Origin: Desulfobacterales bacterium
Lineage (GTDB): Bacteria; Desulfobacterota; Desulfobacteria; Desulfobacterales; UBA5852
Direction: 5' to 3'
DNA length: 64,000 nt
NCBI GenBank assembly: GCA_963674755.2
Contig: CAXXVS010000002.1
Location: 1,728,001 to 1,792,000 of the forward strand
In this document: one piece after another, positions 1-64,000 of the stretch
Numbering within the stretch: the stretch's first letter is position 1
Layout of the letters: each line of letters starts with the position of its first letter
Made by a program: the position numbers and the translations under genes
Notes under the pieces: generated by a model
What the model was told of the DNA's origin: nothing
What the model saw: the letters and a program-made list of their open reading frames with translations, nothing else
Database searches by the model: none

Positions 1-16
1 GCGCGGAGGCACGATC

Positions 17-613
17 ATGGCAGGTTCTTTCATATCCCTGCTGGGCAGCTTCGATCTGGATACCCTGGAGGCCCATCAGGGACCTGTTGTCGGGCTGTGG
101 CCGGACTACCGCATGGCTTACCAGAATCCGGCATGGTTCGCCTTTGCCAGCGCCAATGACAGTGAACCGGCGATCTCGCGCGACTGGCCGATCGGCCGGT
201 CTTTGATGGAGGCGGTACCCGAAGAGCTCAAGCCCTTCTATCGCGGGGCCTTCAACCGATGCCTTGTCAAGGGGAAGCCCTGGCATCATGACTACGAGTG
301 CTCCAGCGACGCTGTTTTGCGACATTTTCATCTCACCGCCTACCCTCTGGTGCAACGGCAGGGGCTTCTGATCGTGCATTCCCTGACAAGGGAAATCCTC
401 CCTGACGATGAGGGTCGCCGGGCGGTGCCCTTTTCCTTTTCGCAGCACCGCGACCGCCACGGTTTCGTCCACCAGTGTGCCAATTGCCGGCGGGTTCAGA
501 ATCTCGCCCAGGGCCCCGACTGCTGGGACTGGGTGCCGTCGCTGATCAAGACCCCTTACGGCATGGTCAGTCACTCGATCTGCCCCATCTGCCTTGCGTA
601 TTATCACCCCTGA
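17..613 (+). CDS. PAS-like protein with C-terminal Cys/His zinc-binding motif
   Basis: 198 aa ORF with GGAGG upstream; PAS-like N-terminal region; CANC...SHSICPIC motif. Confidence 0.6.
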   Translation: MAGSFISLLGSFDLDTLEAHQGPVVGLWPDYRMAYQNPAWFAFASANDSEPAISRDWPIGRSLMEAVPEELKPFYRGAFNRCLVKGKPWHHDYECSSDAVLRHFHLTAYPLVQRQGLLIVHSLTREILPDDEGRRAVPFSFSQHRDRHGFVHQCANCRRVQNLAQGPDCWDWVPSLIKTPYGMVSHSICPICLAYYHP

Positions 614-839
614 AGGCCATCTCGATTCCCACCAGCGCATCGGATGTACCCGCCGGAGCTTCTGCCCCCTGTCGTTTGACGATTCGCACTGCCCCATGGC
701 CCCATCAGTGATTTTTCATCACTGATTTATGGTCGTTTTTTCAATGTCATCTTTTCCCGCTAAGCGACGAAAATAGCTATGAAGATCCATAATGCCTGTA
801 TTTCGGCAGGTTTCGAAAGGCCCGGCAGAGGAAATCACC

Positions 840-1001
840 ATGTCCCATTTGCGGAACGCGTTTGCAGAAAATCTGAAGAATTTCGACATCACCGAACGGG
901 AGGCCATGGAAAACGTGGTCTTGTGCACGGCCGGTCTCGATTTCTGCTGCCCCGATGACACCCCCGACCACCCCGATGCTTCGCAGGGAGAAACCCCATG
1001 A
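840..1001 (+). CDS. small hypothetical protein, first gene of signalling operon
   Basis: GAGG upstream of ATG 840; stop overlaps the ATG of the next gene (ATGA at 998-1001). Confidence 0.4.
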   Translation: MSHLRNAFAENLKNFDITEREAMENVVLCTAGLDFCCPDDTPDHPDASQGETP

Positions 1002-3595
1002 AGGCCAAAGTCCTCATCGTCGACGACGAGCCTGCCATCCGGCGCTTGGTTTCACGCACACTGGCGCGACGGGGCTACGAATGCCATTCCGTGGAAAACG
1101 CCCAGGCGGTGCGCCAATCGCTTGCCATTGCCACGGTCGATCTTTTAATCAGCGATATTCGCATGCCGGGCGAGTCCGGCCTCGACCTGGTCCGCTCCGT
1201 ATCCCACACATACCCCCATATGGCCATCATGATGGTCTCCGGCCTGGACGACGGTGAAGTGATTGAATCCGTCATCGATATGGGCGTGGACGGCTACATC
1301 ACCAAACCTTTCGAGACAAATCAGCTGCTGGTGAGCGCCGAACTGGCCCTCAGCCATCGCCGGCTGTCCATCGAAGGGGAGCAACATCGCCGGCAACTCG
1401 AACACCGGGTGGACGATCGCGCGGCTAAGTTGGCTGAAACCGTTAAAAGCCTGGTCGCCGCCCGTCGGGAAAGCGAAAAAGCCAAGACCCTTTTCAAAGG
1501 ACTTTTTACCAATGCCAAAGTCGGCATCGCCATCGGCAAGCCGACCCCGGACGGCAAAGATTTTGTCTTCGTGGACGTCAACCCGGCCGCCGAAGCCATC
1601 ATCGGCAGATCCCGCCGGGATGTGCTGCAATGTTCGATTCGGGACGTTTTCCCCCAAAGCGAGGACATCGGACTGCTGGACTGGGCCCGCACCGTATCCC
1701 ATACCGGTCGGACCGAGGACCGCCTCGTCGCTATCCCCAAGGAGGGCAAAACTCTGTGGCGGCAATTCTGCATCTTTCCTCTGCCCACCGGAGAAATCGT
1801 GGCCTTCATTTCGGATGAAACCGAGCGCATCCTGGCCGAACGCCAGCTGCGCGACCAGGTCAATTTTATCCAGAATCTTATCGAAAGTTTCCCCAGCCCC
1901 ATGTTCTACAAGGGCACCGACGGTTGCTATCAGGGCTGCAACTCGGCTTTCGCCAAGTTGCTGGGCCGGTCCCGGGAGGCGGTTGTGGGCCTGACGGCTG
2001 AAGAAGCATTTCCTGAGGATCTGGCGCAAACCTATATGGCCGTCGACCGCGAGCTGTTCACCCAGGGCGGTTATCGGCAAATCGAAACGCAAATAAAAAT
2101 CGGCGACGGCGAACAACGCGACTTCATTGTGAGCAAACGCATCTACACCGACGACGAAGGCCGGATTGCCGGGGTGGTGGGGGTGTTGATGGACATCAGC
2201 GAACGCATCCAGGCCGAGGCCTTCCTTAAGGAAAGCGAAGCTGAATTCCGCGCCATCGCCGAAAGCGCCCAGGACGCCATCATCAAAATTGATGACCAGG
2301 GATGTGTCACCTACTGGAATCACGCCTCCGAAGCCATCTTCGGCTATTCGGCGGCGGAAGCCGTGGGCCAGGCGCTGCATCCCCTGATCACCCCTTCTCG
2401 CCTCCATGCCGACATCCATCATGCTCTGGAGAATTTCCGCCAGACAGGGCGGGGAACGAGCATCGGGAAAATTATCACAATCACTGCCAAGAGGAAAAGC
2501 GGCGAGGAGTTCCCCGCCGATTTGTCCATCTCCAGTGTCTTCCTTCACGGCGCCTGGCATGCCATCGGCATCGTGCGCGACATCACCGAACGCAAGCAGA
2601 TGGAGGAGCGACTGCTGGCGAAGCACCACAAACTCAAAGCTATCCAAAAAGATCTCGAAGCCCAGAATCTGCACCTGGCCAAAATGCACGCCGAACTCAA
2701 GCAGGCTCAGCAGCAGACAGTCCAGCAGGAGAAAATGGCCTCCATCGGCCAACTGGCCGCCGGCGTAGCCCACGAGATCAATAACCCCACCGGATTTGTC
2801 AGCAGCAACCTTAAAAGCCTGCAGGACTACCTCGAGGACCTCTTCCGGCTGTTGACCGCCTATGGGGAACTGCGCTCTCTTCTCGACGCCTCCCCGAACC
2901 CGGCGCCCGTCGAAACTGCCGAACAACTGGACGACATCAAACGAATCGAATCCGACATCGACCTGGAATTTCTGATGTCCGACACCATCGACCTGATCCG
3001 GGAATCGCGCGAAGGCACCGACCGGATCAAGAAGATCGTCATCGACTTGAAGGACTTCGCCCACCCGGGCCAGCACGAACGCATGACCGCCGACATCAAC
3101 CGCAACATCGAATCGGTGCTCAACATCGTCTGGAACGAACTCAAGTACAATGCCACCGTGCAAAAAGACTTCGGCGACCTGCCGCCGGTGGAATGCTACC
3201 CCCAGCAGCTCAACCAGGTGTTTATGAACCTGCTGGTCAACGCCGGCCATGCCATGCAAACCATGGGCGAGATCCACATCGCCACCCGCACCGCCGGAGA
3301 CCATGTCGAGATCACGATCCGGGACACCGGTTGCGGGATCCCGGAGGAAAACCTGAAGCGCATCTTCGATCCCTTTTTCACCACCAAACCGGTGGGCAAG
3401 GGTACCGGACTGGGGCTGAATGTGGCCTACAACATTATCAAGAAGCATGGTGGTGAAATCAAAGCGGCCAGCCAGGTTGGCGAAGGCACCACCTTTACGA
3501 TCCGGCTACCCATCGAACTGCCGGAAAACCTAGCACCCACCGCCGACCGGCCGGACGATGAAAGGGGAGAGCCCTATGTCTGTCAGGTCTCTTAA
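998..3595 (+). CDS. hybrid sensor histidine kinase (REC-PAS-PAS-PAS-HisKA-HATPase)
   Basis: N-terminal LIVDDE/SDIRMPG/KPF receiver; PAS repeats ending DISER/DITER; H-box AHEINNP; NLLVNA, DTGCGI, DPFFTTK, GTGLGL. Confidence 0.95.
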
Positions 3596-4676
3596 CCCCG
3601 AAGCCATGATGATCGTGGACGACGACCCCTCCGTCGGGATGGCGCTGCAACGCATCCTGCGCAAGGAAGGGCGGCGCATTCAGATATGCGCAAGTGGCGA
3701 AGAAGCCCTGGGACGCTTAAGCGACCAGGACATCGGCGTTGTCGTCTCAGACCAGATGATGCCGGGCATCGATGGCACGACCCTGTTGGAAGCCATCCGC
3801 TACCGCCGCCCGGACATCGTGCGGGTTCTCATGACCGGCTACAGCAGCGAAAACCGGGCCATCGAGGCCATCAACCGCTCCAACATATTCGGCTACATCA
3901 CCAAGCCCTGGGAAAACAGCGAACTCCGCGCGGTGGTCGACCGCGCTTTCCGCCACCATGCCATGCTGCACGGCCAGCGCGATCAGCTGCTGGCGCTGAC
4001 CGCTAGCCGGTCGGAATCTAATTTTGTCCGTCAGAATCTCGACCACATCCAGGCCCGCATTCTGAAACAGGTTCACACCGTGGAGCGCGATGCCATTATT
4101 ATGCTGGCCCAGGCGGCCGAAGCCAAGGACGATGACACCGGCGAACATGTCCAGCGCCTGGGGCAGATCGCACGCCGCATCTGCATCGGCCTCGGGCTGG
4201 AGGATCGTCTGGTGGAGGAAATCGGCTTTTTCAGCATGGTCCATGACGTGGGCAAAATCCACGTTCCGGACTGCATCCTCAAAAAGCCCGGCCCGCTCAC
4301 CGACGAGGAATGGGACATCATGCGGCAGCACACCGTCTACGGCGAGCGCATCCTGGTGGACCGCCCGATCTACGGTATCGCCCGCCAGATCGCCCGCTCC
4401 CATCATGAACGCTGGGACGGCAAAGGCTACCCCGACGGCCTCAAGGGGCGCGCCATCCCCATCGCCGCACGCATCGTGGCCGTGGCGGACGTGTTCGACG
4501 CCTTGACCCACGAACGGCCCTACAAGGCCGCCTGGCCGGTTGCGCAGGCCGTGGAGGAAATTCGCAACCAGTCGGGCGCCGCCTTCGATCCCCAGGTGGT
4601 GCGGGCCTTCCTGGCATCCATCGAAGAGAAGACCGGTTTCCCTGAGGAAATGGAGGAGGATCATGCCGGATGCTGA
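3576..4676 (+). CDS. response regulator with HD-GYP c-di-GMP phosphodiesterase domain
   Basis: Receiver (SDQMMPG, KPW); HDVGK, HHERWDGKGYP, DVFDAL..RPYK motifs intact. Confidence 0.92.
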   Translation: MSVRSLNPEAMMIVDDDPSVGMALQRILRKEGRRIQICASGEEALGRLSDQDIGVVVSDQMMPGIDGTTLLEAIRYRRPDIVRVLMTGYSSENRAIEAINRSNIFGYITKPWENSELRAVVDRAFRHHAMLHGQRDQLLALTASRSESNFVRQNLDHIQARILKQVHTVERDAIIMLAQAAEAKDDDTGEHVQRLGQIARRICIGLGLEDRLVEEIGFFSMVHDVGKIHVPDCILKKPGPLTDEEWDIMRQHTVYGERILVDRPIYGIARQIARSHHERWDGKGYPDGLKGRAIPIAARIVAVADVFDALTHERPYKAAWPVAQAVEEIRNQSGAAFDPQVVRAFLASIEEKTGFPEEMEEDHAGC

Positions 4677-6066
4677 ACACACCATCTTGCTGGTGGATGA
4701 CGAAGCGCCCATTTTACGCGCCCTCCAGCGCCTGTTTCGACGCGAAGGCTATCGTATCCTGACGGCCGAGGGCGGCGAACAGGCCCTGACCCTGCTGGCC
4801 GACACCGAGGATCCGGTCTCCCTGATCATCTCGGACCAGCGCATGCCCGGCATGAACGGGGCCCAGTTCCTGGAGCAGTCACGGAAAACGGCGCCGGACG
4901 CCATCCGGTTCCTGCTGACCGGATATTCCGATCTGGACGCGGTGGTGGCCTCGATCAACCGCGGCGAAATCCAGCGCTACCTGACCAAGCCCTGGAACGA
5001 TCAGGACCTTCTGCTGCAAGCGCGCCAGGCCATCGAACAGGTGGAACTGCGCCGCGAAAACCATCGCCTGCTCGAGCTGACCCGGCAGCAGAACATGGAA
5101 TTGCAGGCTTTCAACCAGAAGCTCGAAAAAAAGGTCGAAGCCCGCACCAAAACGATAACGGACAAAAACAAGAAGCTGTCGCGCGCCAATACCGCTCTCA
5201 ACCGCAGCCTGGTGGACACGGTGCGGCTGCTGGCCTCCCTCATCCAGACCCTGAACCCTTTCCTGGGGAACCAGATGAAAGACACGGCCAAGCTGGCCTT
5301 GCAGTTGGGGCGCCGGGTGGGTCTGAAAAGCGATGTCCTCGAAAATATCGAACTGGCGGCCACGATCCATGACATCGGCCTGATCGGCGGTTCGGAGAAG
5401 CTCAGCCGGAAGGACATCCTGGAAGTGTCGTCCCTTGAAGCGACGGAATACCGTCAGCACCCGATTGTGGGTTCGGTCTGCCTGCAGGCCATGGAGCGCA
5501 TGGCGCCGGTGGCCGATATCGTCCTGCACCACCATGAAGCCTTTGACGGCAGTGGTTTCCCGGCCGGGCTGCAGGGCGACGACATCCCCCTGGGGGCCCG
5601 CATCGTCGGGCCCGTTTCCGACTACGTCCGCCTGTCCCAATCCTGGCCTGACAACGTCGTCAAAATCATGACCCGGGCCAAACATCTCCTGGGCGCGGCG
5701 GCCGACGACATCATGATGACCGACCGGGACACATTGGTGGCCACCCTCAACCGCAAGTGCCTGCTGGCAAGGGCCCAGAAAATGTACGATCCGGAAATCG
5801 TCATGGCCTTGATTGCCATGCTGGATAAAACCTCGGGGGATGCCGACAGCGCCGCGGCGGCAGGCGGCGTGCGGCACGTCCATTACGATGAGCTGCAGGT
5901 GGGCATGCGGATCGCGATGGAAATCAGAACCCGCAACGGGCGGTTCGTCCTGCCGGCGGACAGTGTGCTCAACAAAATGCTGCTCAAGGGCATCCAGCGA
6001 TTGGGGCGCGAAGCCGCCATCGTGGAGACGGTGCCGGTAATCGCGGAGGAGCGCAACAATGACTGA
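4663..6066 (+). CDS. response regulator with variant HD-GYP domain
   Basis: GGAGGA then ATG 4663; receiver SDQRMPG; HDIGL and HHEAFDGSGFP; the RPY motif is not conserved. Confidence 0.85.
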   Translation: MPDAEHTILLVDDEAPILRALQRLFRREGYRILTAEGGEQALTLLADTEDPVSLIISDQRMPGMNGAQFLEQSRKTAPDAIRFLLTGYSDLDAVVASINRGEIQRYLTKPWNDQDLLLQARQAIEQVELRRENHRLLELTRQQNMELQAFNQKLEKKVEARTKTITDKNKKLSRANTALNRSLVDTVRLLASLIQTLNPFLGNQMKDTAKLALQLGRRVGLKSDVLENIELAATIHDIGLIGGSEKLSRKDILEVSSLEATEYRQHPIVGSVCLQAMERMAPVADIVLHHHEAFDGSGFPAGLQGDDIPLGARIVGPVSDYVRLSQSWPDNVVKIMTRAKHLLGAAADDIMMTDRDTLVATLNRKCLLARAQKMYDPEIVMALIAMLDKTSGDADSAAAAGGVRHVHYDELQVGMRIAMEIRTRNGRFVLPADSVLNKMLLKGIQRLGREAAIVETVPVIAEERNND

Positions 6067-6904
6067 ACTCAGTCTGGCGGCCATCGATCGCATCGATAAT
6101 TTGCCGACGCTGCCCCAGGTGGTCGTTGAAGTTAACCGGCTTATGCAGGATCCGGATGTCTCCCTGCAGCAGGTGGGGGAGCTCATCGAGAAAGATCTGG
6201 CCCTGGCGCCCCGCATTCTCAAATTGGTGAATTCCTCTTTTTTCGGTCTCTCCACGCGGATCAGCAGCATTTCGCGGGCGGTGGTCCTGCTGGGGTTCAA
6301 TACCGTGCGCAGTGCGTTGTTTTCGGTGGCGGTGATCGATGCCATGGCCTCGGGGCGCGACGACGGCCTTTTCAATATCCAGTCTTTCTGGAAGCACTCC
6401 CTGACGGTGGCCGTGATCAGCCGCTATATCAGCCAACAAACCGGTCTGGCCGACAAAGAAAATGCTTTCACGGCCGGCCTGCTGCATGACATCGGGAAAA
6501 TCGTTTTGTGGCAACATTTCAACCCGTGGTTCAAAGCGGTCCATGAAAAGGCCGTTCGGGAAGGTCTTCCGCTTTTCCGGATCGAAGACCAGGAAGGCGA
6601 CTTCTCCCATGCTGCCATCGGAGCTCATTTGGCCCAGAAGTGGCAATTGCCTGAAGTGCTCTGCCGGGCCATCCGTTTCCATCACCGCCCCACACGGGAC
6701 GCGAATGCCGCCCCTGAGGGCATTATACACGTGGCCGATATCCTCAGCCATTGCGTGGCCGATAATAACAACAGCTACCGCCTGGAGGAAGCCGCCGTGG
6801 ATGTGAACGACCCGCCGTGGGCAGTCGTAAAAGATGTTCATCAGTGGTATCCGGCCATCGCCGATGAAATCGAAGAGGCCTGCCAGTTCTTTTTAAAAGG
6901 ATAG
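6059..6904 (+). CDS. HDOD domain protein
   Basis: LPTLP..KDLALAPRILKLVNS..FWKHS..AGLLHDIGK..HAAIGAHLAQKWQLP. Confidence 0.93.
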   Translation: MTELSLAAIDRIDNLPTLPQVVVEVNRLMQDPDVSLQQVGELIEKDLALAPRILKLVNSSFFGLSTRISSISRAVVLLGFNTVRSALFSVAVIDAMASGRDDGLFNIQSFWKHSLTVAVISRYISQQTGLADKENAFTAGLLHDIGKIVLWQHFNPWFKAVHEKAVREGLPLFRIEDQEGDFSHAAIGAHLAQKWQLPEVLCRAIRFHHRPTRDANAAPEGIIHVADILSHCVADNNNSYRLEEAAVDVNDPPWAVVKDVHQWYPAIADEIEEACQFFLKG

Positions 6905-6908
6905 CTTT

Positions 6909-7757
6909 ATGGACGAATACCGGCACAACATTCTCTGCGTCGATGACGAACTCAATGTGCTCAACGCGCTCAAACGCCTCCTGCGCAAAGAGGATTTCAA
7001 GATCTTCACGGCTCCCAGCGGCAAAGAGGGGCTTGCGGTTTTGGAAAGGGAGGCGATTCATCTCGTCATCTGCGACCAGCGCATGCCCGAGATGAACGGC
7101 ATCGAATTCCTTTCCCAGGTACGCGAACGTTATCCCGACATTGTCCGCATCAGCCTGACCGGCTACACGGAAGTGGATGCCATCACCGAATCCATCAATC
7201 GCGGAAACATCTACAAGTTTTTCCTCAAGCCCTGGAACGATCAGCAGCTCAAGCTGGAGATTCGTCAGGCGCTGGAATACTATGATCTGAGCCGGGACAA
7301 CCGTCGCCTCAATGCGGAGCTGCGCGAAAAGAACCAGGCGCTCGAGGGGATCAACGCCAATCTCGAAGCGCTGGTTGAGGAACGCACCGAGGAGCTGGCC
7401 TTCCGCAACCGGGCCCTTGAAATCTCCCACGCCGTGCTCGACAATCTACCGATTCCGGTGGCTGGGATCAGTACCGATAGGATCATCGTTCTGGCGAACC
7501 TGGACGCCCATAAGTTCTTCGGCGACAGCGCGCCCTTTTCGGTCGGCACCCCCGTCGCGCAGGGGCTGCCGCAGGCGGTATGCGATCTGGTCGACGCCGT
7601 GTTCAAGACCAACCAGCCGGGGGACTGCGTCCTCACCCTGGCGGATGCCGGCACCTGGCGTGTGAAGGGCATGCCCCTGAAGGACAACCGCATCGGCCAG
7701 GGGGTCATCATCACGACCGAGGCGGCGGCAATGGGCGACGGGCCCTCTAATCCTTAG
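6909..7757 (+). CDS. response regulator (REC, coiled coil, PAS-like C-terminus)
   Basis: ILCVDDE, CDQRMPEMNG, KPW. Confidence 0.85.
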   Translation: MDEYRHNILCVDDELNVLNALKRLLRKEDFKIFTAPSGKEGLAVLEREAIHLVICDQRMPEMNGIEFLSQVRERYPDIVRISLTGYTEVDAITESINRGNIYKFFLKPWNDQQLKLEIRQALEYYDLSRDNRRLNAELREKNQALEGINANLEALVEERTEELAFRNRALEISHAVLDNLPIPVAGISTDRIIVLANLDAHKFFGDSAPFSVGTPVAQGLPQAVCDLVDAVFKTNQPGDCVLTLADAGTWRVKGMPLKDNRIGQGVIITTEAAAMGDGPSNP

Positions 7758-7769
7758 GGAGATCCATCC

Positions 7770-8423
7770 ATGGCTGAAATCGACATCGACCGGAAAAAGG
7801 TAGTGGTCAAAATCGTCTACTACGGCCCGGCCCTAAGCGGCAAAACCACCAATCTGATGCAACTGCACGGTCTGCTGGATCCGACGAGCTGCGGCGAGTT
7901 CATGTCCTTTGAAACCAAGGGGGACCGCACCCTGTTCTTCGATCTGCTGCCCATGATGATCCGCACCCCCCAGGGCTTCAGCGCCAAAATCAAACTCTTC
8001 ACCGTTCCCGGCCAGGTGGCCCATGACGCCACCCGCAAGGCCGTGCTCTCCCGGGCCGACGGGGTGGTCTTCGTGGCGGACTCCCAGGAGAGCCAGGCCC
8101 TCAACAACTTCGAAAGTTTTTCCAACCTCGAAGCCAACGCGGGCCGGGTGGGGTTGGACTTCGCCCGGCTGCCTCTGGTGATCCAATTCAACAAGCGTGA
8201 CCTGCCCGATATCGTCAGCGAGGACCAGGTGCAGCAACGCTGGCGCCCCAGCGGCCTGCCCCTGATCTTTGCCGCGGCCCTGCAGGGGAAAGGCGTTCGG
8301 GATACCTTCGCGGCCATCCTGAACGCCACCTTCCGGCATCTGGAGGATCAGATGCAATTGGGCCGCCGCTGCGGATTCACCGAGACGCTGTTCAGGGAAC
8401 TCGCCGGGAATTTAGCGGAGTGA
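7770..8423 (+). CDS. mglA: MglA-family small GTPase
   Basis: KIVYYGPALSGKTTN (G1), DRTLFFD, TVPGQ (G3), NKRD (G4). Confidence 0.9.
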   Translation: MAEIDIDRKKVVVKIVYYGPALSGKTTNLMQLHGLLDPTSCGEFMSFETKGDRTLFFDLLPMMIRTPQGFSAKIKLFTVPGQVAHDATRKAVLSRADGVVFVADSQESQALNNFESFSNLEANAGRVGLDFARLPLVIQFNKRDLPDIVSEDQVQQRWRPSGLPLIFAAALQGKGVRDTFAAILNATFRHLEDQMQLGRRCGFTETLFRELAGNLAE

Positions 8424-8427
8424 TATC

Positions 8428-9780
8428 GTGGTGACTGAGACGGAACATACCCTTGCGACGGAAGCCTTCGACCGCGAATACGGTCTGACGGATCTTCTGG
8501 ATCCCAAACGACTGGCCGTGGTCTTCCGCCAGGTCGAAGCCGGCGGCTTGCTACGGCTGGTCATATGCCATCCGGACGGAAAGCCCTATTTCCCGAAGGG
8601 GGCGCCGGCGTCCTCATCTTCAACCGACGAACTCCCTCAGGGGGCGACGCTGCCCCTTCGCCATGAGCTGGAAACGGTAGGGATTCTTCAGGTGCGAGGG
8701 GCGGCAGATCTCGCCCCGGAGGCCCGGCGCAGTGTGGCCGGCTTTGCCCGGGCCGTGCTGGAAGGCCTCATGATGGAGCGCTACCGTTATCTCATGAGCG
8801 CCCGCCTGCATGGGGAAGTGGTCGAGGATTCCTACCTGCGCCTGCAGCAAAAGGCCGAAGCCCTGGCCAAATCTGAAGCCCGTTATAAGGGGCTGGCCGC
8901 CCGACTTGAGAAAGAGGTTGCTCGGCAGGCCGAAGAAATCCGTGAGACCCAGGCCCGTCTGATGGAACGCGCCCAGCTGGCGGCCATCGGGCAACTGGCG
9001 GCCGGCATGGCCCACGAAATTAACAACCCCATGGGCTTTATCAGCAGCAATCTCAACACGCTGGAGCAATACACCCGCGAACTCGCCCCCCTTTTGACCG
9101 ATGCGCGCCGCTTTTGGCGCTTTATAGAGGGTTGTCCTGCGCCGCTAGAGGGACGGGATGATGTCGGCCGGCAAGCCGCCGCACTAGAGGAGGCGGCCTG
9201 CCGGATCGACCTCGATTACCTGCTTGTCGATCTGCCGGAGTTGCTCCGGGAATCCCGCGAGGGCAGCGAGCGCATCCGCACTATTGTCGCCAACCTCAAA
9301 TCCTTTGCCCAGCCCGGAATTGAAACCAGGACCACCCTGGACCTCAATCGCTGCCTCGAAGCCACCCTCCAGGTGCTGAGCCCCAACATGGCCGGCCGCG
9401 TCACGGCCGCCTGCCGCCTGGCGGACGCCCTGCCGGAAGTCCTGGGAAGCGAATCCCAACTCAACCAGGCCTTCATGAACGTGATCCTGAACGCCGTGCA
9501 GGCCTCGCCCGCCGGCGGGGAGATACGCCTTCACACGGTCCGGAGCGGGGATGCCGTCGAGGTGCAGATTGCCGATGACGGGCCTGGCATTCCCGAGGCG
9601 CATCACAACCGTGTCTTCGAACCGTTCTACACCACCCGCGAGGTGGGCGACGGTTGCGGATTGGGTCTGACCCTGACTTACAACACCATTCAGCAGCATG
9701 GCGGAACAATCCGGATTCAGAATCCTCCGGCGGGCGGGACCACCGTGGTGATTCGTCTGCCCATCGATGGGGGGCGCTGA
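8428..9780 (+). CDS. sensor histidine kinase
   Basis: AHEINNP, NVILNA, DDGPGI, EPFYTT, GCGLGL. Confidence 0.92.
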   Translation: MVTETEHTLATEAFDREYGLTDLLDPKRLAVVFRQVEAGGLLRLVICHPDGKPYFPKGAPASSSSTDELPQGATLPLRHELETVGILQVRGAADLAPEARRSVAGFARAVLEGLMMERYRYLMSARLHGEVVEDSYLRLQQKAEALAKSEARYKGLAARLEKEVARQAEEIRETQARLMERAQLAAIGQLAAGMAHEINNPMGFISSNLNTLEQYTRELAPLLTDARRFWRFIEGCPAPLEGRDDVGRQAAALEEAACRIDLDYLLVDLPELLRESREGSERIRTIVANLKSFAQPGIETRTTLDLNRCLEATLQVLSPNMAGRVTAACRLADALPEVLGSESQLNQAFMNVILNAVQASPAGGEIRLHTVRSGDAVEVQIADDGPGIPEAHHNRVFEPFYTTREVGDGCGLGLTLTYNTIQQHGGTIRIQNPPAGGTTVVIRLPIDGGR

Positions 9781-9781
9781 T

Positions 9782-12238
9782 ATGTCACGCTTGGCATCCC
9801 TCTTCCTGGATCAGGCGCCAAGCGCCGCCATACCCAAGGCCGCACCCGGCAAACCGCAGGCACACCCCGCCTATACCGTGCTGTTCGTGGACGACGAGCC
9901 GAGCGTTCTCAAGGCCATGCGGCGCATTTTCCACCGGGAAAACTACTGCCTCCGGACCGCCTCTTCAGGGGCTGAAGCCCTGACGATTCTCGAAGCCCAG
10001 CCCGCCCATGTGGTCGTCTCCGACCACCGCATGCCCGGCATGACCGGGGCCGAACTGCTGCGCGAAATCAAAGCCCGCTGGCCCCAAACCATCCGCATCA
10101 TGCTCACGGGCCACGCTGACGTCAGCGCCGTCATGGGGGCCGTCAACGAGGGGGCGGTCTATAAATTCATTACCAAACCCTGGAACGACGAAGACCTGCG
10201 CCTCACGGTGAGCCTGGCCCTGGAGCGCTTCGATCTCATCCAGTCCAACCAGACGCTCAAAAAAGAGACTGCCGCCCAGAAAAAGAAAATCAAGGAGCTC
10301 AGCCGGTTCGTCAATGTCCACCGCAGCCAGATCGGAGCGGTATTGGTGAAGGAAGGCTTGATCCAGCAGACGGATCTGGACAAGGCCCTGGCGACCCAGG
10401 TGCGCACCCGGCGGATTCTGCCCCGGATCCTGCTGGACATGAACCTGCTCGACGAATCCGCCCTTATCAAGGTCATCCAGAACCGCTTCAGCATCAAGCG
10501 TGTCTCTCCGGGAGAATTCAACGTTCCGCGGGAGCTGGCCGCCCTCGTCCCGCGGGAGGTCTGCGAGAAGAATGTGCTTCTCCCTCTGACCCGCACGCCC
10601 CAAGGGCTGGTGGTGGCCATGGCCGACCCCACCGACATGGCCAAGGTGGAAGATCTCAAATTCATCACGGGGATGCCGGTCATGCCGGCGGTGACCACCC
10701 AGGCGGAGATCCTGGCCAAAATAACGGACGTTTTCGGCGATTCGGAATCCCTGGAAAACGTCCTCTCGGAAATCGATATGACCGATCCCTCCGAGACCAT
10801 CGAAATCATTCTCGAAGAAGAGGATGAAGATGCCAGTCTCGAGGAACTGCTGCGGGGCAAGGACCAGCCCCCGGCCATCCGCATCGTGAATGCCATCATT
10901 TCGGACGCCCTGCGGCATCACGCCTCGGACGTGCATATCGAACCCAAAACCAAGCATGTCATGGTGCGCTACCGCATCGACGACCTGCTGCAGGACAAGA
11001 TCCACTTTCCCCTGACCCTGCACATGGCCATCGTCTCGCGCATCAAGATCATGAGCGAGCTCGACATCACCGAACGCCGCCGCCCCCAGGACGGCCGCAT
11101 CACGGTGAAGACCTCCTCGCGCATGGTGGACATGCGCATCTCCACCCTGCCCACCATCAACGGGGAAAAGGTGGTGATGCGCATCCTGGACAAGAACGCC
11201 GCCGTGCGCAGCCTGACCGACCTGGGCTTCGCGGAGAAGGATTTTACCCGTATAGCGCGCTTCATCGAGCAGCCCCAGGGCATCGTGCTGACCACCGGCC
11301 CCACCGGCAGCGGCAAGACCACCACCCTGTATGCCCTGCTGCGGGAGGGCGCTCGCATCACCAAAAATTTCACCACCATCGAGGACCCGGTGGAATACCA
11401 CATGGGCATGGCCCAGCAGGTCAACGTGCGCGAGAAGATCGGCCTGACCTTCCCGGGGGTGCTGCGGTCCATCCTGCGCCAGGACCCCAACGTGATCATG
11501 CTGGGGGAAATCCGGGATTTCGAGACCGCCGAGGTGGCCTTTCACGCCGCCCTCACCGGGCATCTCGTGCTGAGCACGCTGCACACCAACAACAGTGTGG
11601 CCTCGATTACCCGGCTGCGGGACATGGGGATGAAAGCCTATGTCATCAGCGAAGCCCTGATCGGGGTGATCGCCCAGCGCCTGGTGCGCCGGATCTGCCC
11701 GGACTGCCGGGTATCCGAGCAACCCTCCGAGGAAACCCTGCGGGCCGTCAAGGTGGTGGGCATGGACCTGTCGACCAGCAAGGGGGCCGGCTGTTCAAAA
11801 TGCAGCCAGGCCGGCTATCGCGGCCGCATGGGCATCTATGAGGTCTTCCAGGCCGACGGTGAAATCCGGCGCATGATCCACGCCGAAGCGGCCGAGAGCG
11901 AAATGATGCGGGCGGCCTGCATGGCCGGGATGACGACCCTGCTCGAGGATGCCATTGCCAAGGTAGGACAGGGCCTGACCACTTGTGAAGAAATCATCCG
12001 TGTCCTGGGCCCCCAGGATACGCTGGAAATTCAGTGCCGCCACTGCGGGGTGTTCCTGGCGGAACGTTTCCCCTTCTGTCCCTATTGCGGCGGCGCCAAC
12101 CTGCCACGCTGCCAGGCCTGCGGCAAGCTGTTGGCCGCGGACTGGGCCGCCTGTCCGGCCTGCGGACGGCGGGTGGCCGAACCCGACAACAAGCACCTCA
12201 CAACATCAACAGCGACCTATGAAAAGGATGCGAGATGA
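9782..12238 (+). CDS. REC-MshEN-PilB/GspE family secretion/pilus ATPase with C-terminal double zinc ribbon
   Basis: Receiver (SDHRMPG); MshEN-like QIGAVLVKEGLI..LDKALATQ; ASDVHIEP, Walker A GPTGSGKTT, EDPVEY, LRQDPNVIMLGEIRD, TGHLVLSTLH; four terminal CxxC pairs. Confidence 0.92.
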   Translation: MSRLASLFLDQAPSAAIPKAAPGKPQAHPAYTVLFVDDEPSVLKAMRRIFHRENYCLRTASSGAEALTILEAQPAHVVVSDHRMPGMTGAELLREIKARWPQTIRIMLTGHADVSAVMGAVNEGAVYKFITKPWNDEDLRLTVSLALERFDLIQSNQTLKKETAAQKKKIKELSRFVNVHRSQIGAVLVKEGLIQQTDLDKALATQVRTRRILPRILLDMNLLDESALIKVIQNRFSIKRVSPGEFNVPRELAALVPREVCEKNVLLPLTRTPQGLVVAMADPTDMAKVEDLKFITGMPVMPAVTTQAEILAKITDVFGDSESLENVLSEIDMTDPSETIEIILEEEDEDASLEELLRGKDQPPAIRIVNAIISDALRHHASDVHIEPKTKHVMVRYRIDDLLQDKIHFPLTLHMAIVSRIKIMSELDITERRRPQDGRITVKTSSRMVDMRISTLPTINGEKVVMRILDKNAAVRSLTDLGFAEKDFTRIARFIEQPQGIVLTTGPTGSGKTTTLYALLREGARITKNFTTIEDPVEYHMGMAQQVNVREKIGLTFPGVLRSILRQDPNVIMLGEIRDFETAEVAFHAALTGHLVLSTLHTNNSVASITRLRDMGMKAYVISEALIGVIAQRLVRRICPDCRVSEQPSEETLRAVKVVGMDLSTSKGAGCSKCSQAGYRGRMGIYEVFQADGEIRRMIHAEAAESEMMRAACMAGMTTLLEDAIAKVGQGLTTCEEIIRVLGPQDTLEIQCRHCGVFLAERFPFCPYCGGANLPRCQACGKLLAADWAACPACGRRVAEPDNKHLTTSTATYEKDAR

Positions 12239-12735
12239 AAGACGACACCGTATTGGTTGTGGACGACGATGCGCCCATTCTCAAGGCCATCCAGCGGGTG
12301 CTCCGCAAGGAGCACTGCCGGGTGCTGACCGCCCCAAGCGCTGAAAAGGGCCTGGCGCTCCTGGCGGAAGAAGACATCCAGATCGTGATCAGTGACAAGA
12401 ACATGCCCCGCACCGACGGACTGGTGTTCCTCAAACAGGTCAAGAGCGAATTCCCCCAGGTGCTGACCATCATGCTGACCGGCAACGCGGATCTCAATTC
12501 GGCCGTGGAAGCCATCAACGCGGCCGGCGTCTTCAAATACCTGGTCAAACCCTGGGACGACGACGACCTGCGCTTCACCGTGCGGGAGGCCCTGGCCTTC
12601 GTCCGCCGGCAGCACGCCGGATTTTCCAGCCGCTACGACGCCAAATCCAACGACATCGTCCGGCGCGATCTGGAGAAGGATTTTCCCGGCATCACCCACG
12701 TCGTCCGGGACAAGGACGGGTATATCATCGGCTGA
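12235..12735 (+). CDS. response regulator receiver protein
   Basis: VLVVDDD, SDKNMP, KPW; start overlaps the previous stop. Confidence 0.88.
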   Translation: MKDDTVLVVDDDAPILKAIQRVLRKEHCRVLTAPSAEKGLALLAEEDIQIVISDKNMPRTDGLVFLKQVKSEFPQVLTIMLTGNADLNSAVEAINAAGVFKYLVKPWDDDDLRFTVREALAFVRRQHAGFSSRYDAKSNDIVRRDLEKDFPGITHVVRDKDGYIIG

Positions 12736-13140
12736 AGGGACAGGGCCGACAGATCGAGCGACACCCGCCGCAGACCGTGCCGCTGGCCGACGCCCCATCC
12801 GCAGCCCCGCTGAGACATGCTGATGTTCACCCTGATCGGCGTATGATCTTGCGGATCACGCAAGACCGGCAAAGGCAGAAACCGAACGAACGACGTGGCC
12901 GCGCAAAGCACTGTTTCCCAAAACCCGACGCTCAACGAAGCGGCACGCCTGCGGGTCGCGCGCGATACCACAGTTTCCCTGGCAGATGGGCATGACGCTT
13001 TGCATCACCTATTGCTTTTTTATTACGCCCTTGCGGAGCCGCATCGTCACTCATATCGTGGCCTTGGCGAGGACGTCCGGGCGCTCGGAGATGGGGCCGG
13101 CACATTCTCTTGCTGCAGTCCGAATCCGGGGGGGGAGAAA

Positions 13141-15213
13141 TCACCCTGGCAATATACCGCAGGGATCATCCAGTGCCGACCGCACACTGGCCGCAAGATC
13201 TATTCGGGAGAAGGGCTTCTGGAGAAAATGGACGCTACCATCCAGAACGCCCCTGAGAGCGATCGCATCGGCGGTGTAGCCGGATATGAAAAGCACCTTG
13301 AGGTCGGGGTATTGGGCCTGAAAGCGCTCGGCCAGATCATGGCCGTTCATTCCCGGCATGACCACGTCTGTGATCAGCAGATCGATCTGGTCCGCATGCG
13401 CTTCGGCCAGTTCCAGGGCCCGGTCCGGGGTCAACGCGTCCAGCACGCTGTAGTCCAGTCCGGACAAAATTCGTTTGATCAGCTGCAGAATGGCGATCTC
13501 ATCTTCTACGACCAGCACGGTTTCACCGCGACCCTTGGCGATCAGGGCGGTCTCCGGCTTCCGCTCGTTCGCCACTGCACCGGCATGTCCGGGCAGGTAG
13601 ATACGGAAGCTGGTGTCACGTCCCGGTTCGCTGTATACATTGATGAATCCGTCATTCTGCCTCACGATCCCGTACACCGTGGCCAGCCCCAGGCCGGTGC
13701 CGCAACCGATCTCCTTGGTCGTGAAAAAGGGGTCGAATATCTTTTCAAGCGTTTCCCGTTCCATGCCGCGGCCATTGTCGCTGACCGCCAGCATGACGTA
13801 GTTTCCCGGCAGACATTCCGCATGGTCGACACAATAGGCCTCGTCGATGGTCACCGCACGCGTCTCGATGGTCAATTGGCCCACGTCGGCAATGGCATCC
13901 CGCGCATTGACGCACAGATTGGCCAGAATCTGATCGAGTTGGGAAGGATCCATTTGGATGGGCCATAATTTGGCACCGGGCTGCCATACGAGATTGATAT
14001 CTTCGCCGATCAGCCGGCGCAGCATCTTGAGCATGTTCTCCACGGCCGCATTCAGATCCAGAACCTCCGGGGCGATGACTTGCTGCCGGGCAAAGGCCAG
14101 CAACTGCCGGGTGATGCTGGTGGAACGCTGCGCGGCGGCAAGCACTTCCGCTAAATCGCTTTGCAGCGGGTGCTGGGAATCGAGCTGCTGCAGGGCCAGT
14201 TCCGTATGGCCGATGATCACGCTGAGCATATTGTTGAAATCGTGGGCCACACCGCCTGCCAGGCGGCCCACGGACTCCAGCTTCTGGGCCTGGAGCAGTT
14301 GGGCCTGGAGTTTCTTGCGCTCCGCCTCGCTTTGTCTGCGTTCGGTAACGTCGCGGGCCAGCCCCCGGAAGCCAACCGCCCTGCCTTTTGCATCCCGCAT
14401 CAAGGCAACGGAGGTTTCGATGTCCGCCAGCGTGCCGTCCTTTTTGATAATTTGCCAGTCGAACGCTTTGGCGGGCTCACCGCTGGAGAGCACGCGATTG
14501 AAGGTCCGGAATACGCGCTTGGCATTTTTCGGGTCCATATAGTCCCGGTTGTTCATGCCCATCAGTTTGGATTCCGGATATCCGAGGATACGCCTCGCGG
14601 CAGGATTGAAAAACGTTAAGTTCCCCGCCAGATCCACTTCAAAATAGCCCGCTTCCATATTGTCCAGAATGGTCCTGTATTTCTCTTCGCTCTCCCGAAG
14701 AGACTGTTCCATCTCCTGACGGGCCTGGATCTCGCGTTCCGCCTGGAGCATTTTCTGTTCGAGCTTGCGCACCAGCCTGGCGTTATAGAGTTTGAAAATT
14801 TCCTCGTCCGGAGCGGCGTCCGGGGTCGTTGAACCATTCCGGTGCTCGGCCGCGGCGATAAGGGCATCGACCGCCGCCATAAATTTCTTCGGTTCGCAGG
14901 GCTTCACAATGAAGCGATCCGCCCCGATCTTCAAAGCCAGCTCCTCATCCTTCGGGCCGGTGTAGGTGGCCGTGTAGATGATGAAGGGGATCCTGCTCAG
15001 GGTCGGTGCCTTTCGGACCCGGCGGCATAACTCGAACCCGTCCATCTCCGGCATCAGAATGTCGCTTACGATCAGATCGATCCCGCCCTTCTCAAGAATG
15101 GCCAGGCCTTCGGCACCGTTGGCGGCCGGTTGCACGGTGTAGCCGTTTCCTTTGAACAAGGCCTCGAGCAGATACAGATTTTCTTCATGGTCATCGACAA
15201 TCAGAATGTTCAT
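13141..15213 (-). CDS. hybrid histidine kinase (REC-PAS-HisKA-HATPase-REC)
   Basis: Two receiver domains; AHDFNNML H-box; NLCVNARDA; GTGLGL. Confidence 0.95.
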   Translation of the reverse strand: MNILIVDDHEENLYLLEALFKGNGYTVQPAANGAEGLAILEKGGIDLIVSDILMPEMDGFELCRRVRKAPTLSRIPFIIYTATYTGPKDEELALKIGADRFIVKPCEPKKFMAAVDALIAAAEHRNGSTTPDAAPDEEIFKLYNARLVRKLEQKMLQAEREIQARQEMEQSLRESEEKYRTILDNMEAGYFEVDLAGNLTFFNPAARRILGYPESKLMGMNNRDYMDPKNAKRVFRTFNRVLSSGEPAKAFDWQIIKKDGTLADIETSVALMRDAKGRAVGFRGLARDVTERRQSEAERKKLQAQLLQAQKLESVGRLAGGVAHDFNNMLSVIIGHTELALQQLDSQHPLQSDLAEVLAAAQRSTSITRQLLAFARQQVIAPEVLDLNAAVENMLKMLRRLIGEDINLVWQPGAKLWPIQMDPSQLDQILANLCVNARDAIADVGQLTIETRAVTIDEAYCVDHAECLPGNYVMLAVSDNGRGMERETLEKIFDPFFTTKEIGCGTGLGLATVYGIVRQNDGFINVYSEPGRDTSFRIYLPGHAGAVANERKPETALIAKGRGETVLVVEDEIAILQLIKRILSGLDYSVLDALTPDRALELAEAHADQIDLLITDVVMPGMNGHDLAERFQAQYPDLKVLFISGYTADAIALRGVLDGSVHFLQKPFSRIDLAASVRSALDDPCGILPG

Positions 15214-15302
15214 AGTGGCTGTCCATATGATTCGGATCGCTGCGAATTACAGGCCTTTGGAGGAATCGGGCGGCCAGGAAGACCCGCGCGCTCGGTGCGC
15301 TC

Positions 15303-15665
15303 TTAAAGATATCGCCGGATTTCATCGGCAAACGTTTCGGGATTGATGGGTTTTTCGATATAGCCGGTGGCGCCGGCGGCCAGAATCCGTTCCCGATCTC
15401 CCACCATGGCGTAGGAGGTCACAGCGATGATGGGGACCTCCGCCAGTTCGGGATGGCCCTTAAGCGCTTCGGCCACGGCGTAGCCGTCCATTTCGGGCAA
15501 TTGGATGTCGAGCAAAATGGCCCGCGGACGCCGCCGCAAGGCCTCGGCGACCCCCTGGCGGCCGTCCGGAGCGCCGATGATAGTAAAACCGTTTTTCTCC
15601 AAGAGAAACCGCATCATGTATAAATTCTGAGGATTGTCCTCGATGATGAGCAGGTGATCGTTCAT
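15303..15665 (-). CDS. single-domain response regulator (DivK-like)
   Basis: LIIEDNPQN, LLDIQLPEMDG, AVTSYAMVGDRE, KPI. Confidence 0.92.
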   Translation of the reverse strand: MNDHLLIIEDNPQNLYMMRFLLEKNGFTIIGAPDGRQGVAEALRRRPRAILLDIQLPEMDGYAVAEALKGHPELAEVPIIAVTSYAMVGDRERILAAGATGYIEKPINPETFADEIRRYL

Positions 15666-17788
15666 GATGGTCTCCCATGCCGAGGAAAGCGGATGGTGAA
15701 GGTGCTCCCCTGGCCCCACCGGCTGCCGGCGTCGATGGTGCCGCCCATCAGCGTGATGAGTTTGCGGCAGATGGACAGCCCCAGGCCGGTTCCCTCGTGT
15801 TTGCGCGCCAGGCCTGTATCGATCTGGTGAAAGGGCTGGAACAGGCCGGGCAGATCTTCCGGCCGGATCCCGATTCCGGTGTCGGAAACCGCGATCGTGT
15901 AGTCATCGCCATCTCGGCTTCCGGCAATTCGCACGGATCCTTGGTCCGTAAATTTGACGGCGTTGTTAAGCAAATTGAGCATGATTTGTTCCAAACGACG
16001 CTGATCCGTGGTGGCCTCGGTCACATTGTCAGCGATCTCAACCGTCAGTGCAACCCCCTTCTTTTCAGCCTGTGGCGCCACCAGCCGGGTCACTTTTCCG
16101 ATGGCATCACGCAGATCGAAGGTCGTCGGCGCCAATTCGAGCTGTTCGGCCTCGATTTTGGAAATGTCCAGGACATCGTTGATCAGGGCCAGCAAATGAC
16201 GCGAGCTGTTCTGCACCATTTGGAGCTGCTTGTGCTGCTCGTCGTTCAAGGGTCCCGCCAGTTCCTGGAGCAAGATGCCGGTGAAACCGATAATGGAGTT
16301 GAGGGGGGTGCGCAATTCATGGCTCATGGTGGCCAAAAAGGCGGATTTGAGATGATCGGCGGATTCAGCCCGCTCCTTGGCTTCGACCAACTCAGCGGTG
16401 CGCTCCGCCACACGCTGTTCCAGTACTTCTGCGTGACGCCGCAGCTCCTCATTGAGGCGACGGATCTTTTCATCGGCCTCCACGCGGTCTGTTATATCGG
16501 AGCCGATGCTCAGGATCTCCTTCAGTTTTCCCTGTTCATCGAAGACCATCCGGTTGCGCCAGTCGATCCAGACCCGGTCGCCGCCACGTCGTATGTTCTC
16601 ATTGATATTGCGCTCGAACTTTTTCGGGTCGGCGATAATCTCCTCCATCAACGATTCCAGATTACGGCCGCTGCTTTCATATGGCGGTACGATCGTTTCC
16701 ATCACGCTGCGGCCCATGATCTCCGCTTCACGGTAGCCGAAAAAGCGCTGCCCGAACTCATTCAGAAAAGTCACCCGCCCGTCGCACGAAAAACGGAGAA
16801 TGATGCTGTTGGCCAGCACCACCAATTCCCGGTATTTTTGTTCACTCGCATTGAGGGCGCGGTTGATCTCCTGAAGCTCCCGCGTGCGGCGGTTGACCTT
16901 GGATTTCAGGATGAAACTGCCGGCAATGCTCAATAAAAGGGCCAGCCCTGCGACCAGCCCGGCGATCCGGACCCAGACCGGCAGGGTGAAATGAACCTTC
17001 TCAGATACCCATCGATCGAGGGACTGGTAGTAAATCGATTGGGGGTCCTGTTTAAGACGGATGAGATGACGGTCGATCGCCGCCAGCATGTCGGCGTTGG
17101 TGCCCTTCGGGGCAACAAAAAAGAGGTTGGAGGGGTTGAAAATGATCGCGGTGTCTTCAAGGCGAAATTGTTTGGCGTGCATCAATCCGTAAAATCGATT
17201 GGTGACGGCCGCATCGGCCTCCCCGTCGGCCACTTTTTGGAAAATGGCTTGATAGTCGGGGAGGGTCAGAAGTGTGGCATTCAGGCCGAAGTCATTGATG
17301 AGCTGTTCAAAGGCGCGATACTGAACGGAGCGCTCCAGCACCACGATGCGCTTTCCGGCCAAATCGAGAATGGAAGCGATGCCGCTGTCTTTGCGCGCAT
17401 ACACCTGAAACCAGGAAGACAGAACCGGCACCTTGTGAAAAGCATATCGCTTCTCCCGCTCCGCGGTATGGGCAACATCGGGCATGAGATCGAGCCCGCC
17501 GCTTGCGAGCCGGTCGAGGCCCTCGCCCCAGGTGCCGATGACATAGTCGAGCTCCCAGCCTTCCGCTGCGGCAATATGGGTGAGGATATCGATGAAGATC
17601 CCGGCCGGCCGGCCCGTTTCGTCGACGAAGACCTTGGGCGCGTTCTGATAGACACCGACGGTCACATGCCGGTCCGCCGCATCTGCCGGAAGGGCACCGA
17701 AAACAAGCAAGAGCAAGCATAAACCCGTCACGCACCAGTAGAGCCACTGGTCTTTTACCCTTTTTCCCCTGGAATCGTTCATACCCAT
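15662..17788 (-). CDS. histidine kinase with periplasmic family-3 solute-binding sensor, TM, PAS
   Basis: Signal/TM segment, SBP-3 motifs (GIFIDIL, ADAAV), SHELRTPLN H-box, NAVKFT, GTGLGL. Confidence 0.93.
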   Translation of the reverse strand: MGMNDSRGKRVKDQWLYWCVTGLCLLLLVFGALPADAADRHVTVGVYQNAPKVFVDETGRPAGIFIDILTHIAAAEGWELDYVIGTWGEGLDRLASGGLDLMPDVAHTAEREKRYAFHKVPVLSSWFQVYARKDSGIASILDLAGKRIVVLERSVQYRAFEQLINDFGLNATLLTLPDYQAIFQKVADGEADAAVTNRFYGLMHAKQFRLEDTAIIFNPSNLFFVAPKGTNADMLAAIDRHLIRLKQDPQSIYYQSLDRWVSEKVHFTLPVWVRIAGLVAGLALLLSIAGSFILKSKVNRRTRELQEINRALNASEQKYRELVVLANSIILRFSCDGRVTFLNEFGQRFFGYREAEIMGRSVMETIVPPYESSGRNLESLMEEIIADPKKFERNINENIRRGGDRVWIDWRNRMVFDEQGKLKEILSIGSDITDRVEADEKIRRLNEELRRHAEVLEQRVAERTAELVEAKERAESADHLKSAFLATMSHELRTPLNSIIGFTGILLQELAGPLNDEQHKQLQMVQNSSRHLLALINDVLDISKIEAEQLELAPTTFDLRDAIGKVTRLVAPQAEKKGVALTVEIADNVTEATTDQRRLEQIMLNLLNNAVKFTDQGSVRIAGSRDGDDYTIAVSDTGIGIRPEDLPGLFQPFHQIDTGLARKHEGTGLGLSICRKLITLMGGTIDAGSRWGQGSTFTIRFPRHGRPS

Positions 17789-17826
17789 TGTTCCCCTATC
17801 CGCCGCTTGTTCTCAGATGACCTTTC

Positions 17827-20808
17827 TCAGGCGTCCAGCGCTTCGCGGACTTTGACCGCGAGGGTCTTTTTGGAAAAAGGTTTATGGATGAAATGGACGT
17901 CCGAATCCAGCACGCCCCGGTGGGCGATGAGATCGGCGGTATAGCCGGACATGAAAAGCGTCCTTAAATTGGGTTGGGTTTGGGTCAGCGTCTTGGAAAG
18001 ATCCCGGCCGTTCATGTCCGGCATGACCACATCCGTAATCAACAGGTCAATCTTCCTGTCGTGGTTCGCGGCCAGCGCGATGGCCTCACTTGGGCTGCCG
18101 GCCGCGAGCAACGTGTAGTTCAGGGGTTCCAGGATCCGGGCGGTCAGTTTCAGGATACCCGGATCGTCCTCCACCACCAGCACGGTCTCACCGCTGCCCC
18201 GAGCGACCGTCTTAATGCTTGGGCGGCGGCTATCGGCCTCCCCCTCGTCATTCCGCGGCAGGTAAATCCTGAAGCGGGTCCCTTTACCCGGTTTACTGGA
18301 GACATTGATGAAGCCGTTGTTCTGCTTGGTTATCCCGTAAACCGTGGACAGCCCCAGCCCCGTGCCCCGGCCGACCTCTTTGGTGGTAAAAAAGGGCTCG
18401 AAGATATTGTCCAGGGTTTCACGCGCCATGCCGCAGCCGTCATCGCTCACGGTTATTAGAACGAAATCGCCCGGTTTTAACCATGGATGGCCGTCAATGT
18501 TTCCCGCGTCGATGGAAATGTTCCGGGTTTCGATGGTGACCTTGCCCACATCCTTGATGGCATCGCGCGCGTTCACGCAGAGATTGGCCAGGATCTGGTC
18601 CACCTGGGAGGGATCCATCTTGACCGACCACAGCTCCGGAGCGGGCCGCCAGGCCAGATCGATGTCCTCCCCGATCAGCCGCCGCAGCATCTTGAGCAGG
18701 TGCTCCACGGTGTCGTTCAGGTCCAGCACCTCCGGGGCGATGGTTTCCTTGCGGGCGAAGGCCAGCAGTTGCCGGATGATGTCCCGGGACCGCTGGGCCG
18801 CATGGAGGATTTCGACCAGATCGCCGTGCAGGGGATCGTCGGGGGGGACCTCCTCCACGGCCAGTTCGGCATAGCCGATGATCACACTCAGGATATTGTT
18901 GAAGTCGTGGGCCACCCCGCCGGCCAGCCGCCCCACCGACTCCAGCCGCTGGGACTGGTGAAGCTGGTTCTCCAATTTGCACTGCTCCTTTTCAGCTTGC
19001 TTTTGAGCGGTGATATCCTGGATAACACCCATGATTTTGATCATGGTGCCCGACGGATCTCTGACCGGCTGAGCGATGGACTTGATGATTATGGGGGGTG
19101 ATCCGTCACACGGATGGATCTCGAACTCCAGGTCATAGGGGGTGCCCTTCTCGATCAGATCCATCAGGGCTTGGTGCGTCCTGTCGCGTTCGGGGGTACA
19201 GCTCTCAATTTCATCAACGCTGAAAACTTTTCTTTGGGGGTCCAATCCATACATGCGCTTGGCTTCGTCCGAGCCCCAGAAAGTCTCCTGGTGGATATCG
19301 TATTCCCAATTGCCCACCCGGCCCATGCGTTGGGCGCTGATATAGCGCCTCTCACTTTCCCGCAAAGCGCGCTCGGCCGCTTTGCGTTCGGAGATATCGC
19401 GGGCCACCCCGAGCACTCCGATAAGATGGCCGTCGTCAGCGATCAGCGGCGCTTTAATGGTTTCAAAATGTCCCTGGTAGCCGTCATCGGCAAAGGTGAG
19501 CAACTCTTCGTTCATACGGGGTCCGCCGGCTTGCGCGGCCTCACGGTCGTGCTCCTGGAAAAAAACGGCCAGCTCCTTGTCGAACAGGTCGTGGTCGGTC
19601 TTACCGACGATCTCCGCTTCCCGGGCCCCCACCAGCCGTTCAAAGGCCCGGTTGCAGAAACGATAAACGCCATGCTGGTCCTTGAGCCAAACCAGGTCCG
19701 GGATGGCGTCCATCAGCGCCCCCAGCCGTTGCTCCGACCGGAGGAGTTCCGCCTGGGTTTGTTTGCGTTCGGTGATGTCGTCGTAGACCGCCACGAGTTC
19801 GCCGTTGGGAAGCCGGTACACCCGGTTTTCGCGCCAGCTTTCGCGACCGTGGGCATCGCGGTATAGCGCTGCCGGGAAATGCTCGGCCGTCCCCGTCGCC
19901 CAAACCCTTTGGAATACATCCAGCAGTCCGTAGTCTTTGACGTCCGGGAAAACTTCCGTGACGCGCCGGCCGACAACATCCCCCCGGCTGACATTCTCGA
20001 TGCGCTCGGCCGCGGAATTGAAATCCTGTACCACAAAATCGGTCCCTTCGTCCACGGCCGTATAGACGGCAACCCCGCTCGTCATGCACTCGAACAAAGC
20101 CCGGAAGCGGTCTTCGCTCTCCCGCAGGGCCGCCAGGGCCTCCTCCCGGTCGGTTAAGACGTCGATCTTATAGAGGGCGAAGGCCAGGTCGTCGCACGCC
20201 TCCCGGAAGAGAGTTCTTTCCTCCGGGTCCTGGGCGTAGGCCACTGGTACGGAAACCGATAACATACCATAGAGGCGATCTTCAAAGGCAAGGCGATGGA
20301 TCAATCGCGCCTGCCCCGAATCCTCCGTCCGCAACGGGCAGCCTTGGCATTCGGAAATCGGATCCTTTACGATCACGGTATCTTCCTGATCCAAGGCCGC
20401 GCGCACACAGTCCGGGAATTCACCTTGCCGCAAGCGGTCCTGCATGACCCTGCGACCGCTCTCGAAACCGGAGAAAGCGGTCCGGACAGCGGTTCGGCCG
20501 CCCTCGTCCAGCAGGGCAATCCAGGCCTTGGGGTAGCCCATGGTCGCCGTCAGGTTGGCACAGGCGCCCTCGATCAAGCGCTGGGGATCGTTTTCCTGTG
20601 CGATCAACCGGTTGAAGTGGCGGAGAGCCCGAAGCACCTGCGCAAGATGGATTTCACGGGCTTCGGCCTCCGCCAGCCGAATCACGAGGGTCTGGTCGTC
20701 ACTGAGGATGGTATCCACCTGGCCCGCCTGGATCGCCTGGAGGGCCGATTCCGTCATGCGCAAACGACGCGTCAATTCCGCAATAACCTTGTCGTGCGAT
20801 TCCTTCAT
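17827..20808 (-). CDS. hybrid histidine kinase (GAF-PAS-PAS-PAS-HisKA-HATPase-REC), downstream of kaiB
   Basis: AHDFNNIL H-box; C-terminal receiver TDVVMPDMNG; start overlaps the kaiB stop. Confidence 0.95.
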   Translation of the reverse strand: MKESHDKVIAELTRRLRMTESALQAIQAGQVDTILSDDQTLVIRLAEAEAREIHLAQVLRALRHFNRLIAQENDPQRLIEGACANLTATMGYPKAWIALLDEGGRTAVRTAFSGFESGRRVMQDRLRQGEFPDCVRAALDQEDTVIVKDPISECQGCPLRTEDSGQARLIHRLAFEDRLYGMLSVSVPVAYAQDPEERTLFREACDDLAFALYKIDVLTDREEALAALRESEDRFRALFECMTSGVAVYTAVDEGTDFVVQDFNSAAERIENVSRGDVVGRRVTEVFPDVKDYGLLDVFQRVWATGTAEHFPAALYRDAHGRESWRENRVYRLPNGELVAVYDDITERKQTQAELLRSEQRLGALMDAIPDLVWLKDQHGVYRFCNRAFERLVGAREAEIVGKTDHDLFDKELAVFFQEHDREAAQAGGPRMNEELLTFADDGYQGHFETIKAPLIADDGHLIGVLGVARDISERKAAERALRESERRYISAQRMGRVGNWEYDIHQETFWGSDEAKRMYGLDPQRKVFSVDEIESCTPERDRTHQALMDLIEKGTPYDLEFEIHPCDGSPPIIIKSIAQPVRDPSGTMIKIMGVIQDITAQKQAEKEQCKLENQLHQSQRLESVGRLAGGVAHDFNNILSVIIGYAELAVEEVPPDDPLHGDLVEILHAAQRSRDIIRQLLAFARKETIAPEVLDLNDTVEHLLKMLRRLIGEDIDLAWRPAPELWSVKMDPSQVDQILANLCVNARDAIKDVGKVTIETRNISIDAGNIDGHPWLKPGDFVLITVSDDGCGMARETLDNIFEPFFTTKEVGRGTGLGLSTVYGITKQNNGFINVSSKPGKGTRFRIYLPRNDEGEADSRRPSIKTVARGSGETVLVVEDDPGILKLTARILEPLNYTLLAAGSPSEAIALAANHDRKIDLLITDVVMPDMNGRDLSKTLTQTQPNLRTLFMSGYTADLIAHRGVLDSDVHFIHKPFSKKTLAVKVREALDA
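18541..18700. repeat. near-identical segment shared between paralogous kinases (second copy 23361-23520)
   Basis: Direct comparison by eye: 4 mismatches in 160 nt. Confidence 0.9.
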
Positions 20809-21113
20809 TGCTGGGCCCCCGGGAACAGCGCCAGCAGGGTGTCGGCATCGTTCAGGTTGCCGTAGATTACCGCCCCTGGTTCGGGGCCGAGCACTTGCAG
20901 GGCCGGTGTCAGAAAAATACCGTTTGCCAGTGCTTTCTGAGGCTCCTGCATGACATCCACAATCTCCACCGTGATTACGGCATCGTCCAGACGGCGCTGC
21001 AGGCGTTGCAGATTCTCCCGCGCAATGCGCGAATTGGGGGCGTCGCCGGACACGAAAAGGCGCAGTTTGTAGCGCAACCTTTCGGTTTCCCGGCGGTCGA
21101 TTTTATGGCTCAT
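20805..21113 (-). CDS. kaiB: KaiB-family protein
   Basis: YKLRLFVSGDAPNSRIARENL..EIVDV..P..A...I..TPAL..GNL. Confidence 0.88.
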   Translation of the reverse strand: MSHKIDRRETERLRYKLRLFVSGDAPNSRIARENLQRLQRRLDDAVITVEIVDVMQEPQKALANGIFLTPALQVLGPEPGAVIYGNLNDADTLLALFPGAQQ

Positions 21114-22571
21114 CGTTCCCTCCCTCTTCCCCGATCCGAATCCCGTCGTCCGTGATATGAAAGGTGTGGATGCGATTGGAATGCTTTTTGCCCCTGGACT
21201 TCAGAATCCCCAGCCGCCTCGTATAAGCGCCCCGGTATTCAAAATTGCGCAGGACGACGAGGGTGTCGATGACCGAGGAGAGGTCGACCCCCGTGATCTC
21301 GTGTACCTTGTCGCCGGCGGTCAGGTTGGTCAGCAAAGTCGTGACCCCATGCTGTTTGCAATAGTCGATCAGCCGCAGGAGATAGTCGAAGGCCGACAGA
21401 CTCGATCCCATGCGCTGGCAGGCGGAAATGGCATCCACGACGAAGTGGTCCGGCTGGAATTCATCGATGGTGCGGAAGGCCTGAATCAGATGTTCCTCGA
21501 CCCCCTGGGACTCGGGCATGGCCGAGACGAATTTCAGCCGCCCGGTGGCCTGTGCGGCCATCAAATCGATGCCGGGGCTGACCATGCAGGACACCATGGC
21601 GTCCCATGATTCTTCAAAGCTGAGGTAAAGCAACCGTTCGCCCCGGTCCACGGCCGCCACGCTGAAAGAACAGGCGAATGTCGTCTTGCCCGTCCCCGAA
21701 CTACCCGTGATCAGCGTACAAGACCGGCGGCGGTAGCCCCCGCCGAGGATGGGGTCGAGCCCCTCGATGCCGGTGGGCATCGTCTCACCCAGGGCTTGAT
21801 GTTCGAGGTTGGTCCGGGTGACGGGAATGACCCATATCCCCTGATCGGTGACGGCGAAAGGATATTCGTTGCGGCCGCAGCTCGACCCACGGTACTTGAT
21901 GACCCGCATGCGGCGGGTGATCAGCTGGTTCATGACGCGCTGGTCCAGATGGATCACGCAGTCCGCCAGGAATTCCGTAAAATCGTATTGTAATGAAAAA
22001 AAGCCCCCGTCCCCGCCATCGCGAGATTTCGTGGTCATAAGGGTGGTTGTGCCGGCCTCGCGCAGCCAATCACCGAGCTTACCGATTTCGGTACGTTCTT
22101 TGTTGATGTTGTCCAGCAGGTGCAAGAGGTTATCCGGCGCATCGATCAGGACAATGCGTGCTTGAATCTCCTCGATTTGCTGTTTGAGAATGCCCATAAT
22201 AGCGCCCAGGTCGAAATCGCCGGCAAGCACGGCGTGGGGCTGAATCCGGGCGCTTATCAGCCGCAATTTCCCCAGTCCCTCTAGCTGGGGCAGATCCCAC
22301 CCGAGAACATGTCCGTAGCGGCGCAGGGACGCTTCCTGCTCTTCGAAAGTCAGCATGACACCGGGAGAGACCCCGCTTGGGCGCTCCGGACCAGGCATTC
22401 AAGCCCCATAATCGTTTTGCAGGCCCCCGGACCGCCGCACAGCAGTGTCAGGCCCCCCCGGGGGATACCGCCCTGGAGCACGTCGTCCAAGCCGATCACA
22501 CCGGTCGGGAGCTTGTCGATCTGCCGGTGAGATAGGGGTGCATCGTCCGAATAAGACGAAGTTGGTGTCAT
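21103..22571 (-). pseudogene. kaiC: KaiC-family double RecA ATPase, frameshifted near 22365-22370
   Basis: 5' part LPTGVIGLDDVLQGGIPRG..GGPGACKT stops at 22350; homology continues in another frame as SPGVMLTFEE; CII domain GSSGTGKT, SFEES, LKSRG intact; GGAGGA before ATG 22571. Confidence 0.85.
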
Positions 22572-22640
22572 GGTGTTGGTCCTCCTGTTTTCGAGAGGTT
22601 TGACAGGCTTCCATCCCCCCAAGTCGGCGGTATAAGCCGC

Positions 22641-25600
22641 TTAGCCGGCGCCAGCCAACGCCTCGCGGACCTTGGTCGCCAATTCCTTTCTGGAAAAGGG
22701 CTTGTGGATGAAATGGGCGTCCGAATCCAGCACGCCCCGGTGGGCGATGACATCGGCCGTGTAGCCGGACATGAACAGCGTCTTTAGATTGGGATGGGTG
22801 CGGGTCAGCGCCTCGGACAGCTCCCGGCCGTTCATGTCGGGCATGACCACGTCCGTGACCAGCAAATGAATCGCCTCCCCACAGGCTTGGGCCATCTCAA
22901 TGGCCTTCCCGGGGCTGCAGGCCTCGAGCACGGTGTAATTCAAAGGTTTCAGAATCCGCGCAGTCAGCTTGAGGATGGCGGGATCGTCCTCCACAACCAG
23001 CACGGTCTCACCGTGCCCCTCGACGGCCGTTTCGACCGTTGGCGGTTGTTGGGCCGCCATGTCACCGGCATGTCGCGGCAGATAGATCCGGAGGCTTGTC
23101 CCTTCACCCGGTTCGCTGTATACGTTAATGAATCCCTCATTCTGCCGGACGATCCCGTAAACCGTGGCCAGTCCCAGCCCGGTTCCCCGGCCGACGCTCT
23201 TGGTGGTGAAGAAAGGCTCGAAAATACTGCCCAGGGTCTCCCGATCCATACCGGCACCGTCGTCGCTCACTGCCAGTACGACAAAATCGCCCGGTTTAAA
23301 CTCGGGATGGTCGGTGCAATACGCCGCGTCGATGGTCACCGCATCCGTTTCAATGGTAACCTTGCCCACATCCTCGATGGCATCGCGCGCGTTCACGCAG
23401 AGATTGGCCAGGATCTGGTCCACCTGGGAGGGATCCATCTTGACCGGCCACAGCTCCGGAGCGGGCTGCCAAGCCAGATCGATGTCCTCCCCGATCAGCC
23501 GCCGCAGCATCTTGAGCAGGTTTGCCACGGTTTGGTTCAAGTCGAGCACTCGCGGGGCAATGGTCTCCTTGCGGGCGAAGGCCAGCAATTGCCGGGTAAT
23601 GTCCCGGGACCTTTGGGCGGCATGGACGATTTCGGTCAGGTCGTCGTGCAGGGAGTCTCCGGGGCCGAGGTCTTCGACGGCCAGTTCGGCATAGCCGATG
23701 ATCACGCTGAGGATGTTGTTGAAATCGTGGGCTACCCCTCCGGCCAGCCGCCCCACCGACTCCAGCTTCTGGGACTTGTAAAGCTGGGCTTCCAGTTTGC
23801 GCCGCTCTTGATCGGCTTTCTTTTCACTGGTGATGTCCCGTATAACCCCCATGACTCTGGTATTGGCGCCCGTGTTGTCTCGTTCAATCTTGGCGATGGA
23901 ACGGACGATCCTGGGCGGTGATCCGTCCACCGGATGAACTTCGTACTCGATGTCATAGGGTTTCCCCTTGTCAACCAGGTCCGCCAGTGCTTGGTGCACC
24001 CGGTCGCGCTCGGGGATACGGCTCTCGGCCTCTTCAACGGTGAATTTTATTTGAAGCGGCTCAAGCCCGAACATTCTCTTGGCCTCGTCCGAAGCCCAGA
24101 ATGTCTCGGTGTGCGCATCGTATTCCCAGTTGCCCACCCGGCCTATATGCTGAGCGCTTTTGTAGCGCAATTCGCTTTCCCGCAATGCGTTCTCGGCCTT
24201 CTTGCGCCCCGAGATGTCGCGCGCAATGCCCAGCACTCCGACAAGGCCGCCGTTCCTGTTCCGCATGGGCGTTTTAACGGTCTCGAAATACCCCTGGTAG
24301 CCGTCCTCGGCAAACGTCAGGGACTCTTCGTTGACGCGGGGCCGTCCGGCTTCTATGGCTTTGCGGTCGTGTTCTCGGAAAAAATCGGCCAACTCCCGGT
24401 CCACGAAGTCGTAATCGGTTTTACCGACGATGTCGGACTCCTTGGCGCCGTAAAAGCGCTCAAAGCGGCGATTGCAGCTCAAATAGACACCGTCCGGGGC
24501 CTTGAGCCAGACCAGGTCCGGAATGGCATTCACCAGCCCCCGGAGCATGGCTTCGGATTGGGACAACTCATGTTCGATCTGCTTGCGTTGGGTGATGTCG
24601 CGGGTAACCCCCTGGAGTCCGGCGAGATGGTCCTGCGCGTCGAAAGTCAGCTTGCCGTGAATTTCGACGAGGATGAGCGAACCGTCTTTGCAGCGTATCT
24701 CGGTTTCGAAGACCACGCCGCCATGAGCCTCGCCCTTTTCGATTTCGGTTTGGATAAACGCGGCCATTTCCATAAAGTGGGCTTCGTCGCAATGGTCGGC
24801 CAGGCGGGAACCCATCCACTCTTCCGGAGTATAACCCGTAAGCATTTCGATGGCCGGGTTCACATAGGTAAAGACCATATCCGGATCCATGGTCCAAATG
24901 ACATCCAGGGTATTGTCGGCCAACAGCCGGTACTTTTCTTCCTGTTCCAGGATCCGGTCGAGGTAGGCGCGCTCGTCGGTCTGGTCCTTGAACACCAACA
25001 CCACGCCGATAATTCGCCCGGCGTCGTCGCGGATCGGTGAACCGCTGTCGGCAACGGGAATCTCCCGGCCGTCCTTGGCAATAAGCAGCGTATGATTGAC
25101 GAGGCCCACCACACGGTCCTCCTTGAGCACCTTCGCCACCGGATCCGCCATGGGCAGCCGCGATTTCTCGCCAATAATCCGGAAAACGTCGCCCAAGGGC
25201 TTTCCATGCGCTTCTTCCTGCTGCCAGCCGGTAAGGTCCTCGGCGATGGGATTCATGAGTTCGACACGACCCGCCGCATCGGTGGAAATCACGGCATCGC
25301 CGATGGCCTGCAGGGTTATCCGGTGGCGCATGAGGACCTGGTTGAGGGCCGTCTCGGAATGGTAGCGTCTTCTATAGTGGTCTTTGAGGTTGCGCTGGCG
25401 AACGACGGCCATCACGACGCCGACCAGGCTTAGGGCCGCTATCAACATGGCCAGAATCATAACCGAACGGAAACGCCATTCGGCAAAGGCTTCGGTGGCA
25501 TCGATCTTGGAAACCATGAACCACGGCGAATCCGGGACCGGCAAAATGGCCGCGATCACCTCTTCGCCGCGATAATCCTTGCCCTGGACGATGCCCTCGT

Positions 25601-26360
25601 GTCCTGTAATGGCCATGGCGGCCGGCAGATCGGATTGACGCAAGGGGATGTGGAGCTTTAAAGCGGTGCCGGTCTGGTGTCTTAGATCGTTGAGGAAGAG
25701 GACCTCGTCACCGTCCCGCCGAATAAGGAGGGTTTCCGCCGTTTGGCTGGGCGTGGGCCATGATTGGATCAGGGGATACAGGAACTGGGCCGGGTCGCAA
25801 ATGAGAACGATGGCCCCGATGGGGCGCCGGCCGCTGCCGGCAAGGAAAAGGGGCGCCACCACGGAGAGATGGACTTGCATCCGGCCGTGACCGGTATGAA
25901 AGTCGGTCCACGCGGGCTTATGGGTGGCAACGGCGGCGGCGAAAGCCTTGTCATACGCCTGATCCAGGACCGCCGGCTTGGACTCCAGGGACAATCGAAT
26001 CCGTCGGTCCGGACCGACCACCCATATATCGGCATAATGATAGCGCTCTTTGACATCGCGCAATCGGCGCAGGATGCCAGAGGCTTCCCGCTCTGTCGGA
26101 TGGCGGAAATAGCGCTGGACGTCATCGATAAGCGCTTTGCGCCCCATCATTATCGCGGCGTCAGCCAGTCTCTGATCCCGCCAGGTCTGAATTTCCTGAA
26201 TCTTCAGTTTGGCGACGGATAGCAGATTGGTCTCCACGGCTTTTTGTTGGGCCGCTTTCTGCGCTTGTAAGAACCAGAAGCCGGCCACAAGCAGGGTGGC
26301 CCCGATTGCCACAAATACCATCTGCGGCCAACGCGGCCGTGGCGTTTCCGCGTTTTGCAT
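22641..26360 (-). CDS. membrane-bound hybrid histidine kinase (Cache-like sensor, 4 PAS, HisKA, HATPase, REC)
   Basis: Two TM helices flank a periplasmic domain (GKDYRGEEV..W); PAS repeats; AHDFNNIL; C-terminal receiver; start approximate. Confidence 0.93.
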   Translation of the reverse strand: MQNAETPRPRWPQMVFVAIGATLLVAGFWFLQAQKAAQQKAVETNLLSVAKLKIQEIQTWRDQRLADAAIMMGRKALIDDVQRYFRHPTEREASGILRRLRDVKERYHYADIWVVGPDRRIRLSLESKPAVLDQAYDKAFAAAVATHKPAWTDFHTGHGRMQVHLSVVAPLFLAGSGRRPIGAIVLICDPAQFLYPLIQSWPTPSQTAETLLIRRDGDEVLFLNDLRHQTGTALKLHIPLRQSDLPAAMAITGHEGIVQGKDYRGEEVIAAILPVPDSPWFMVSKIDATEAFAEWRFRSVMILAMLIAALSLVGVVMAVVRQRNLKDHYRRRYHSETALNQVLMRHRITLQAIGDAVISTDAAGRVELMNPIAEDLTGWQQEEAHGKPLGDVFRIIGEKSRLPMADPVAKVLKEDRVVGLVNHTLLIAKDGREIPVADSGSPIRDDAGRIIGVVLVFKDQTDERAYLDRILEQEEKYRLLADNTLDVIWTMDPDMVFTYVNPAIEMLTGYTPEEWMGSRLADHCDEAHFMEMAAFIQTEIEKGEAHGGVVFETEIRCKDGSLILVEIHGKLTFDAQDHLAGLQGVTRDITQRKQIEHELSQSEAMLRGLVNAIPDLVWLKAPDGVYLSCNRRFERFYGAKESDIVGKTDYDFVDRELADFFREHDRKAIEAGRPRVNEESLTFAEDGYQGYFETVKTPMRNRNGGLVGVLGIARDISGRKKAENALRESELRYKSAQHIGRVGNWEYDAHTETFWASDEAKRMFGLEPLQIKFTVEEAESRIPERDRVHQALADLVDKGKPYDIEYEVHPVDGSPPRIVRSIAKIERDNTGANTRVMGVIRDITSEKKADQERRKLEAQLYKSQKLESVGRLAGGVAHDFNNILSVIIGYAELAVEDLGPGDSLHDDLTEIVHAAQRSRDITRQLLAFARKETIAPRVLDLNQTVANLLKMLRRLIGEDIDLAWQPAPELWPVKMDPSQVDQILANLCVNARDAIEDVGKVTIETDAVTIDAAYCTDHPEFKPGDFVVLAVSDDGAGMDRETLGSIFEPFFTTKSVGRGTGLGLATVYGIVRQNEGFINVYSEPGEGTSLRIYLPRHAGDMAAQQPPTVETAVEGHGETVLVVEDDPAILKLTARILKPLNYTVLEACSPGKAIEMAQACGEAIHLLVTDVVMPDMNGRELSEALTRTHPNLKTLFMSGYTADVIAHRGVLDSDAHFIHKPFSRKELATKVREALAGAG

Positions 26361-26804
26361 AGGGAAACTCCGTACGACGTAAAGGTAGGCCGGCTTGGAA
26401 TAACAGCAGCAAGAACGCTGCGGGGGGATTACTCGAAAAGGATAGTGTTCTAAAAGGTCAGATGTCAATGGAAGGGCCTCACCATGAGGCCTTATTTACA
26501 CCATCGCGAACTTGCGCCAATCCCAGATTACGCCGTTATAACAGACAGATTCCCTATCGACGAAACCATGCTTACAGCATTGTGAAGCTTTTGCAGTTAT
26601 CCTTCTTACACATAAACGCAACGAATTCACATTATTATTTAAAATTGCAGAACAACGGCAACCGAGATTGGGGGGGCTGTGGTGGGCAATTCACATCCCC
26701 CTGCAAAGAGACTACCTCCGGGACCCAAGTTGATTTCCATAGCAGGTTTTAGCGGCAAGACCGCCGGCCGGCCCAACCGAGCGCCATCAATCTCCGGTTC
26801 CACT

Positions 26805-27746
26805 TCAGGTCCCGTTCAGCGCCGACCGGACACTGGCTGCGAGGAGCTGTTTGGAAAAAGGCTTGGGGACGAAATGAACATCCGAATCCAGAATGCCCCT
26901 ATGGGCAATGACATCGGCGGTATAACCGGACATGAAGAGCGTCCTGAGTTCCGGGTAGGCCCTGGTCAGGGTGTTTGACAGTTCGCGGCCGTTCATATCC
27001 GGCATGACCACGTCCGTGACCAGCAGGTGAATGGCCCCCGTGTGGGCCTCGGCCTGTGCGATGGCCTCCTTGGGGCTGTGGGCCTCGATCACGGTGTAAT
27101 TCAGGGACGCCAGAATCCGTGCGGTCAGTTTCAGGATGGCGGGATCGTCCTCCACCACCAGAACGGTTTCACCGTGCCCGGCGATGATTGCTTCCTCCAT
27201 GGGGCGTCGTTGCGCCACCGCGTCACCGGCGTAGCGCGGCAGATAAATCCGAAAGCTGGCCCCTTCCCCCGGTTCGCTGTAGACGTTGATAAAGCCGTCA
27301 TTCTGTTTGACGATGCCGTAGACCGTGGCCAGCCCGAGACCGGTGCCCTGCCCCAGACGTTTGGTTGTAAAAAAGGGCTCGAAGATATTGTTCAGGGTTT
27401 CCCGATCCATGCCGCAGCCGTCGTCGCTTACCGCCAGCATGACGAAATCGCCCGATTTAAAACCGGCGTCCAGGCATCGCCGGCAAGCGCCCGGAGTCAG
27501 TCCGCTGCGGGATGGCTCGGCAAGCAGCCGCGTGATGCTGTTGAACCAGAAACCGCCCTTGCGGGAGATGGTCGGCGCGGCAGGATCGAGGTGGCCCTCG
27601 ATGACACGGCGGCACAGGCAGGATGGAGCAGACGGGGGATTGAGAGGGATCAGGCTTGCCGGATAAGGGTGCGGTAGCGTCGCTCCCCGGCCTGAACCGC
27701 CTGCACGAGCTTGTTGCGTTCGTTGACGTCCATGGATACCACCCAC
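26805..27746 (-). pseudogene. collapsed hybrid histidine kinase remnant (GAF fragment fused to half HATPase plus REC)
   Basis: Has GDFVMLAVSDDGCGM..GTGLGL and a full receiver, but no H-box or N-box; preceded by sensor-domain fragments. Confidence 0.8.
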
Positions 27747-27963
27747 AACCAGTGCAAGGTACTGGTACTGGTCTCATTGTGTTCGCTGGAGGCCAGAAGT
27801 TGGCAGCTGGCCCTGCTTGATCGCCAAAGTAAAACGATGTATTTCCCTGGGCAAATCATCCCTGGGCCTTTATGAATCAGAGATTTATGCCGATAGCCGT
27901 TTGGGCAGTCTCTACCGACAGTTTCTGCTTGACCTTTCCCATGCTTCAAGGTGTAGTCTTGCC

Positions 27964-28587
27964 ATGGCCCTGCCCGCGACCCATATCCGTTTTGCCCTGG
28001 ACTTGGTTGATCACCTCCCGGTGGGGTCCCGCCAAGCTTATCTGGCCGGAACCCTTTACCCGGACACCCGCTGGCTGACGGGTCTCGGCCGGGAGGCGAC
28101 CCATGCGGAGATCCACCTCCAGCCCCGCTTTGCCACTTCGGATTTCCGGTGGGGCTGGCATGTCCATTGCCGCTGCGACCAAATCCAAGCGACTCTCATG
28201 GAGCAATACTTCCTTGAGTTGACCGAATTCGATGACGAGCGCCGCTGGGTCTATATGTCTGCGCTGAAAATGATTCAGGACAGTGACGATCGGGTCGCGG
28301 TGGACATGACCCGTGAGACGGCGAGCCTCGCCCCCGTTGAAACACCCCACAACGAAGACCCGGATCGGATAAAAGCCTATTACGACGGGGTAAGGGAAAT
28401 CTATGCCGGCAAATCGCAAATGCCCCCGGAGAATTACCGCCGTCTCTGGCGAATGGTGGGACTGGCGCCCGAACGGCTGGATGCCATCATGCAGGATATG
28501 GCCCGAATAATCGCCGACGGCGCAAAGGTGGAACGCATCCGCAGCTTGTTTCCCCGCATGTGCGCCGCCTTTAGCGCGTCGCTATAG
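27964..28587 (+). CDS. hypothetical protein, possible zinc-dependent phospholipase C-like fold
   Basis: N-terminal ATH, AGTLYPD, ATH, GWHVHCRCD pattern. Confidence 0.55.
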   Translation: MALPATHIRFALDLVDHLPVGSRQAYLAGTLYPDTRWLTGLGREATHAEIHLQPRFATSDFRWGWHVHCRCDQIQATLMEQYFLELTEFDDERRWVYMSALKMIQDSDDRVAVDMTRETASLAPVETPHNEDPDRIKAYYDGVREIYAGKSQMPPENYRRLWRMVGLAPERLDAIMQDMARIIADGAKVERIRSLFPRMCAAFSASL

Positions 28588-28604
28588 AACGGGCGCAACT
28601 ATAT

Positions 28605-29498
28605 GTGACGATGGAATTGATGCCTGTGACGATAGGCCGAATGACAACCAGCCAACGTATGCCTGCGGCCCGACGAAGGTTGAAAACCATGCCCCATACA
28701 ATCCCATCGGCGGCCTGGGTCGTCGAACGCATGGTTGGCATCGGCATGATCGCGCTCTGCCTTCTGTTGTTCCCCGGAGCAGAAGCGGCCCTCCGGGCCC
28801 GTCCCATCAAGATCGGTTATTTCACGGTGGCGCCCCACGCCATGCCCGGCCCCCGGAGCATTCCCCAGGGGATCGCCGTGGAATATTTCAAACGGGTGGC
28901 CCTCGAAATGCAACTGAAGGAGATGGAATTCATCCTGCTGCCCCTGGGCCGTCTTCTGCAGGATCTCGCCAACAACCGCATCGACATGGCGCTGCTGCTG
29001 GCTAAAGATGCTGAACGGGCCGCAAGGTTTGTCTACCCCCAGCAAGCCTTCTGCGTCACCAAACCGTCGATTGCCGTCAGCTCCTCGAATCCGCTGGCAC
29101 GGGTCACATCCGTCAACGATCTTCTCCCCCTGGCCTTCTACGAAAGACCGGCCAACTACCGCACGACCATCATGCAGGATCCCCGCCTGCAAATCGAACC
29201 GTTGACCGGCAACGATTTCACCCGCCGCTGTTATGCCATGATCGTGGCCGGCCGTATCGATGGCTGCTACCAGCCGGACCACTATCCCTTTCAATTTGAG
29301 GCGACGCGGAAGAAATTCCTGTCCAAAGTCAACGTCCTGTATCTTCCCGATCCCCCCATCGGACTCTATTCGGCTTTTTCAAAAATCGGTGCCCGGCGCT
29401 ATCTGGAACGCTATGAGAAGGCCCTTGCAACCGTGAAGCAACGCTGCTCCTACGGCGAGGTATTCGAACGGTTTATCGCCGAATACAAAGAGGAATAA
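28605..29498 (+). CDS. periplasmic substrate-binding protein (family 3-like)
   Basis: Signal-like hydrophobic stretch; GIAVEYF, PLGRLL..L..NRID, AGRIDG; true start probably downstream of 28605. Confidence 0.75.
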   Translation: MTMELMPVTIGRMTTSQRMPAARRRLKTMPHTIPSAAWVVERMVGIGMIALCLLLFPGAEAALRARPIKIGYFTVAPHAMPGPRSIPQGIAVEYFKRVALEMQLKEMEFILLPLGRLLQDLANNRIDMALLLAKDAERAARFVYPQQAFCVTKPSIAVSSSNPLARVTSVNDLLPLAFYERPANYRTTIMQDPRLQIEPLTGNDFTRRCYAMIVAGRIDGCYQPDHYPFQFEATRKKFLSKVNVLYLPDPPIGLYSAFSKIGARRYLERYEKALATVKQRCSYGEVFERFIAEYKEE

Positions 29499-29829
29499 TG
29501 CCATGCCCTGCCGGATCCGGCGGTTGCCGTGCTGCCTACCGGCGATGACCAAACGGTTCGGTGCAAGGCCGCAGTCCCTACCGATGGTCTCTGTGAATAT
29601 TGACGGCGTCCTTGCAGAATGGCGTCAGGGCTTCGCAGGCCATGGACAACCGATGGGCCGAAAGGCAAGGCGCCGGCCGCTGCGAAAAACGCCGCAACCA
29701 TCAGGGTTGCAACGCCGTTTCGCGGGGGCGGGACTCACTTTATAGCCCATAAGACCAGATGAGAACTCCCGCAACGCAGGACAACGCCGCCCTTCGGCTT
29801 TAGACGCCGTTTATCCGCGGCCTGTTAGG

Positions 29830-30846
29830 TCAAGTCGGCTGCCAACCCCTCTCCGCAACGCAGCCCGGCGTCTCTTCCCGCTCCTGCGTCCGCGGGCCGC
29901 GACGACATGGGCCCACGAGGTCGTTCTCGTCCAGCGTTCGCCATATCAGCGCCATCGTCAACCCGCTGGAAAAGGCACCGGCCTGCCCCCAATAGCCTGC
30001 CATGCCGGACGGCCCGGTGATCGGCATGGTGTGGCCGGAAAACGATCCCCAAAAGACCAGGGCCGTCAACAGCGGCCAGAAGAAGTCCATGGCCCTGCAA
30101 AACAAGGGTTCCACACCTGGATAGCCCCCCTCGGCATCCCGGACGGGATTCCCGCCCCGTGCCCCGAACCCCAGGAGCGCCGCCGCGGCACCGGTTCCTC
30201 CCGCCGGCGGATAGCGCAGCAGATAGGGGCCTACCTCGGATGTCGCACCCTGGGGCAGCACAAGATTCAAGCTCAGCAGGCCGGCCACGAAACTGCCCAT
30301 AAACAGGACCATCAGGGTTCGCCGCCCGCCGAGGCCGGGCTCCAGATACCCCCCCAGCAACCCCAGGAGAACCGCATTCACAAACAAACGGCCATATGTG
30401 TCATGGAGAAAACTGCGGGCCGCGACAACCCGGATCAGATCGGCCAGGCCGGGATCGTCGAAATGCAAGCCACACAGATGGTCCGTGGCGGCATCGGGCA
30501 AGACGAAGGTCAGGAGAATACAGACGACGATAAACGTTAGGGTCGCCACCGGGAGCCGTTTGCGGTAGCCCCGATCCGCCGGCTTGGCACCCTTTCCCGG
30601 GGGAATTGCCTCGCATCGGTCCCGCCGCTTCTGACACGCCGCCGTCCAAAGGACCGCACATCCTGCTACCCCCCAAAGGGCGGCCATTCCCGGCCATACC
30701 AGAGCGGCCAGGGCCGGGCGGCGATCCCCGAACAGCAGCGGCAGCAGCAGGGCCACCGCCATCCACAGGCGTTGCGGACCGCCACAAAACCCGAACGCGG
30801 CCCACCTTAAAAACACCCCCTTGATCGCTGTCACACGCATCCCCAT
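29830..30846 (-). CDS. rhomboid-fold membrane protein lacking the catalytic dyad
   Basis: FLH..RLFVN..LGGYLE..LGGRR pattern; GGTG where GxSG is expected, GQAGA where AHxGG is expected. Confidence 0.65.
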   Translation of the reverse strand: MGMRVTAIKGVFLRWAAFGFCGGPQRLWMAVALLLPLLFGDRRPALAALVWPGMAALWGVAGCAVLWTAACQKRRDRCEAIPPGKGAKPADRGYRKRLPVATLTFIVVCILLTFVLPDAATDHLCGLHFDDPGLADLIRVVAARSFLHDTYGRLFVNAVLLGLLGGYLEPGLGGRRTLMVLFMGSFVAGLLSLNLVLPQGATSEVGPYLLRYPPAGGTGAAAALLGFGARGGNPVRDAEGGYPGVEPLFCRAMDFFWPLLTALVFWGSFSGHTMPITGPSGMAGYWGQAGAFSSGLTMALIWRTLDENDLVGPCRRGPRTQEREETPGCVAERGWQPT

Positions 30847-31162
30847 CGCATCCTCCTTTGGTAGAACGCTTTCGAATCCGATATCGTCATCAGTGGGCGG
30901 CATTCTACCGGATAGGTGTGACAGATACGGTCACAGGGAAAAAAAATGGAGCGATAGGGGTAACGGGATGGCGATTCTGCTAATCGACCGAAGGCCCGGC
31001 GCGGCCACCAAGACATTCGGATTAAGCTGGTCGCGAAAGGCGGTCATCGTGACAATCTGCGGCGTCAGGTCTGACGAAACGTGTCAGAAAGCGCCCTGGG
31101 AATGCCCCCTAAGAATCTTCAACCTATTGCAATTATATAACATTTTATCACCATGGGCCTTA

Positions 31163-31178
31163 TGGAACAAATTTTGCT
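31163..31178 (+). promoter_or_regulatory. sigma-54 (-24/-12) promoter
   Basis: tGGaacaaattttGCt with exact 10-nt GG to GC spacing, upstream of the GGAGG/ATG at 31243. Confidence 0.65.
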
Positions 31179-31242
31179 TATGATTTCAAAATGTTACTTT
31201 TATTTTGCCCGGACGCGTCCCATCTGCCAAGGAGGACATCCC

Positions 31243-32361
31243 ATGGATATCGTCTGCCGTCATTGCAATGCCACTTACACCATCGCCGACCACAAGGTGC
31301 CCGCCCGCAAAGCTGCGGCCACCTGCAAACGCTGCGGCAACCGCATCGTCATCGATCCCCGGCCCGCCGGAGACCTGCACCCCGACGGGATGACATCCAT
31401 GCCCAAGGCGGTACCGTCACCAGAAGCGCCGGCCAAAAACGCCCATGACCGGACCCTCGTGGAAGCCTTCCCGGAGGTAGCCGGGTTTCACCCGGCCCAT
31501 TATGCCATGTCCGAAATCATGCGACCGACCCCCAAGGGCCGCTATCAGACCCGCCCGAACAAGTTCAAGCTGAAACTCCTGGCGGTGGTCAAACCGACCG
31601 TGGATGCCCTGCTCCGAAAAGATGAACAGGTGATGCGCATCAGCGGCGGCACGGCCTACTACCCTGCCGAACTCTTCTTCGGCAACGGCTTTCTGACCAT
31701 GCTTTACAACCGCTACGCGCTCGTGGCGACCAACCAGCGTCTGGTGATGATCAACACCAACCACCGCATGACCGGGCTTCGCCATTATCTGTTTCAAATG
31801 CCCTACGGCGAAATCAAAAAAGTGTCCCGCGGCCTGTTCCGCACCAGCCTCAACCTGGTGCGCAAAAAGGGGCGCCGCCGCCTCTTTACTTCCATGAAGA
31901 TGGCCTCCACGAGGGAGTTGCGGGAGTTTATCGCACCGCGGCTGACAGCGGGGCCGACCGCCGTATCCGGCGATGAGAACCTGGAATGCCTGTGCCCGGC
32001 CTGCTACACCGGTCTGCCCGGCTATACGGATGCCTGCGAGGCCTGCGGGGCGACTTTTAAAAACGCCCGGAAAGCGGCCCTGCGTTCATTATTGCTGCCG
32101 GGTTGGGGCGACTGGTATCTCGGCCACCGTCTCTTGGGAGGGCTCGAGCTCATCGGGTCGCTGTTCGTGTGGTCCATCGTTTTCAGCCTGCTGACCCAGG
32201 GCGGGGCCGAAGATGCCGGGGTGGCCGTATTCATCCTGCTGTTCTACAATGGTTTCGATGCCCTGCTGACACGCCACATGGCCCGCAAGGGCATCATGCT
32301 GGAGGCCCGGGCATCGACGACCGCCCAGACGCAAACCCGGCTGGCCGCGGCGCGCGTATAG
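31243..32361 (+). CDS. MJ0042-type zinc ribbon, PH-like domain, second zinc ribbon and TM helices
   Basis: MDIVCRHCNATY..CKRCG; ALVATNQRLVMI; CPAC..CEACG; SLLLPGWG and hydrophobic C-terminus. Confidence 0.8.
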   Translation: MDIVCRHCNATYTIADHKVPARKAAATCKRCGNRIVIDPRPAGDLHPDGMTSMPKAVPSPEAPAKNAHDRTLVEAFPEVAGFHPAHYAMSEIMRPTPKGRYQTRPNKFKLKLLAVVKPTVDALLRKDEQVMRISGGTAYYPAELFFGNGFLTMLYNRYALVATNQRLVMINTNHRMTGLRHYLFQMPYGEIKKVSRGLFRTSLNLVRKKGRRRLFTSMKMASTRELREFIAPRLTAGPTAVSGDENLECLCPACYTGLPGYTDACEACGATFKNARKAALRSLLLPGWGDWYLGHRLLGGLELIGSLFVWSIVFSLLTQGGAEDAGVAVFILLFYNGFDALLTRHMARKGIMLEARASTTAQTQTRLAAARV

Positions 32362-32444
32362 GCGGGTTGAAACGTGAGGGCCTAATCTACGGTGGGGTCG
32401 CGTCAGGGCAGGCAAAGCAGGCGTTTACGTCTATTCACAATCCG

Positions 32445-32567
32445 CTAATGCTGGAAAAGGAATAAGAGCAGGAACCGCCCGAAGATCAGCAGCAGAATCA
32501 GGGGAATGACCCACCAGGGCAGGTGTTTGAAATAGCGTTGAAAATCCCGGTGGGTCGGATATTTCAT
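32445..32567 (-). CDS. putative 40-aa single-TM small protein
   Basis: Hand translation MKYPTHRDFQRYFKHLPWWVIPLILLLIFGRFLLLFLFQH, directly downstream of the 32584 gene. Confidence 0.35.
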   Translation of the reverse strand: MKYPTHRDFQRYFKHLPWWVIPLILLLIFGRFLLLFLFQH

Positions 32568-32583
32568 GGGCGTAATCGCCGTT

Positions 32584-33021
32584 TCAGGCCGCCCGCGCTT
32601 TGTCGAGCCATTCCAGAGCGTCTTCCAAGCGCTTAAAAATCATCAGCTGGCGGGAGGTCTTTTCATCGATGCCACGAAAAGCTTCATACATCCGGGAAAG
32701 CCCATAGGATAGGGTGTCCCCCACAACGATGGCGAACCGGCCCGATCCTACGGACGCATCCATGCCGGCCGCCAGGTAGGCCACCGCTTCCAGGCCCTCC
32801 GTGGTCACCTCGATCTGCTCCAGGGTCCGGAAGTCGATCAGTTCGTCAAAACCGTGGCGTGCGGGGTCGCTCCAGACCGTTTTCTGGTAATCCATGAGAG
32901 CGGCATCGGTCACGATGCTTCCCCAGGTGGTCGTCACTCGGCGGCGTGTGCTGTCGATCTTGATGTCGTAAATGGGTTCGGGTTCCTTTCCGGCAGGATC
33001 GCTCAGGGCCTCTTTATTCAT
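32584..33021 (-). CDS. hypothetical protein (SpoIIAA/STAS-like)
   Basis: ELIDFR..RFAIVV..YGLSRMY..IFKRLEDALEWL pattern. Confidence 0.7.
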   Translation of the reverse strand: MNKEALSDPAGKEPEPIYDIKIDSTRRRVTTTWGSIVTDAALMDYQKTVWSDPARHGFDELIDFRTLEQIEVTTEGLEAVAYLAAGMDASVGSGRFAIVVGDTLSYGLSRMYEAFRGIDEKTSRQLMIFKRLEDALEWLDKARAA

Positions 33022-33137
33022 GCTCCCACAGCGGCTGGATGTCATTTTCCGTAAGAAGTAATCCCCCACCGTGCCGGCGTCAAGAGCGAGGCCGGCCCCT
33101 CGCGTGCGGAACCGTCGTCTCCCAACCGTCTGAGATG

Positions 33138-34664
33138 CTAAAGGTTGAATTCAATCCCCTGGGCCAGGGGCAGTGAAGTTCCCCAGTTGATGGTGTTGGT
33201 CTGTCTGCGCATATAGGCCCGCCAGGCGTCGGATCCGGACTCCCGGCCGCCACCGGTTTCTTTCTCGCCCCCGAAGGCGCCCCCGATTTCGGCCCCCGAA
33301 GTGCCGATATTGACATTGGCGATGCCGCAGTCCGATCCCGTGGCGGCCAAGAACGCTTCCGATTGGTGGAGGGAGGCCGTGAAGATGGCCGAACTGAGCC
33401 CCTGGGGTACATCGTTGTGCATGCGGATGGCGTCCTCCAGCTTGTCGTAGCCGATGATATAGAGGATCGGGGCAAAGGTTTCGCTCTGGACGATGGGCAG
33501 GTGGTTCTGGGCTCCCACCAGGGTCGGTTCCACGTAAAAGCCCCCGGGCACCGCTTCCAGTCGGCTACCCCCGTAAAGTACCTCGGCGCCCTGGGCGCGG
33601 GCCTGACCCAGGGCCGCCATCATCCCTTCCACCGCGGCCGCGTCGATCAGGGGGCCCATGAGGGTTTCGGGTTGGCGGGGATCCCCGACGCGCACCTGCC
33701 GGTAGGCCTTGATCAGGGCCTCCGTGAAGCGTTCCCGGACCGAAGACTGGACAATGATACGACGGGTGCTGGTGCAGCGCTGGCCGGCCGTGCCCACCGC
33801 ACCGAACACGGTGGCCCGCAGGGCCATGTCCAGATCGGCGTCCTCACAGATAATGATGGCATTGTTGCCCCCCAGCTCCAGCAGGCTGCGTCCCAGGCGG
33901 CGCGCCACGGTGGTGCCCACATGGCGGCCCATGCGGGTGCTGCCGGTGGCGCTGATCAGAGGCAGACGGGGATCGCCGATCATGGCTTCGCCCACCTGGG
34001 CGCCGCTGCCGATAACCAGATTGAAGACCCCCTTCAGTTCGAATTCCTCCAGAACCGGCGCGATGATATTGTTGATGGCGATGGCCGTGAGCGCCGTCTT
34101 GGAGCTGGGCTTCCAGATCAGGACGTCGCCGCAGACGGCGGCAATGAGGGCATTCCAGGACCAGACCGCGGCCGGAAAGTTGAAGGCGGTGATCACCCCC
34201 ACCGGCCCTAAAGGATGCCACTGCTCCATCATGCGGTGCTGGGGTCGTTCACTGGCGATGGTCAGGCCGTAGAGCTGCCGGGAAAGCCCCACCGCAAAAT
34301 CGGCGACGTCGATCATTTCCTGGACTTCCCCCTCTCCCTCCGCCGTGATCTTGCCGGCTTCCAGGGTAATCAGGGCGCCCAGCAGGGTCTTGAATTCCCG
34401 CAGACGCAGTCCGATCCGGCGAACCACTTCTCCGCGCAGGGGGGGCGGTGTGCGGCGCCACTTTTCAAACCCTTCCCGGGCGGCGGCCACCACAGCATCA
34501 TAGTCGTCGGCCGTGGCCTGCTGAATTCGGGCGATGGGCTGCCCGTCGATGGGCGAGACACTGGTCAGCATTTCCCCGCCGGTGCTCAGCCAGCCGGCGG
34601 AACCGCCCGTCGTGGCGCCGCTGTTGATGGATGCCAGTCCAAGCCTGTCAAGTAGCGCTTCCAT
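33138..34664 (-). CDS. aldehyde dehydrogenase family 7 (piperideine-6-carboxylate/aminoadipate semialdehyde dehydrogenase-like)
   Basis: ITAFNFP, ATGSTRMG, LELGGNN, GTAGQRC, ETFAP, GAEIGGAFGGEKETGGGRESGSD. Confidence 0.93.
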   Translation of the reverse strand: MEALLDRLGLASINSGATTGGSAGWLSTGGEMLTSVSPIDGQPIARIQQATADDYDAVVAAAREGFEKWRRTPPPLRGEVVRRIGLRLREFKTLLGALITLEAGKITAEGEGEVQEMIDVADFAVGLSRQLYGLTIASERPQHRMMEQWHPLGPVGVITAFNFPAAVWSWNALIAAVCGDVLIWKPSSKTALTAIAINNIIAPVLEEFELKGVFNLVIGSGAQVGEAMIGDPRLPLISATGSTRMGRHVGTTVARRLGRSLLELGGNNAIIICEDADLDMALRATVFGAVGTAGQRCTSTRRIIVQSSVRERFTEALIKAYRQVRVGDPRQPETLMGPLIDAAAVEGMMAALGQARAQGAEVLYGGSRLEAVPGGFYVEPTLVGAQNHLPIVQSETFAPILYIIGYDKLEDAIRMHNDVPQGLSSAIFTASLHQSEAFLAATGSDCGIANVNIGTSGAEIGGAFGGEKETGGGRESGSDAWRAYMRRQTNTINWGTSLPLAQGIEFNL

Positions 34665-34784
34665 GGTGAACTCCTTTGATGATGTCTTCCGTAAAATAAA
34701 AAAAGGTAATGCGGAACGGCAGAACACGCAAACCATACGCCATATCACTTTTGATATCAATTGCCCCTCCGCCTAAAAATCGTC

Positions 34785-34812
34785 TTGACGGCGTCAGGAC
34801 GGCTGGTATGGT
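34785..34812 (+). promoter_or_regulatory. putative sigma-70 promoter of TRAP operon
   Basis: TTGACG, 16 nt, TGG-TATGGT (extended -10). Confidence 0.4.
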
Positions 34813-34924
34813 TAAGGCCGCTTCGCTCCGCAGCGCTGCGGAGCGCTTGCCAACCTGATGGCCCGCCGTGACGGCCGACATGCTGCCGGCGGGGTGGTTA
34901 CGCAACCCGGAAAAGGAGGAGAAA

Positions 34925-36004
34925 ATGGCGCCGATCAAAAGCTTACTGGTCAAGGGAAGTGTTTTTGCGCTTGTTGCCGCTGTGCTGGCACTGGCCGTGC
35001 CGGCCGTCCAGGCGGCCAACTTCAAAAAGGAATACAAGCTCCAGGTCAACGTCGGCCCTTCCTTTTACTGGGGCATCGGCGCCACCAAGTTTGCCGATCT
35101 GGCCCGGGAAAAGACCAACGGCCAGATCAACATCAAACCCTATTTCGGCAGCGCCCTGCTCAAAGGCGCCCAGCTCAAGTCGGCCCAGATGGTGGCCAAG
35201 GGGGTCATCGACTGCGCCTATGAATCCACCATCAACATTTCGCCGGTCATCCCCCAGGCCAACATCTTCCACCTGCCCTTCTTCATCAACACCTTCGAGA
35301 ATCTGGACAAGATGAAAGCCGGCCAATCGGGTCAGGCCGTGTTCGCCGCCATGGAAAAGGTCGGGCTGCAACCCCTGGCCTGGGCGGAGAACGGGTTCCG
35401 CCAGGTGACCAACAGCAAGCGGCCCATCAAATCCCCGGCCGATCTCAAAGGCCTGCGCATCCGCGTGGTGGGCAACCCGCTTTTCATGGACACCTTCCGC
35501 CAGCTCGGCGCCGATCCGGTCAACATGAACTGGGGCGACGCCCAGACCGCTTTCCAGCAGGGGGTCGTGGATGGCCAGGAAAACCCGGTGGGGGTGTTGA
35601 TTCCGGTCCAGATCTGGCAGTACAACAAGTATGTCACCATGTGGAACTACCTGGTGGATCCCCTGGTCATCTACTGGAACCAGAAGCAGTGGCAAGCCTT
35701 TCCGCCCGCTATCCAGAAAGCCTTGCAGGAGGCCGCCTTGGAATCCGGCCGGTTTGAGATCGCCCTCTGCCGGGCCGGGCTGGATGGGGACAAATCCATC
35801 AACATACTGAAAAATGATTTCAACTACACCATGGAGGTGCCGGACCCGGTCAAATTCATGGAATCCAAGGGCATGACCGTGACCTTTCTGGACGACGCCC
35901 AGGTGCAAGCCTTTGCCGAAGCCACCGCACCGGTGCTGGAGAAATATACCCAGGAAATCGGCGCCGACCTGGTGGAGAAGGCCCGGGCCGACATGGCCCA
36001 GTAG
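34925..36004 (+). CDS. dctP: TRAP transporter substrate-binding protein
   Basis: Signal peptide; ENGFRQVTN, DLKGLRIRV, QQGVVDGQENP. Confidence 0.93.
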   Translation: MAPIKSLLVKGSVFALVAAVLALAVPAVQAANFKKEYKLQVNVGPSFYWGIGATKFADLAREKTNGQINIKPYFGSALLKGAQLKSAQMVAKGVIDCAYESTINISPVIPQANIFHLPFFINTFENLDKMKAGQSGQAVFAAMEKVGLQPLAWAENGFRQVTNSKRPIKSPADLKGLRIRVVGNPLFMDTFRQLGADPVNMNWGDAQTAFQQGVVDGQENPVGVLIPVQIWQYNKYVTMWNYLVDPLVIYWNQKQWQAFPPAIQKALQEAALESGRFEIALCRAGLDGDKSINILKNDFNYTMEVPDPVKFMESKGMTVTFLDDAQVQAFAEATAPVLEKYTQEIGADLVEKARADMAQ

Positions 36005-36259
36005 AACCAATCTCAAAACAGTTTTTTCGCCCGATATCGGCGTTGAAGCCGCGTCTCACGTCCTCGGCATACTGGAGTATGCCTGCGGGTTGATACTCGG
36101 CTTCGCCTTGATCTCGAACGAAAACCCTAATTTTGAGACAGGTTCTATCCCTTCCGCGGATCGCATCACGTCTTATCGGGGCAGCCGTTACGGGCTGTCC
36201 TGGTCGCCGCGTACAGGCATCCATACGGGAATGCTATCAGACAACCGGAGGCCGGCTTT

Positions 36260-36739
36260 TTGAAGACCCGCAACCCTATCCGACTCGATCACGGGATCGC
36301 CGCCCTGCTGCTCATGACCATGGCGGTGATCGCCTTCGTCAATGTCCTGAGCCGCTATTTTATCAATTTTTCCATCGGCGCCACCGAGGAGATCACCATC
36401 AACCTCTTCGTCTGGATGACCGTGGTGGGCACGGGCATCGCTTTCGAACGCGGGGCCCAGCTGGGCATGGTGACCTTCTACAACCTCTTCCCGCTCAAGA
36501 TACGCAAATACCTGGTGGTCTTCAGCGCCTTGCTGGGCGCGGGCCTCTTCGTGCTGGTCGGCATCTATATGATCCAGGCCATCTACGATGAAATCACCCT
36601 GTTCCAAGCCTCCAGCGCCTCCCTGGGCATCCCGGTGTGGGTCTACTACGCCGGGGTGCCGCTTCTGTCGGTGTTCGTTTTCCGGGGCATCTACCGCGGG
36701 GCCCGAACCCGCCTGGCGGCCCTGGAGGAGGACGCCTGA
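36260..36739 (+). CDS. dctQ: TRAP transporter small permease
   Basis: NVLSRY..TEEI..FVW; four TM helices; lies between dctP and dctM. Confidence 0.88.
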   Translation: MKTRNPIRLDHGIAALLLMTMAVIAFVNVLSRYFINFSIGATEEITINLFVWMTVVGTGIAFERGAQLGMVTFYNLFPLKIRKYLVVFSALLGAGLFVLVGIYMIQAIYDEITLFQASSASLGIPVWVYYAGVPLLSVFVFRGIYRGARTRLAALEEDA

Positions 36740-38028
36740 TGGAAGTGCTCCTCATCGGCTCGGTCTTCCTGGTCCTGATGATCCTGGGCGTGCCCATCGG
36801 CACCGCCCTAGGGGTGGCCGGGGTGGTGACCATCTACCAGTTCGACCTGGGCATCGAAATGCTCGGCGTGAATTTTTCCTCGGGCATCGCCTCTTTTCCC
36901 CTTTTGGCGATCCCGTTCTTCGTACTGGCCGGAGTGATTCTGGACCGGGCCGGACTGGCGGCCACCATCGCCCGCTTCTTCGAACTCCTGGTGGGCAAGG
37001 CCACGGGCGGACTGGCCATGGTGGCGGTCATGACCTGCATCTTCTGGGGATCCCTGTCCGGCTCCGGACCCGCCACCACCGCCGCCGTGGGCATGATCCT
37101 GCTGGCCCCCATGATCAAGCACGGCTACGACAAGAGCTTTGCCGGGGCCACCATCGCCAACGCGGCGGATCTCTCCATCATCATCCCCCCCAGCATCGCC
37201 TTCATCATCTATGGCAACATCACCAGCGTGTCGGTGAGCGCCCTTTTCGTGGCCGGCATCATTCCCGGACTGCTGACCGGCGCAGGCACGGTGCTGGTGG
37301 CCTATCTGATTTCCCGCAAGCGGGGCTACCGGGGCCTGGGGCAGCGGGGCACACCCGCCGAGCTGTGGCAGGCCTTTAAAAAATCCATCTGGGCCCTGCT
37401 GGCACCGGTGGTCATCCTGGGAGGCATCTATTCCGGGATCTTCACCCCCACCGAAGCGGCGGTGGTGGCGGTCTTCTACAGCCTTTTCGTGGCGGTCTTC
37501 ATTTACCGCTCCATCGGCTGGCGCGACATGATCGAGATGCTCGTGGACGCGGCTGTGACCAGCTCGGTCATCATGTTCATCGTGGTCTTCGCCGGCATTT
37601 TCACCTGGACGGCCTCGGTCATCGGGGTCATCGACAAAGCGGCCAACCTCATCGTAAGCGTTTCCCCCAACGCCGTGGTCATGATCATTCTGATCGATCT
37701 GCTGCTGCTGGCCCTGGGCATGGTGCTGGACGCCATCAGCATCTCCTACCTGCTGATGCCTATCCTGATCCCGGTCCTGCAGGCCTTCGGCATCGATCCG
37801 GTCTGGTACGGCGTCATCTTCATTTCCGCCCTGGCCGTGGGTCAGGCCACCCCGCCGGTGGGCGTCAACCTCTTCACAGCGGCCAACCTGATCGGAAGCG
37901 ACGTGGATGCCGTGGCCAAAGAGGCCATTCCCTATGTCCTCATGGACGTCATCGTCCTCATCATCCTCTCGCTGCTGCCGATCCTGTCCCTCTACCTGCC
38001 GATCAAGGCCGGGCTTTACACGCCCTAA
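36739..38028 (+). CDS. dctM: TRAP transporter large permease
   Basis: LLAIPFF, SGSGPA, IIPPS, GIFTPTEAA, TPPVG. Confidence 0.95.
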   Translation: MEVLLIGSVFLVLMILGVPIGTALGVAGVVTIYQFDLGIEMLGVNFSSGIASFPLLAIPFFVLAGVILDRAGLAATIARFFELLVGKATGGLAMVAVMTCIFWGSLSGSGPATTAAVGMILLAPMIKHGYDKSFAGATIANAADLSIIIPPSIAFIIYGNITSVSVSALFVAGIIPGLLTGAGTVLVAYLISRKRGYRGLGQRGTPAELWQAFKKSIWALLAPVVILGGIYSGIFTPTEAAVVAVFYSLFVAVFIYRSIGWRDMIEMLVDAAVTSSVIMFIVVFAGIFTWTASVIGVIDKAANLIVSVSPNAVVMIILIDLLLLALGMVLDAISISYLLMPILIPVLQAFGIDPVWYGVIFISALAVGQATPPVGVNLFTAANLIGSDVDAVAKEAIPYVLMDVIVLIILSLLPILSLYLPIKAGLYTP

Positions 38029-38038
38029 AGGACACCCG

Positions 38039-38848
38039 ATGCTCAGTTTCGGTCTGCTGGCCGCCGTTAAAATCCTCGTGTCCGTTCTGATGGTGGTCGT
38101 TCTCAGCCTGATCGCCGAGTGGGCCGGCCCGCGGGTGGCCGGCATCGCCTCCGGCTACCCCCTGGGGGCCGCCATCAGCCTGTTTTTCATGGGGCTGGAA
38201 ATCAGCCCCGCGTTCGCGGCCCGGAGCGCCATCTATACCGCCGCCGGGCTGGCGGCCACGGTCGCCTTTGTGGGAGGCTATCTCGTGGGGCTGCGTCTGG
38301 CCGAAGGCCGGTCGCGTCCGGCGGCGTTGATTCTGGCCGTTCTGCCGGCGATAGCGGCTTATGGCATGGCGGCCGGGGCCCTGGCCCTTGTGACCGTAAA
38401 CTGGGTGAGCGCCCCCTTGATCGCCATGAGCAGCATGATCCTGGCCAACCGCCTTTTCCGCCGCATCCCGGACACGGCCATCCGCCAAACCATCCGTCTG
38501 AGTCTGGGGGTAACGCTGCTGCGGGCCTTCTTCGCGGCACTAGTCATTTTGCTCATCACCGGCGCCGCCCGACTGGTGGGATCCGACTGGGCCGGTCTCT
38601 TTTCGGCCTTTCCCATCACCATGCTGCCCCTGCTGGTGATCATCCAGTTCACCTATGAACCGGCCCACGTTCGTACGGTCATCAAAAACGTCCCCCGGGG
38701 ACTCGGCGCGCTGCTCATCTATGCCCTGGTGGTGGCGGCTTCCTATGCAGACCTGGGCATTGGCTGGGGAACCGTTTTGGGCTACCTGGTCGCCACAGCC
38801 TATCTGGTGATTTTAGAGCATGTCCGTAAAGTGTTTGGTTGCGCATAA
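38039..38848 (+). CDS. integral membrane hypothetical protein
   Basis: Multi-TM with an internal repeat (GPRVAGIASGYP / GSDWAGLFSAFP). Confidence 0.75.
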   Translation: MLSFGLLAAVKILVSVLMVVVLSLIAEWAGPRVAGIASGYPLGAAISLFFMGLEISPAFAARSAIYTAAGLAATVAFVGGYLVGLRLAEGRSRPAALILAVLPAIAAYGMAAGALALVTVNWVSAPLIAMSSMILANRLFRRIPDTAIRQTIRLSLGVTLLRAFFAALVILLITGAARLVGSDWAGLFSAFPITMLPLLVIIQFTYEPAHVRTVIKNVPRGLGALLIYALVVAASYADLGIGWGTVLGYLVATAYLVILEHVRKVFGCA

Positions 38849-38951
38849 AAATTTTCCCCCCTTGCATTGTGCCGAATCGTGTCTAGGATGAGTTCAGTGT
38901 CGGCGCACACAAAGGCGGCGACAAAATCCTAAACAAAATGGAGGCAGACTT

Positions 38952-39140
38952 ATGGAATCCATGCCTACGAGAGATACAACCGGTAAATGCCAAGGCGAAT
39001 GCCGCGACCGCGTACACGAAGGGGAACAGGAACGTCAGCGTGACATCAAATCCCAGGCCTACAGCTCACCCAACCCCGACAGCCCTTCCTGGACCAAGGG
39101 CCGCAAGGAACAGCCGGCGGTCTGGGGCGGACGCGTCTAG
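38952..39140 (+). CDS. small hypothetical protein (62 aa)
   Basis: GGAGG upstream; TTGCAT-16-TAGGAT promoter-like at 38862-38889; hairpin downstream. Confidence 0.5.
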   Translation: MESMPTRDTTGKCQGECRDRVHEGEQERQRDIKSQAYSSPNPDSPSWTKGRKEQPAVWGGRV

Positions 39141-39196
39141 ACGCTGCGTCCCGCCCCGCATTCGTGATGCATTCACCGAATGCGGCTGAATTCAAC

Positions 39197-39217
39197 GGGG
39201 CCGGCCCTGCCGGCCCC
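39197..39217 (+). terminator. GC-rich hairpin
   Basis: ggggccggc-cct-gccggcccc; weak U-tail. Confidence 0.4.
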
Positions 39218-39267
39218 TGTCATTTGATCCCCTGCTCCATCGCCCCTACCCCTATAAGGAGGCGCCT

Positions 39268-39729
39268 ATGAGTGACATCATCCACCAGTCCGAAATCACC
39301 ATAACCCGGGTCAAGGGACCTACCCGCAAAGCTGTCATCAAGGGGTTTGATCAGCCGGTCTATTACGGTGTCCACGGCGGCATCAAAGGCTTCTACAAGG
39401 TCGATCCCGAGGAGGAGCATGCCGCCACGCTGGATCACGTGGTGGGCGCCGTGGGCGGCTGAATGATGGGCACATTTGCCGCGGTGCTGGCAAAAAAACG
39501 CATTCCCACCCCTGCCGATCGTTTCCAAGCCGATGTCAAGGGCGAGATCGAAGCCGTCGGCGGCGTCCTCAAAATTACGCGGATCAACGTCCACTACACG
39601 CTGAAAACGCCGTCCGACAAACATGGCGATGCCCGCACGTGCTTCGAGACCTACCTGCCGGGCTGCCCGGCGGCCCAGAGTGTCATCGGCTGCATCGACA
39701 TCAGGCATACCCTGGATCTAAGCCAATAA
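39268..39729 (+). CDS. OsmC/Ohr-family selenoprotein (in-frame UGA 39460-39462)
   Basis: Two abutting same-frame ORFs; UGA sits at the first catalytic Cys position (GAVGG-U-MMGT); second Cys in GCPAA; hairpin 3' of the UGA. Confidence 0.85.
39475..39494 (+). promoter_or_regulatory. putative bacterial SECIS element
   Basis: tttgcc-gc-ggt-gc-t-ggcaaa stem with a GGU apical loop 21-23 nt after the UGA. Confidence 0.7.
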
Positions 39730-39751
39730 TATCAAGCAAAGGGAGGTTCTT

Positions 39752-40741
39752 TTGCCCCGAATTGTCCGCTTTCATGAAACCGGCGAAGCCGATGTCCTCA
39801 AGATAGAGGAAAGAGCGCCGGAGGAACCCGGCCAGGGGGAAGTTCGCCTTAAGGTGGAAGCCTTCGGCCTCAACCGGGCCGAAGTGCTGTTTCGCCAGGG
39901 CCTCTATCTCGAAGCACCGGAACTGCCCTCCCGGATCGGCTATGAAGCCACCGGCGTGGTGGATGCCGTCGGGCCCGGGGTGGACGATATCAAGGTCGGC
40001 GATCGGGTCAGCACGATTCCCTCCTTTTCCATGCGGCAATACGGCGTCTACGGCGAAAGCGCCGTGGTGCCGGCCTTCGCTGCCGCCCCCTACCCGGCCC
40101 ATCTGTCGCCAACGGAGGCGGCCGCCATCTGGATGCCCTACATGACCGCCTACGGCGCCCTGATCGCGCTGGGCAAATTGCAGCCGGAGCAGGTGGCCTT
40201 GATTACGGCCGCCAGCAGCAGCGTGGGACTGGCCGCCATCCAGATCGCCAAATCCGTCGGCGCAGTGGCGGTGGCCACCACCCGGGGATCGGACAAGAAG
40301 CCGTTTCTGCTGGAGGCCGGTGCCGATCATGTGATCGTGACCGACCAGGAAGACATGGCCGCGCAGATGAAAGGCCTCGGCTCCGGCAAAGGCGCTAATC
40401 TGGTGTTCGATCCCGTGGCCGGTCCCTTTTTGGAAAAGCTGGCCCAAGCGGCGGCCCCCGGCGCCACCATCTTCGAATACGGCTCCCTCTCCATGGCACC
40501 AACGCCCTATCCCCTGTTCGACGCCCTGGGCAAGGGGTTGAGCGTGCGGGGTTATGTGCTGTTTGAAATCGTACAGAGTCCTGAACTGCTGGCCGCGGGC
40601 AAGCAGTTCGTCACCGCAGGGCTGACCTCCGGCGCCCTCCACCCCACCGTGGACCGCACTTTCCCTCTGGAGGAGATCGTCGAGGCCCACCGTTACATGG
40701 AGTCCAACCGGCAGAAGGGCAAAATAGTTGTGACCGTATAA
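39752..40741 (+). CDS. NADPH:quinone oxidoreductase-like MDR family protein
   Basis: GLNRAE, GYEATG, AASSSVG, EAHRYMESNRQKGKIVV; TTG start after GGAGG. Confidence 0.92.
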   Translation: MPRIVRFHETGEADVLKIEERAPEEPGQGEVRLKVEAFGLNRAEVLFRQGLYLEAPELPSRIGYEATGVVDAVGPGVDDIKVGDRVSTIPSFSMRQYGVYGESAVVPAFAAAPYPAHLSPTEAAAIWMPYMTAYGALIALGKLQPEQVALITAASSSVGLAAIQIAKSVGAVAVATTRGSDKKPFLLEAGADHVIVTDQEDMAAQMKGLGSGKGANLVFDPVAGPFLEKLAQAAAPGATIFEYGSLSMAPTPYPLFDALGKGLSVRGYVLFEIVQSPELLAAGKQFVTAGLTSGALHPTVDRTFPLEEIVEAHRYMESNRQKGKIVVTV

Positions 40742-40793
40742 TTGCCATTAGGTAAACCCCCGGCTATGCCGGGGGTTTACCTAATGGCAATTA
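40739..40793. repeat. perfect 26-bp inverted repeat with 3-nt loop
   Basis: taattgccattaggtaaacccccggc-tat-gccgggggtttacctaatggcaatta. Confidence 0.95.
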
Positions 40794-40810
40794 GAACATG
40801 CGGGGCGCTA

Positions 40811-41764
40811 CTAAAGTGAAAAATCAAGACATATTTTCCCAACTGTGCGCTTGGTCTCAATATGCCGGTGTGCATCCGATGCTTGGTTTGCAGGATACTT
40901 TTGTTCGAGGTGCGGTATTATCAAACCGCTTTCGATCCATTCCTTTATTTGTCTCAAATCTTCTGATTGAGAACTAACAAATACAAATCTGCTTGTTTTG
41001 GTGATACCAAGTCGCGCCATAGTTTCCGCCAAAATAGTTGCTCGTTTAGGGACTGTACTCACATAGATTCCACTTTTCCCTAGTTGCCTGACAAATGCAG
41101 ACCTGGTAAATTTGCCAAAAACATCAAATACTGAGTCGAAAGAAAGATCGATATCAGTTGCAAGGCGATCTGCATAACTGTAAGTGCTATCGGCACCAAG
41201 TGACTCGACGAATTCAACATTTTTAGGACCGCAAACTGCGTGTACTTCAGCCCCCATGATTTTGGCAATTTGAACAGCAAAATGCCCAACACCACCGCTG
41301 GAACCATTTATAAGCACTTTATGTCCTGTCTTAACTTTGCAGCAATCTCTGAGGGCCTGCAAGGCTGTTTGAGCCGCCAATGGAACACAAGATGCTTCCT
41401 GAATTGAAATATTAGAAGGAGCGTAAAAAAATTCGGTTTGATTCAGCTTCGCAATCTCGGCATGAACCCCGCCAGCAAAGTTGTTTGTCATTCCAAATAT
41501 CAAATCGCCAACAGAAAAGTCATTAACATCTGAGCCAGTAGCAATGATTTCTCCTGCTATATCCAACCCAGAGGCTCGAGGTAAAGGATCTCTGGCTAAA
41601 GTTTTGCTGAACTTACCTTTCCGAAGAAGCGCGTCTTTAGGGTTGACGCCCCCGGCAATTGCCTTGATCAAAACGCTCCGAGCCGACAGTTCTGGGTCTG
41701 GCCAATTATCCGTCCATTCCAATTCATCGGGAGAGCCGAATCTTCTATAGATAAGTGCCTTCAT
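40811..41764 (-). CDS. NAD(P)-dependent MDR oxidoreductase (lower GC)
   Basis: GVNPKD, GLDIAG, INGSSGGVGHFAVQIAK, GKICL. Confidence 0.9.
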   Translation of the reverse strand: MKALIYRRFGSPDELEWTDNWPDPELSARSVLIKAIAGGVNPKDALLRKGKFSKTLARDPLPRASGLDIAGEIIATGSDVNDFSVGDLIFGMTNNFAGGVHAEIAKLNQTEFFYAPSNISIQEASCVPLAAQTALQALRDCCKVKTGHKVLINGSSGGVGHFAVQIAKIMGAEVHAVCGPKNVEFVESLGADSTYSYADRLATDIDLSFDSVFDVFGKFTRSAFVRQLGKSGIYVSTVPKRATILAETMARLGITKTSRFVFVSSQSEDLRQIKEWIESGLIIPHLEQKYPANQASDAHRHIETKRTVGKICLDFSL

Positions 41765-42270
41765 AAAATGATTTCCTTTTTACTTTTTGGAGCTATGTGA
41801 AAGATCGGAAAGCCTTACCTGATACGTTTAGCAGATAACCCCATTAAAACGAACTTGCTAAAACCTGCGATTACGGATTCATAGCTGTTGATCTGTAATT
41901 TTCAATTGATTAGAAAACTCGCAGATTGAGATAATCCCACGAAAACCGTGCCGCTCAAAACCTTTGATTACGTGCCAGTCACCCAGCGTGCCCAAATCAT
42001 ATAGCGCTGCTGAATATGCTCCGGCAATTCAAAATGCCAGCGCCTGATCCATCATACGGATCGGCCACCTCAAAAGTTCGACGCCCCGATAAATGCAACA
42101 CATAGCAGAAAGAACGATGTTGGCAGTTTTTCAGACTCGTTGGTAGTATATATGTTGCTGAACGAAACGGTGACTGAAACCATCTTTCTTTCGATATTTA
42201 TTACAACCTTGACCATCGCCTGTCTTCATTTCAAATATTGCTGCGAGGCGTGACCTTTTAAGAAGGGCGG

Positions 42271-43935
42271 TTATTTGGTTGACTCTCTCTCCCGCAATTC
42301 CCGTCGTAAAAATTTCCCGATAGCGGTTTTAGGCAATTCATCTATGAATTCAATGCGCTTGGGGACTTTGTAGACCGCAAGCTTTGTACGGCAATATTCG
42401 ATCAATTCGTCCTCGCTTATGGTTTCGCCTTGCTTGCAAACCACAAAAGCCTTTACCGTCTCACCGCGATATTCATCGGGCACGCCAATGGTGCAAGCCT
42501 CCAGAACTATGGGATGTTCAAATAGAATGTCATCGATTTCATTGGGATAAATATTGAATCCACTTGCAATGATCATATCTTTTTTGCGATCGATTAAGGT
42601 TAAAAAGCCGTCTTCGTCGACATAGCCAATATCACCGGTATATAGCCAACCGTCTTTAAGGACGGCAGCCGTTTCTTCGGGCCGGTTGTAATAGCCTTGC
42701 ATGACCTGAGGCCCCTTAAAAGCAACTTCCCCGGGTTCACCTACAGGCATTTCGGTGGTGCCATCCTCAAGGTTCACAATTCGCATGTCCGTGCCCGGCA
42801 GCGGCACGCCGACCGTACCGGTCCTATTTAAGGCCGTCGATGGTGTCGCCGTGGCCATCGGTGAAGTTTCCGTGAGCCCGTAAATGTTGGTGATCCCCTT
42901 GCCCGTCAAGGCCTTCAGATCCTTGATCGTTTCCTTGGCCAGTGGTGCGGCACCTGCCACGAAAAGTTTGATTTTGCTGTGGTCCATCTGCCTGAATGCC
43001 GGCGTGTTAAGCAAGCCGGTATAAATCGTTGGGACGCCGGGAACGAACTCCGGCTTGGCCTTTTTCATGATGTCGATAATTACCTTGGGTTCCGGTCTCG
43101 GAACAAGGACATCGGTAAATCCACAAAAGGCACACATGTTTTGTATGCCCGTAAAGCCCGCCGAATGGAAAAAGGGGAACACCGCGAGTATGCTGCTTCT
43201 ACCTTCTTCTAATTGGGAAAACCACATTTTAGACTGCTGGACATTTACCGACAGGTTGGCGTGGGTCAACATGACACCCTTGCTGACACCGGTCGTTCCT
43301 CCAGTGTATAGCAGCGCTGCAAGACTTTCCCAATGGGCTTTGTCTTCTGTTTCCTCCCCACGTGCATCTTTGATAATATCGACAAATTGATAAAGATGGT
43401 CTCTGGGCGTTATCGCACGGTACATGTCTTTCTTTACCAGAGGAACAAGCAAATTTTTAGGAAACGGCAGGTAGTCGTTGATATGGCAGACAATCACCTC
43501 ACGGATGGATGTTTGCGGCACAACCTTATCCAAACGTGGCAAGAGAAGGTCCAGCGCAATCAGAACAGTTGCCGACGAGTCGTTTAATTGATGGCGTAGT
43601 TCTCTTTCCGTATAAAGAGGATTGGCCGGAGACGTCACCGCGCCAAGGCGCCATATCGCAAAATTAGCGATCACGACTTGCGGGATATTAGGGAGTAGCA
43701 ACGCAACCCTATCACCTGGAACAACACCAAGGCTTTTCAGACCCAGGGCGAATCGCCCGACAAGCCGATTCAGGTCCTGATAGGCTATCCTTTTCCCAAA
43801 AAATTCAAGCGCTGTGGACTTTGAAAAGTCAGCAGCGGTTTGCTTGAGGGCTTGCGATAGGGTTATTTTTTCAAACTCAGGCCAGAAAGCCACACCTTCG
43901 GGGTAATGATCATGCCATGGCCGCTTCGGTTCCAT
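42271..43935 (-). CDS. long-chain-fatty-acid--CoA ligase
   Basis: YTGGTTGVSKG, YGLTE, TGDIG, DRKKDMI, LPKTAIGK. Confidence 0.95.
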   Translation of the reverse strand: MEPKRPWHDHYPEGVAFWPEFEKITLSQALKQTAADFSKSTALEFFGKRIAYQDLNRLVGRFALGLKSLGVVPGDRVALLLPNIPQVVIANFAIWRLGAVTSPANPLYTERELRHQLNDSSATVLIALDLLLPRLDKVVPQTSIREVIVCHINDYLPFPKNLLVPLVKKDMYRAITPRDHLYQFVDIIKDARGEETEDKAHWESLAALLYTGGTTGVSKGVMLTHANLSVNVQQSKMWFSQLEEGRSSILAVFPFFHSAGFTGIQNMCAFCGFTDVLVPRPEPKVIIDIMKKAKPEFVPGVPTIYTGLLNTPAFRQMDHSKIKLFVAGAAPLAKETIKDLKALTGKGITNIYGLTETSPMATATPSTALNRTGTVGVPLPGTDMRIVNLEDGTTEMPVGEPGEVAFKGPQVMQGYYNRPEETAAVLKDGWLYTGDIGYVDEDGFLTLIDRKKDMIIASGFNIYPNEIDDILFEHPIVLEACTIGVPDEYRGETVKAFVVCKQGETISEDELIEYCRTKLAVYKVPKRIEFIDELPKTAIGKFLRRELRERESTK

Positions 43936-44636
43936 AGGTCCCTCCTTCGCTAACGGTTCATAGGAAATAAATAGAATGAATTCGGCCATTGAAAGCACAT
44001 CAAGAAGACGGTAAGTAATTCCGCATCGAAAAAATTAGCCGTTTCTCTGTGGCGAGCTGCTATTTAGTCCATTATTTTTACAATCCCATTCCTCACCTCC
44101 ATTTATTGAAAGTTTGACGGCAATTCATCCATTTTGAAAAATTAATGCAAGTATCCTGGATAAACTGAGAATCAATGAAGGATAGAAAGAGGCGAAATGG
44201 ACTTAGTGTGTGGAGGGCAGATTGGAGGAGTTTCGGTCATCGTCGGAAAAGAGGAGCAAGAACCGAGAGCTACGGTAGGGTTCTGAACACTATCTCCAAA
44301 TAATAAAGGTCATCTATATTTGTCAAGATATTCCTGGAGTTAGGTTGGTAGCTCCAAAAAAGTCTAAGTTGTGATTAACTGATATTAATGAGAAAATCAC
44401 AAGTGGCGATTTGTCGATGATTTTCCAGATTACGTGCCACCATACGTAACACTTAAAAATTCTGTGACACGTCAATACATTGTGGTTCCAATGAGGGCCC
44501 GCAGGGTAGTTGGTAGCTTGGAAAAACGGGTTGGCGGGTTGACCTAAAAGGTCACTTACAATCTGCTGGCACCCGATCTTTTCTGATCCGACCGGAAAGG
44601 AAGAAGAAATATCCTTCCCGGCCGGTGCTTTGCTTT

Positions 44637-46523
44637 TTAGGAGACGCTCCTCGCCTCCAACCCCAACGCCTTGCGCTTCTTCTCGATATGCTTCCGCAGA
44701 AACACGGCCGCCTTTTCCGGATCCGGCTCTACCGCGAAGGTGGCCCCCACGACCCCCTCCAGCCCCTCGGTGAGCAGCTTCACCACGTTCATGCTGCCCG
44801 TGATGGGCGGCATGGGGCCCAGGTGGGTGGTGATGCCCGAGGCCACACAGTAGACGCCGATGGTAACCGCCTTTTCCGAATACCATTCCGGGGCCGAACC
44901 GGCCACGGGCAGATCACTGATATCGACCCCCAGGGCATTGGCCAGGGCCGAGACCAGCACCAGAATGCGCACGTTGTCCACGCAGCTGCCCAGGTGCAGG
45001 ACCGGTGGGATCCCCAGGGAACCGCACACTTCCTTGAGCCCCGGACCGGCCATCTCGATGGCTCCGGGGACCTTGAAGCCGGCCTTGGCGTTGGCCACGG
45101 ACACGCAGCCGGTGTCCACCACCAGGATATCGTTTTCGATGAGGCGTTTGGTGAGGGTGACATGGCCGTAGTCGTGCTTGATCTTGGGGTTGTTGCACCC
45201 CACGATGCCCACGGCGCCACGGATCTTGCCGGCCTTGATGGCTTCGATCAACGGCTGCGGGGTGCCCCCCAAAGCCCCTACGATAGTTTCGATGGAAAAG
45301 CCCCCCACCGCCGCCTGGGGTTCCACCGGGATGTAGACCGATTTACGATTGGGGAAATTCGCGATGGCCGTCTTGACCAGGTCGAAGGCCTTTTCCTTGG
45401 CATTGTCGGGATGGAACTCATGGTGCTCCATCCCCGGAAAACGCGCCTTGTCGCTGGTGCTGATCATCCTGGTGTGGTAGCTCTCGGCCACCTTGCCGAG
45501 AGAAGGCATGATGCACTGGTAGTCCACGATCATCATGTCCACGGCGCCGGTGGACAGGATCAGCTCGGTCATGAGATGGTTGCCCGCCATGGCGATGCCC
45601 CGCCGCATGAGCAGCTCGTTGCCGGTGCAGCAGACCCCAGCCAGATTGATTCCGGCGGCCCCCTTGGCTTTGGCCAGATCGAGCATCTCCGGAGAAATGC
45701 AGGCCAGGGAGATCATCTCCGAGACCACCGGGTTATGGCCGTGCACCACGATGTTGACCTGGTCCTTTTTCAAGACCCCGGCGTTGACCATGGTGGGTTT
45801 GGGGGCCGGCACCCCGAAGAGGATGTCCGACACCTCGGTGGCGATCATGGATCCGCCCCAGCCGTCGGACAGGGCGTTGCGCAGGGCCTGCACCAGCAGG
45901 CTCTGCCAGCCGTTGTCCACGCCCATGTGGGTGCGGTGCATCATCTCCGAGGTTTCGCGGTCGATGCCCCGGGGCATGATGCCCACCTTCTCCCACAGGG
46001 CCTGGCGTTGGGCCGGCGCCCGGCTGGCCAGGGTGATCTTCTTCCGGCGCATGCCGTAGTCTTCCATCATGGCCTGGGCCAGGTCGCCGGCAATGGCCAA
46101 TATGTCGCGCTCGGCCACAGCCACGCCGTATTCTTCGGCCAGTCGTTTCAGTTTGGCTTCATCGCGGATCTTGTAGCCGGGCGCCTTGCCGGCCGCCACG
46201 TTCTCCAGCACCTCCACCAGGTCCCGGCCGTGGTCGGAATGGGAGGCCGCCCCGGCCGCCACCATGCGGCACAGGTTGCGCGCCACGATAATATCCGCAT
46301 CGGCGCCGCAGACCCCGGTCTGGGGGCCTTCACCGAAGGGGTCCACCCGGCAGGGGCCCATATTGCAGACCCGGCAGCTCAGCCCCATGTCGCAGAACCC
46401 GCATTGGGGCTGCTGGGCCGCGTGCCGGTCCCATACGGTTTCGATATGATCCTTCTGGGCCTTCTCCAATAGCAGCAGGCCATCTTCGGTGACGGATACC
46501 TTTCCCTTGGGATCAGACATCAT
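44637..46523 (-). CDS. cooS: anaerobic Ni-dependent carbon monoxide dehydrogenase catalytic subunit
   Basis: CRVCNMGPC..VCG B-cluster; ASHSDH; C-cluster ligands HGHNP, CCTG, DYQC, GCNN, TGC, GSCVD. Confidence 0.96.
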   Translation of the reverse strand: MMSDPKGKVSVTEDGLLLLEKAQKDHIETVWDRHAAQQPQCGFCDMGLSCRVCNMGPCRVDPFGEGPQTGVCGADADIIVARNLCRMVAAGAASHSDHGRDLVEVLENVAAGKAPGYKIRDEAKLKRLAEEYGVAVAERDILAIAGDLAQAMMEDYGMRRKKITLASRAPAQRQALWEKVGIMPRGIDRETSEMMHRTHMGVDNGWQSLLVQALRNALSDGWGGSMIATEVSDILFGVPAPKPTMVNAGVLKKDQVNIVVHGHNPVVSEMISLACISPEMLDLAKAKGAAGINLAGVCCTGNELLMRRGIAMAGNHLMTELILSTGAVDMMIVDYQCIMPSLGKVAESYHTRMISTSDKARFPGMEHHEFHPDNAKEKAFDLVKTAIANFPNRKSVYIPVEPQAAVGGFSIETIVGALGGTPQPLIEAIKAGKIRGAVGIVGCNNPKIKHDYGHVTLTKRLIENDILVVDTGCVSVANAKAGFKVPGAIEMAGPGLKEVCGSLGIPPVLHLGSCVDNVRILVLVSALANALGVDISDLPVAGSAPEWYSEKAVTIGVYCVASGITTHLGPMPPITGSMNVVKLLTEGLEGVVGATFAVEPDPEKAAVFLRKHIEKKRKALGLEARSVS

Positions 46524-46604
46524 AACCTCCTCTTTGTTGAACATCCGCTTCCCTTCGTTGGAAGCCGTTGTGGAAAATTTTGTCGAGGGTCATCGTGATG
46601 GCCG

Positions 46605-47204
46605 CTATTCGGTGCCCACCGCCAGCTGCGATTGCTTGGCCGCCCGGATCAAGGCCACCCCATCCGGCAGCGTGGCCTCGCCGGCGCCCGCCGACATGCA
46701 CCGGGCCACTTGGCGGGTTTTGGCTTTCATCACCTCGGAAATCTCTTCATAGACCAGGGCCCCTGTTTTACACACCTCCACGCAGGCCGGCACCAGCCCC
46801 TGGGATACCCGGGAGCCGCAGTTGTCGCATTTCACCGCCACCGTCTGGCCCGGCGGGGCAAAGGGGTCTTCGTGGAACCGGATCACCCCGTAGGGGCAGG
46901 CCATGGCACAGGAGGCGCAGTTGATGCAGCGCTCCGGGTTGATGAGCACGGTGGCCGTCGCCGCATCCCTTGAAATCGCGCCGGTCAGGCAAGCCAGCTG
47001 GCAGGGGGCCGGGTCACAGTGGCGGCAGCGGTTGGGAAACCCCTCGTTGAATCGCCCGGCTCCCACGTGTACCCGCGCGCCGGGCCGGGGCGTCTCCTGC
47101 ACGGCCGTGAACAGTTGCAGCGTCTTGGAATGGGCGGTGGCGCAGGCCAACATGCACTGCATGCAGCCCACGCATTTCTCAGGATTGACAACAACTTGTT
47201 TCAT
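46605..47204 (-). CDS. cooF: CooF-type 4Fe-4S electron transfer protein
   Basis: CVGCMQCMLAC, CRHC..PC..AC, CINCASCAMACP, KCDNC..PACVEVC; adjacent to cooS. Confidence 0.92.
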   Translation of the reverse strand: MKQVVVNPEKCVGCMQCMLACATAHSKTLQLFTAVQETPRPGARVHVGAGRFNEGFPNRCRHCDPAPCQLACLTGAISRDAATATVLINPERCINCASCAMACPYGVIRFHEDPFAPPGQTVAVKCDNCGSRVSQGLVPACVEVCKTGALVYEEISEVMKAKTRQVARCMSAGAGEATLPDGVALIRAAKQSQLAVGTE

Positions 47205-47285
47205 AGCGCCTCCTTTACGTCTGCCCAGCGAATAGCGTTGTTGGATTGACTTTCGGGGAGTTGGGCTTCTCGCTTCCAGTCGGTC

Positions 47286-48515
47286 TCAGTGTAGCAGTTT
47301 GCTGAAATTGAACCCCGTCGCCATCAGGACACCGTCGGGCACCCGGATGGGCACACGGTTTTCAATCAGGGCACGCAGCACGCCGCCCTGCTCGATGCGG
47401 TTGATCAGCACGGCTCCCACCAGAATGTCCCCGCGAAATACCAGGCGACGGTAGTAGCCTTGGTCTTTGCCGCCGGACTGCACTGTGCGTAGGCCCTCCC
47501 CCGTGTCAGGATTGGCATAGCCCAAGGTCATCACGTCCAGGCCATAGACCCGCATCACGTTGCGGCTCAGGCTGCCCGGATAGCGGACCCGGCGGCCGGC
47601 CATGTTCTGTCCGGCAATCCGCCCCTGGACGGCCGCTTCCGGCCAGATGGCATTGACCCAGCGCTTCTGCCGGGCGATATCCACCGCCTCGGCGGTATCC
47701 CCGGCGGCGTAAATCCCGGGTGCGCTCGACTGGAGACAATCGTCCACCACAATGCCCAGATCCACTGCCACGCGCTCCCTGGGCACGAAGTCCAGGGAGG
47801 GCAGAACGCCTTTGCCGATCACCACCAGATCGCAGGTCAGCCGCTCGCCGTTGTCCAACACGGCATGGGTCACACGGCCGTTGCCTTCGAACCCGGCGGC
47901 GCTCACCCCCACCCGGACGGACAGGCCGTTGGCTTCCAGCTCTTCCTGGATGATGCGCCCGGCGGTGGCATCCACCTGCATGGCAAGGGGGTAGCCCGAG
48001 GTGATCAGCATGGTCACCGGCAAGCCCTGTTTGAGCAAACCGTAGGCGGCTTTGAACCCCACCAGGCCGCCGCCCAGGACCAGGGCCTGCCGGACGCCGC
48101 CGACGGCCGCCAACTGGCGGCGCACATCGCTTTCCGTGCGCATATAGAAGATATTGTCCAGCGCGCTGCCCGGCGCCTTCAAGCGGCGCGCATCCGCTCC
48201 CGAAGCGATCAAGAGGCGGTCATAGTCCAGTTGGCGGCCGTCGGCCAGCCGGACCGCGCGGGCATCCACGTCCAGGGCGACGGCGCGTGCCCCCAGGACC
48301 GGCGTCACCTGCAGCGTCTGGTAGATGTCTTCGCCATACAGGGGCAGTTTGGCATGGGGTTGGGATCCGTCCAGGACCTGGCAGATCATGGGGCGGCTGT
48401 AAGGCGGAAAGCGTTCGTCGCTCACCATGGCGATCTCGGCCGTACCGTCCAGCTCACGAATGGCCCGGGCCGCGTTGAGGCCTGCAATGCCGTTGCCGAT
48501 AATCAGGTGTTTCAT
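47286..48515 (-). CDS. FAD-dependent NAD(P) oxidoreductase (FNOR)
   Basis: IIGNGIAG, PYSRP, LLIASG, VLGGGLVG, IYAAGD. Confidence 0.92.
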   Translation of the reverse strand: MKHLIIGNGIAGLNAARAIRELDGTAEIAMVSDERFPPYSRPMICQVLDGSQPHAKLPLYGEDIYQTLQVTPVLGARAVALDVDARAVRLADGRQLDYDRLLIASGADARRLKAPGSALDNIFYMRTESDVRRQLAAVGGVRQALVLGGGLVGFKAAYGLLKQGLPVTMLITSGYPLAMQVDATAGRIIQEELEANGLSVRVGVSAAGFEGNGRVTHAVLDNGERLTCDLVVIGKGVLPSLDFVPRERVAVDLGIVVDDCLQSSAPGIYAAGDTAEAVDIARQKRWVNAIWPEAAVQGRIAGQNMAGRRVRYPGSLSRNVMRVYGLDVMTLGYANPDTGEGLRTVQSGGKDQGYYRRLVFRGDILVGAVLINRIEQGGVLRALIENRVPIRVPDGVLMATGFNFSKLLH

Positions 48516-48999
48516 GCCACCTCCCTTTGGTTACGGCAGGACGCATTAGGGTATTGGCACGCATCCCATCGGCGCGCGCCGCGCGTCATGCGACCGCACG
48601 AACAGAATTCGCAGAAGAATACGAACATCAACGGCAGGCCATCGCAACGGGCCGCGCGGCAGATGGTATCCACTGGCAACACGCATACGCCGGGAAGCCC
48701 TCCGGATGCGGTATGACAGACAATTCAGCGTGAGGCAGATGATGTGCTGGAAGAGAGGAGCAATACCGCTTTCCGATGTCGTATTTCGTGTAAACACCTA
48801 TGTGCCACGGAGGGAGGCCGGCGGCCGGGTGGATCTCAATGGATGGGCCGTCATCGACGCCTCGCCCCCGTCGGGTCGACAGGCAAATGAACGCTTCAGG
48901 CAACGCTCCCGTCGAAGCGGGAAGTAAATCAAGGTTCCAGGATGGATTCAGACGTATTTTACGCTTTTGGCAGCCCGTGTCAATCGGCGATCATACCGA

Positions 49000-49311
49000 T
49001 CAACGGAACTTGGCCTTCCAGGCTTTCATCTTCTCGGGAGGCCAGGCCACGCAAAAAGCCGGGCGCCCCTTCATGACCATGTGCATGCAGGCCTCCCCGC
49101 ATTTCGGATCACAGGCAATGACCGCGTCCTCCCGCCCCTCCCTGATCTTGCGCGGCCATTCCGGGTCCGCCCACAGCCCCCGGGCCAGGCCGATCAGGTC
49201 GGCTTGCCCCGCGGTCAGCGCCCTTTCGGCCACCGGGGCATGCCCCAGCCGTCCGGCGGCGATCACCGGCACATCCACCACTTGCATTTCGGAAAAGAGA
49301 TGCGGATACAT
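49000..49311 (-). pseudogene. NADH:flavin oxidoreductase (OYE family) with large in-frame internal deletion
   Basis: GGAGG then MYPHLFSEMQV joined directly to the C-terminal VPVIAAGRL..ADLIGLARGLWADPEWP..C..C..C. Confidence 0.8.
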
Positions 49312-49590
49312 GGATGCGACCTCCTTATGGAAGGTGATTTTCGATGCCGATACGCTAACTTCCGGACCGGGCCACATAGTAGAGGATCGTGATATAGTGG
49401 CACAGGCGGTCCGCCATTACGAAAAGGTGCCCGGATACCGTGGAAATATCTCAAACGCTTGTCCAGGGCGTAGACAATGATGCCGGTGGTGTAAAACAAC
49501 CGCCAGCCCATCAGGCGGTAGATTCAGATGACTGACGCTGTTGAACCGTTCTCCGTAATACACGTCGATCATTCCCCCCGGCCCCACGCG

Positions 49591-49839
49591 TCACAAGCGG
49601 TAGATCTTCTCCACCCACGCTTTGAACCAGCGCGGTTTCTGGAACAGAACCATGATCAGTCCCATGGCGGTGATCGGAATCGGGAGAACCGCATCGAGTA
49701 CGGCCAGCACGGCCAGATAAATCAGAATCTGCGTCTTGGGCGACAATGTATGGCCTCCTTGGGGCAGCCTGTGTTCAATCGTCTTCCGGTTTTGCGGTCT
49801 CTGCTCCAAACCCTGGGCGCCGCTGAAATCGTCCTGCAT
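49591..49839 (-). CDS. small membrane protein
   Basis: Coupled to the tatD stop; hydrophobic hairpin LAVLDAVLPIPIT; alternative TTG start after GGAGG near 49747. Confidence 0.6.
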   Translation of the reverse strand: MQDDFSGAQGLEQRPQNRKTIEHRLPQGGHTLSPKTQILIYLAVLAVLDAVLPIPITAMGLIMVLFQKPRWFKAWVEKIYRL

Positions 49840-50627
49840 CAAAACCTGTAAAGCCGCCGGGTATTGGCCACCACCGCTTCAATCACCGCTTCTTCCGGCA
49901 AGTCTTTGAGTTCCGCAATCGCCCGAACCGCGATGCCCAGATGGGCCGGCTCGTTGCGCATATCGGGCGCCGGTCCCAGCACCGGGCTGTCGGTTTCCAC
50001 CAGCAGACGATTCAGCGGCAAATGGCGCACAAGCTTCTGCTTCTGGCGGGAACGGACAATCGACGGCGGGATCGAAAAAAAATACCCGGCTTCCAGAGCG
50101 GGGCGGGCCGCCGTGATCTTGCCGTCGAAGGCGTGCAGTTGCACGCGTTTGGCACCGCGACGGATCAGCAGATCCACGGCGTGGCGGCCGGCCGAGCGTG
50201 AGTGCACGTTCAGGGGCAAATCGAGTTCCCGGGCCAGATCGACGAAGCGGGCAAAGATCGCTTTTTGCACTTCCCGCCCGTCCTCCGTCTTCACCATCCA
50301 GAAATCCAACCCCACCTCTCCGATAGCGGCCATCACATTCCGATGGGTCCGGATAAATGCCATCATTTGATCGGCGGCCGTCATGTCCAAGTGGGTCGGA
50401 TAGAGTCCGGCCGCCAGTTTCAGCATGGGGAATTGACGGACCAGGGCCAGGTTTTTTTCGGCATCAGCCAGGTCCTCGCCCACGGCAATAATGGTACGGA
50501 CCCCGGCGGCAACGGCCCGTTCCAGGACGGCCGCCCGGTCGGCATCGAACCCGGCGTCGCAAATATGGCAGTGGGTGTCCGTCAGAACGGTGCGGGTTAA
50601 ATTGACGGAGGGTGTCAGCAGGGGCAT
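49839..50627 (-). CDS. tatD: TatD family hydrolase
   Basis: DTHCH, AIGEVGLD, NVHSR, QLHAF, LVETDSP. Confidence 0.93.
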   Translation of the reverse strand: MPLLTPSVNLTRTVLTDTHCHICDAGFDADRAAVLERAVAAGVRTIIAVGEDLADAEKNLALVRQFPMLKLAAGLYPTHLDMTAADQMMAFIRTHRNVMAAIGEVGLDFWMVKTEDGREVQKAIFARFVDLARELDLPLNVHSRSAGRHAVDLLIRRGAKRVQLHAFDGKITAARPALEAGYFFSIPPSIVRSRQKQKLVRHLPLNRLLVETDSPVLGPAPDMRNEPAHLGIAVRAIAELKDLPEEAVIEAVVANTRRLYRF

Positions 50628-50884
50628 GGTGAAGTTACCTTTAAACCGATTGACAGGGAGCATCGTCGTTGGTCGGAGCCGCCGCCACTTCTATCATGAG
50701 CTGGCGCTGGCGACGTCTGCGGTCCGCGCTTCATCCCTGGAGCATCCCATCGCGGGTGGGCCGGCAAGCAGGTCTGCCAGCACTCTGTATCCCATAAGAC
50801 AATCCAGCCCCTATGACAACACCCAACCCGGCGGACCGCGTGTTCCCCACTTGACAAAAGCCTTCCCATGACTAGGCTAATGAC

Positions 50885-50989
50885 ATGGCCGCCCGGTCGA
50901 ATCCGACCACAGCCGGGCGATCCACAGGTAGTGTAATGCATATCTACCTTTCCTCCAAAAGGCGAGGCCCACAGGCCTCGCCTTTCTTT
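50885..50989 (+). ncRNA. candidate small RNA
   Basis: TTGACA-16-TAGGCT at 50851-50878, two stems, an unpaired TTTCCTCC, then a terminator. Confidence 0.35.
50958..50989. terminator. intrinsic (probably bidirectional) terminator
   Basis: aaaggcgaggcc-caca-ggcctcgccttt followed by cttt. Confidence 0.75.
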
Positions 50990-51005
50990 GGCCCCCTCCC
51001 CTCGC

Positions 51006-51218
51006 TCAATGGACGCCCTTGGGAGCAGAATGGAATGACAGACGCCTTTCGATAAGTTCCGCTTCCATTTGCTTCTCCTGTTGCTCATCGCTAAAAAGCG
51101 ATTCCATTTCCCTGCGGGCTGCGGCTTGGCAGGTCGGGCAAACGCCGTGGGTGACCCGGGGGTCTGCCGGATCCCCCGGGTCCATCACCTCTCCGCACCA
51201 GGCACAAACCTGTTTCAT
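51006..51218 (-). CDS. small Cys-rich phage-type protein
   Basis: CAWC..THGVCPTC; start overlaps the upstream stop. Confidence 0.65.
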   Translation of the reverse strand: MKQVCAWCGEVMDPGDPADPRVTHGVCPTCQAAARREMESLFSDEQQEKQMEAELIERRLSFHSAPKGVH

Positions 51219-51739
51219 TTGACTTTCCCGTTGCGCAGCTCGCGCTTTAACCGGTTCAACTCCCAGACGGCCGATTCCATCTTTCCCAGCATGAGGGTCC
51301 GCTTGTCCTCCTGGCTAATCACCTCGCCGCCCTCGGCCTCGGCCAGACAGCGGCAGGGTTCCAGGGATCCGTTAATGTGGTGGATGGCGAACAGCATGGC
51401 CCCGGGGATGGGGTATTCGGCGGGTTTCGACAGGTAGTGGTTCAGCATATGGATGGACAGGCTCTTACCCTCGCCATCCGGATCCCACCCGAAATAGGTG
51501 TTGACCGCCTTGACCAGCTCCAGGCGGCCCTGGCCCCATTGGCGGAGCGCTTTCTTGAGCGCCACCGCCAGTTCGATGCAGGCCTCCTCGTAGCTTTCCA
51601 TGGGCTTGGGCTCGGCGCCCTTTGCGCCTGCGGCCTCCAGGAGCTCGGTCTTGTCCGCGAGATGCGATTCGACCCGCTGTGACCAGTCGAAGTCGAGCTG
51701 GCGCTGGCGGGTGTCTATCTTGCTGGATCTCTTAGACAT
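51215..51739 (-). CDS. phage early regulatory-type hypothetical protein
   Basis: Position after the Cro/Ner-like gene; SIHMLNHYLSKP..IP helix pattern. Confidence 0.65.
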   Translation of the reverse strand: MSKRSSKIDTRQRQLDFDWSQRVESHLADKTELLEAAGAKGAEPKPMESYEEACIELAVALKKALRQWGQGRLELVKAVNTYFGWDPDGEGKSLSIHMLNHYLSKPAEYPIPGAMLFAIHHINGSLEPCRCLAEAEGGEVISQEDKRTLMLGKMESAVWELNRLKRELRNGKVK

Positions 51740-51770
51740 TGACGGCACGTAAGTCCTCTGATAAAGGTTA

Positions 51771-52018
51771 TTAGCTGGCCGCTTTTTGGCCGATTGCCTT
51801 GCTGGTGCTGCGCAGCTTGGGGCCCAGGTAGTAGTCCGGAAACACTTTGGTTTTGGGCTTGCCGATGGCCTGTGCCACCGCGCGCATGATGCGGTCGGAC
51901 ACGCTCAACCGGTGGATCACCCGCGACACGCTCATCTCCGAAACATCCAATTTTCCGGCGATATCCTTCTGGGTGCTCTTTTTTTCCGAAGCGCGGCCTG
52001 GATTTCCTGGGGAGTCAT
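51771..52018 (-). pseudogene. Cro/Ner-like HTH repressor, frameshifted in an A7 run
   Basis: MTPQEIQAALRKK then, after a -1 shift, STQKDIAGKLDVSEMSVSRVIHR..SDRIMRAVAQAIGKP..VFP; 248 nt; missed by the ORF track. Confidence 0.75.
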
Positions 52019-52114
52019 TGCCCTTGCCTTTCTGCTTTAGATCGACTGTGGTCTATTCAAATGTCACGTTTAGATAATGATCTATACACGTATATGTAAC
52101 TAGCAAACGATAAA

Positions 52115-52540
52115 ATGCCACATATGTATAATTTAATCGATCGATTGAAATAGCTCATCTCTGAGTATTCGGGCGGGAAATACACGGTATTCGCTAAAAA
52201 TGCGGGCATACCCCACAGCACTTTGCAGAATTATATGAATGGCAGGACACCCCACGTCGATCATTTATTACGCCTACATGCCATTTATGGGGTTAATATC
52301 AATTGGCTTTTGACCGGAGAGGGCACTGCTTCTTTAAAAGAAGGAGAGGGAGCGGCCGTCGATATGGGCCTCCTGGGCGATACGATAAGCGCCGTGGAGG
52401 ACTGGCTGGAGAGCCACAAGCGCCGCCTGCCGCCCGAGAAGAAAGCCGAGGTAATTCTGTATTTGTACGAGGAGTATCTGGATAAAGAGGAAAAGCCGGA
52501 AACCGCAACAGTGGAGAGGCTGTTGAAGCTCGTGGCGTGA
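52115..52540 (+). pseudogene. CI-like XRE repressor with premature TAG at 52151-52153
   Basis: MPHMYNLIDRLK*LISEYSGGKYTVFAKNAGIPHSTLQNYMNGRTP..GVNINWLLTGEG. Confidence 0.75.
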
Positions 52541-52574
52541 TCGCGCATCGCGCTGCCCTTGCAAAGGGGGCCCC

Positions 52575-53051
52575 ATGAGCAAAGGAGACCGCAGGGAAAG
52601 ACTCGAAAGGATCCTGAAAGAGGCCGAACCCGCTTTAGATCAACCAAGCGGGAATGGTAAGACCGTCGGTATCGGCGATATCGCCGGCCAGGCCAACCAG
52701 ATCGTGGTCGGCAACGATAACATCGTCATCACCAATACCCGCCACCGTACAAAAGCACACCCCTTACGCAGGGCCACCCGCCTGCTATGGATGGGAGTGG
52801 TAGTCCTGTGCGTGCCCCTCATCTCTTGCGTTGAGGCCACCCGCCCGCCTGATCCCAAGATCATCGGCTCCATAACGACAATTACCGCGCAAAACGAACC
52901 CGATCTCCAAACCGCCGATCTGGCCGACACCACCGCGCCGCTTACCGTGATCCACGCTCAGCCGGGTTTCCACTGCTACGCCGGCTGTAGCTTCCTAAAA
53001 CCGACCAGAACAATCGATCCGCTTGCTGGTCAAAGATCCCAGGATATCTGA
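52575..53051 (+). CDS. hypothetical phage-associated membrane protein
   Basis: ORF after the repressor; GQANQIVVGNDN low-complexity stretch and one TM. Confidence 0.55.
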   Translation: MSKGDRRERLERILKEAEPALDQPSGNGKTVGIGDIAGQANQIVVGNDNIVITNTRHRTKAHPLRRATRLLWMGVVVLCVPLISCVEATRPPDPKIIGSITTITAQNEPDLQTADLADTTAPLTVIHAQPGFHCYAGCSFLKPTRTIDPLAGQRSQDI

Positions 53052-53256
53052 CTGACACTTAATACAGGATTACATAAGAAGATTATAAGTGGACTCTACT
53101 TTACATAAAAGATTGTTAGATTGCAGAATTCTTTAGGCTCGGCTGTTTTAATAACGGAAATAAACGAAGAAGAAATCCTGGGACAAAAATTAGTCGCTCT
53201 TTTTGACAAGATAAGATAATATGCCCCATACAAGAGTACTGTAAAATGGGGAAATT

Positions 53257-54513
53257 ATGGCCTTAACATTTCTGGATCTGTTTGCCGGTGCAGGTGGATT
53301 GTCTGAGGGGTTCATTCAGGCGGGTTTTGTACCGGTCGCACATGTGGAGTCTGACCCGGCAGCATGTTTTACCCTGCGCACTAGGATGTCATACCACTGG
53401 CTAAAAACCATTGATCGCCAAGATCAGTACGCCGATTATCTCAATGGGGAAATAAATCGCTCAGAGTTTTATGAGCAGGTTCCCGATCAGATCCCTGGCT
53501 CGGTTATTAATGAAGAAATCAGTGAGGCAACATTACATAAAATTTTCCGTGAAATTGATGAGTTGCTGAATAACAGAAAGCTGGACCTTATTGTCGGGGG
53601 GCCTCCTTGCCAAGCATATTCCATCGTTGGCCGTGCTCGCGACCAAAACCGCATGAAAGGTGATAAAAGAAATTATCTATATATTTATTATGCTGAGTTT
53701 CTGAAACGTTACAGACCATCTTACTTTATTTTTGAAAATGTTTCCGGTCTTATTTCCGCTAAAGATAAAGATGGGAAACTCTATTTCGAATCCATGAGGG
53801 ATCTGTTTTTTAGTTGTGGATATGAAACAGAGTTCAAAATGCTTTCAGCAAAAGATTATGGCGTTTTACAAAACCGAACAAGGATCATTCTCGTAGGCAG
53901 AAGGGGAAAAACAGACGGTTTCTACCCGGATCCCGACAAATGGATTCCAGGTGTGAATGTCGGGGAAATTTTCAATGACCTTCCTGCTATTGATGCAGGC
54001 GGAGGCAGGCCTGGGCCTTGCCGTGTCAAGCCATATAGTGGAAAATGGCAGTATGAAGCACGCGTCAGAAATGACGATTTGCCTGTTTCCTGGCATCAGG
54101 CAAGACCTAATAATGATCGGGACCTTGAGATTTACAGGCTCGCAGTTGTCCTTTGGGACAGGGGAAAGTTAAGGCTGGAATACGACGCCCTCCCTGGCTG
54201 TCTGAAAACTCACCGGAACCGGGAATCGTTTGCTGACAGGTACAAAGTTGTTGCAGCGAACCTGCCGTTTTCACAAACCGTAGTAGCGCATATCGCTAAG
54301 GACGGACACTACTACATTCATCCCGATATCAATCAGAACCGCTCTATAACACCCAGGGAGGCCGCACGGCTTCAGGCCTTTCCGGATGATTACTATTTCG
54401 AGAGCTGCAAACCCGTACCCGGACGTACTCCGGCCTTCCGCCAGATCGGAAATGCAGTTCCTGTTCTCTTATCCCGAAAAATTGCTGAAAAGCTGAAAGA
54501 GGTCTGGTTTTGA
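53257..54513 (+). CDS. DNA (cytosine-5) methyltransferase
   Basis: DLFAGAGG, GGPPCQ, FENV, QNRTR, TPREAARLQAFPD, QIGNAVP. Confidence 0.96.
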   Translation: MALTFLDLFAGAGGLSEGFIQAGFVPVAHVESDPAACFTLRTRMSYHWLKTIDRQDQYADYLNGEINRSEFYEQVPDQIPGSVINEEISEATLHKIFREIDELLNNRKLDLIVGGPPCQAYSIVGRARDQNRMKGDKRNYLYIYYAEFLKRYRPSYFIFENVSGLISAKDKDGKLYFESMRDLFFSCGYETEFKMLSAKDYGVLQNRTRIILVGRRGKTDGFYPDPDKWIPGVNVGEIFNDLPAIDAGGGRPGPCRVKPYSGKWQYEARVRNDDLPVSWHQARPNNDRDLEIYRLAVVLWDRGKLRLEYDALPGCLKTHRNRESFADRYKVVAANLPFSQTVVAHIAKDGHYYIHPDINQNRSITPREAARLQAFPDDYYFESCKPVPGRTPAFRQIGNAVPVLLSRKIAEKLKEVWF

Positions 54514-56678
54514 ACGAAAGCGGCACATATAAAATCCGGCCGGCCGGCCGGCACATTCTCACTATCGGCAGAGATCTGATTCAGGATGGCTACGCTGCGG
54601 TCGTGGAATTGGTAAAAAATGCCTATGATGCCGATTCCGCTGATGTTCTTATCGAGTTCAGTGCAAAACCTGACAGCAGCTATTCAATTGTTGTTTCAGA
54701 TCACGGCCATGGCATGTCACGGGATACTGTAATCAACAAGTGGATGGTACCCTCTACCAGAGATAAACTTGAACGGCGCCAAAGCCCCTCAGAAAGGATA
54801 ATGCAGGGCCGCAAAGGAATTGGACGTTACGCGGCATCCATTCTTGGCAATGATCTGCTCCTCGAAACAGTAACCGCAGAGGGCCAGAAAACAACGGTCT
54901 ATGTCGAGTGGGAGAATTTCGAAGATGCTCAGTTCCTCGATGATGTGGATATTCTCATCGAATCAGCAGAGGTATCGGAACCGAAGGGTACCCGGCTGAC
55001 CATGAGTGGCGGGGCTGATCTTCTTGCAGAATGGGATAATAATCAATTCGACAAACTTCGGTTTGAATTGAAAAAGCTGAAATCACCTGTGAATGAGGCA
55101 TTAAGCAGTGAGGAAGAAAAAGACGGTGATCCCTTCTGTATCAAACTAACGATTAGCGGATTCCCTGATGTAGAAAATGTTGACGAGACCATCGAACCCT
55201 ATCCGATTTTTGCTCTTTTTGATTATCGTATTTCTGGAAAAATAAGCCACCTTGGATTAGGTAAACTCACATTCACAAATCAAAAAACCCGAAATACAAT
55301 TGATGAGGAAATCAATTTCGATGTGGGAAAGCCCACTGGTTGTGGAAATCTGCTGTTTGATATTCGTGTTTATGACCGCGAAAAAGAAGCCATTGAATCT
55401 TTGATCGGGCGTGGTCTTAAGGATGAGTACGGTAAATATGTCGGGAAGCTTCAGGCAAGGCAGCTTCTTAACGAATTTAACGGCATTGGCGTTTACAGGA
55501 ACGGATTCCGGATCCGGCCTCTGGGCGATGCAGACTTCGACTGGCTTAAACTAAACGAGCAGCGGGTACAAAACCCGTCTCTTCGCATAGGCAGTAATCA
55601 GGTAATTGGGTATGTGCAGATACAGTCAGAGGAACAATCCGGGCTGATTGAAAAAAGTGCTCGGGACGGTCTGAAGGAAAACAAAGCTTTCAGCCGACTA
55701 AAGGATATAACCAAATCGGTCATCGCAAGACTCGAGGATCGGCGCTTCGCCTATAGAAAAAAAGCGCGCCTGAGCAGACCTGCTATTAAAGTGGAACGTG
55801 AGTTTGAGCGGTTGTTTTCGTTTGATTACCTGAAAAGGAATATCCGGTCAAATCTTAAAAAAAGCGGTGTTGATAAAAAGACCACCGAAAAAATTATCGA
55901 GATCCTTAACAAGGATGAGGACGAGAAGAACAAAATTGCGGATGAAATTCGTCAGACTGTCGCGATTTATCAAGGCCAGGCGACTCTGGGGAAAATCATT
56001 AATGTGATTTTACATGAAGGCAGACGCCCACTTAACTATTTCAGAAACCAGATACCGAATCTTCACCATTGGTACGAAACTTTCATGAAAACCAAGGATC
56101 CGGAAAAACTCGATAAATTATTACCGATAGCTGATGGCTTGGGCCACAATGCGGATATTTTTGTGAAGTTGTTCAGCAGACTCGATCCCCTCGCAGCCGG
56201 AAAACGGACTGCGCGAAAGCTCCTGAAGCTGAAAAAAAATATTAATGATTCATTGGCTGTTTTTGAAGGTGAAATGAAGGCACGTAAGGTGAAAGCCAAA
56301 GTTACCGGCCCCGACGGTTTTACATTTTTATTTTGGCCCCAGGATATCTATGCAATCTTCACTAATCTCATTGACAACAGTCTATACTGGATGAACGAGA
56401 TAAATAAATCAAAGCATTTGATAACAATAGAAATTGTGACAGACGGGGATACCCTCTCCCATGTTGACTATCGGGACACCGGCCCTGGTATTGAGCCGGC
56501 TTTGATTGAAAGCGAGGTAATATTTGATCCGCAGTTTTCTACGAAACCATCCGGAACCGGACTGGGGCTGGCAATTGCCGGGGAAGCTGCATCAAGAAAT
56601 GGTCTGGAGCTGAAAGCTTTTGAGTCCGAAAAGGGAGCATGGTTCAGGCTGCAACCAATAACAGGGAATGGCGAATGA
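54510..56678 (+). CDS. MORC/GHKL ATPase fused to a C-terminal histidine kinase
   Basis: N-terminal ELVKNAYDAD, DHGHGM, GRKGIGR, YRNGFRI; C-terminal LHEGRRP, NLIDNS, DTGPGI, FSTKPSGTGLGL. Confidence 0.9.
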   Translation: MNESGTYKIRPAGRHILTIGRDLIQDGYAAVVELVKNAYDADSADVLIEFSAKPDSSYSIVVSDHGHGMSRDTVINKWMVPSTRDKLERRQSPSERIMQGRKGIGRYAASILGNDLLLETVTAEGQKTTVYVEWENFEDAQFLDDVDILIESAEVSEPKGTRLTMSGGADLLAEWDNNQFDKLRFELKKLKSPVNEALSSEEEKDGDPFCIKLTISGFPDVENVDETIEPYPIFALFDYRISGKISHLGLGKLTFTNQKTRNTIDEEINFDVGKPTGCGNLLFDIRVYDREKEAIESLIGRGLKDEYGKYVGKLQARQLLNEFNGIGVYRNGFRIRPLGDADFDWLKLNEQRVQNPSLRIGSNQVIGYVQIQSEEQSGLIEKSARDGLKENKAFSRLKDITKSVIARLEDRRFAYRKKARLSRPAIKVEREFERLFSFDYLKRNIRSNLKKSGVDKKTTEKIIEILNKDEDEKNKIADEIRQTVAIYQGQATLGKIINVILHEGRRPLNYFRNQIPNLHHWYETFMKTKDPEKLDKLLPIADGLGHNADIFVKLFSRLDPLAAGKRTARKLLKLKKNINDSLAVFEGEMKARKVKAKVTGPDGFTFLFWPQDIYAIFTNLIDNSLYWMNEINKSKHLITIEIVTDGDTLSHVDYRDTGPGIEPALIESEVIFDPQFSTKPSGTGLGLAIAGEAASRNGLELKAFESEKGAWFRLQPITGNGE

Positions 56679-57751
56679 GTGCTCTGCGGCTGATGATTGT
56701 GGATGATAAAGAGGAAGAGCTGGCGACCTGCCGGGATACCGTTGAGAGGTACAAGGATGAAAGACAGCGTGATGTCCATATGGTTGAATGCAGAAGCGTT
56801 GAAGAGGCCTTCGCACAACTCGATAACTCATTCGATGGTGCAATCATCGATCTGAAACTATCGGATCAGGGAGACGAGGGCAATCAGGTGGTCCGAAAGA
56901 TTGAGGACTTGTGCTTCAGAATCCCGGTTGCGATTCTTACCGGAACACCTGACGCGGCCGATAGGGATTTCACTTATATAGGCGTGTATAAAAAGGGTGA
57001 GCCCGGAACGGGATATGCTGATTTACTGGATAATTTCTGGGACATCTATAATACCGGACTTACCCGCATCATGGGTGGGCGAGGTATCATTGAAAATGCT
57101 TTGAACAGGGTATTTAAACAAAATGTAATCCCACGTAAAGATAAATGGGTTGAATATGGAAGGATCGATCCCCATAGAACTGAAAAGGCACTTATTCGCC
57201 ATACCCTTGGCCACCTGTTACAGCTTATAGATGAAGACGAAGGCCGCTGTTTTCCCGAAGAAGTCTATCTGGCGCCACCGATTACAAATACGGTTAGGAC
57301 CGGTAGTATTGTGAAAAATGAATCTGGCAGGCAGGTTGTTATTCTGAATCCTGCCTGCGATCTTGTTATAAGAGAAAATGGGACATTTAAAACAGATCAT
57401 ATTATGATTGTAATGATTGAAAATGAAGCGGATATCCTTTCTAAAATATTGGAAGGAATAACAAATAAAGGCAAGAAAGAAAAAATGCTAAAGAAAGTTT
57501 ACGGTAATAATTATACCGATTATTACCATTGGTTGCCACAAACGGAATTTTTCGACGGAGGTTTCCTGAATTTCAGGAAAATTTGGACTTTTACCGAGGA
57601 ACGGTACAAAGAAGCCTTCTCGGAACCGAAGATACAGATTTCTCCAGCTTTTATAAAAGATGTTGTTGCAAGATTTTCATCATATTACGCACGTCAGGGA
57701 CAGCCTGATATTGACTGTAGCGCCTTTATTACAAATATGACAACTGGTTGA
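56675..57751 (+). CDS. receiver domain fused to an uncharacterised C-terminal domain
   Basis: MIVDD, IIDLKL, ILTG, YKK receiver motifs; C-terminal LNPACDL..FSSYYARQGQPD. Confidence 0.85.
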   Translation: MSALRLMIVDDKEEELATCRDTVERYKDERQRDVHMVECRSVEEAFAQLDNSFDGAIIDLKLSDQGDEGNQVVRKIEDLCFRIPVAILTGTPDAADRDFTYIGVYKKGEPGTGYADLLDNFWDIYNTGLTRIMGGRGIIENALNRVFKQNVIPRKDKWVEYGRIDPHRTEKALIRHTLGHLLQLIDEDEGRCFPEEVYLAPPITNTVRTGSIVKNESGRQVVILNPACDLVIRENGTFKTDHIMIVMIENEADILSKILEGITNKGKKEKMLKKVYGNNYTDYYHWLPQTEFFDGGFLNFRKIWTFTEERYKEAFSEPKIQISPAFIKDVVARFSSYYARQGQPDIDCSAFITNMTTG

Positions 57752-57766
57752 ATAGATTTTTCGTCA

Positions 57767-58204
57767 ATGGATGTTCACACACCTGAGCAGCGAAGCTTTA
57801 ACATGTCCCGAATCAAAGGGAAGGACACCCGCCCTGAGATTATCATACGCAAATGGCTCTGGACGAAAGGATACAGGTACAGACTCCACAGAATAGATCT
57901 GCCCGGGAAACCGGATATAGTTTTGCCCAAATACCATGCAGTAATTTTTGTTAACGGCTGTTTCTGGCATGGACATGATTGTCGTTATTTTAAATGGCCA
58001 AAGACGAATAAAGGATTTTGGGAAAACAAGATCAATAATACTATCAGTCGAGACCAGAAAAACTATGCCTGCTTAGTCGAGAGAGGATGGAAGTATTTCA
58101 TTGTTTGGGAGTGCCAAATTAAAGCATGGGACTCAAAGGTGTTCACGAATCTGATGCGGTTTCTTGAAAATGAAAAAGGGGGACCGAAAGGATATGTATC
58201 TTAA
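57767..58204 (+). CDS. vsr: very short patch repair endonuclease
   Basis: RSFNMSRIKGKDTRPE, LPGKPDIV, FVNGCFWHGH, VWEC. Confidence 0.96.
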   Translation: MDVHTPEQRSFNMSRIKGKDTRPEIIIRKWLWTKGYRYRLHRIDLPGKPDIVLPKYHAVIFVNGCFWHGHDCRYFKWPKTNKGFWENKINNTISRDQKNYACLVERGWKYFIVWECQIKAWDSKVFTNLMRFLENEKGGPKGYVS

Positions 58205-58243
58205 ATGGCATTCTTTGGCGAATAATCCTGATGCGTATAGCAA

Positions 58244-58450
58244 ATGAAAAGAATAACAAAACTGCTGACAGATCCTGACTCTGACGAATATCCATTCCCT
58301 CACAACATAAGCGAACAGCTCAGATCACCCGATAAAGACCTCGAAGGCATCGTCAGAAATGCCAAGTATTTAGTTATCCAAAAAGGCGACGCCGCCTAGA
58401 TCACCTGTTATCTCGTAACCGACACCGCCGAAATCATCCAGTTTCCCCCC
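58244..58450 (+). pseudogene. decayed small gene, most complete copy of a locally repeated remnant
   Basis: Open from ATG 58244 to TAG 58397, where the copy at 58852-58876 has TGG; segments recur at 58852, 59145 and 60088. Confidence 0.6.
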
Positions 58451-58512
58451 AGCTGTCAAGTCGCTCCCGTGCTGCCAAGAATTGTTAATGTTTCAAATGA
58501 AGGAGAACTAAA

Positions 58513-58839
58513 ATGCCCAAATTTAACGATGGCAAACCGTATCATGGGTCTGAGAAGATTGCTCGTGGCCAGCTAAAGGGCGCCACCGATAGCTCTGACT
58601 ATTTTTATTTCTTTTGTCCGAACTGCCCTGATAACGAGATCATGAGAATTTTAGAATATGGAGAACATGCAAAAGAGTCGACAAATGAGTATAATGCCCT
58701 TTGTAAAAGCAAGGCCAAATACGGATTCACCTTAGTTTTCAAAATCCATTGTGAAAAATGCGGTTTCTCCGACTTTGTTAAAATAGCAAACACAGGCTGG
58801 CAAGGTGGTAAACATTCTGAAACAATGAAGAGGGCATAA
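58513..58839 (+). CDS. hypothetical zinc-binding protein
   Basis: AGGAG upstream; CPNC and CEKC pairs. Confidence 0.75.
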   Translation: MPKFNDGKPYHGSEKIARGQLKGATDSSDYFYFFCPNCPDNEIMRILEYGEHAKESTNEYNALCKSKAKYGFTLVFKIHCEKCGFSDFVKIANTGWQGGKHSETMKRA

Positions 58840-58911
58840 GCCTTGAACCGCAAAGGAGACGCCGCCTGGATCACCTAATAGTTCGAATAGGGAAAGGTCA
58901 AATTTAGCATC

Positions 58912-59115
58912 GTGAAAATCAAAGTTGCCCAGGCAAGCGATAGAATCGTTATCCAACTGAAAAACGGCCGCGAATTCGAAATCGCCTTTAATGCGGCAGA
59001 TGAACCCGGCGAGCCCAGCCTATGCCGGATATCCAGGGATGGCCGCGAAATCACGAGACATGAATCAAAGCAGGCAGGAAAACTGGAGTTCTGGGAGACC
59101 ACGCTTCCAGATTAA
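58912..59115 (+). CDS. small hypothetical protein
   Basis: 67 aa ORF between repeat remnants. Confidence 0.45.
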   Translation: MKIKVAQASDRIVIQLKNGREFEIAFNAADEPGEPSLCRISRDGREITRHESKQAGKLEFWETTLPD

Positions 59116-59263
59116 AAACGGGATTGACCTATTACGCAGAAACTGACACCGCCGAAATCATCCTGCTCCCCACATACGAATTGAAAAAGTCGTCCAAGCC
59201 TTCCAATTGGATCTTTTTTAAAATAAACCAGCGCATTAAGACAATAATGAGCAGGAGTTAAAA

Positions 59264-60103
59264 ATGGATAAAGAATCAACAAATTCCCTACCAACATTAG
59301 CTGATGATATTTGGAATGATACCGGTCTAGATATCGAGGCGCTGTTAAATTTAATTCCTTTTGCTGGTGGCTTCATGGCTACTTATTTTGGAGAAATCCG
59401 GTCTAATAGAATGCTTGAAAGAATGAAAGAATACTTTAAATACTTTTCCCATCGAATTGACCTTATTGATGAATCGAAGCTTGATAAAGAATATTTGAAT
59501 AGTGAGGAATTTTCAGAATTGTTTTTACAAGGTGCTGAGCAAGCTTCTCGAAGTACCACCAAAAGACGAATTTATCGTTTTGCAAATATTTTGTTAAACA
59601 ACGCTCTGAGAGATGCTACAGCAAGAGATAGAACGCAAAGCGTGATGGGGTTTGTAGATAGGGTAAGTGACATTGACGTTTTTGTGCTGCTTTCTTTTGG
59701 CCACCCAAGATTTCAGTCCCACTTCGCCAAAGATAAAGATGAATGCATTGAACAAGTCGAAAGCTTTGCAAAATACCTGCATATCTCACCACCCATAGAA
59801 AATGATATACTTGAGTCGATTATCTATATGGATAACCTTGGGATTATGTGGGTGACGCAACATGAGGTAAAAGAAGGAGAGGAAGACTCTGTATTTAGTA
59901 CAAATTTTTCCGCTTTTCGATCTCCTCTTGGGAATGTTTTTGCCGCTGTTATAGCGCCACCAGATTTTTATTTAGAGTTAGCAATCGATCATGATGGCTT
60001 GAAATGGCCGGATGATTTTGTGTGCAAAGATATGCTTGATGGACAAGATATTTTTGAAAGAGAACCTAAAGCCACCGACGAAAAACATCGAAGACATCGT
60101 TAG
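59264..60103 (+). CDS. hypothetical protein (low GC)
   Basis: AGGAG upstream; 279 aa ORF in AT-rich DNA. Confidence 0.75.
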   Translation: MDKESTNSLPTLADDIWNDTGLDIEALLNLIPFAGGFMATYFGEIRSNRMLERMKEYFKYFSHRIDLIDESKLDKEYLNSEEFSELFLQGAEQASRSTTKRRIYRFANILLNNALRDATARDRTQSVMGFVDRVSDIDVFVLLSFGHPRFQSHFAKDKDECIEQVESFAKYLHISPPIENDILESIIYMDNLGIMWVTQHEVKEGEEDSVFSTNFSAFRSPLGNVFAAVIAPPDFYLELAIDHDGLKWPDDFVCKDMLDGQDIFEREPKATDEKHRRHR

Positions 60104-60598
60104 AAATGCTAAGTACTCAGGCACCAATTACCTCGAAACCAACTCCGGCGAGAGCCTCCAGTTCCCCGAACACGAATTAGAAAAGTCGGCCAACCCATCC
60201 AGCAGCCGCTTTTCAAATAGATTCCGCTGCCCCCTAAAAACCCCAAAAATACCGCAAAAATCAGGATTATTTATAATTCAGGGGTATTATCTGACCACTT
60301 GCAATCATTGAATTTAACCTTATCCTAAATTTTACGATCCACACAAGCCGGTTCCCTCCACATTAGCCGCAATGGCGTTTCATGTAATGTCGCAAAAAAA
60401 ATTAGAAGGCGAACTAAATCTTTATTTGTGAAATGTCGGGAGGGCCACCCCTTAATTTCTTAATATCTAAAGAATTGTCCTCTCTCCTTAGTTAGGGACC
60501 ACCCCGATCCTAGCTCATTTGTTAGGCAAATAAATTATCCTCACCGCCCTCGAAAATGCATCTTTGAACCATCTTAACCTGAGCCAAAGGAGCACCTC

Positions 60599-61219
60599 AT
60601 GATCAGACTAACTTCAACACCACCAATCGCAGATATTGTCACTCCGTTAGACAAACAAAAACCTCCAATTGAAGTGATCTTATCGCTACTCGCAGATCGC
60701 TTTCCGGAAGCGCCTCAGCCAGAATATAATTGGTCTCACGGGTATTATGTTAGGTGTAACACATATTCAGACGACGGCAACCTTATTGCAGTTTATTTCC
60801 CTGCATCAATTGTTTACGTTTTGGACGTTGGTTATGAAAACCTCGTTGTATTTAGTGATCCAATACAGCCGAATATTACAGCGGATCCAACCTTTCCACA
60901 TTGGGAAAAAGGCCAATTCTATTGTGCGAGAAGGGAAGATGCAGTAGAAATACTGTACCCATTCCTTCCACGCGACCTCTTCATTGGTACCGAGAAAAAG
61001 ATGACGAAAGACGAAATTTCGGCGAAGCTATCACCGCTTAATGTCACCATAGAAAGTGCGATTTCCGACAACAGCTTTCTTGCAAAATCGCCGGCGTATC
61101 AGGAAGACTCCTTTGCATCGAGAATTCGCGCAATGTCAGACATTAAGTACGTTGAAAGGAATAGCACAGTGCGAATAATTGACCTCACTCCAGGGTGGCT
61201 GATTGATCGGATATTCTGA
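60599..61219 (+). CDS. hypothetical protein; C-terminus resembles a subtilase propeptide/I9-like domain
   Basis: AGGAG upstream; ..IRAMSDIKYVERNSTVRI pattern. Confidence 0.65.
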   Translation: MIRLTSTPPIADIVTPLDKQKPPIEVILSLLADRFPEAPQPEYNWSHGYYVRCNTYSDDGNLIAVYFPASIVYVLDVGYENLVVFSDPIQPNITADPTFPHWEKGQFYCARREDAVEILYPFLPRDLFIGTEKKMTKDEISAKLSPLNVTIESAISDNSFLAKSPAYQEDSFASRIRAMSDIKYVERNSTVRIIDLTPGWLIDRIF

Positions 61220-61553
61220 TTATCAATGATTGAAACTGAGATGGGGAGACAGTACTCAAGCTACCTAATGAGCATCTTACGTACTGGTCAAAAAGAATCT
61301 GGCATAAAGCCGTAATCAATACTGTATAAGAGAATTAGGAGGTTAATATGCCTAAAGTAACCTTACACGCAACCAACTTACTGAATCCTAATCACATGGA
61401 ATGGATTATTGATGGTCGTCTGTTGGTTTCTGAATATAGTGCAGGTCGGGTGAAAGATATTACGTAAGCGTTCAGCGAACCCCATCTTCTCAAGCCCGTA
61501 AAGCTATGCCATGATCGCCCGCGTCTGATAACCATTTACAGACGGAGGCGATC

Positions 61554-61898
61554 ATGAACAAGGCATCACGGCAAGCCGCCCTTCGAGAAAAGCGCCGGTT
61601 TTGGAAAGCGCACATCGAGGACTGGAAGGCCAGTGGCCTGAAACAGTCCCGGTATTGCCGGCAGCACGATTTGAAGCTGCACCAGTTCGTATACTGGCGG
61701 AAAAAATACGACCCTGCCAGCAAGACAGCGCCAATATCACTTGTGCGGGTGGACTTGCCCGCCCAGACTTTCCATCGCCCGCTCCCATCGCCTGCAAGGC
61801 TGCGTTTGATCGTCGGTGGCGATCGACGCATCGAGGTGGAGCGGGACTTCGATCCGGTGGCCCTCAAGCAGCTGATCCAGACCCTGGAGCGGCTGTGA
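61554..61898 (+). CDS. tnpA: IS66 accessory protein TnpA
   Basis: WKASGLKQSRYCRQH..YWRKK. Confidence 0.9.
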   Translation: MNKASRQAALREKRRFWKAHIEDWKASGLKQSRYCRQHDLKLHQFVYWRKKYDPASKTAPISLVRVDLPAQTFHRPLPSPARLRLIVGGDRRIEVERDFDPVALKQLIQTLERL

Positions 61899-62248
61899 TG
61901 TTTTTGCCCTCTGGAACCCGGATCTATCTGGCGGTGGGCAGCACCGACATGCGAAAGGCGATCAACGGGCTTTCGATTCTGGTGCAAGACGAACTGGCGC
62001 TGGATCCGCTCTCGGGTCACCTGTTTGCCTTTTGCAACCGCAAGCGCAACATGGTCAAGATTCTGTACTGGGACCGCAACGGGTTTTGCCTGTGGCACAA
62101 GCGCTTGGAGAAGCATCATTTCACCTGGCCCGAGAGTCGGGATCAGGTGCTCCAGCTGGATACCCGGCAGCTCAATTGGCTTCTGGAGGGGCTGGATATC
62201 GGGCGTTTGAGCGGCCATGAAAATCTTCTCTATGAAACGATGATTTAG
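61898..62248 (+). CDS. tnpB: IS66 accessory protein TnpB
   Basis: TDMRKAINGL..KILYWDRNGFCLWHKRLE. Confidence 0.93.
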   Translation: MFLPSGTRIYLAVGSTDMRKAINGLSILVQDELALDPLSGHLFAFCNRKRNMVKILYWDRNGFCLWHKRLEKHHFTWPESRDQVLQLDTRQLNWLLEGLDIGRLSGHENLLYETMI

Positions 62249-62317
62249 AAGTATTTATTTACCGGAAGAACCTGAAAACACTTGTCAAATTCATGCACTT
62301 GTCGTAAACAAGAAGCA

Positions 62318-63898
62318 ATGAATCTGAAAGTAAACAACCTGCCTGAAGATCCTGCCGTCCTCAAACAGATCGTTGCCGAGCTGATTGGTGAATACAAACG
62401 CTCCCAGGAAAAAATCCAGCATCTGGAAGAATACGTTCGCCTTCTGCAAAAGGAGATTTTCGGACGAAAGTCCGAAAAGCATTCCCTGCCGGATCGCAAC
62501 CAACTCCTACTGTTTGACCAATTGGTCGAGGAAGCCAGCCAAGCCGATGATGGGGTGCCGCGGGAAATCCCCGTTGCCGGCCACATCCGCAAAAAACGGG
62601 GCCGCAAGCCGCTGCCGGCCGATCTGCCCCGGGTGGAGATCATCCACGACCTGGCGGAATCCGAGAAGCGGTGTCCCTGTGGCGGCGAGCTCAAGCGCAT
62701 CGGCGAGGAGGCCAGCGAAAAACTCGATTATGTTCCGGCCATCCTTCGGGTCGAGCGCCACATCCGCTACAAGTACGCCTGTCCGGCGTGCGAAGGGGTG
62801 GAGGACGACGGTCCCACCGTAAAGATCGCTGCGGCGCCGCCGCAATTGATTGAAAAGAGCATCGCCACCGGCGGCCTGGTGGCTCACATCGTTTGTTCCA
62901 AGTTCGAAGACGCCCTGCCGCTGTACCGGCAGGAGAAAATTTTTGCCCGCCTGGGGGTTGACCTGCCGCGGTCTACGATGTGCACCTGGTTGGTCAAAGT
63001 GGCCGAAAAGCATCGGCGGCTAACAGCGCTTTTGCTCAGTGAAATCCGCGGCGGACCAGTGGTCAACGCCGACGAGACCACGGTCCAGGTTCTCCAGGAG
63101 CCGGAGCGAGCCGACACGAGCAAGTCTTACATGTGGCTGTTCCGCGGTGGCGACCCGCAGCATCCGGCGCTTGTGTTCCAGTACCATCCCACCCGGTCCG
63201 GGAAGGTGCCGCTGGCGGTGTTGTCCGGCTACCGGGGCTATGTTCAGTGTGACGGCTACAACGGCTACGATGCCTTGGGCCGGGAAAAGGATGTCACGCT
63301 TGTGGGCTGCTGGGCCCATGCGCGCCGAAAGTTCGACAAGGTCATCAAGGCCCGGGGCGGCCAGAAGAAAGAGGGAACGGCGGAAAAGGCCATTGACTTC
63401 ATCGGGAAGCTTTACCAGGTCGAGAAGAAGGTCCGTCAACTCGAGCTGGACGCCGATGGCATCCGGCAACTGCGCCGGCAGGAATCAAAACCCGTGCTCG
63501 ACGAGTTCAAAGATTGGCTGGAGGCCAAGTTGCCGCTAACCCCGCCCAAGGGGCTTCTGGGAGCCGCCATCCGCTACACGCTGAACAACTGGGAACGTCT
63601 GATCCGCTATTTGGAGGACGGTCGGCTGCGCCCGGACAACAATCTTGCCGAAAATGCCATCCGCCCGTTCGTTGTCGGCCGGAAAAACTGGCTGTTCGCT
63701 GGCCATCCCAAGGGCGCCGAGGCCGCCGCCTTCTATTACAGCCTAATTGAGACCGCCAAAGCCAATGGGCTCAGGCCCTATGATTACCTCCGGTATCTGT
63801 TCGACAAACTCCCGCTGGCGGAAACCAAAGACGATTACAGGAAACTCCTGCCGCAAAATCTGAATCAGCAAATGATCACCCCCGCACGCCCAGCATAG
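62318..63898 (+). CDS. tnpC: IS66 DDE transposase TnpC
   Basis: FGRKSEK, LPLYRQ, ADET, CDGY, CWAHARRKF, DNNLAENAIR. Confidence 0.96.
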   Translation: MNLKVNNLPEDPAVLKQIVAELIGEYKRSQEKIQHLEEYVRLLQKEIFGRKSEKHSLPDRNQLLLFDQLVEEASQADDGVPREIPVAGHIRKKRGRKPLPADLPRVEIIHDLAESEKRCPCGGELKRIGEEASEKLDYVPAILRVERHIRYKYACPACEGVEDDGPTVKIAAAPPQLIEKSIATGGLVAHIVCSKFEDALPLYRQEKIFARLGVDLPRSTMCTWLVKVAEKHRRLTALLLSEIRGGPVVNADETTVQVLQEPERADTSKSYMWLFRGGDPQHPALVFQYHPTRSGKVPLAVLSGYRGYVQCDGYNGYDALGREKDVTLVGCWAHARRKFDKVIKARGGQKKEGTAEKAIDFIGKLYQVEKKVRQLELDADGIRQLRRQESKPVLDEFKDWLEAKLPLTPPKGLLGAAIRYTLNNWERLIRYLEDGRLRPDNNLAENAIRPFVVGRKNWLFAGHPKGAEAAAFYYSLIETAKANGLRPYDYLRYLFDKLPLAETKDDYRKLLPQNLNQQMITPARPA

Positions 63899-64000
63899 AT
63901 AGTGGGGTTCGCTGAACGCTTACGATATTACCAATGGTGGAGATATGCTTAATGTAGCTCCATTTGCGACAGGATTGGAAGGGCCATCTAGCATTTTACC

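Follow-up and report, generated by a model that had tools for sequence, protein, structure and literature searches.

The 64-kb window analysed here (64,000 nucleotides, numbered from its first letter) carries a coupled, low-GC cassette of four genes, all on the + strand. The first, dcm (53257–54513), encodes a Dcm-type C5-cytosine DNA methyltransferase of 418 aa (PF00145, TIGR00675) and is followed by a 722-aa fusion of a paraMORC GHKL ATPase with a histidine kinase (54510–56678, TTG start; PF13589, PF02518). The third gene (56675–57751) encodes a receiver-effector protein with a REC domain, a helical linker and an output domain of predicted MazF fold; we used its 358-aa form, which starts at an ATG, and the ORF list also gives a form of 370 aa that begins at an ATG further upstream. 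The last gene, vsr (57767–58204), encodes a very-short-patch repair endonuclease of 145 aa (PF03852, TIGR00632). Stop and start codons overlap between dcm and the kinase gene (TTGA, 54510–54513) and between the kinase and receiver genes (ATGA, 56675–56678), and a 15-nt gap separates the receiver gene from vsr. GC content is 0.446 in the cassette, compared with 0.594 across positions 1–50000. On all of these points (co-orientation, coordinates, overlapping codons and lower GC), the ORFs and the GC profile agree with the initial annotation. Promoter and terminator scans stayed at chance level, an Rfam search of positions 40000–64000 gave no match, and no tRNA was found in the 64-kb window.

The cassette lies on an island of ~14 kb that starts at 51006, reaches the end of the window at 64000 and continues ~1.4 kb past it, ending near 65418 in window numbering; the GC profile supports this extent. 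The flanks of the island lie ~1.15 kb apart in a genome of the same genus (G004), and the kinase was not found in the 12 other genomes of the genus that were searched. Outside the cassette, the island contains a phage-type repressor frame (52124–52540, + strand; PHROG 4/8 matches), which is interrupted by an in-frame TAG at 52151–52153 and adjoins a divergent, frameshifted cro-like gene. These breaks reflect decay or assembly error. The position next to this repressor had earlier been read as fitting a cargo hotspot. The prophage link is weak, because the repressor is broken, no match was found in 50,697 phage records and only 2 loci were found in IMG/VR. No integrase or virion gene was seen among the island ORFs listed or scanned, and the repressor is not conserved with the cassette across loci.

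In the kinase protein, PF13589 covers residues 30–141 and PF02518 residues 611–714, and residues 479–714 align to FixL and ZraS, with H502 falling on the FixL H-box. The H-box LHEGRRP begins at residue 501, and the N, G1, F and G2 boxes lie at 619, 656, 672 and 682. His502, the predicted phospho-donor, is encoded at 56013–56015 (+ strand) and, like E33, N37, D64, E503, N619, N623 and D656, is invariant in 70/70 full-length kinases. GHKL ATPase motifs I–IV are present in the N-terminal module, including the catalytic Glu and Asn, and G66, G68, G100, G103 and G105 are likewise invariant in 70/70. Two GHKL folds, an H-box and intact N/G1/F/G2 boxes had been read from the letters alone, and Pfam and this conservation bear the reading out. 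The assignment to a MORC/MutL-type ATPase holds for the complete GHKL motifs but not for the strict MORC S5 motif (GhXhhpXXRhl), which is absent: residues 325–335, in the stretch behind the ATPase domain presumed to be the S5 region, carry F where the motif has its Arg, the R following in the next position. Since the exact MORC-family motif is missing, we call the ATPase paraMORC. No membrane helix was detected (top 19-residue hydropathy 1.04), indicating a soluble protein. The N-terminus matches NF050001. We rejected classification as a type II restriction-modification (R-M) system because there is no cognate restriction endonuclease gene and the PADLOC REase matches span the GHKL domain only. 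The GHKL-Shedu nuclease was set aside for its different architecture, as given in the available text of PMC12137116.

The receiver protein found no match in Pfam. Its full AlphaFold2 model (pLDDT 84.8) was compared with REC structures by VIA and reached Z 15.7 to 3kto (rmsd 2.1, 117 aligned residues), placing a REC domain at residues 4–126 (56684–57052, + strand). This domain has D10/D11, D59, T89 and K107. D11 and D59 are invariant in 72/72 receivers, T89 is kept in 71/72, and 71/72 have K or R at position 107, so that the acidic pair, the phospho-acceptor Asp, the Thr and the Lys are retained as first described. Conservation predicts D59 (codon 56849–56851, + strand) as the phospho-acceptor. 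No helix-turn-helix was seen in the model. The receiver of one related locus, L058, contains a stop.

A fold search of the whole-receiver model retrieved only the REC domain, and the output domain was modelled alone (residues 188–358; pLDDT 96.5). Residues ~205–342 (57287–57700, + strand) are predicted to adopt the fold of the MazF/PemK/CcdB/ToxN superfamily, which gives a predicted fold to the effector that the initial annotation left unspecified. E. coli MazF was the top Foldseek match in the PDB (E 3.3e-4), and the top rows include PemK-like viral proteins. With VIA, the domain aligned to 8zws at Z 10.9 (rmsd 2.5, 102 aligned residues); the best 15 of 48,161 chains were all MazF, PemK, Kid, CcdB, CptN, ToxN or AbiQ (Z 10.9–5.0), and the first unrelated chain scored Z 4.5. 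Identity to the matched structures is 5–16%. At the sequence level, 0/73 output domains matched PF02452/PemK at E<=1, hhalign against 17 MazF sequences gave 0.4%, searches of Pfam, PADLOC, NCBIfam and PDB sequences gave no match, and a protein atlas search returned unnamed clusters only.

Conserved residues of the output domain are P226-x-C228-D229, H285, R301, R333 and R340-Q-G-Q-P, the last forming a C-terminal tail; the domain also has a helical insertion. The P-x-C-D, His and Arg set is invariant, with H285 and D229 substituted in some distant relatives, and the invariant polar C, D, H and R suggest a site for catalysis or binding. MazF uses a catalytic Arg and Thr (PMC10893535). By manual motif register, these positions appear unconserved here (219 mostly D/E/G; 249 E/D). 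A homodimer prediction for the domain scored 0.10 against a mark of 0.42 and is given no weight here. There is no MazF-type cognate antitoxin gene, the gene upstream of the receiver being the kinase in 75/78 loci. In 5 loci the domain stands free of a receiver, encoded by the final gene of a three-gene module (hhalign 97.8%), so it is a mobile output unit. The shared fold itself shows no function. From the model, the domain might cleave RNA through an active site of non-canonical type, an assignment that we consider possible but doubtful, or it might bind some cellular target as CcdB does. We found nothing relevant on a MazF-fold receiver in such systems in the literature searched, whose coverage leaves out most subscription journals.

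The methylase has its GPPCQ motif at residues 115–119 (PF00145, E 9e-57), and its best PADLOC model is DrmMII (PDLC02649, 542 bits). Among 10 proteins scanned for DISARM class II (drmA, drmB, drmC, drmE), there was no Drm match besides the methylase. We take the target of DrmMII to be CCWGG. The string has 0 occurrences for DrmMII in PMC9142583. Its observed/expected ratio is 0.60 in 42 cassettes and 0.85 in flanking ORFs, a weak signal given that the loci compared are related to each other; CTTAAG (0.41 vs 1.00) and CGWCG (0.68 vs 0.95) are also depleted in cassettes relative to flanks, and genome G000 shows no genome-wide CCWGG depletion. CCWGG is thus possibly the target, weakly suggested by these counts. 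The Vsr protein (PF03852, E 4e-35; TIGR00632) is accessory, with its gene directly downstream in 30/74 related loci. The methylase would mark DNA, and Vsr would repair the T:G mismatches that it causes.

The comparison covered 80 related loci, drawn from no fewer than 12 phyla; tblastn served for the kinase, methylase and Vsr tallies, and a pruned ORF set, which can miss genes, for the nuclease survey and R-M counts. The kinase directly upstream of the receiver forms the conserved core (the 75/78 loci above), and the cognate methylase (48/69 loci) is, like Vsr, frequent yet dispensable. Together with the residues kept in 70/70 kinases and 72/72 receivers, these sequence comparisons support the proposed methylase-linked His-Asp relay. 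A restriction nuclease had not been recognised at first; none is present in the cassette, and none recurs among 113 neighbour representatives. Since no such nuclease is conserved across loci, we reject the reading of the cassette as the remains of a larger operon. Type I R-M clusters lie nearby in 21/80 loci and type III-like clusters in 16/80, and 8/80 loci sit between hsdM/hsdS and hsdR. HNH genes occur in 5/80 loci and in one Response_reg_2 locus, and one distant relative adjoins DISARM drmC. Neither this window nor loci such as L001, L007 and L024 have a nuclease or another effector adjoining the cassette. Near-identical kinases in three phyla (L001–L005) point to recent transfer. The receiver has 1,451 relatives, and the output domain is carried by 1,101 clusters at 50% identity. 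Spread is patchy, with any relative present in 11/401 genomes of the phylum; 44 plasmid records carry relatives, 40 of them conjugative.

A C5 methylase is absent nearby in 12/69 loci, a count (12, not 14) that excludes L014 and L053, where a different C5 methylase is encoded on the other strand. Of 15 genomes searched throughout with the query, 11 gave no cognate methylase. The methylase-less kinase pairs have dN/dS of ~0.09–0.19 and keep the key residues in alignable copies, and two subclades are wholly methylase-less in a FastTree tree; L067, with a split kinase, stands outside the genome-wide search and the residue and dN/dS tables. Distances between kinases track those between methylases (Spearman 0.77, 44 loci). 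Because methylase-less copies persist under purifying selection, the sensing of unmethylated cognate sites, originally suggested as the trigger, cannot be a general one. For the methylase, a role as modulator or as one possible input is likelier than that of an obligatory antidote.

The class to which the cassette belongs is already charted: it was noted in 2008 and described in 2021 as HEF_HK/Response_reg_2, and a relative, Ambrosia, was found to block phages in 2025. Fusion of a GHKL module to a C-terminal histidine-kinase domain in R-M loci is mentioned in the available text on R.EcoUTORF4938P/R.HgiDII (PMC2441816). The kinase-receiver-methylase-Vsr layout is described for the two-component-like elements HEF_HK (PF19191) and Response_reg_2 (PF19192) (Bellieny-Rabelo, Pretorius, Moleleki 2021, PMC8011034). 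As the available text has it, these share with the cassette a soluble HATPase_c_3 + H-box + HATPase_c kinase, an adjacent receiver with an intact acidic pocket, a C5 methylase upstream and often Vsr downstream; its main text assigns no output fold (0 occurrences of MazF/PemK) and reports no experiment. They differ in that the cassette proteins have no PF19191 or PF19192 match at E<=0.1, the H-box reads HEG rather than HEF, and the kinase and receiver are shorter (722 vs ~985 aa and 358 vs ~530–550 aa in two examples). PF19192 has no match in G000 and is present in 2/201 genomes of the phylum. The Response_reg_2 C-terminal domain (65 homologues, 64 with PF19192) is homologous to our output domain (hhalign 90%, E 1.7e-6; <=0.55% in 20 column shuffles). 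What is new here is the fold, predicted to be of the MazF/CcdB superfamily, for an output domain previously listed as 'unknown'.

Ambrosia (AbrR-A-B-C-D) of Pseudomonas aeruginosa is anti-phage, requires the receiver Asp and an HNH nuclease for protection, acts without visible host toxicity and is not evaded by phage methylation, according to the available text (10.1101/2025.09.30.679545). It likewise combines a methylase, a HATPase/histidine kinase and a receiver in one cluster, a likeness drawn from its published description. Its five genes include those for an N6-adenine methylase and an XRE regulator, together with a receiver described as REC-wHTH and the essential HNH nuclease, whereas the cassette has a C5 methylase, Vsr and a REC protein with a predicted MazF-fold domain, and no HNH. 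The paraMORC/MORC ATPases of R-M operons (Iyer, Abhiman, Aravind 2008, PMC2292703) also place an N-terminal GHKL ATPase with Dcm and Vsr; the cassette lacks their SF2 helicase or fused nuclease, and a receiver partner is not mentioned in the available text. MazF/PemK/Kid, CcdB and the type III toxins ToxN/AbiQ/CptN have the predicted fold of residues 205–342 in common with the cassette (Z 5.0–10.9) but differ from it in that its domain is fused behind a receiver, without an antitoxin gene and at the 5–16% identity given above. PrrC, an ABC-ATPase/HEPN anticodon nuclease, is the guard nuclease of the type I R-M operon EcoprrI. The 8/80 loci in the hsdS-hsdR slot resemble it as possible guard effectors; its sequence is unrelated, many accessory genes occupy that slot, and no type I system lies beside the cassette in the window.

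We propose, with a probability of roughly 0.52, that the cassette is a phosphorelay-gated anti-phage guard whose toxin-fold effector would arrest growth, as in abortive infection. Disturbed DNA, or a disturbed methylation/restriction system, would be sensed by the paraMORC ATPase, and the kinase fused to it would transfer phosphate from His502 to the receiver's Asp59. Proteins of the MazF family work as dimers, and a receiver frequently dimerises once phosphorylated; the phosphorylated receiver may therefore dimerise and so activate the output domain, which, with its predicted toxin fold, would arrest the infected cell. The gene coupling, the intact relay residues, the kinase-receiver core, the lack of a conserved nuclease gene and the predicted fold come directly from sequences and models, and a defence role is plausible from the neighbourhoods and by analogy with Ambrosia. 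Against the proposal stand the low identity to the matched structures, the missing sequence-level matches, the apparently unconserved MazF Arg and Thr, the substitutions at H285 and D229, and the case of Ambrosia, whose protection comes with no visible toxicity to the host and depends on an HNH nuclease. More tentatively, and at somewhat under even odds, the modelled domain may represent a MazF/CcdB-superfamily toxin under His-Asp control by a DNA-sensing paraMORC kinase without an antitoxin, a new Cys/Asp/His/Arg branch and the effector of the whole HEF_HK/Response_reg_2-like class.

The same relay could instead be regulatory, with a non-toxic MazF-fold nucleic-acid or protein binder tuning the expression or activity of the methylase and nearby R-M genes. 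The apparently unconserved MazF catalytic residues, the frequency of R-M neighbours and the tolerated loss of the methylase are consistent with this, and regulation is favoured for HEF_HK/Response_reg_2 and Ambrosia in the available texts (PMC8011034; 10.1101/2025.09.30.679545). However, the receiver model has no helix-turn-helix, this window and loci such as L001, L007 and L024 have no adjacent nuclease or effector to regulate, and the invariant polar residues resemble an active or binding site; we consider regulation unlikely. A cryptic restriction system, in which the kinase/ATPase finds unmethylated sites, the output domain or the unassigned middle of the kinase cuts DNA and the methylase protects, could account for the R-M-like gene order, the NF050001 match, the CCWGG depletion and the correlated kinase and methylase distances. 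We know of no MazF-fold protein that acts as a DNase, and the methylase-less loci, with their purifying selection and two subclades, also argue against it. In its favour, genuine type II enzymes, HgiDII among them, begin with GHKL modules. Methylation gave phage no protection from Ambrosia (10.1101/2025.09.30.679545, available text), and cryptic restriction seems to us distinctly improbable.

The toxin fold, if correctly predicted, the patchy, mobile spread and the mostly conjugative plasmid records also fit a selfish addiction module, in which a kinase-controlled toxin stabilises islands and plasmids by killing cells that lose the cassette, while phage are hardly affected. Plasmid addiction toxins include CcdB and Kid. 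An ATPase sensor with a relay would be elaborate for addiction alone, and placement in R-M and DISARM loci together with the Ambrosia precedent speaks for defence, making a purely selfish role very unlikely; addiction and defence roles can coexist. That the cassette is a decayed remnant that lost its nuclease could be argued from the broken repressor and cro-like frames and from the HNH genes of a few loci. Yet none of its four genes is broken and their motifs are complete, other phyla show the same arrangement without a nuclease, and homologous operons do not always carry an extra nuclease, so that the neighbourhood tally largely refutes this reading and leaves it scarcely credible.

Methylase-kinase-receiver cassettes are widespread and one member blocks phages; the job of the receiver was the open question. 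The toxin-fold prediction, common to the published Response_reg_2 proteins by domain homology, makes the receiver output directly testable. If the proposed guard function is true, two-component signalling would be tied to a toxin-antitoxin fold in which no antitoxin takes part, and prokaryotic MORC-like ATPases could serve as immune sensors rather than nuclease motors. A built-in effector would then explain the frequent absence of a restriction nuclease in R-M-like cassettes.

The four open reading frames proposed initially (methylase 53257-54513, kinase 54510-56678, receiver 56675-57751 and Vsr 57767-58204, all +) and their TTGA and ATGA overlaps were borne out by ORF listing and the sequence, as was the low GC content of the cassette (0.446 vs 0.594 for window 1-50000). 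Gene 1 encodes a C5 methylase (PF00145, with DrmMII as its highest-scoring PADLOC model) and gene 4 a Vsr. Gene 2 matches PF13589 over residues 30-141 and PF02518 over residues 611-714; residues 479-714 align with the FixL and ZraS transmitters, H-box included, and hydropathy found no membrane helix. The kinase boxes and receiver pocket, described as intact, are so by conservation: E33, N37 and D64 of the ATPase and H502, E503, N619, N623 and D656 of the kinase part are invariant across 70 full-length kinases from related loci, as are D11 and D59 across 72 full-length receivers, with T89 in 71 and K or R at position 107 in 71. The initial annotation was right about an N-terminal GHKL ATPase but not about a strict MORC label. 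Here the S5 motif diagnostic of true MORC proteins (PMC2292703) is shifted by one residue, which makes paraMORC the more fitting label.

Profile searches of the receiver against Pfam, PADLOC and NCBIfam gave no family match. In its full-length model (pLDDT 84.8), a linker of three helices connects a REC domain to a C-terminal domain rich in beta-strands. Residues 188-358, folded separately with 141 sequences, gave a model with pLDDT 96.5 and pTM 0.86, for which the first Foldseek match was E. coli MazF (E 3.3e-4); the 30 best matches listed comprised 29 MazF/PemK and one CptN. In an exhaustive structure search of 48,161 chains, the best match was MazF (Z 10.9, rmsd 2.5, 102 aligned), covering nearly the entire MazF chain. 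The top 15 chains were MazF, PemK, CcdB (Z 9.7), Kid (9.6), CptN, ToxN and AbiQ, and the first unrelated chain scored Z 4.5. No MazF signal was found at the sequence level against PDB sequences, by Pfam on 73 domains or by hhalign to MazF. When the motifs are put in register by hand, the Arg and Thr required by MazF (PMC10893535) map to variable or acidic positions. All 140 output-domain sequences have P226 and C228, and nearly all have D229 (139/140), H285 (131/140), R333 (136/140) and R340 (138/140). A predicted MazF/CcdB-type fold thus has good support; the chemistry of the domain does not. CcdB poisons cells with this same fold but without RNase activity, and type III toxins of this fold rely on different residues.

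The output-domain profile matches 1,101 clusters at 50% identity and 11 of 401 genomes of the phylum, the source genome included. Of the other ten, one has a close cassette. Four have distant REC fusions that follow a kinase of this type; two of these come with a Dcm, and one neighbours DISARM drmC. The remaining five have stand-alone copies, each ending a three-gene module (L137:5950-7505, L139:5881-7627, L140:6775-8634, L141:5672-7905 and L142:2910-5087). These modules open with a TIGR04255 gene (as in L137) or an unnamed 210-250-aa gene, which is followed by a small gene and then by the MazF-fold domain. These modules, which had no PADLOC match of note, are candidate toxin modules in their own right; a literature search for TIGR04255 found no paper. 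One protein, P0177, joins a methylase straight to the receiver linker and output domain; it may have arisen by deletion or be a natural fusion. A distant receiver occurs in 39 Campylobacter plasmid records; in the one opened (L143:4026-8237, CP120305.1), it follows a kinase and adjoins a convergent dcm.

The cassette has the same architecture as the published HEF_HK/Response_reg_2 elements, as described in PMC8011034, and a homologous output domain. This homology (hhalign 90%, E 1.7e-6; at most 0.55% in 20 shuffles) concerns the C-terminal domain of two Response_reg_2 proteins found in the phylum and of 65 homologues of one of these two. They share the P/Q-x-C-D motif and the terminal R-x-G motif, and by this sequence homology would share the predicted MazF-type fold. 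The cassette proteins nonetheless fail both Pfam models, and the cassette is a sister clade of these elements. Like the Pseudomonas aeruginosa anti-phage system Ambrosia, it joins a methylase to a phosphorelay; its gene content does not match Ambrosia's. GHKL ATPase-histidine kinase fusions were already noted in 2008 (PMC2441816).

The island holding the cassette spans ~51006 to ~65418 in window numbering, and its flanks lie only ~1.15 kb apart in a same-genus genome (G004). The kinase was not found in the 12 other same-genus genomes searched, several of them incomplete. By PHROG matches, the left end (51006-53051) is a phage-like immunity region; at least two of three islands in this genome have a repressor and a gene of 158 aa there. 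Two sister islands in the source genome (C1:364776-376312 and C3:1888008-1891989) keep this left end and the right-end sequence (window 64780-64912) around other cargo, and the suggested cargo hotspot therefore stands: the three islands, with differing low-GC cargo, are a family of such hotspots. An intact prophage does not stand, as the repressor frame (52124-52540, +) is broken by an internal TAG and the cro-like gene (about 51760-52019, -) is frameshifted, possibly through decay or assembly error. No integrase was seen in the cassette-bearing island copy. The receiver had zero matches among 50,697 phage records; relatives occur in 2 IMG/VR loci and 44 plasmid records. Degenerate short repeats (58334-58447, 58852-58876, 59127-59205 and 60081-60377) lie between orphan cargo ORFs (58513-58839, 59264-60103 and 60599-61219), recur in the sister islands and could be scars left by recombination in a cassette array. 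The island also contains an element with 22-bp terminal inverted repeats (61463-63924), which we take from its gene layout to be IS66-like. Adjoining one sister island is an integrative element next to the tmRNA gene (C3:1892524-1907843) with integrase-like and DnaE-like genes, so named from reading their translations. A second low-GC stretch (0.44-0.49; window 41001-44300) lies upstream of CO-dehydrogenase-like genes.

We put the probability at roughly one half that the cassette is a DNA-stimulated paraMORC-kinase relay that switches on a toxin-fold output and arrests the infected cell, every step being inferred. DNA would stimulate the paraMORC ATPase, leading to phosphorylation of His502; the phosphate would pass to Asp59 of the receiver and activate the output, probably via dimerisation; and the methylase and Vsr would act as an accessory marking and repair pair. 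That phosphorylation gates a toxin is, taken by itself, a tentative proposal. Of the alternatives, a regulatory relay is unlikely, cryptic restriction quite unlikely and an addiction module very unlikely. Across the best 80 of 100 confirmed GTDB matches, covering at least 12 named phyla and scored for partner genes by tblastn, the kinase lies directly upstream of the receiver in 75 of 78 evaluable loci. (One kinase, L080:7318-10008, has an additional N-terminal domain of ~170 aa.) The initial proposal saw no restriction nuclease here, and among 113 neighbour-ORF representatives none recurs as a fixed partner. An HNH family occurs in five of the 80 loci, in four immediately ahead of the kinase or receiver gene with the methylase absent or truncated. 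Type I R-M clusters neighbour 21 of the 80 loci and type III-like clusters 16, and eight loci sit between hsdM/hsdS and hsdR, six of them from Poribacteria and so not independent. In five Poribacteria loci of this kind (L017, L037, L044, L058 and L068), the kinase-receiver pair lacks a C5 methylase and is preceded by a TIR/SEFIR-domain gene. A remnant that has lost a nuclease always present in homologous operons is highly improbable; the 80 neighbourhoods contain no such constant nuclease.

A cognate methylase lies upstream in full in 48 of 69 loci and in part in 4; 5 have another or displaced C5 methylase nearby and 12 have none. Vsr, directly downstream in 30 of 74 loci, tracks the methylase (30/46 loci with it vs 1/14 flagged without, the latter having a different Dcm). 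A single-query search of 15 genomes found the cognate methylase in the cassette in three and a fragment in one; with this query, 11 had no copy, and three of these had no C5 methylase match whatsoever. Alignable methylase-less loci retain every relay and output residue, and nearest-neighbour kinase pairs from such loci have dN/dS of ~0.09-0.19. Methylase-less kinases form, among others, two subclades of four members each (local support 100%), and most come from one host phylum. Unmethylated cognate sites, suggested as a trigger, thus cannot serve as a universal one, since methylase loss would then be lethal, yet losses exist. The methylase is dispensable for the cassette, in agreement with Ambrosia, whose methylation gave phage no protection (10.1101/2025.09.30.679545).

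The cassette is real, intact and widespread, and it belongs to a class that is already known and has been validated in part. What appears to be new is the assignment of a toxin fold to the effector: the main text of PMC8011034 never mentions MazF or PemK and, in open-access articles and preprint main texts, we found no paper tying a MazF fold to such receivers. This assignment makes the mechanism of the cassette testable.
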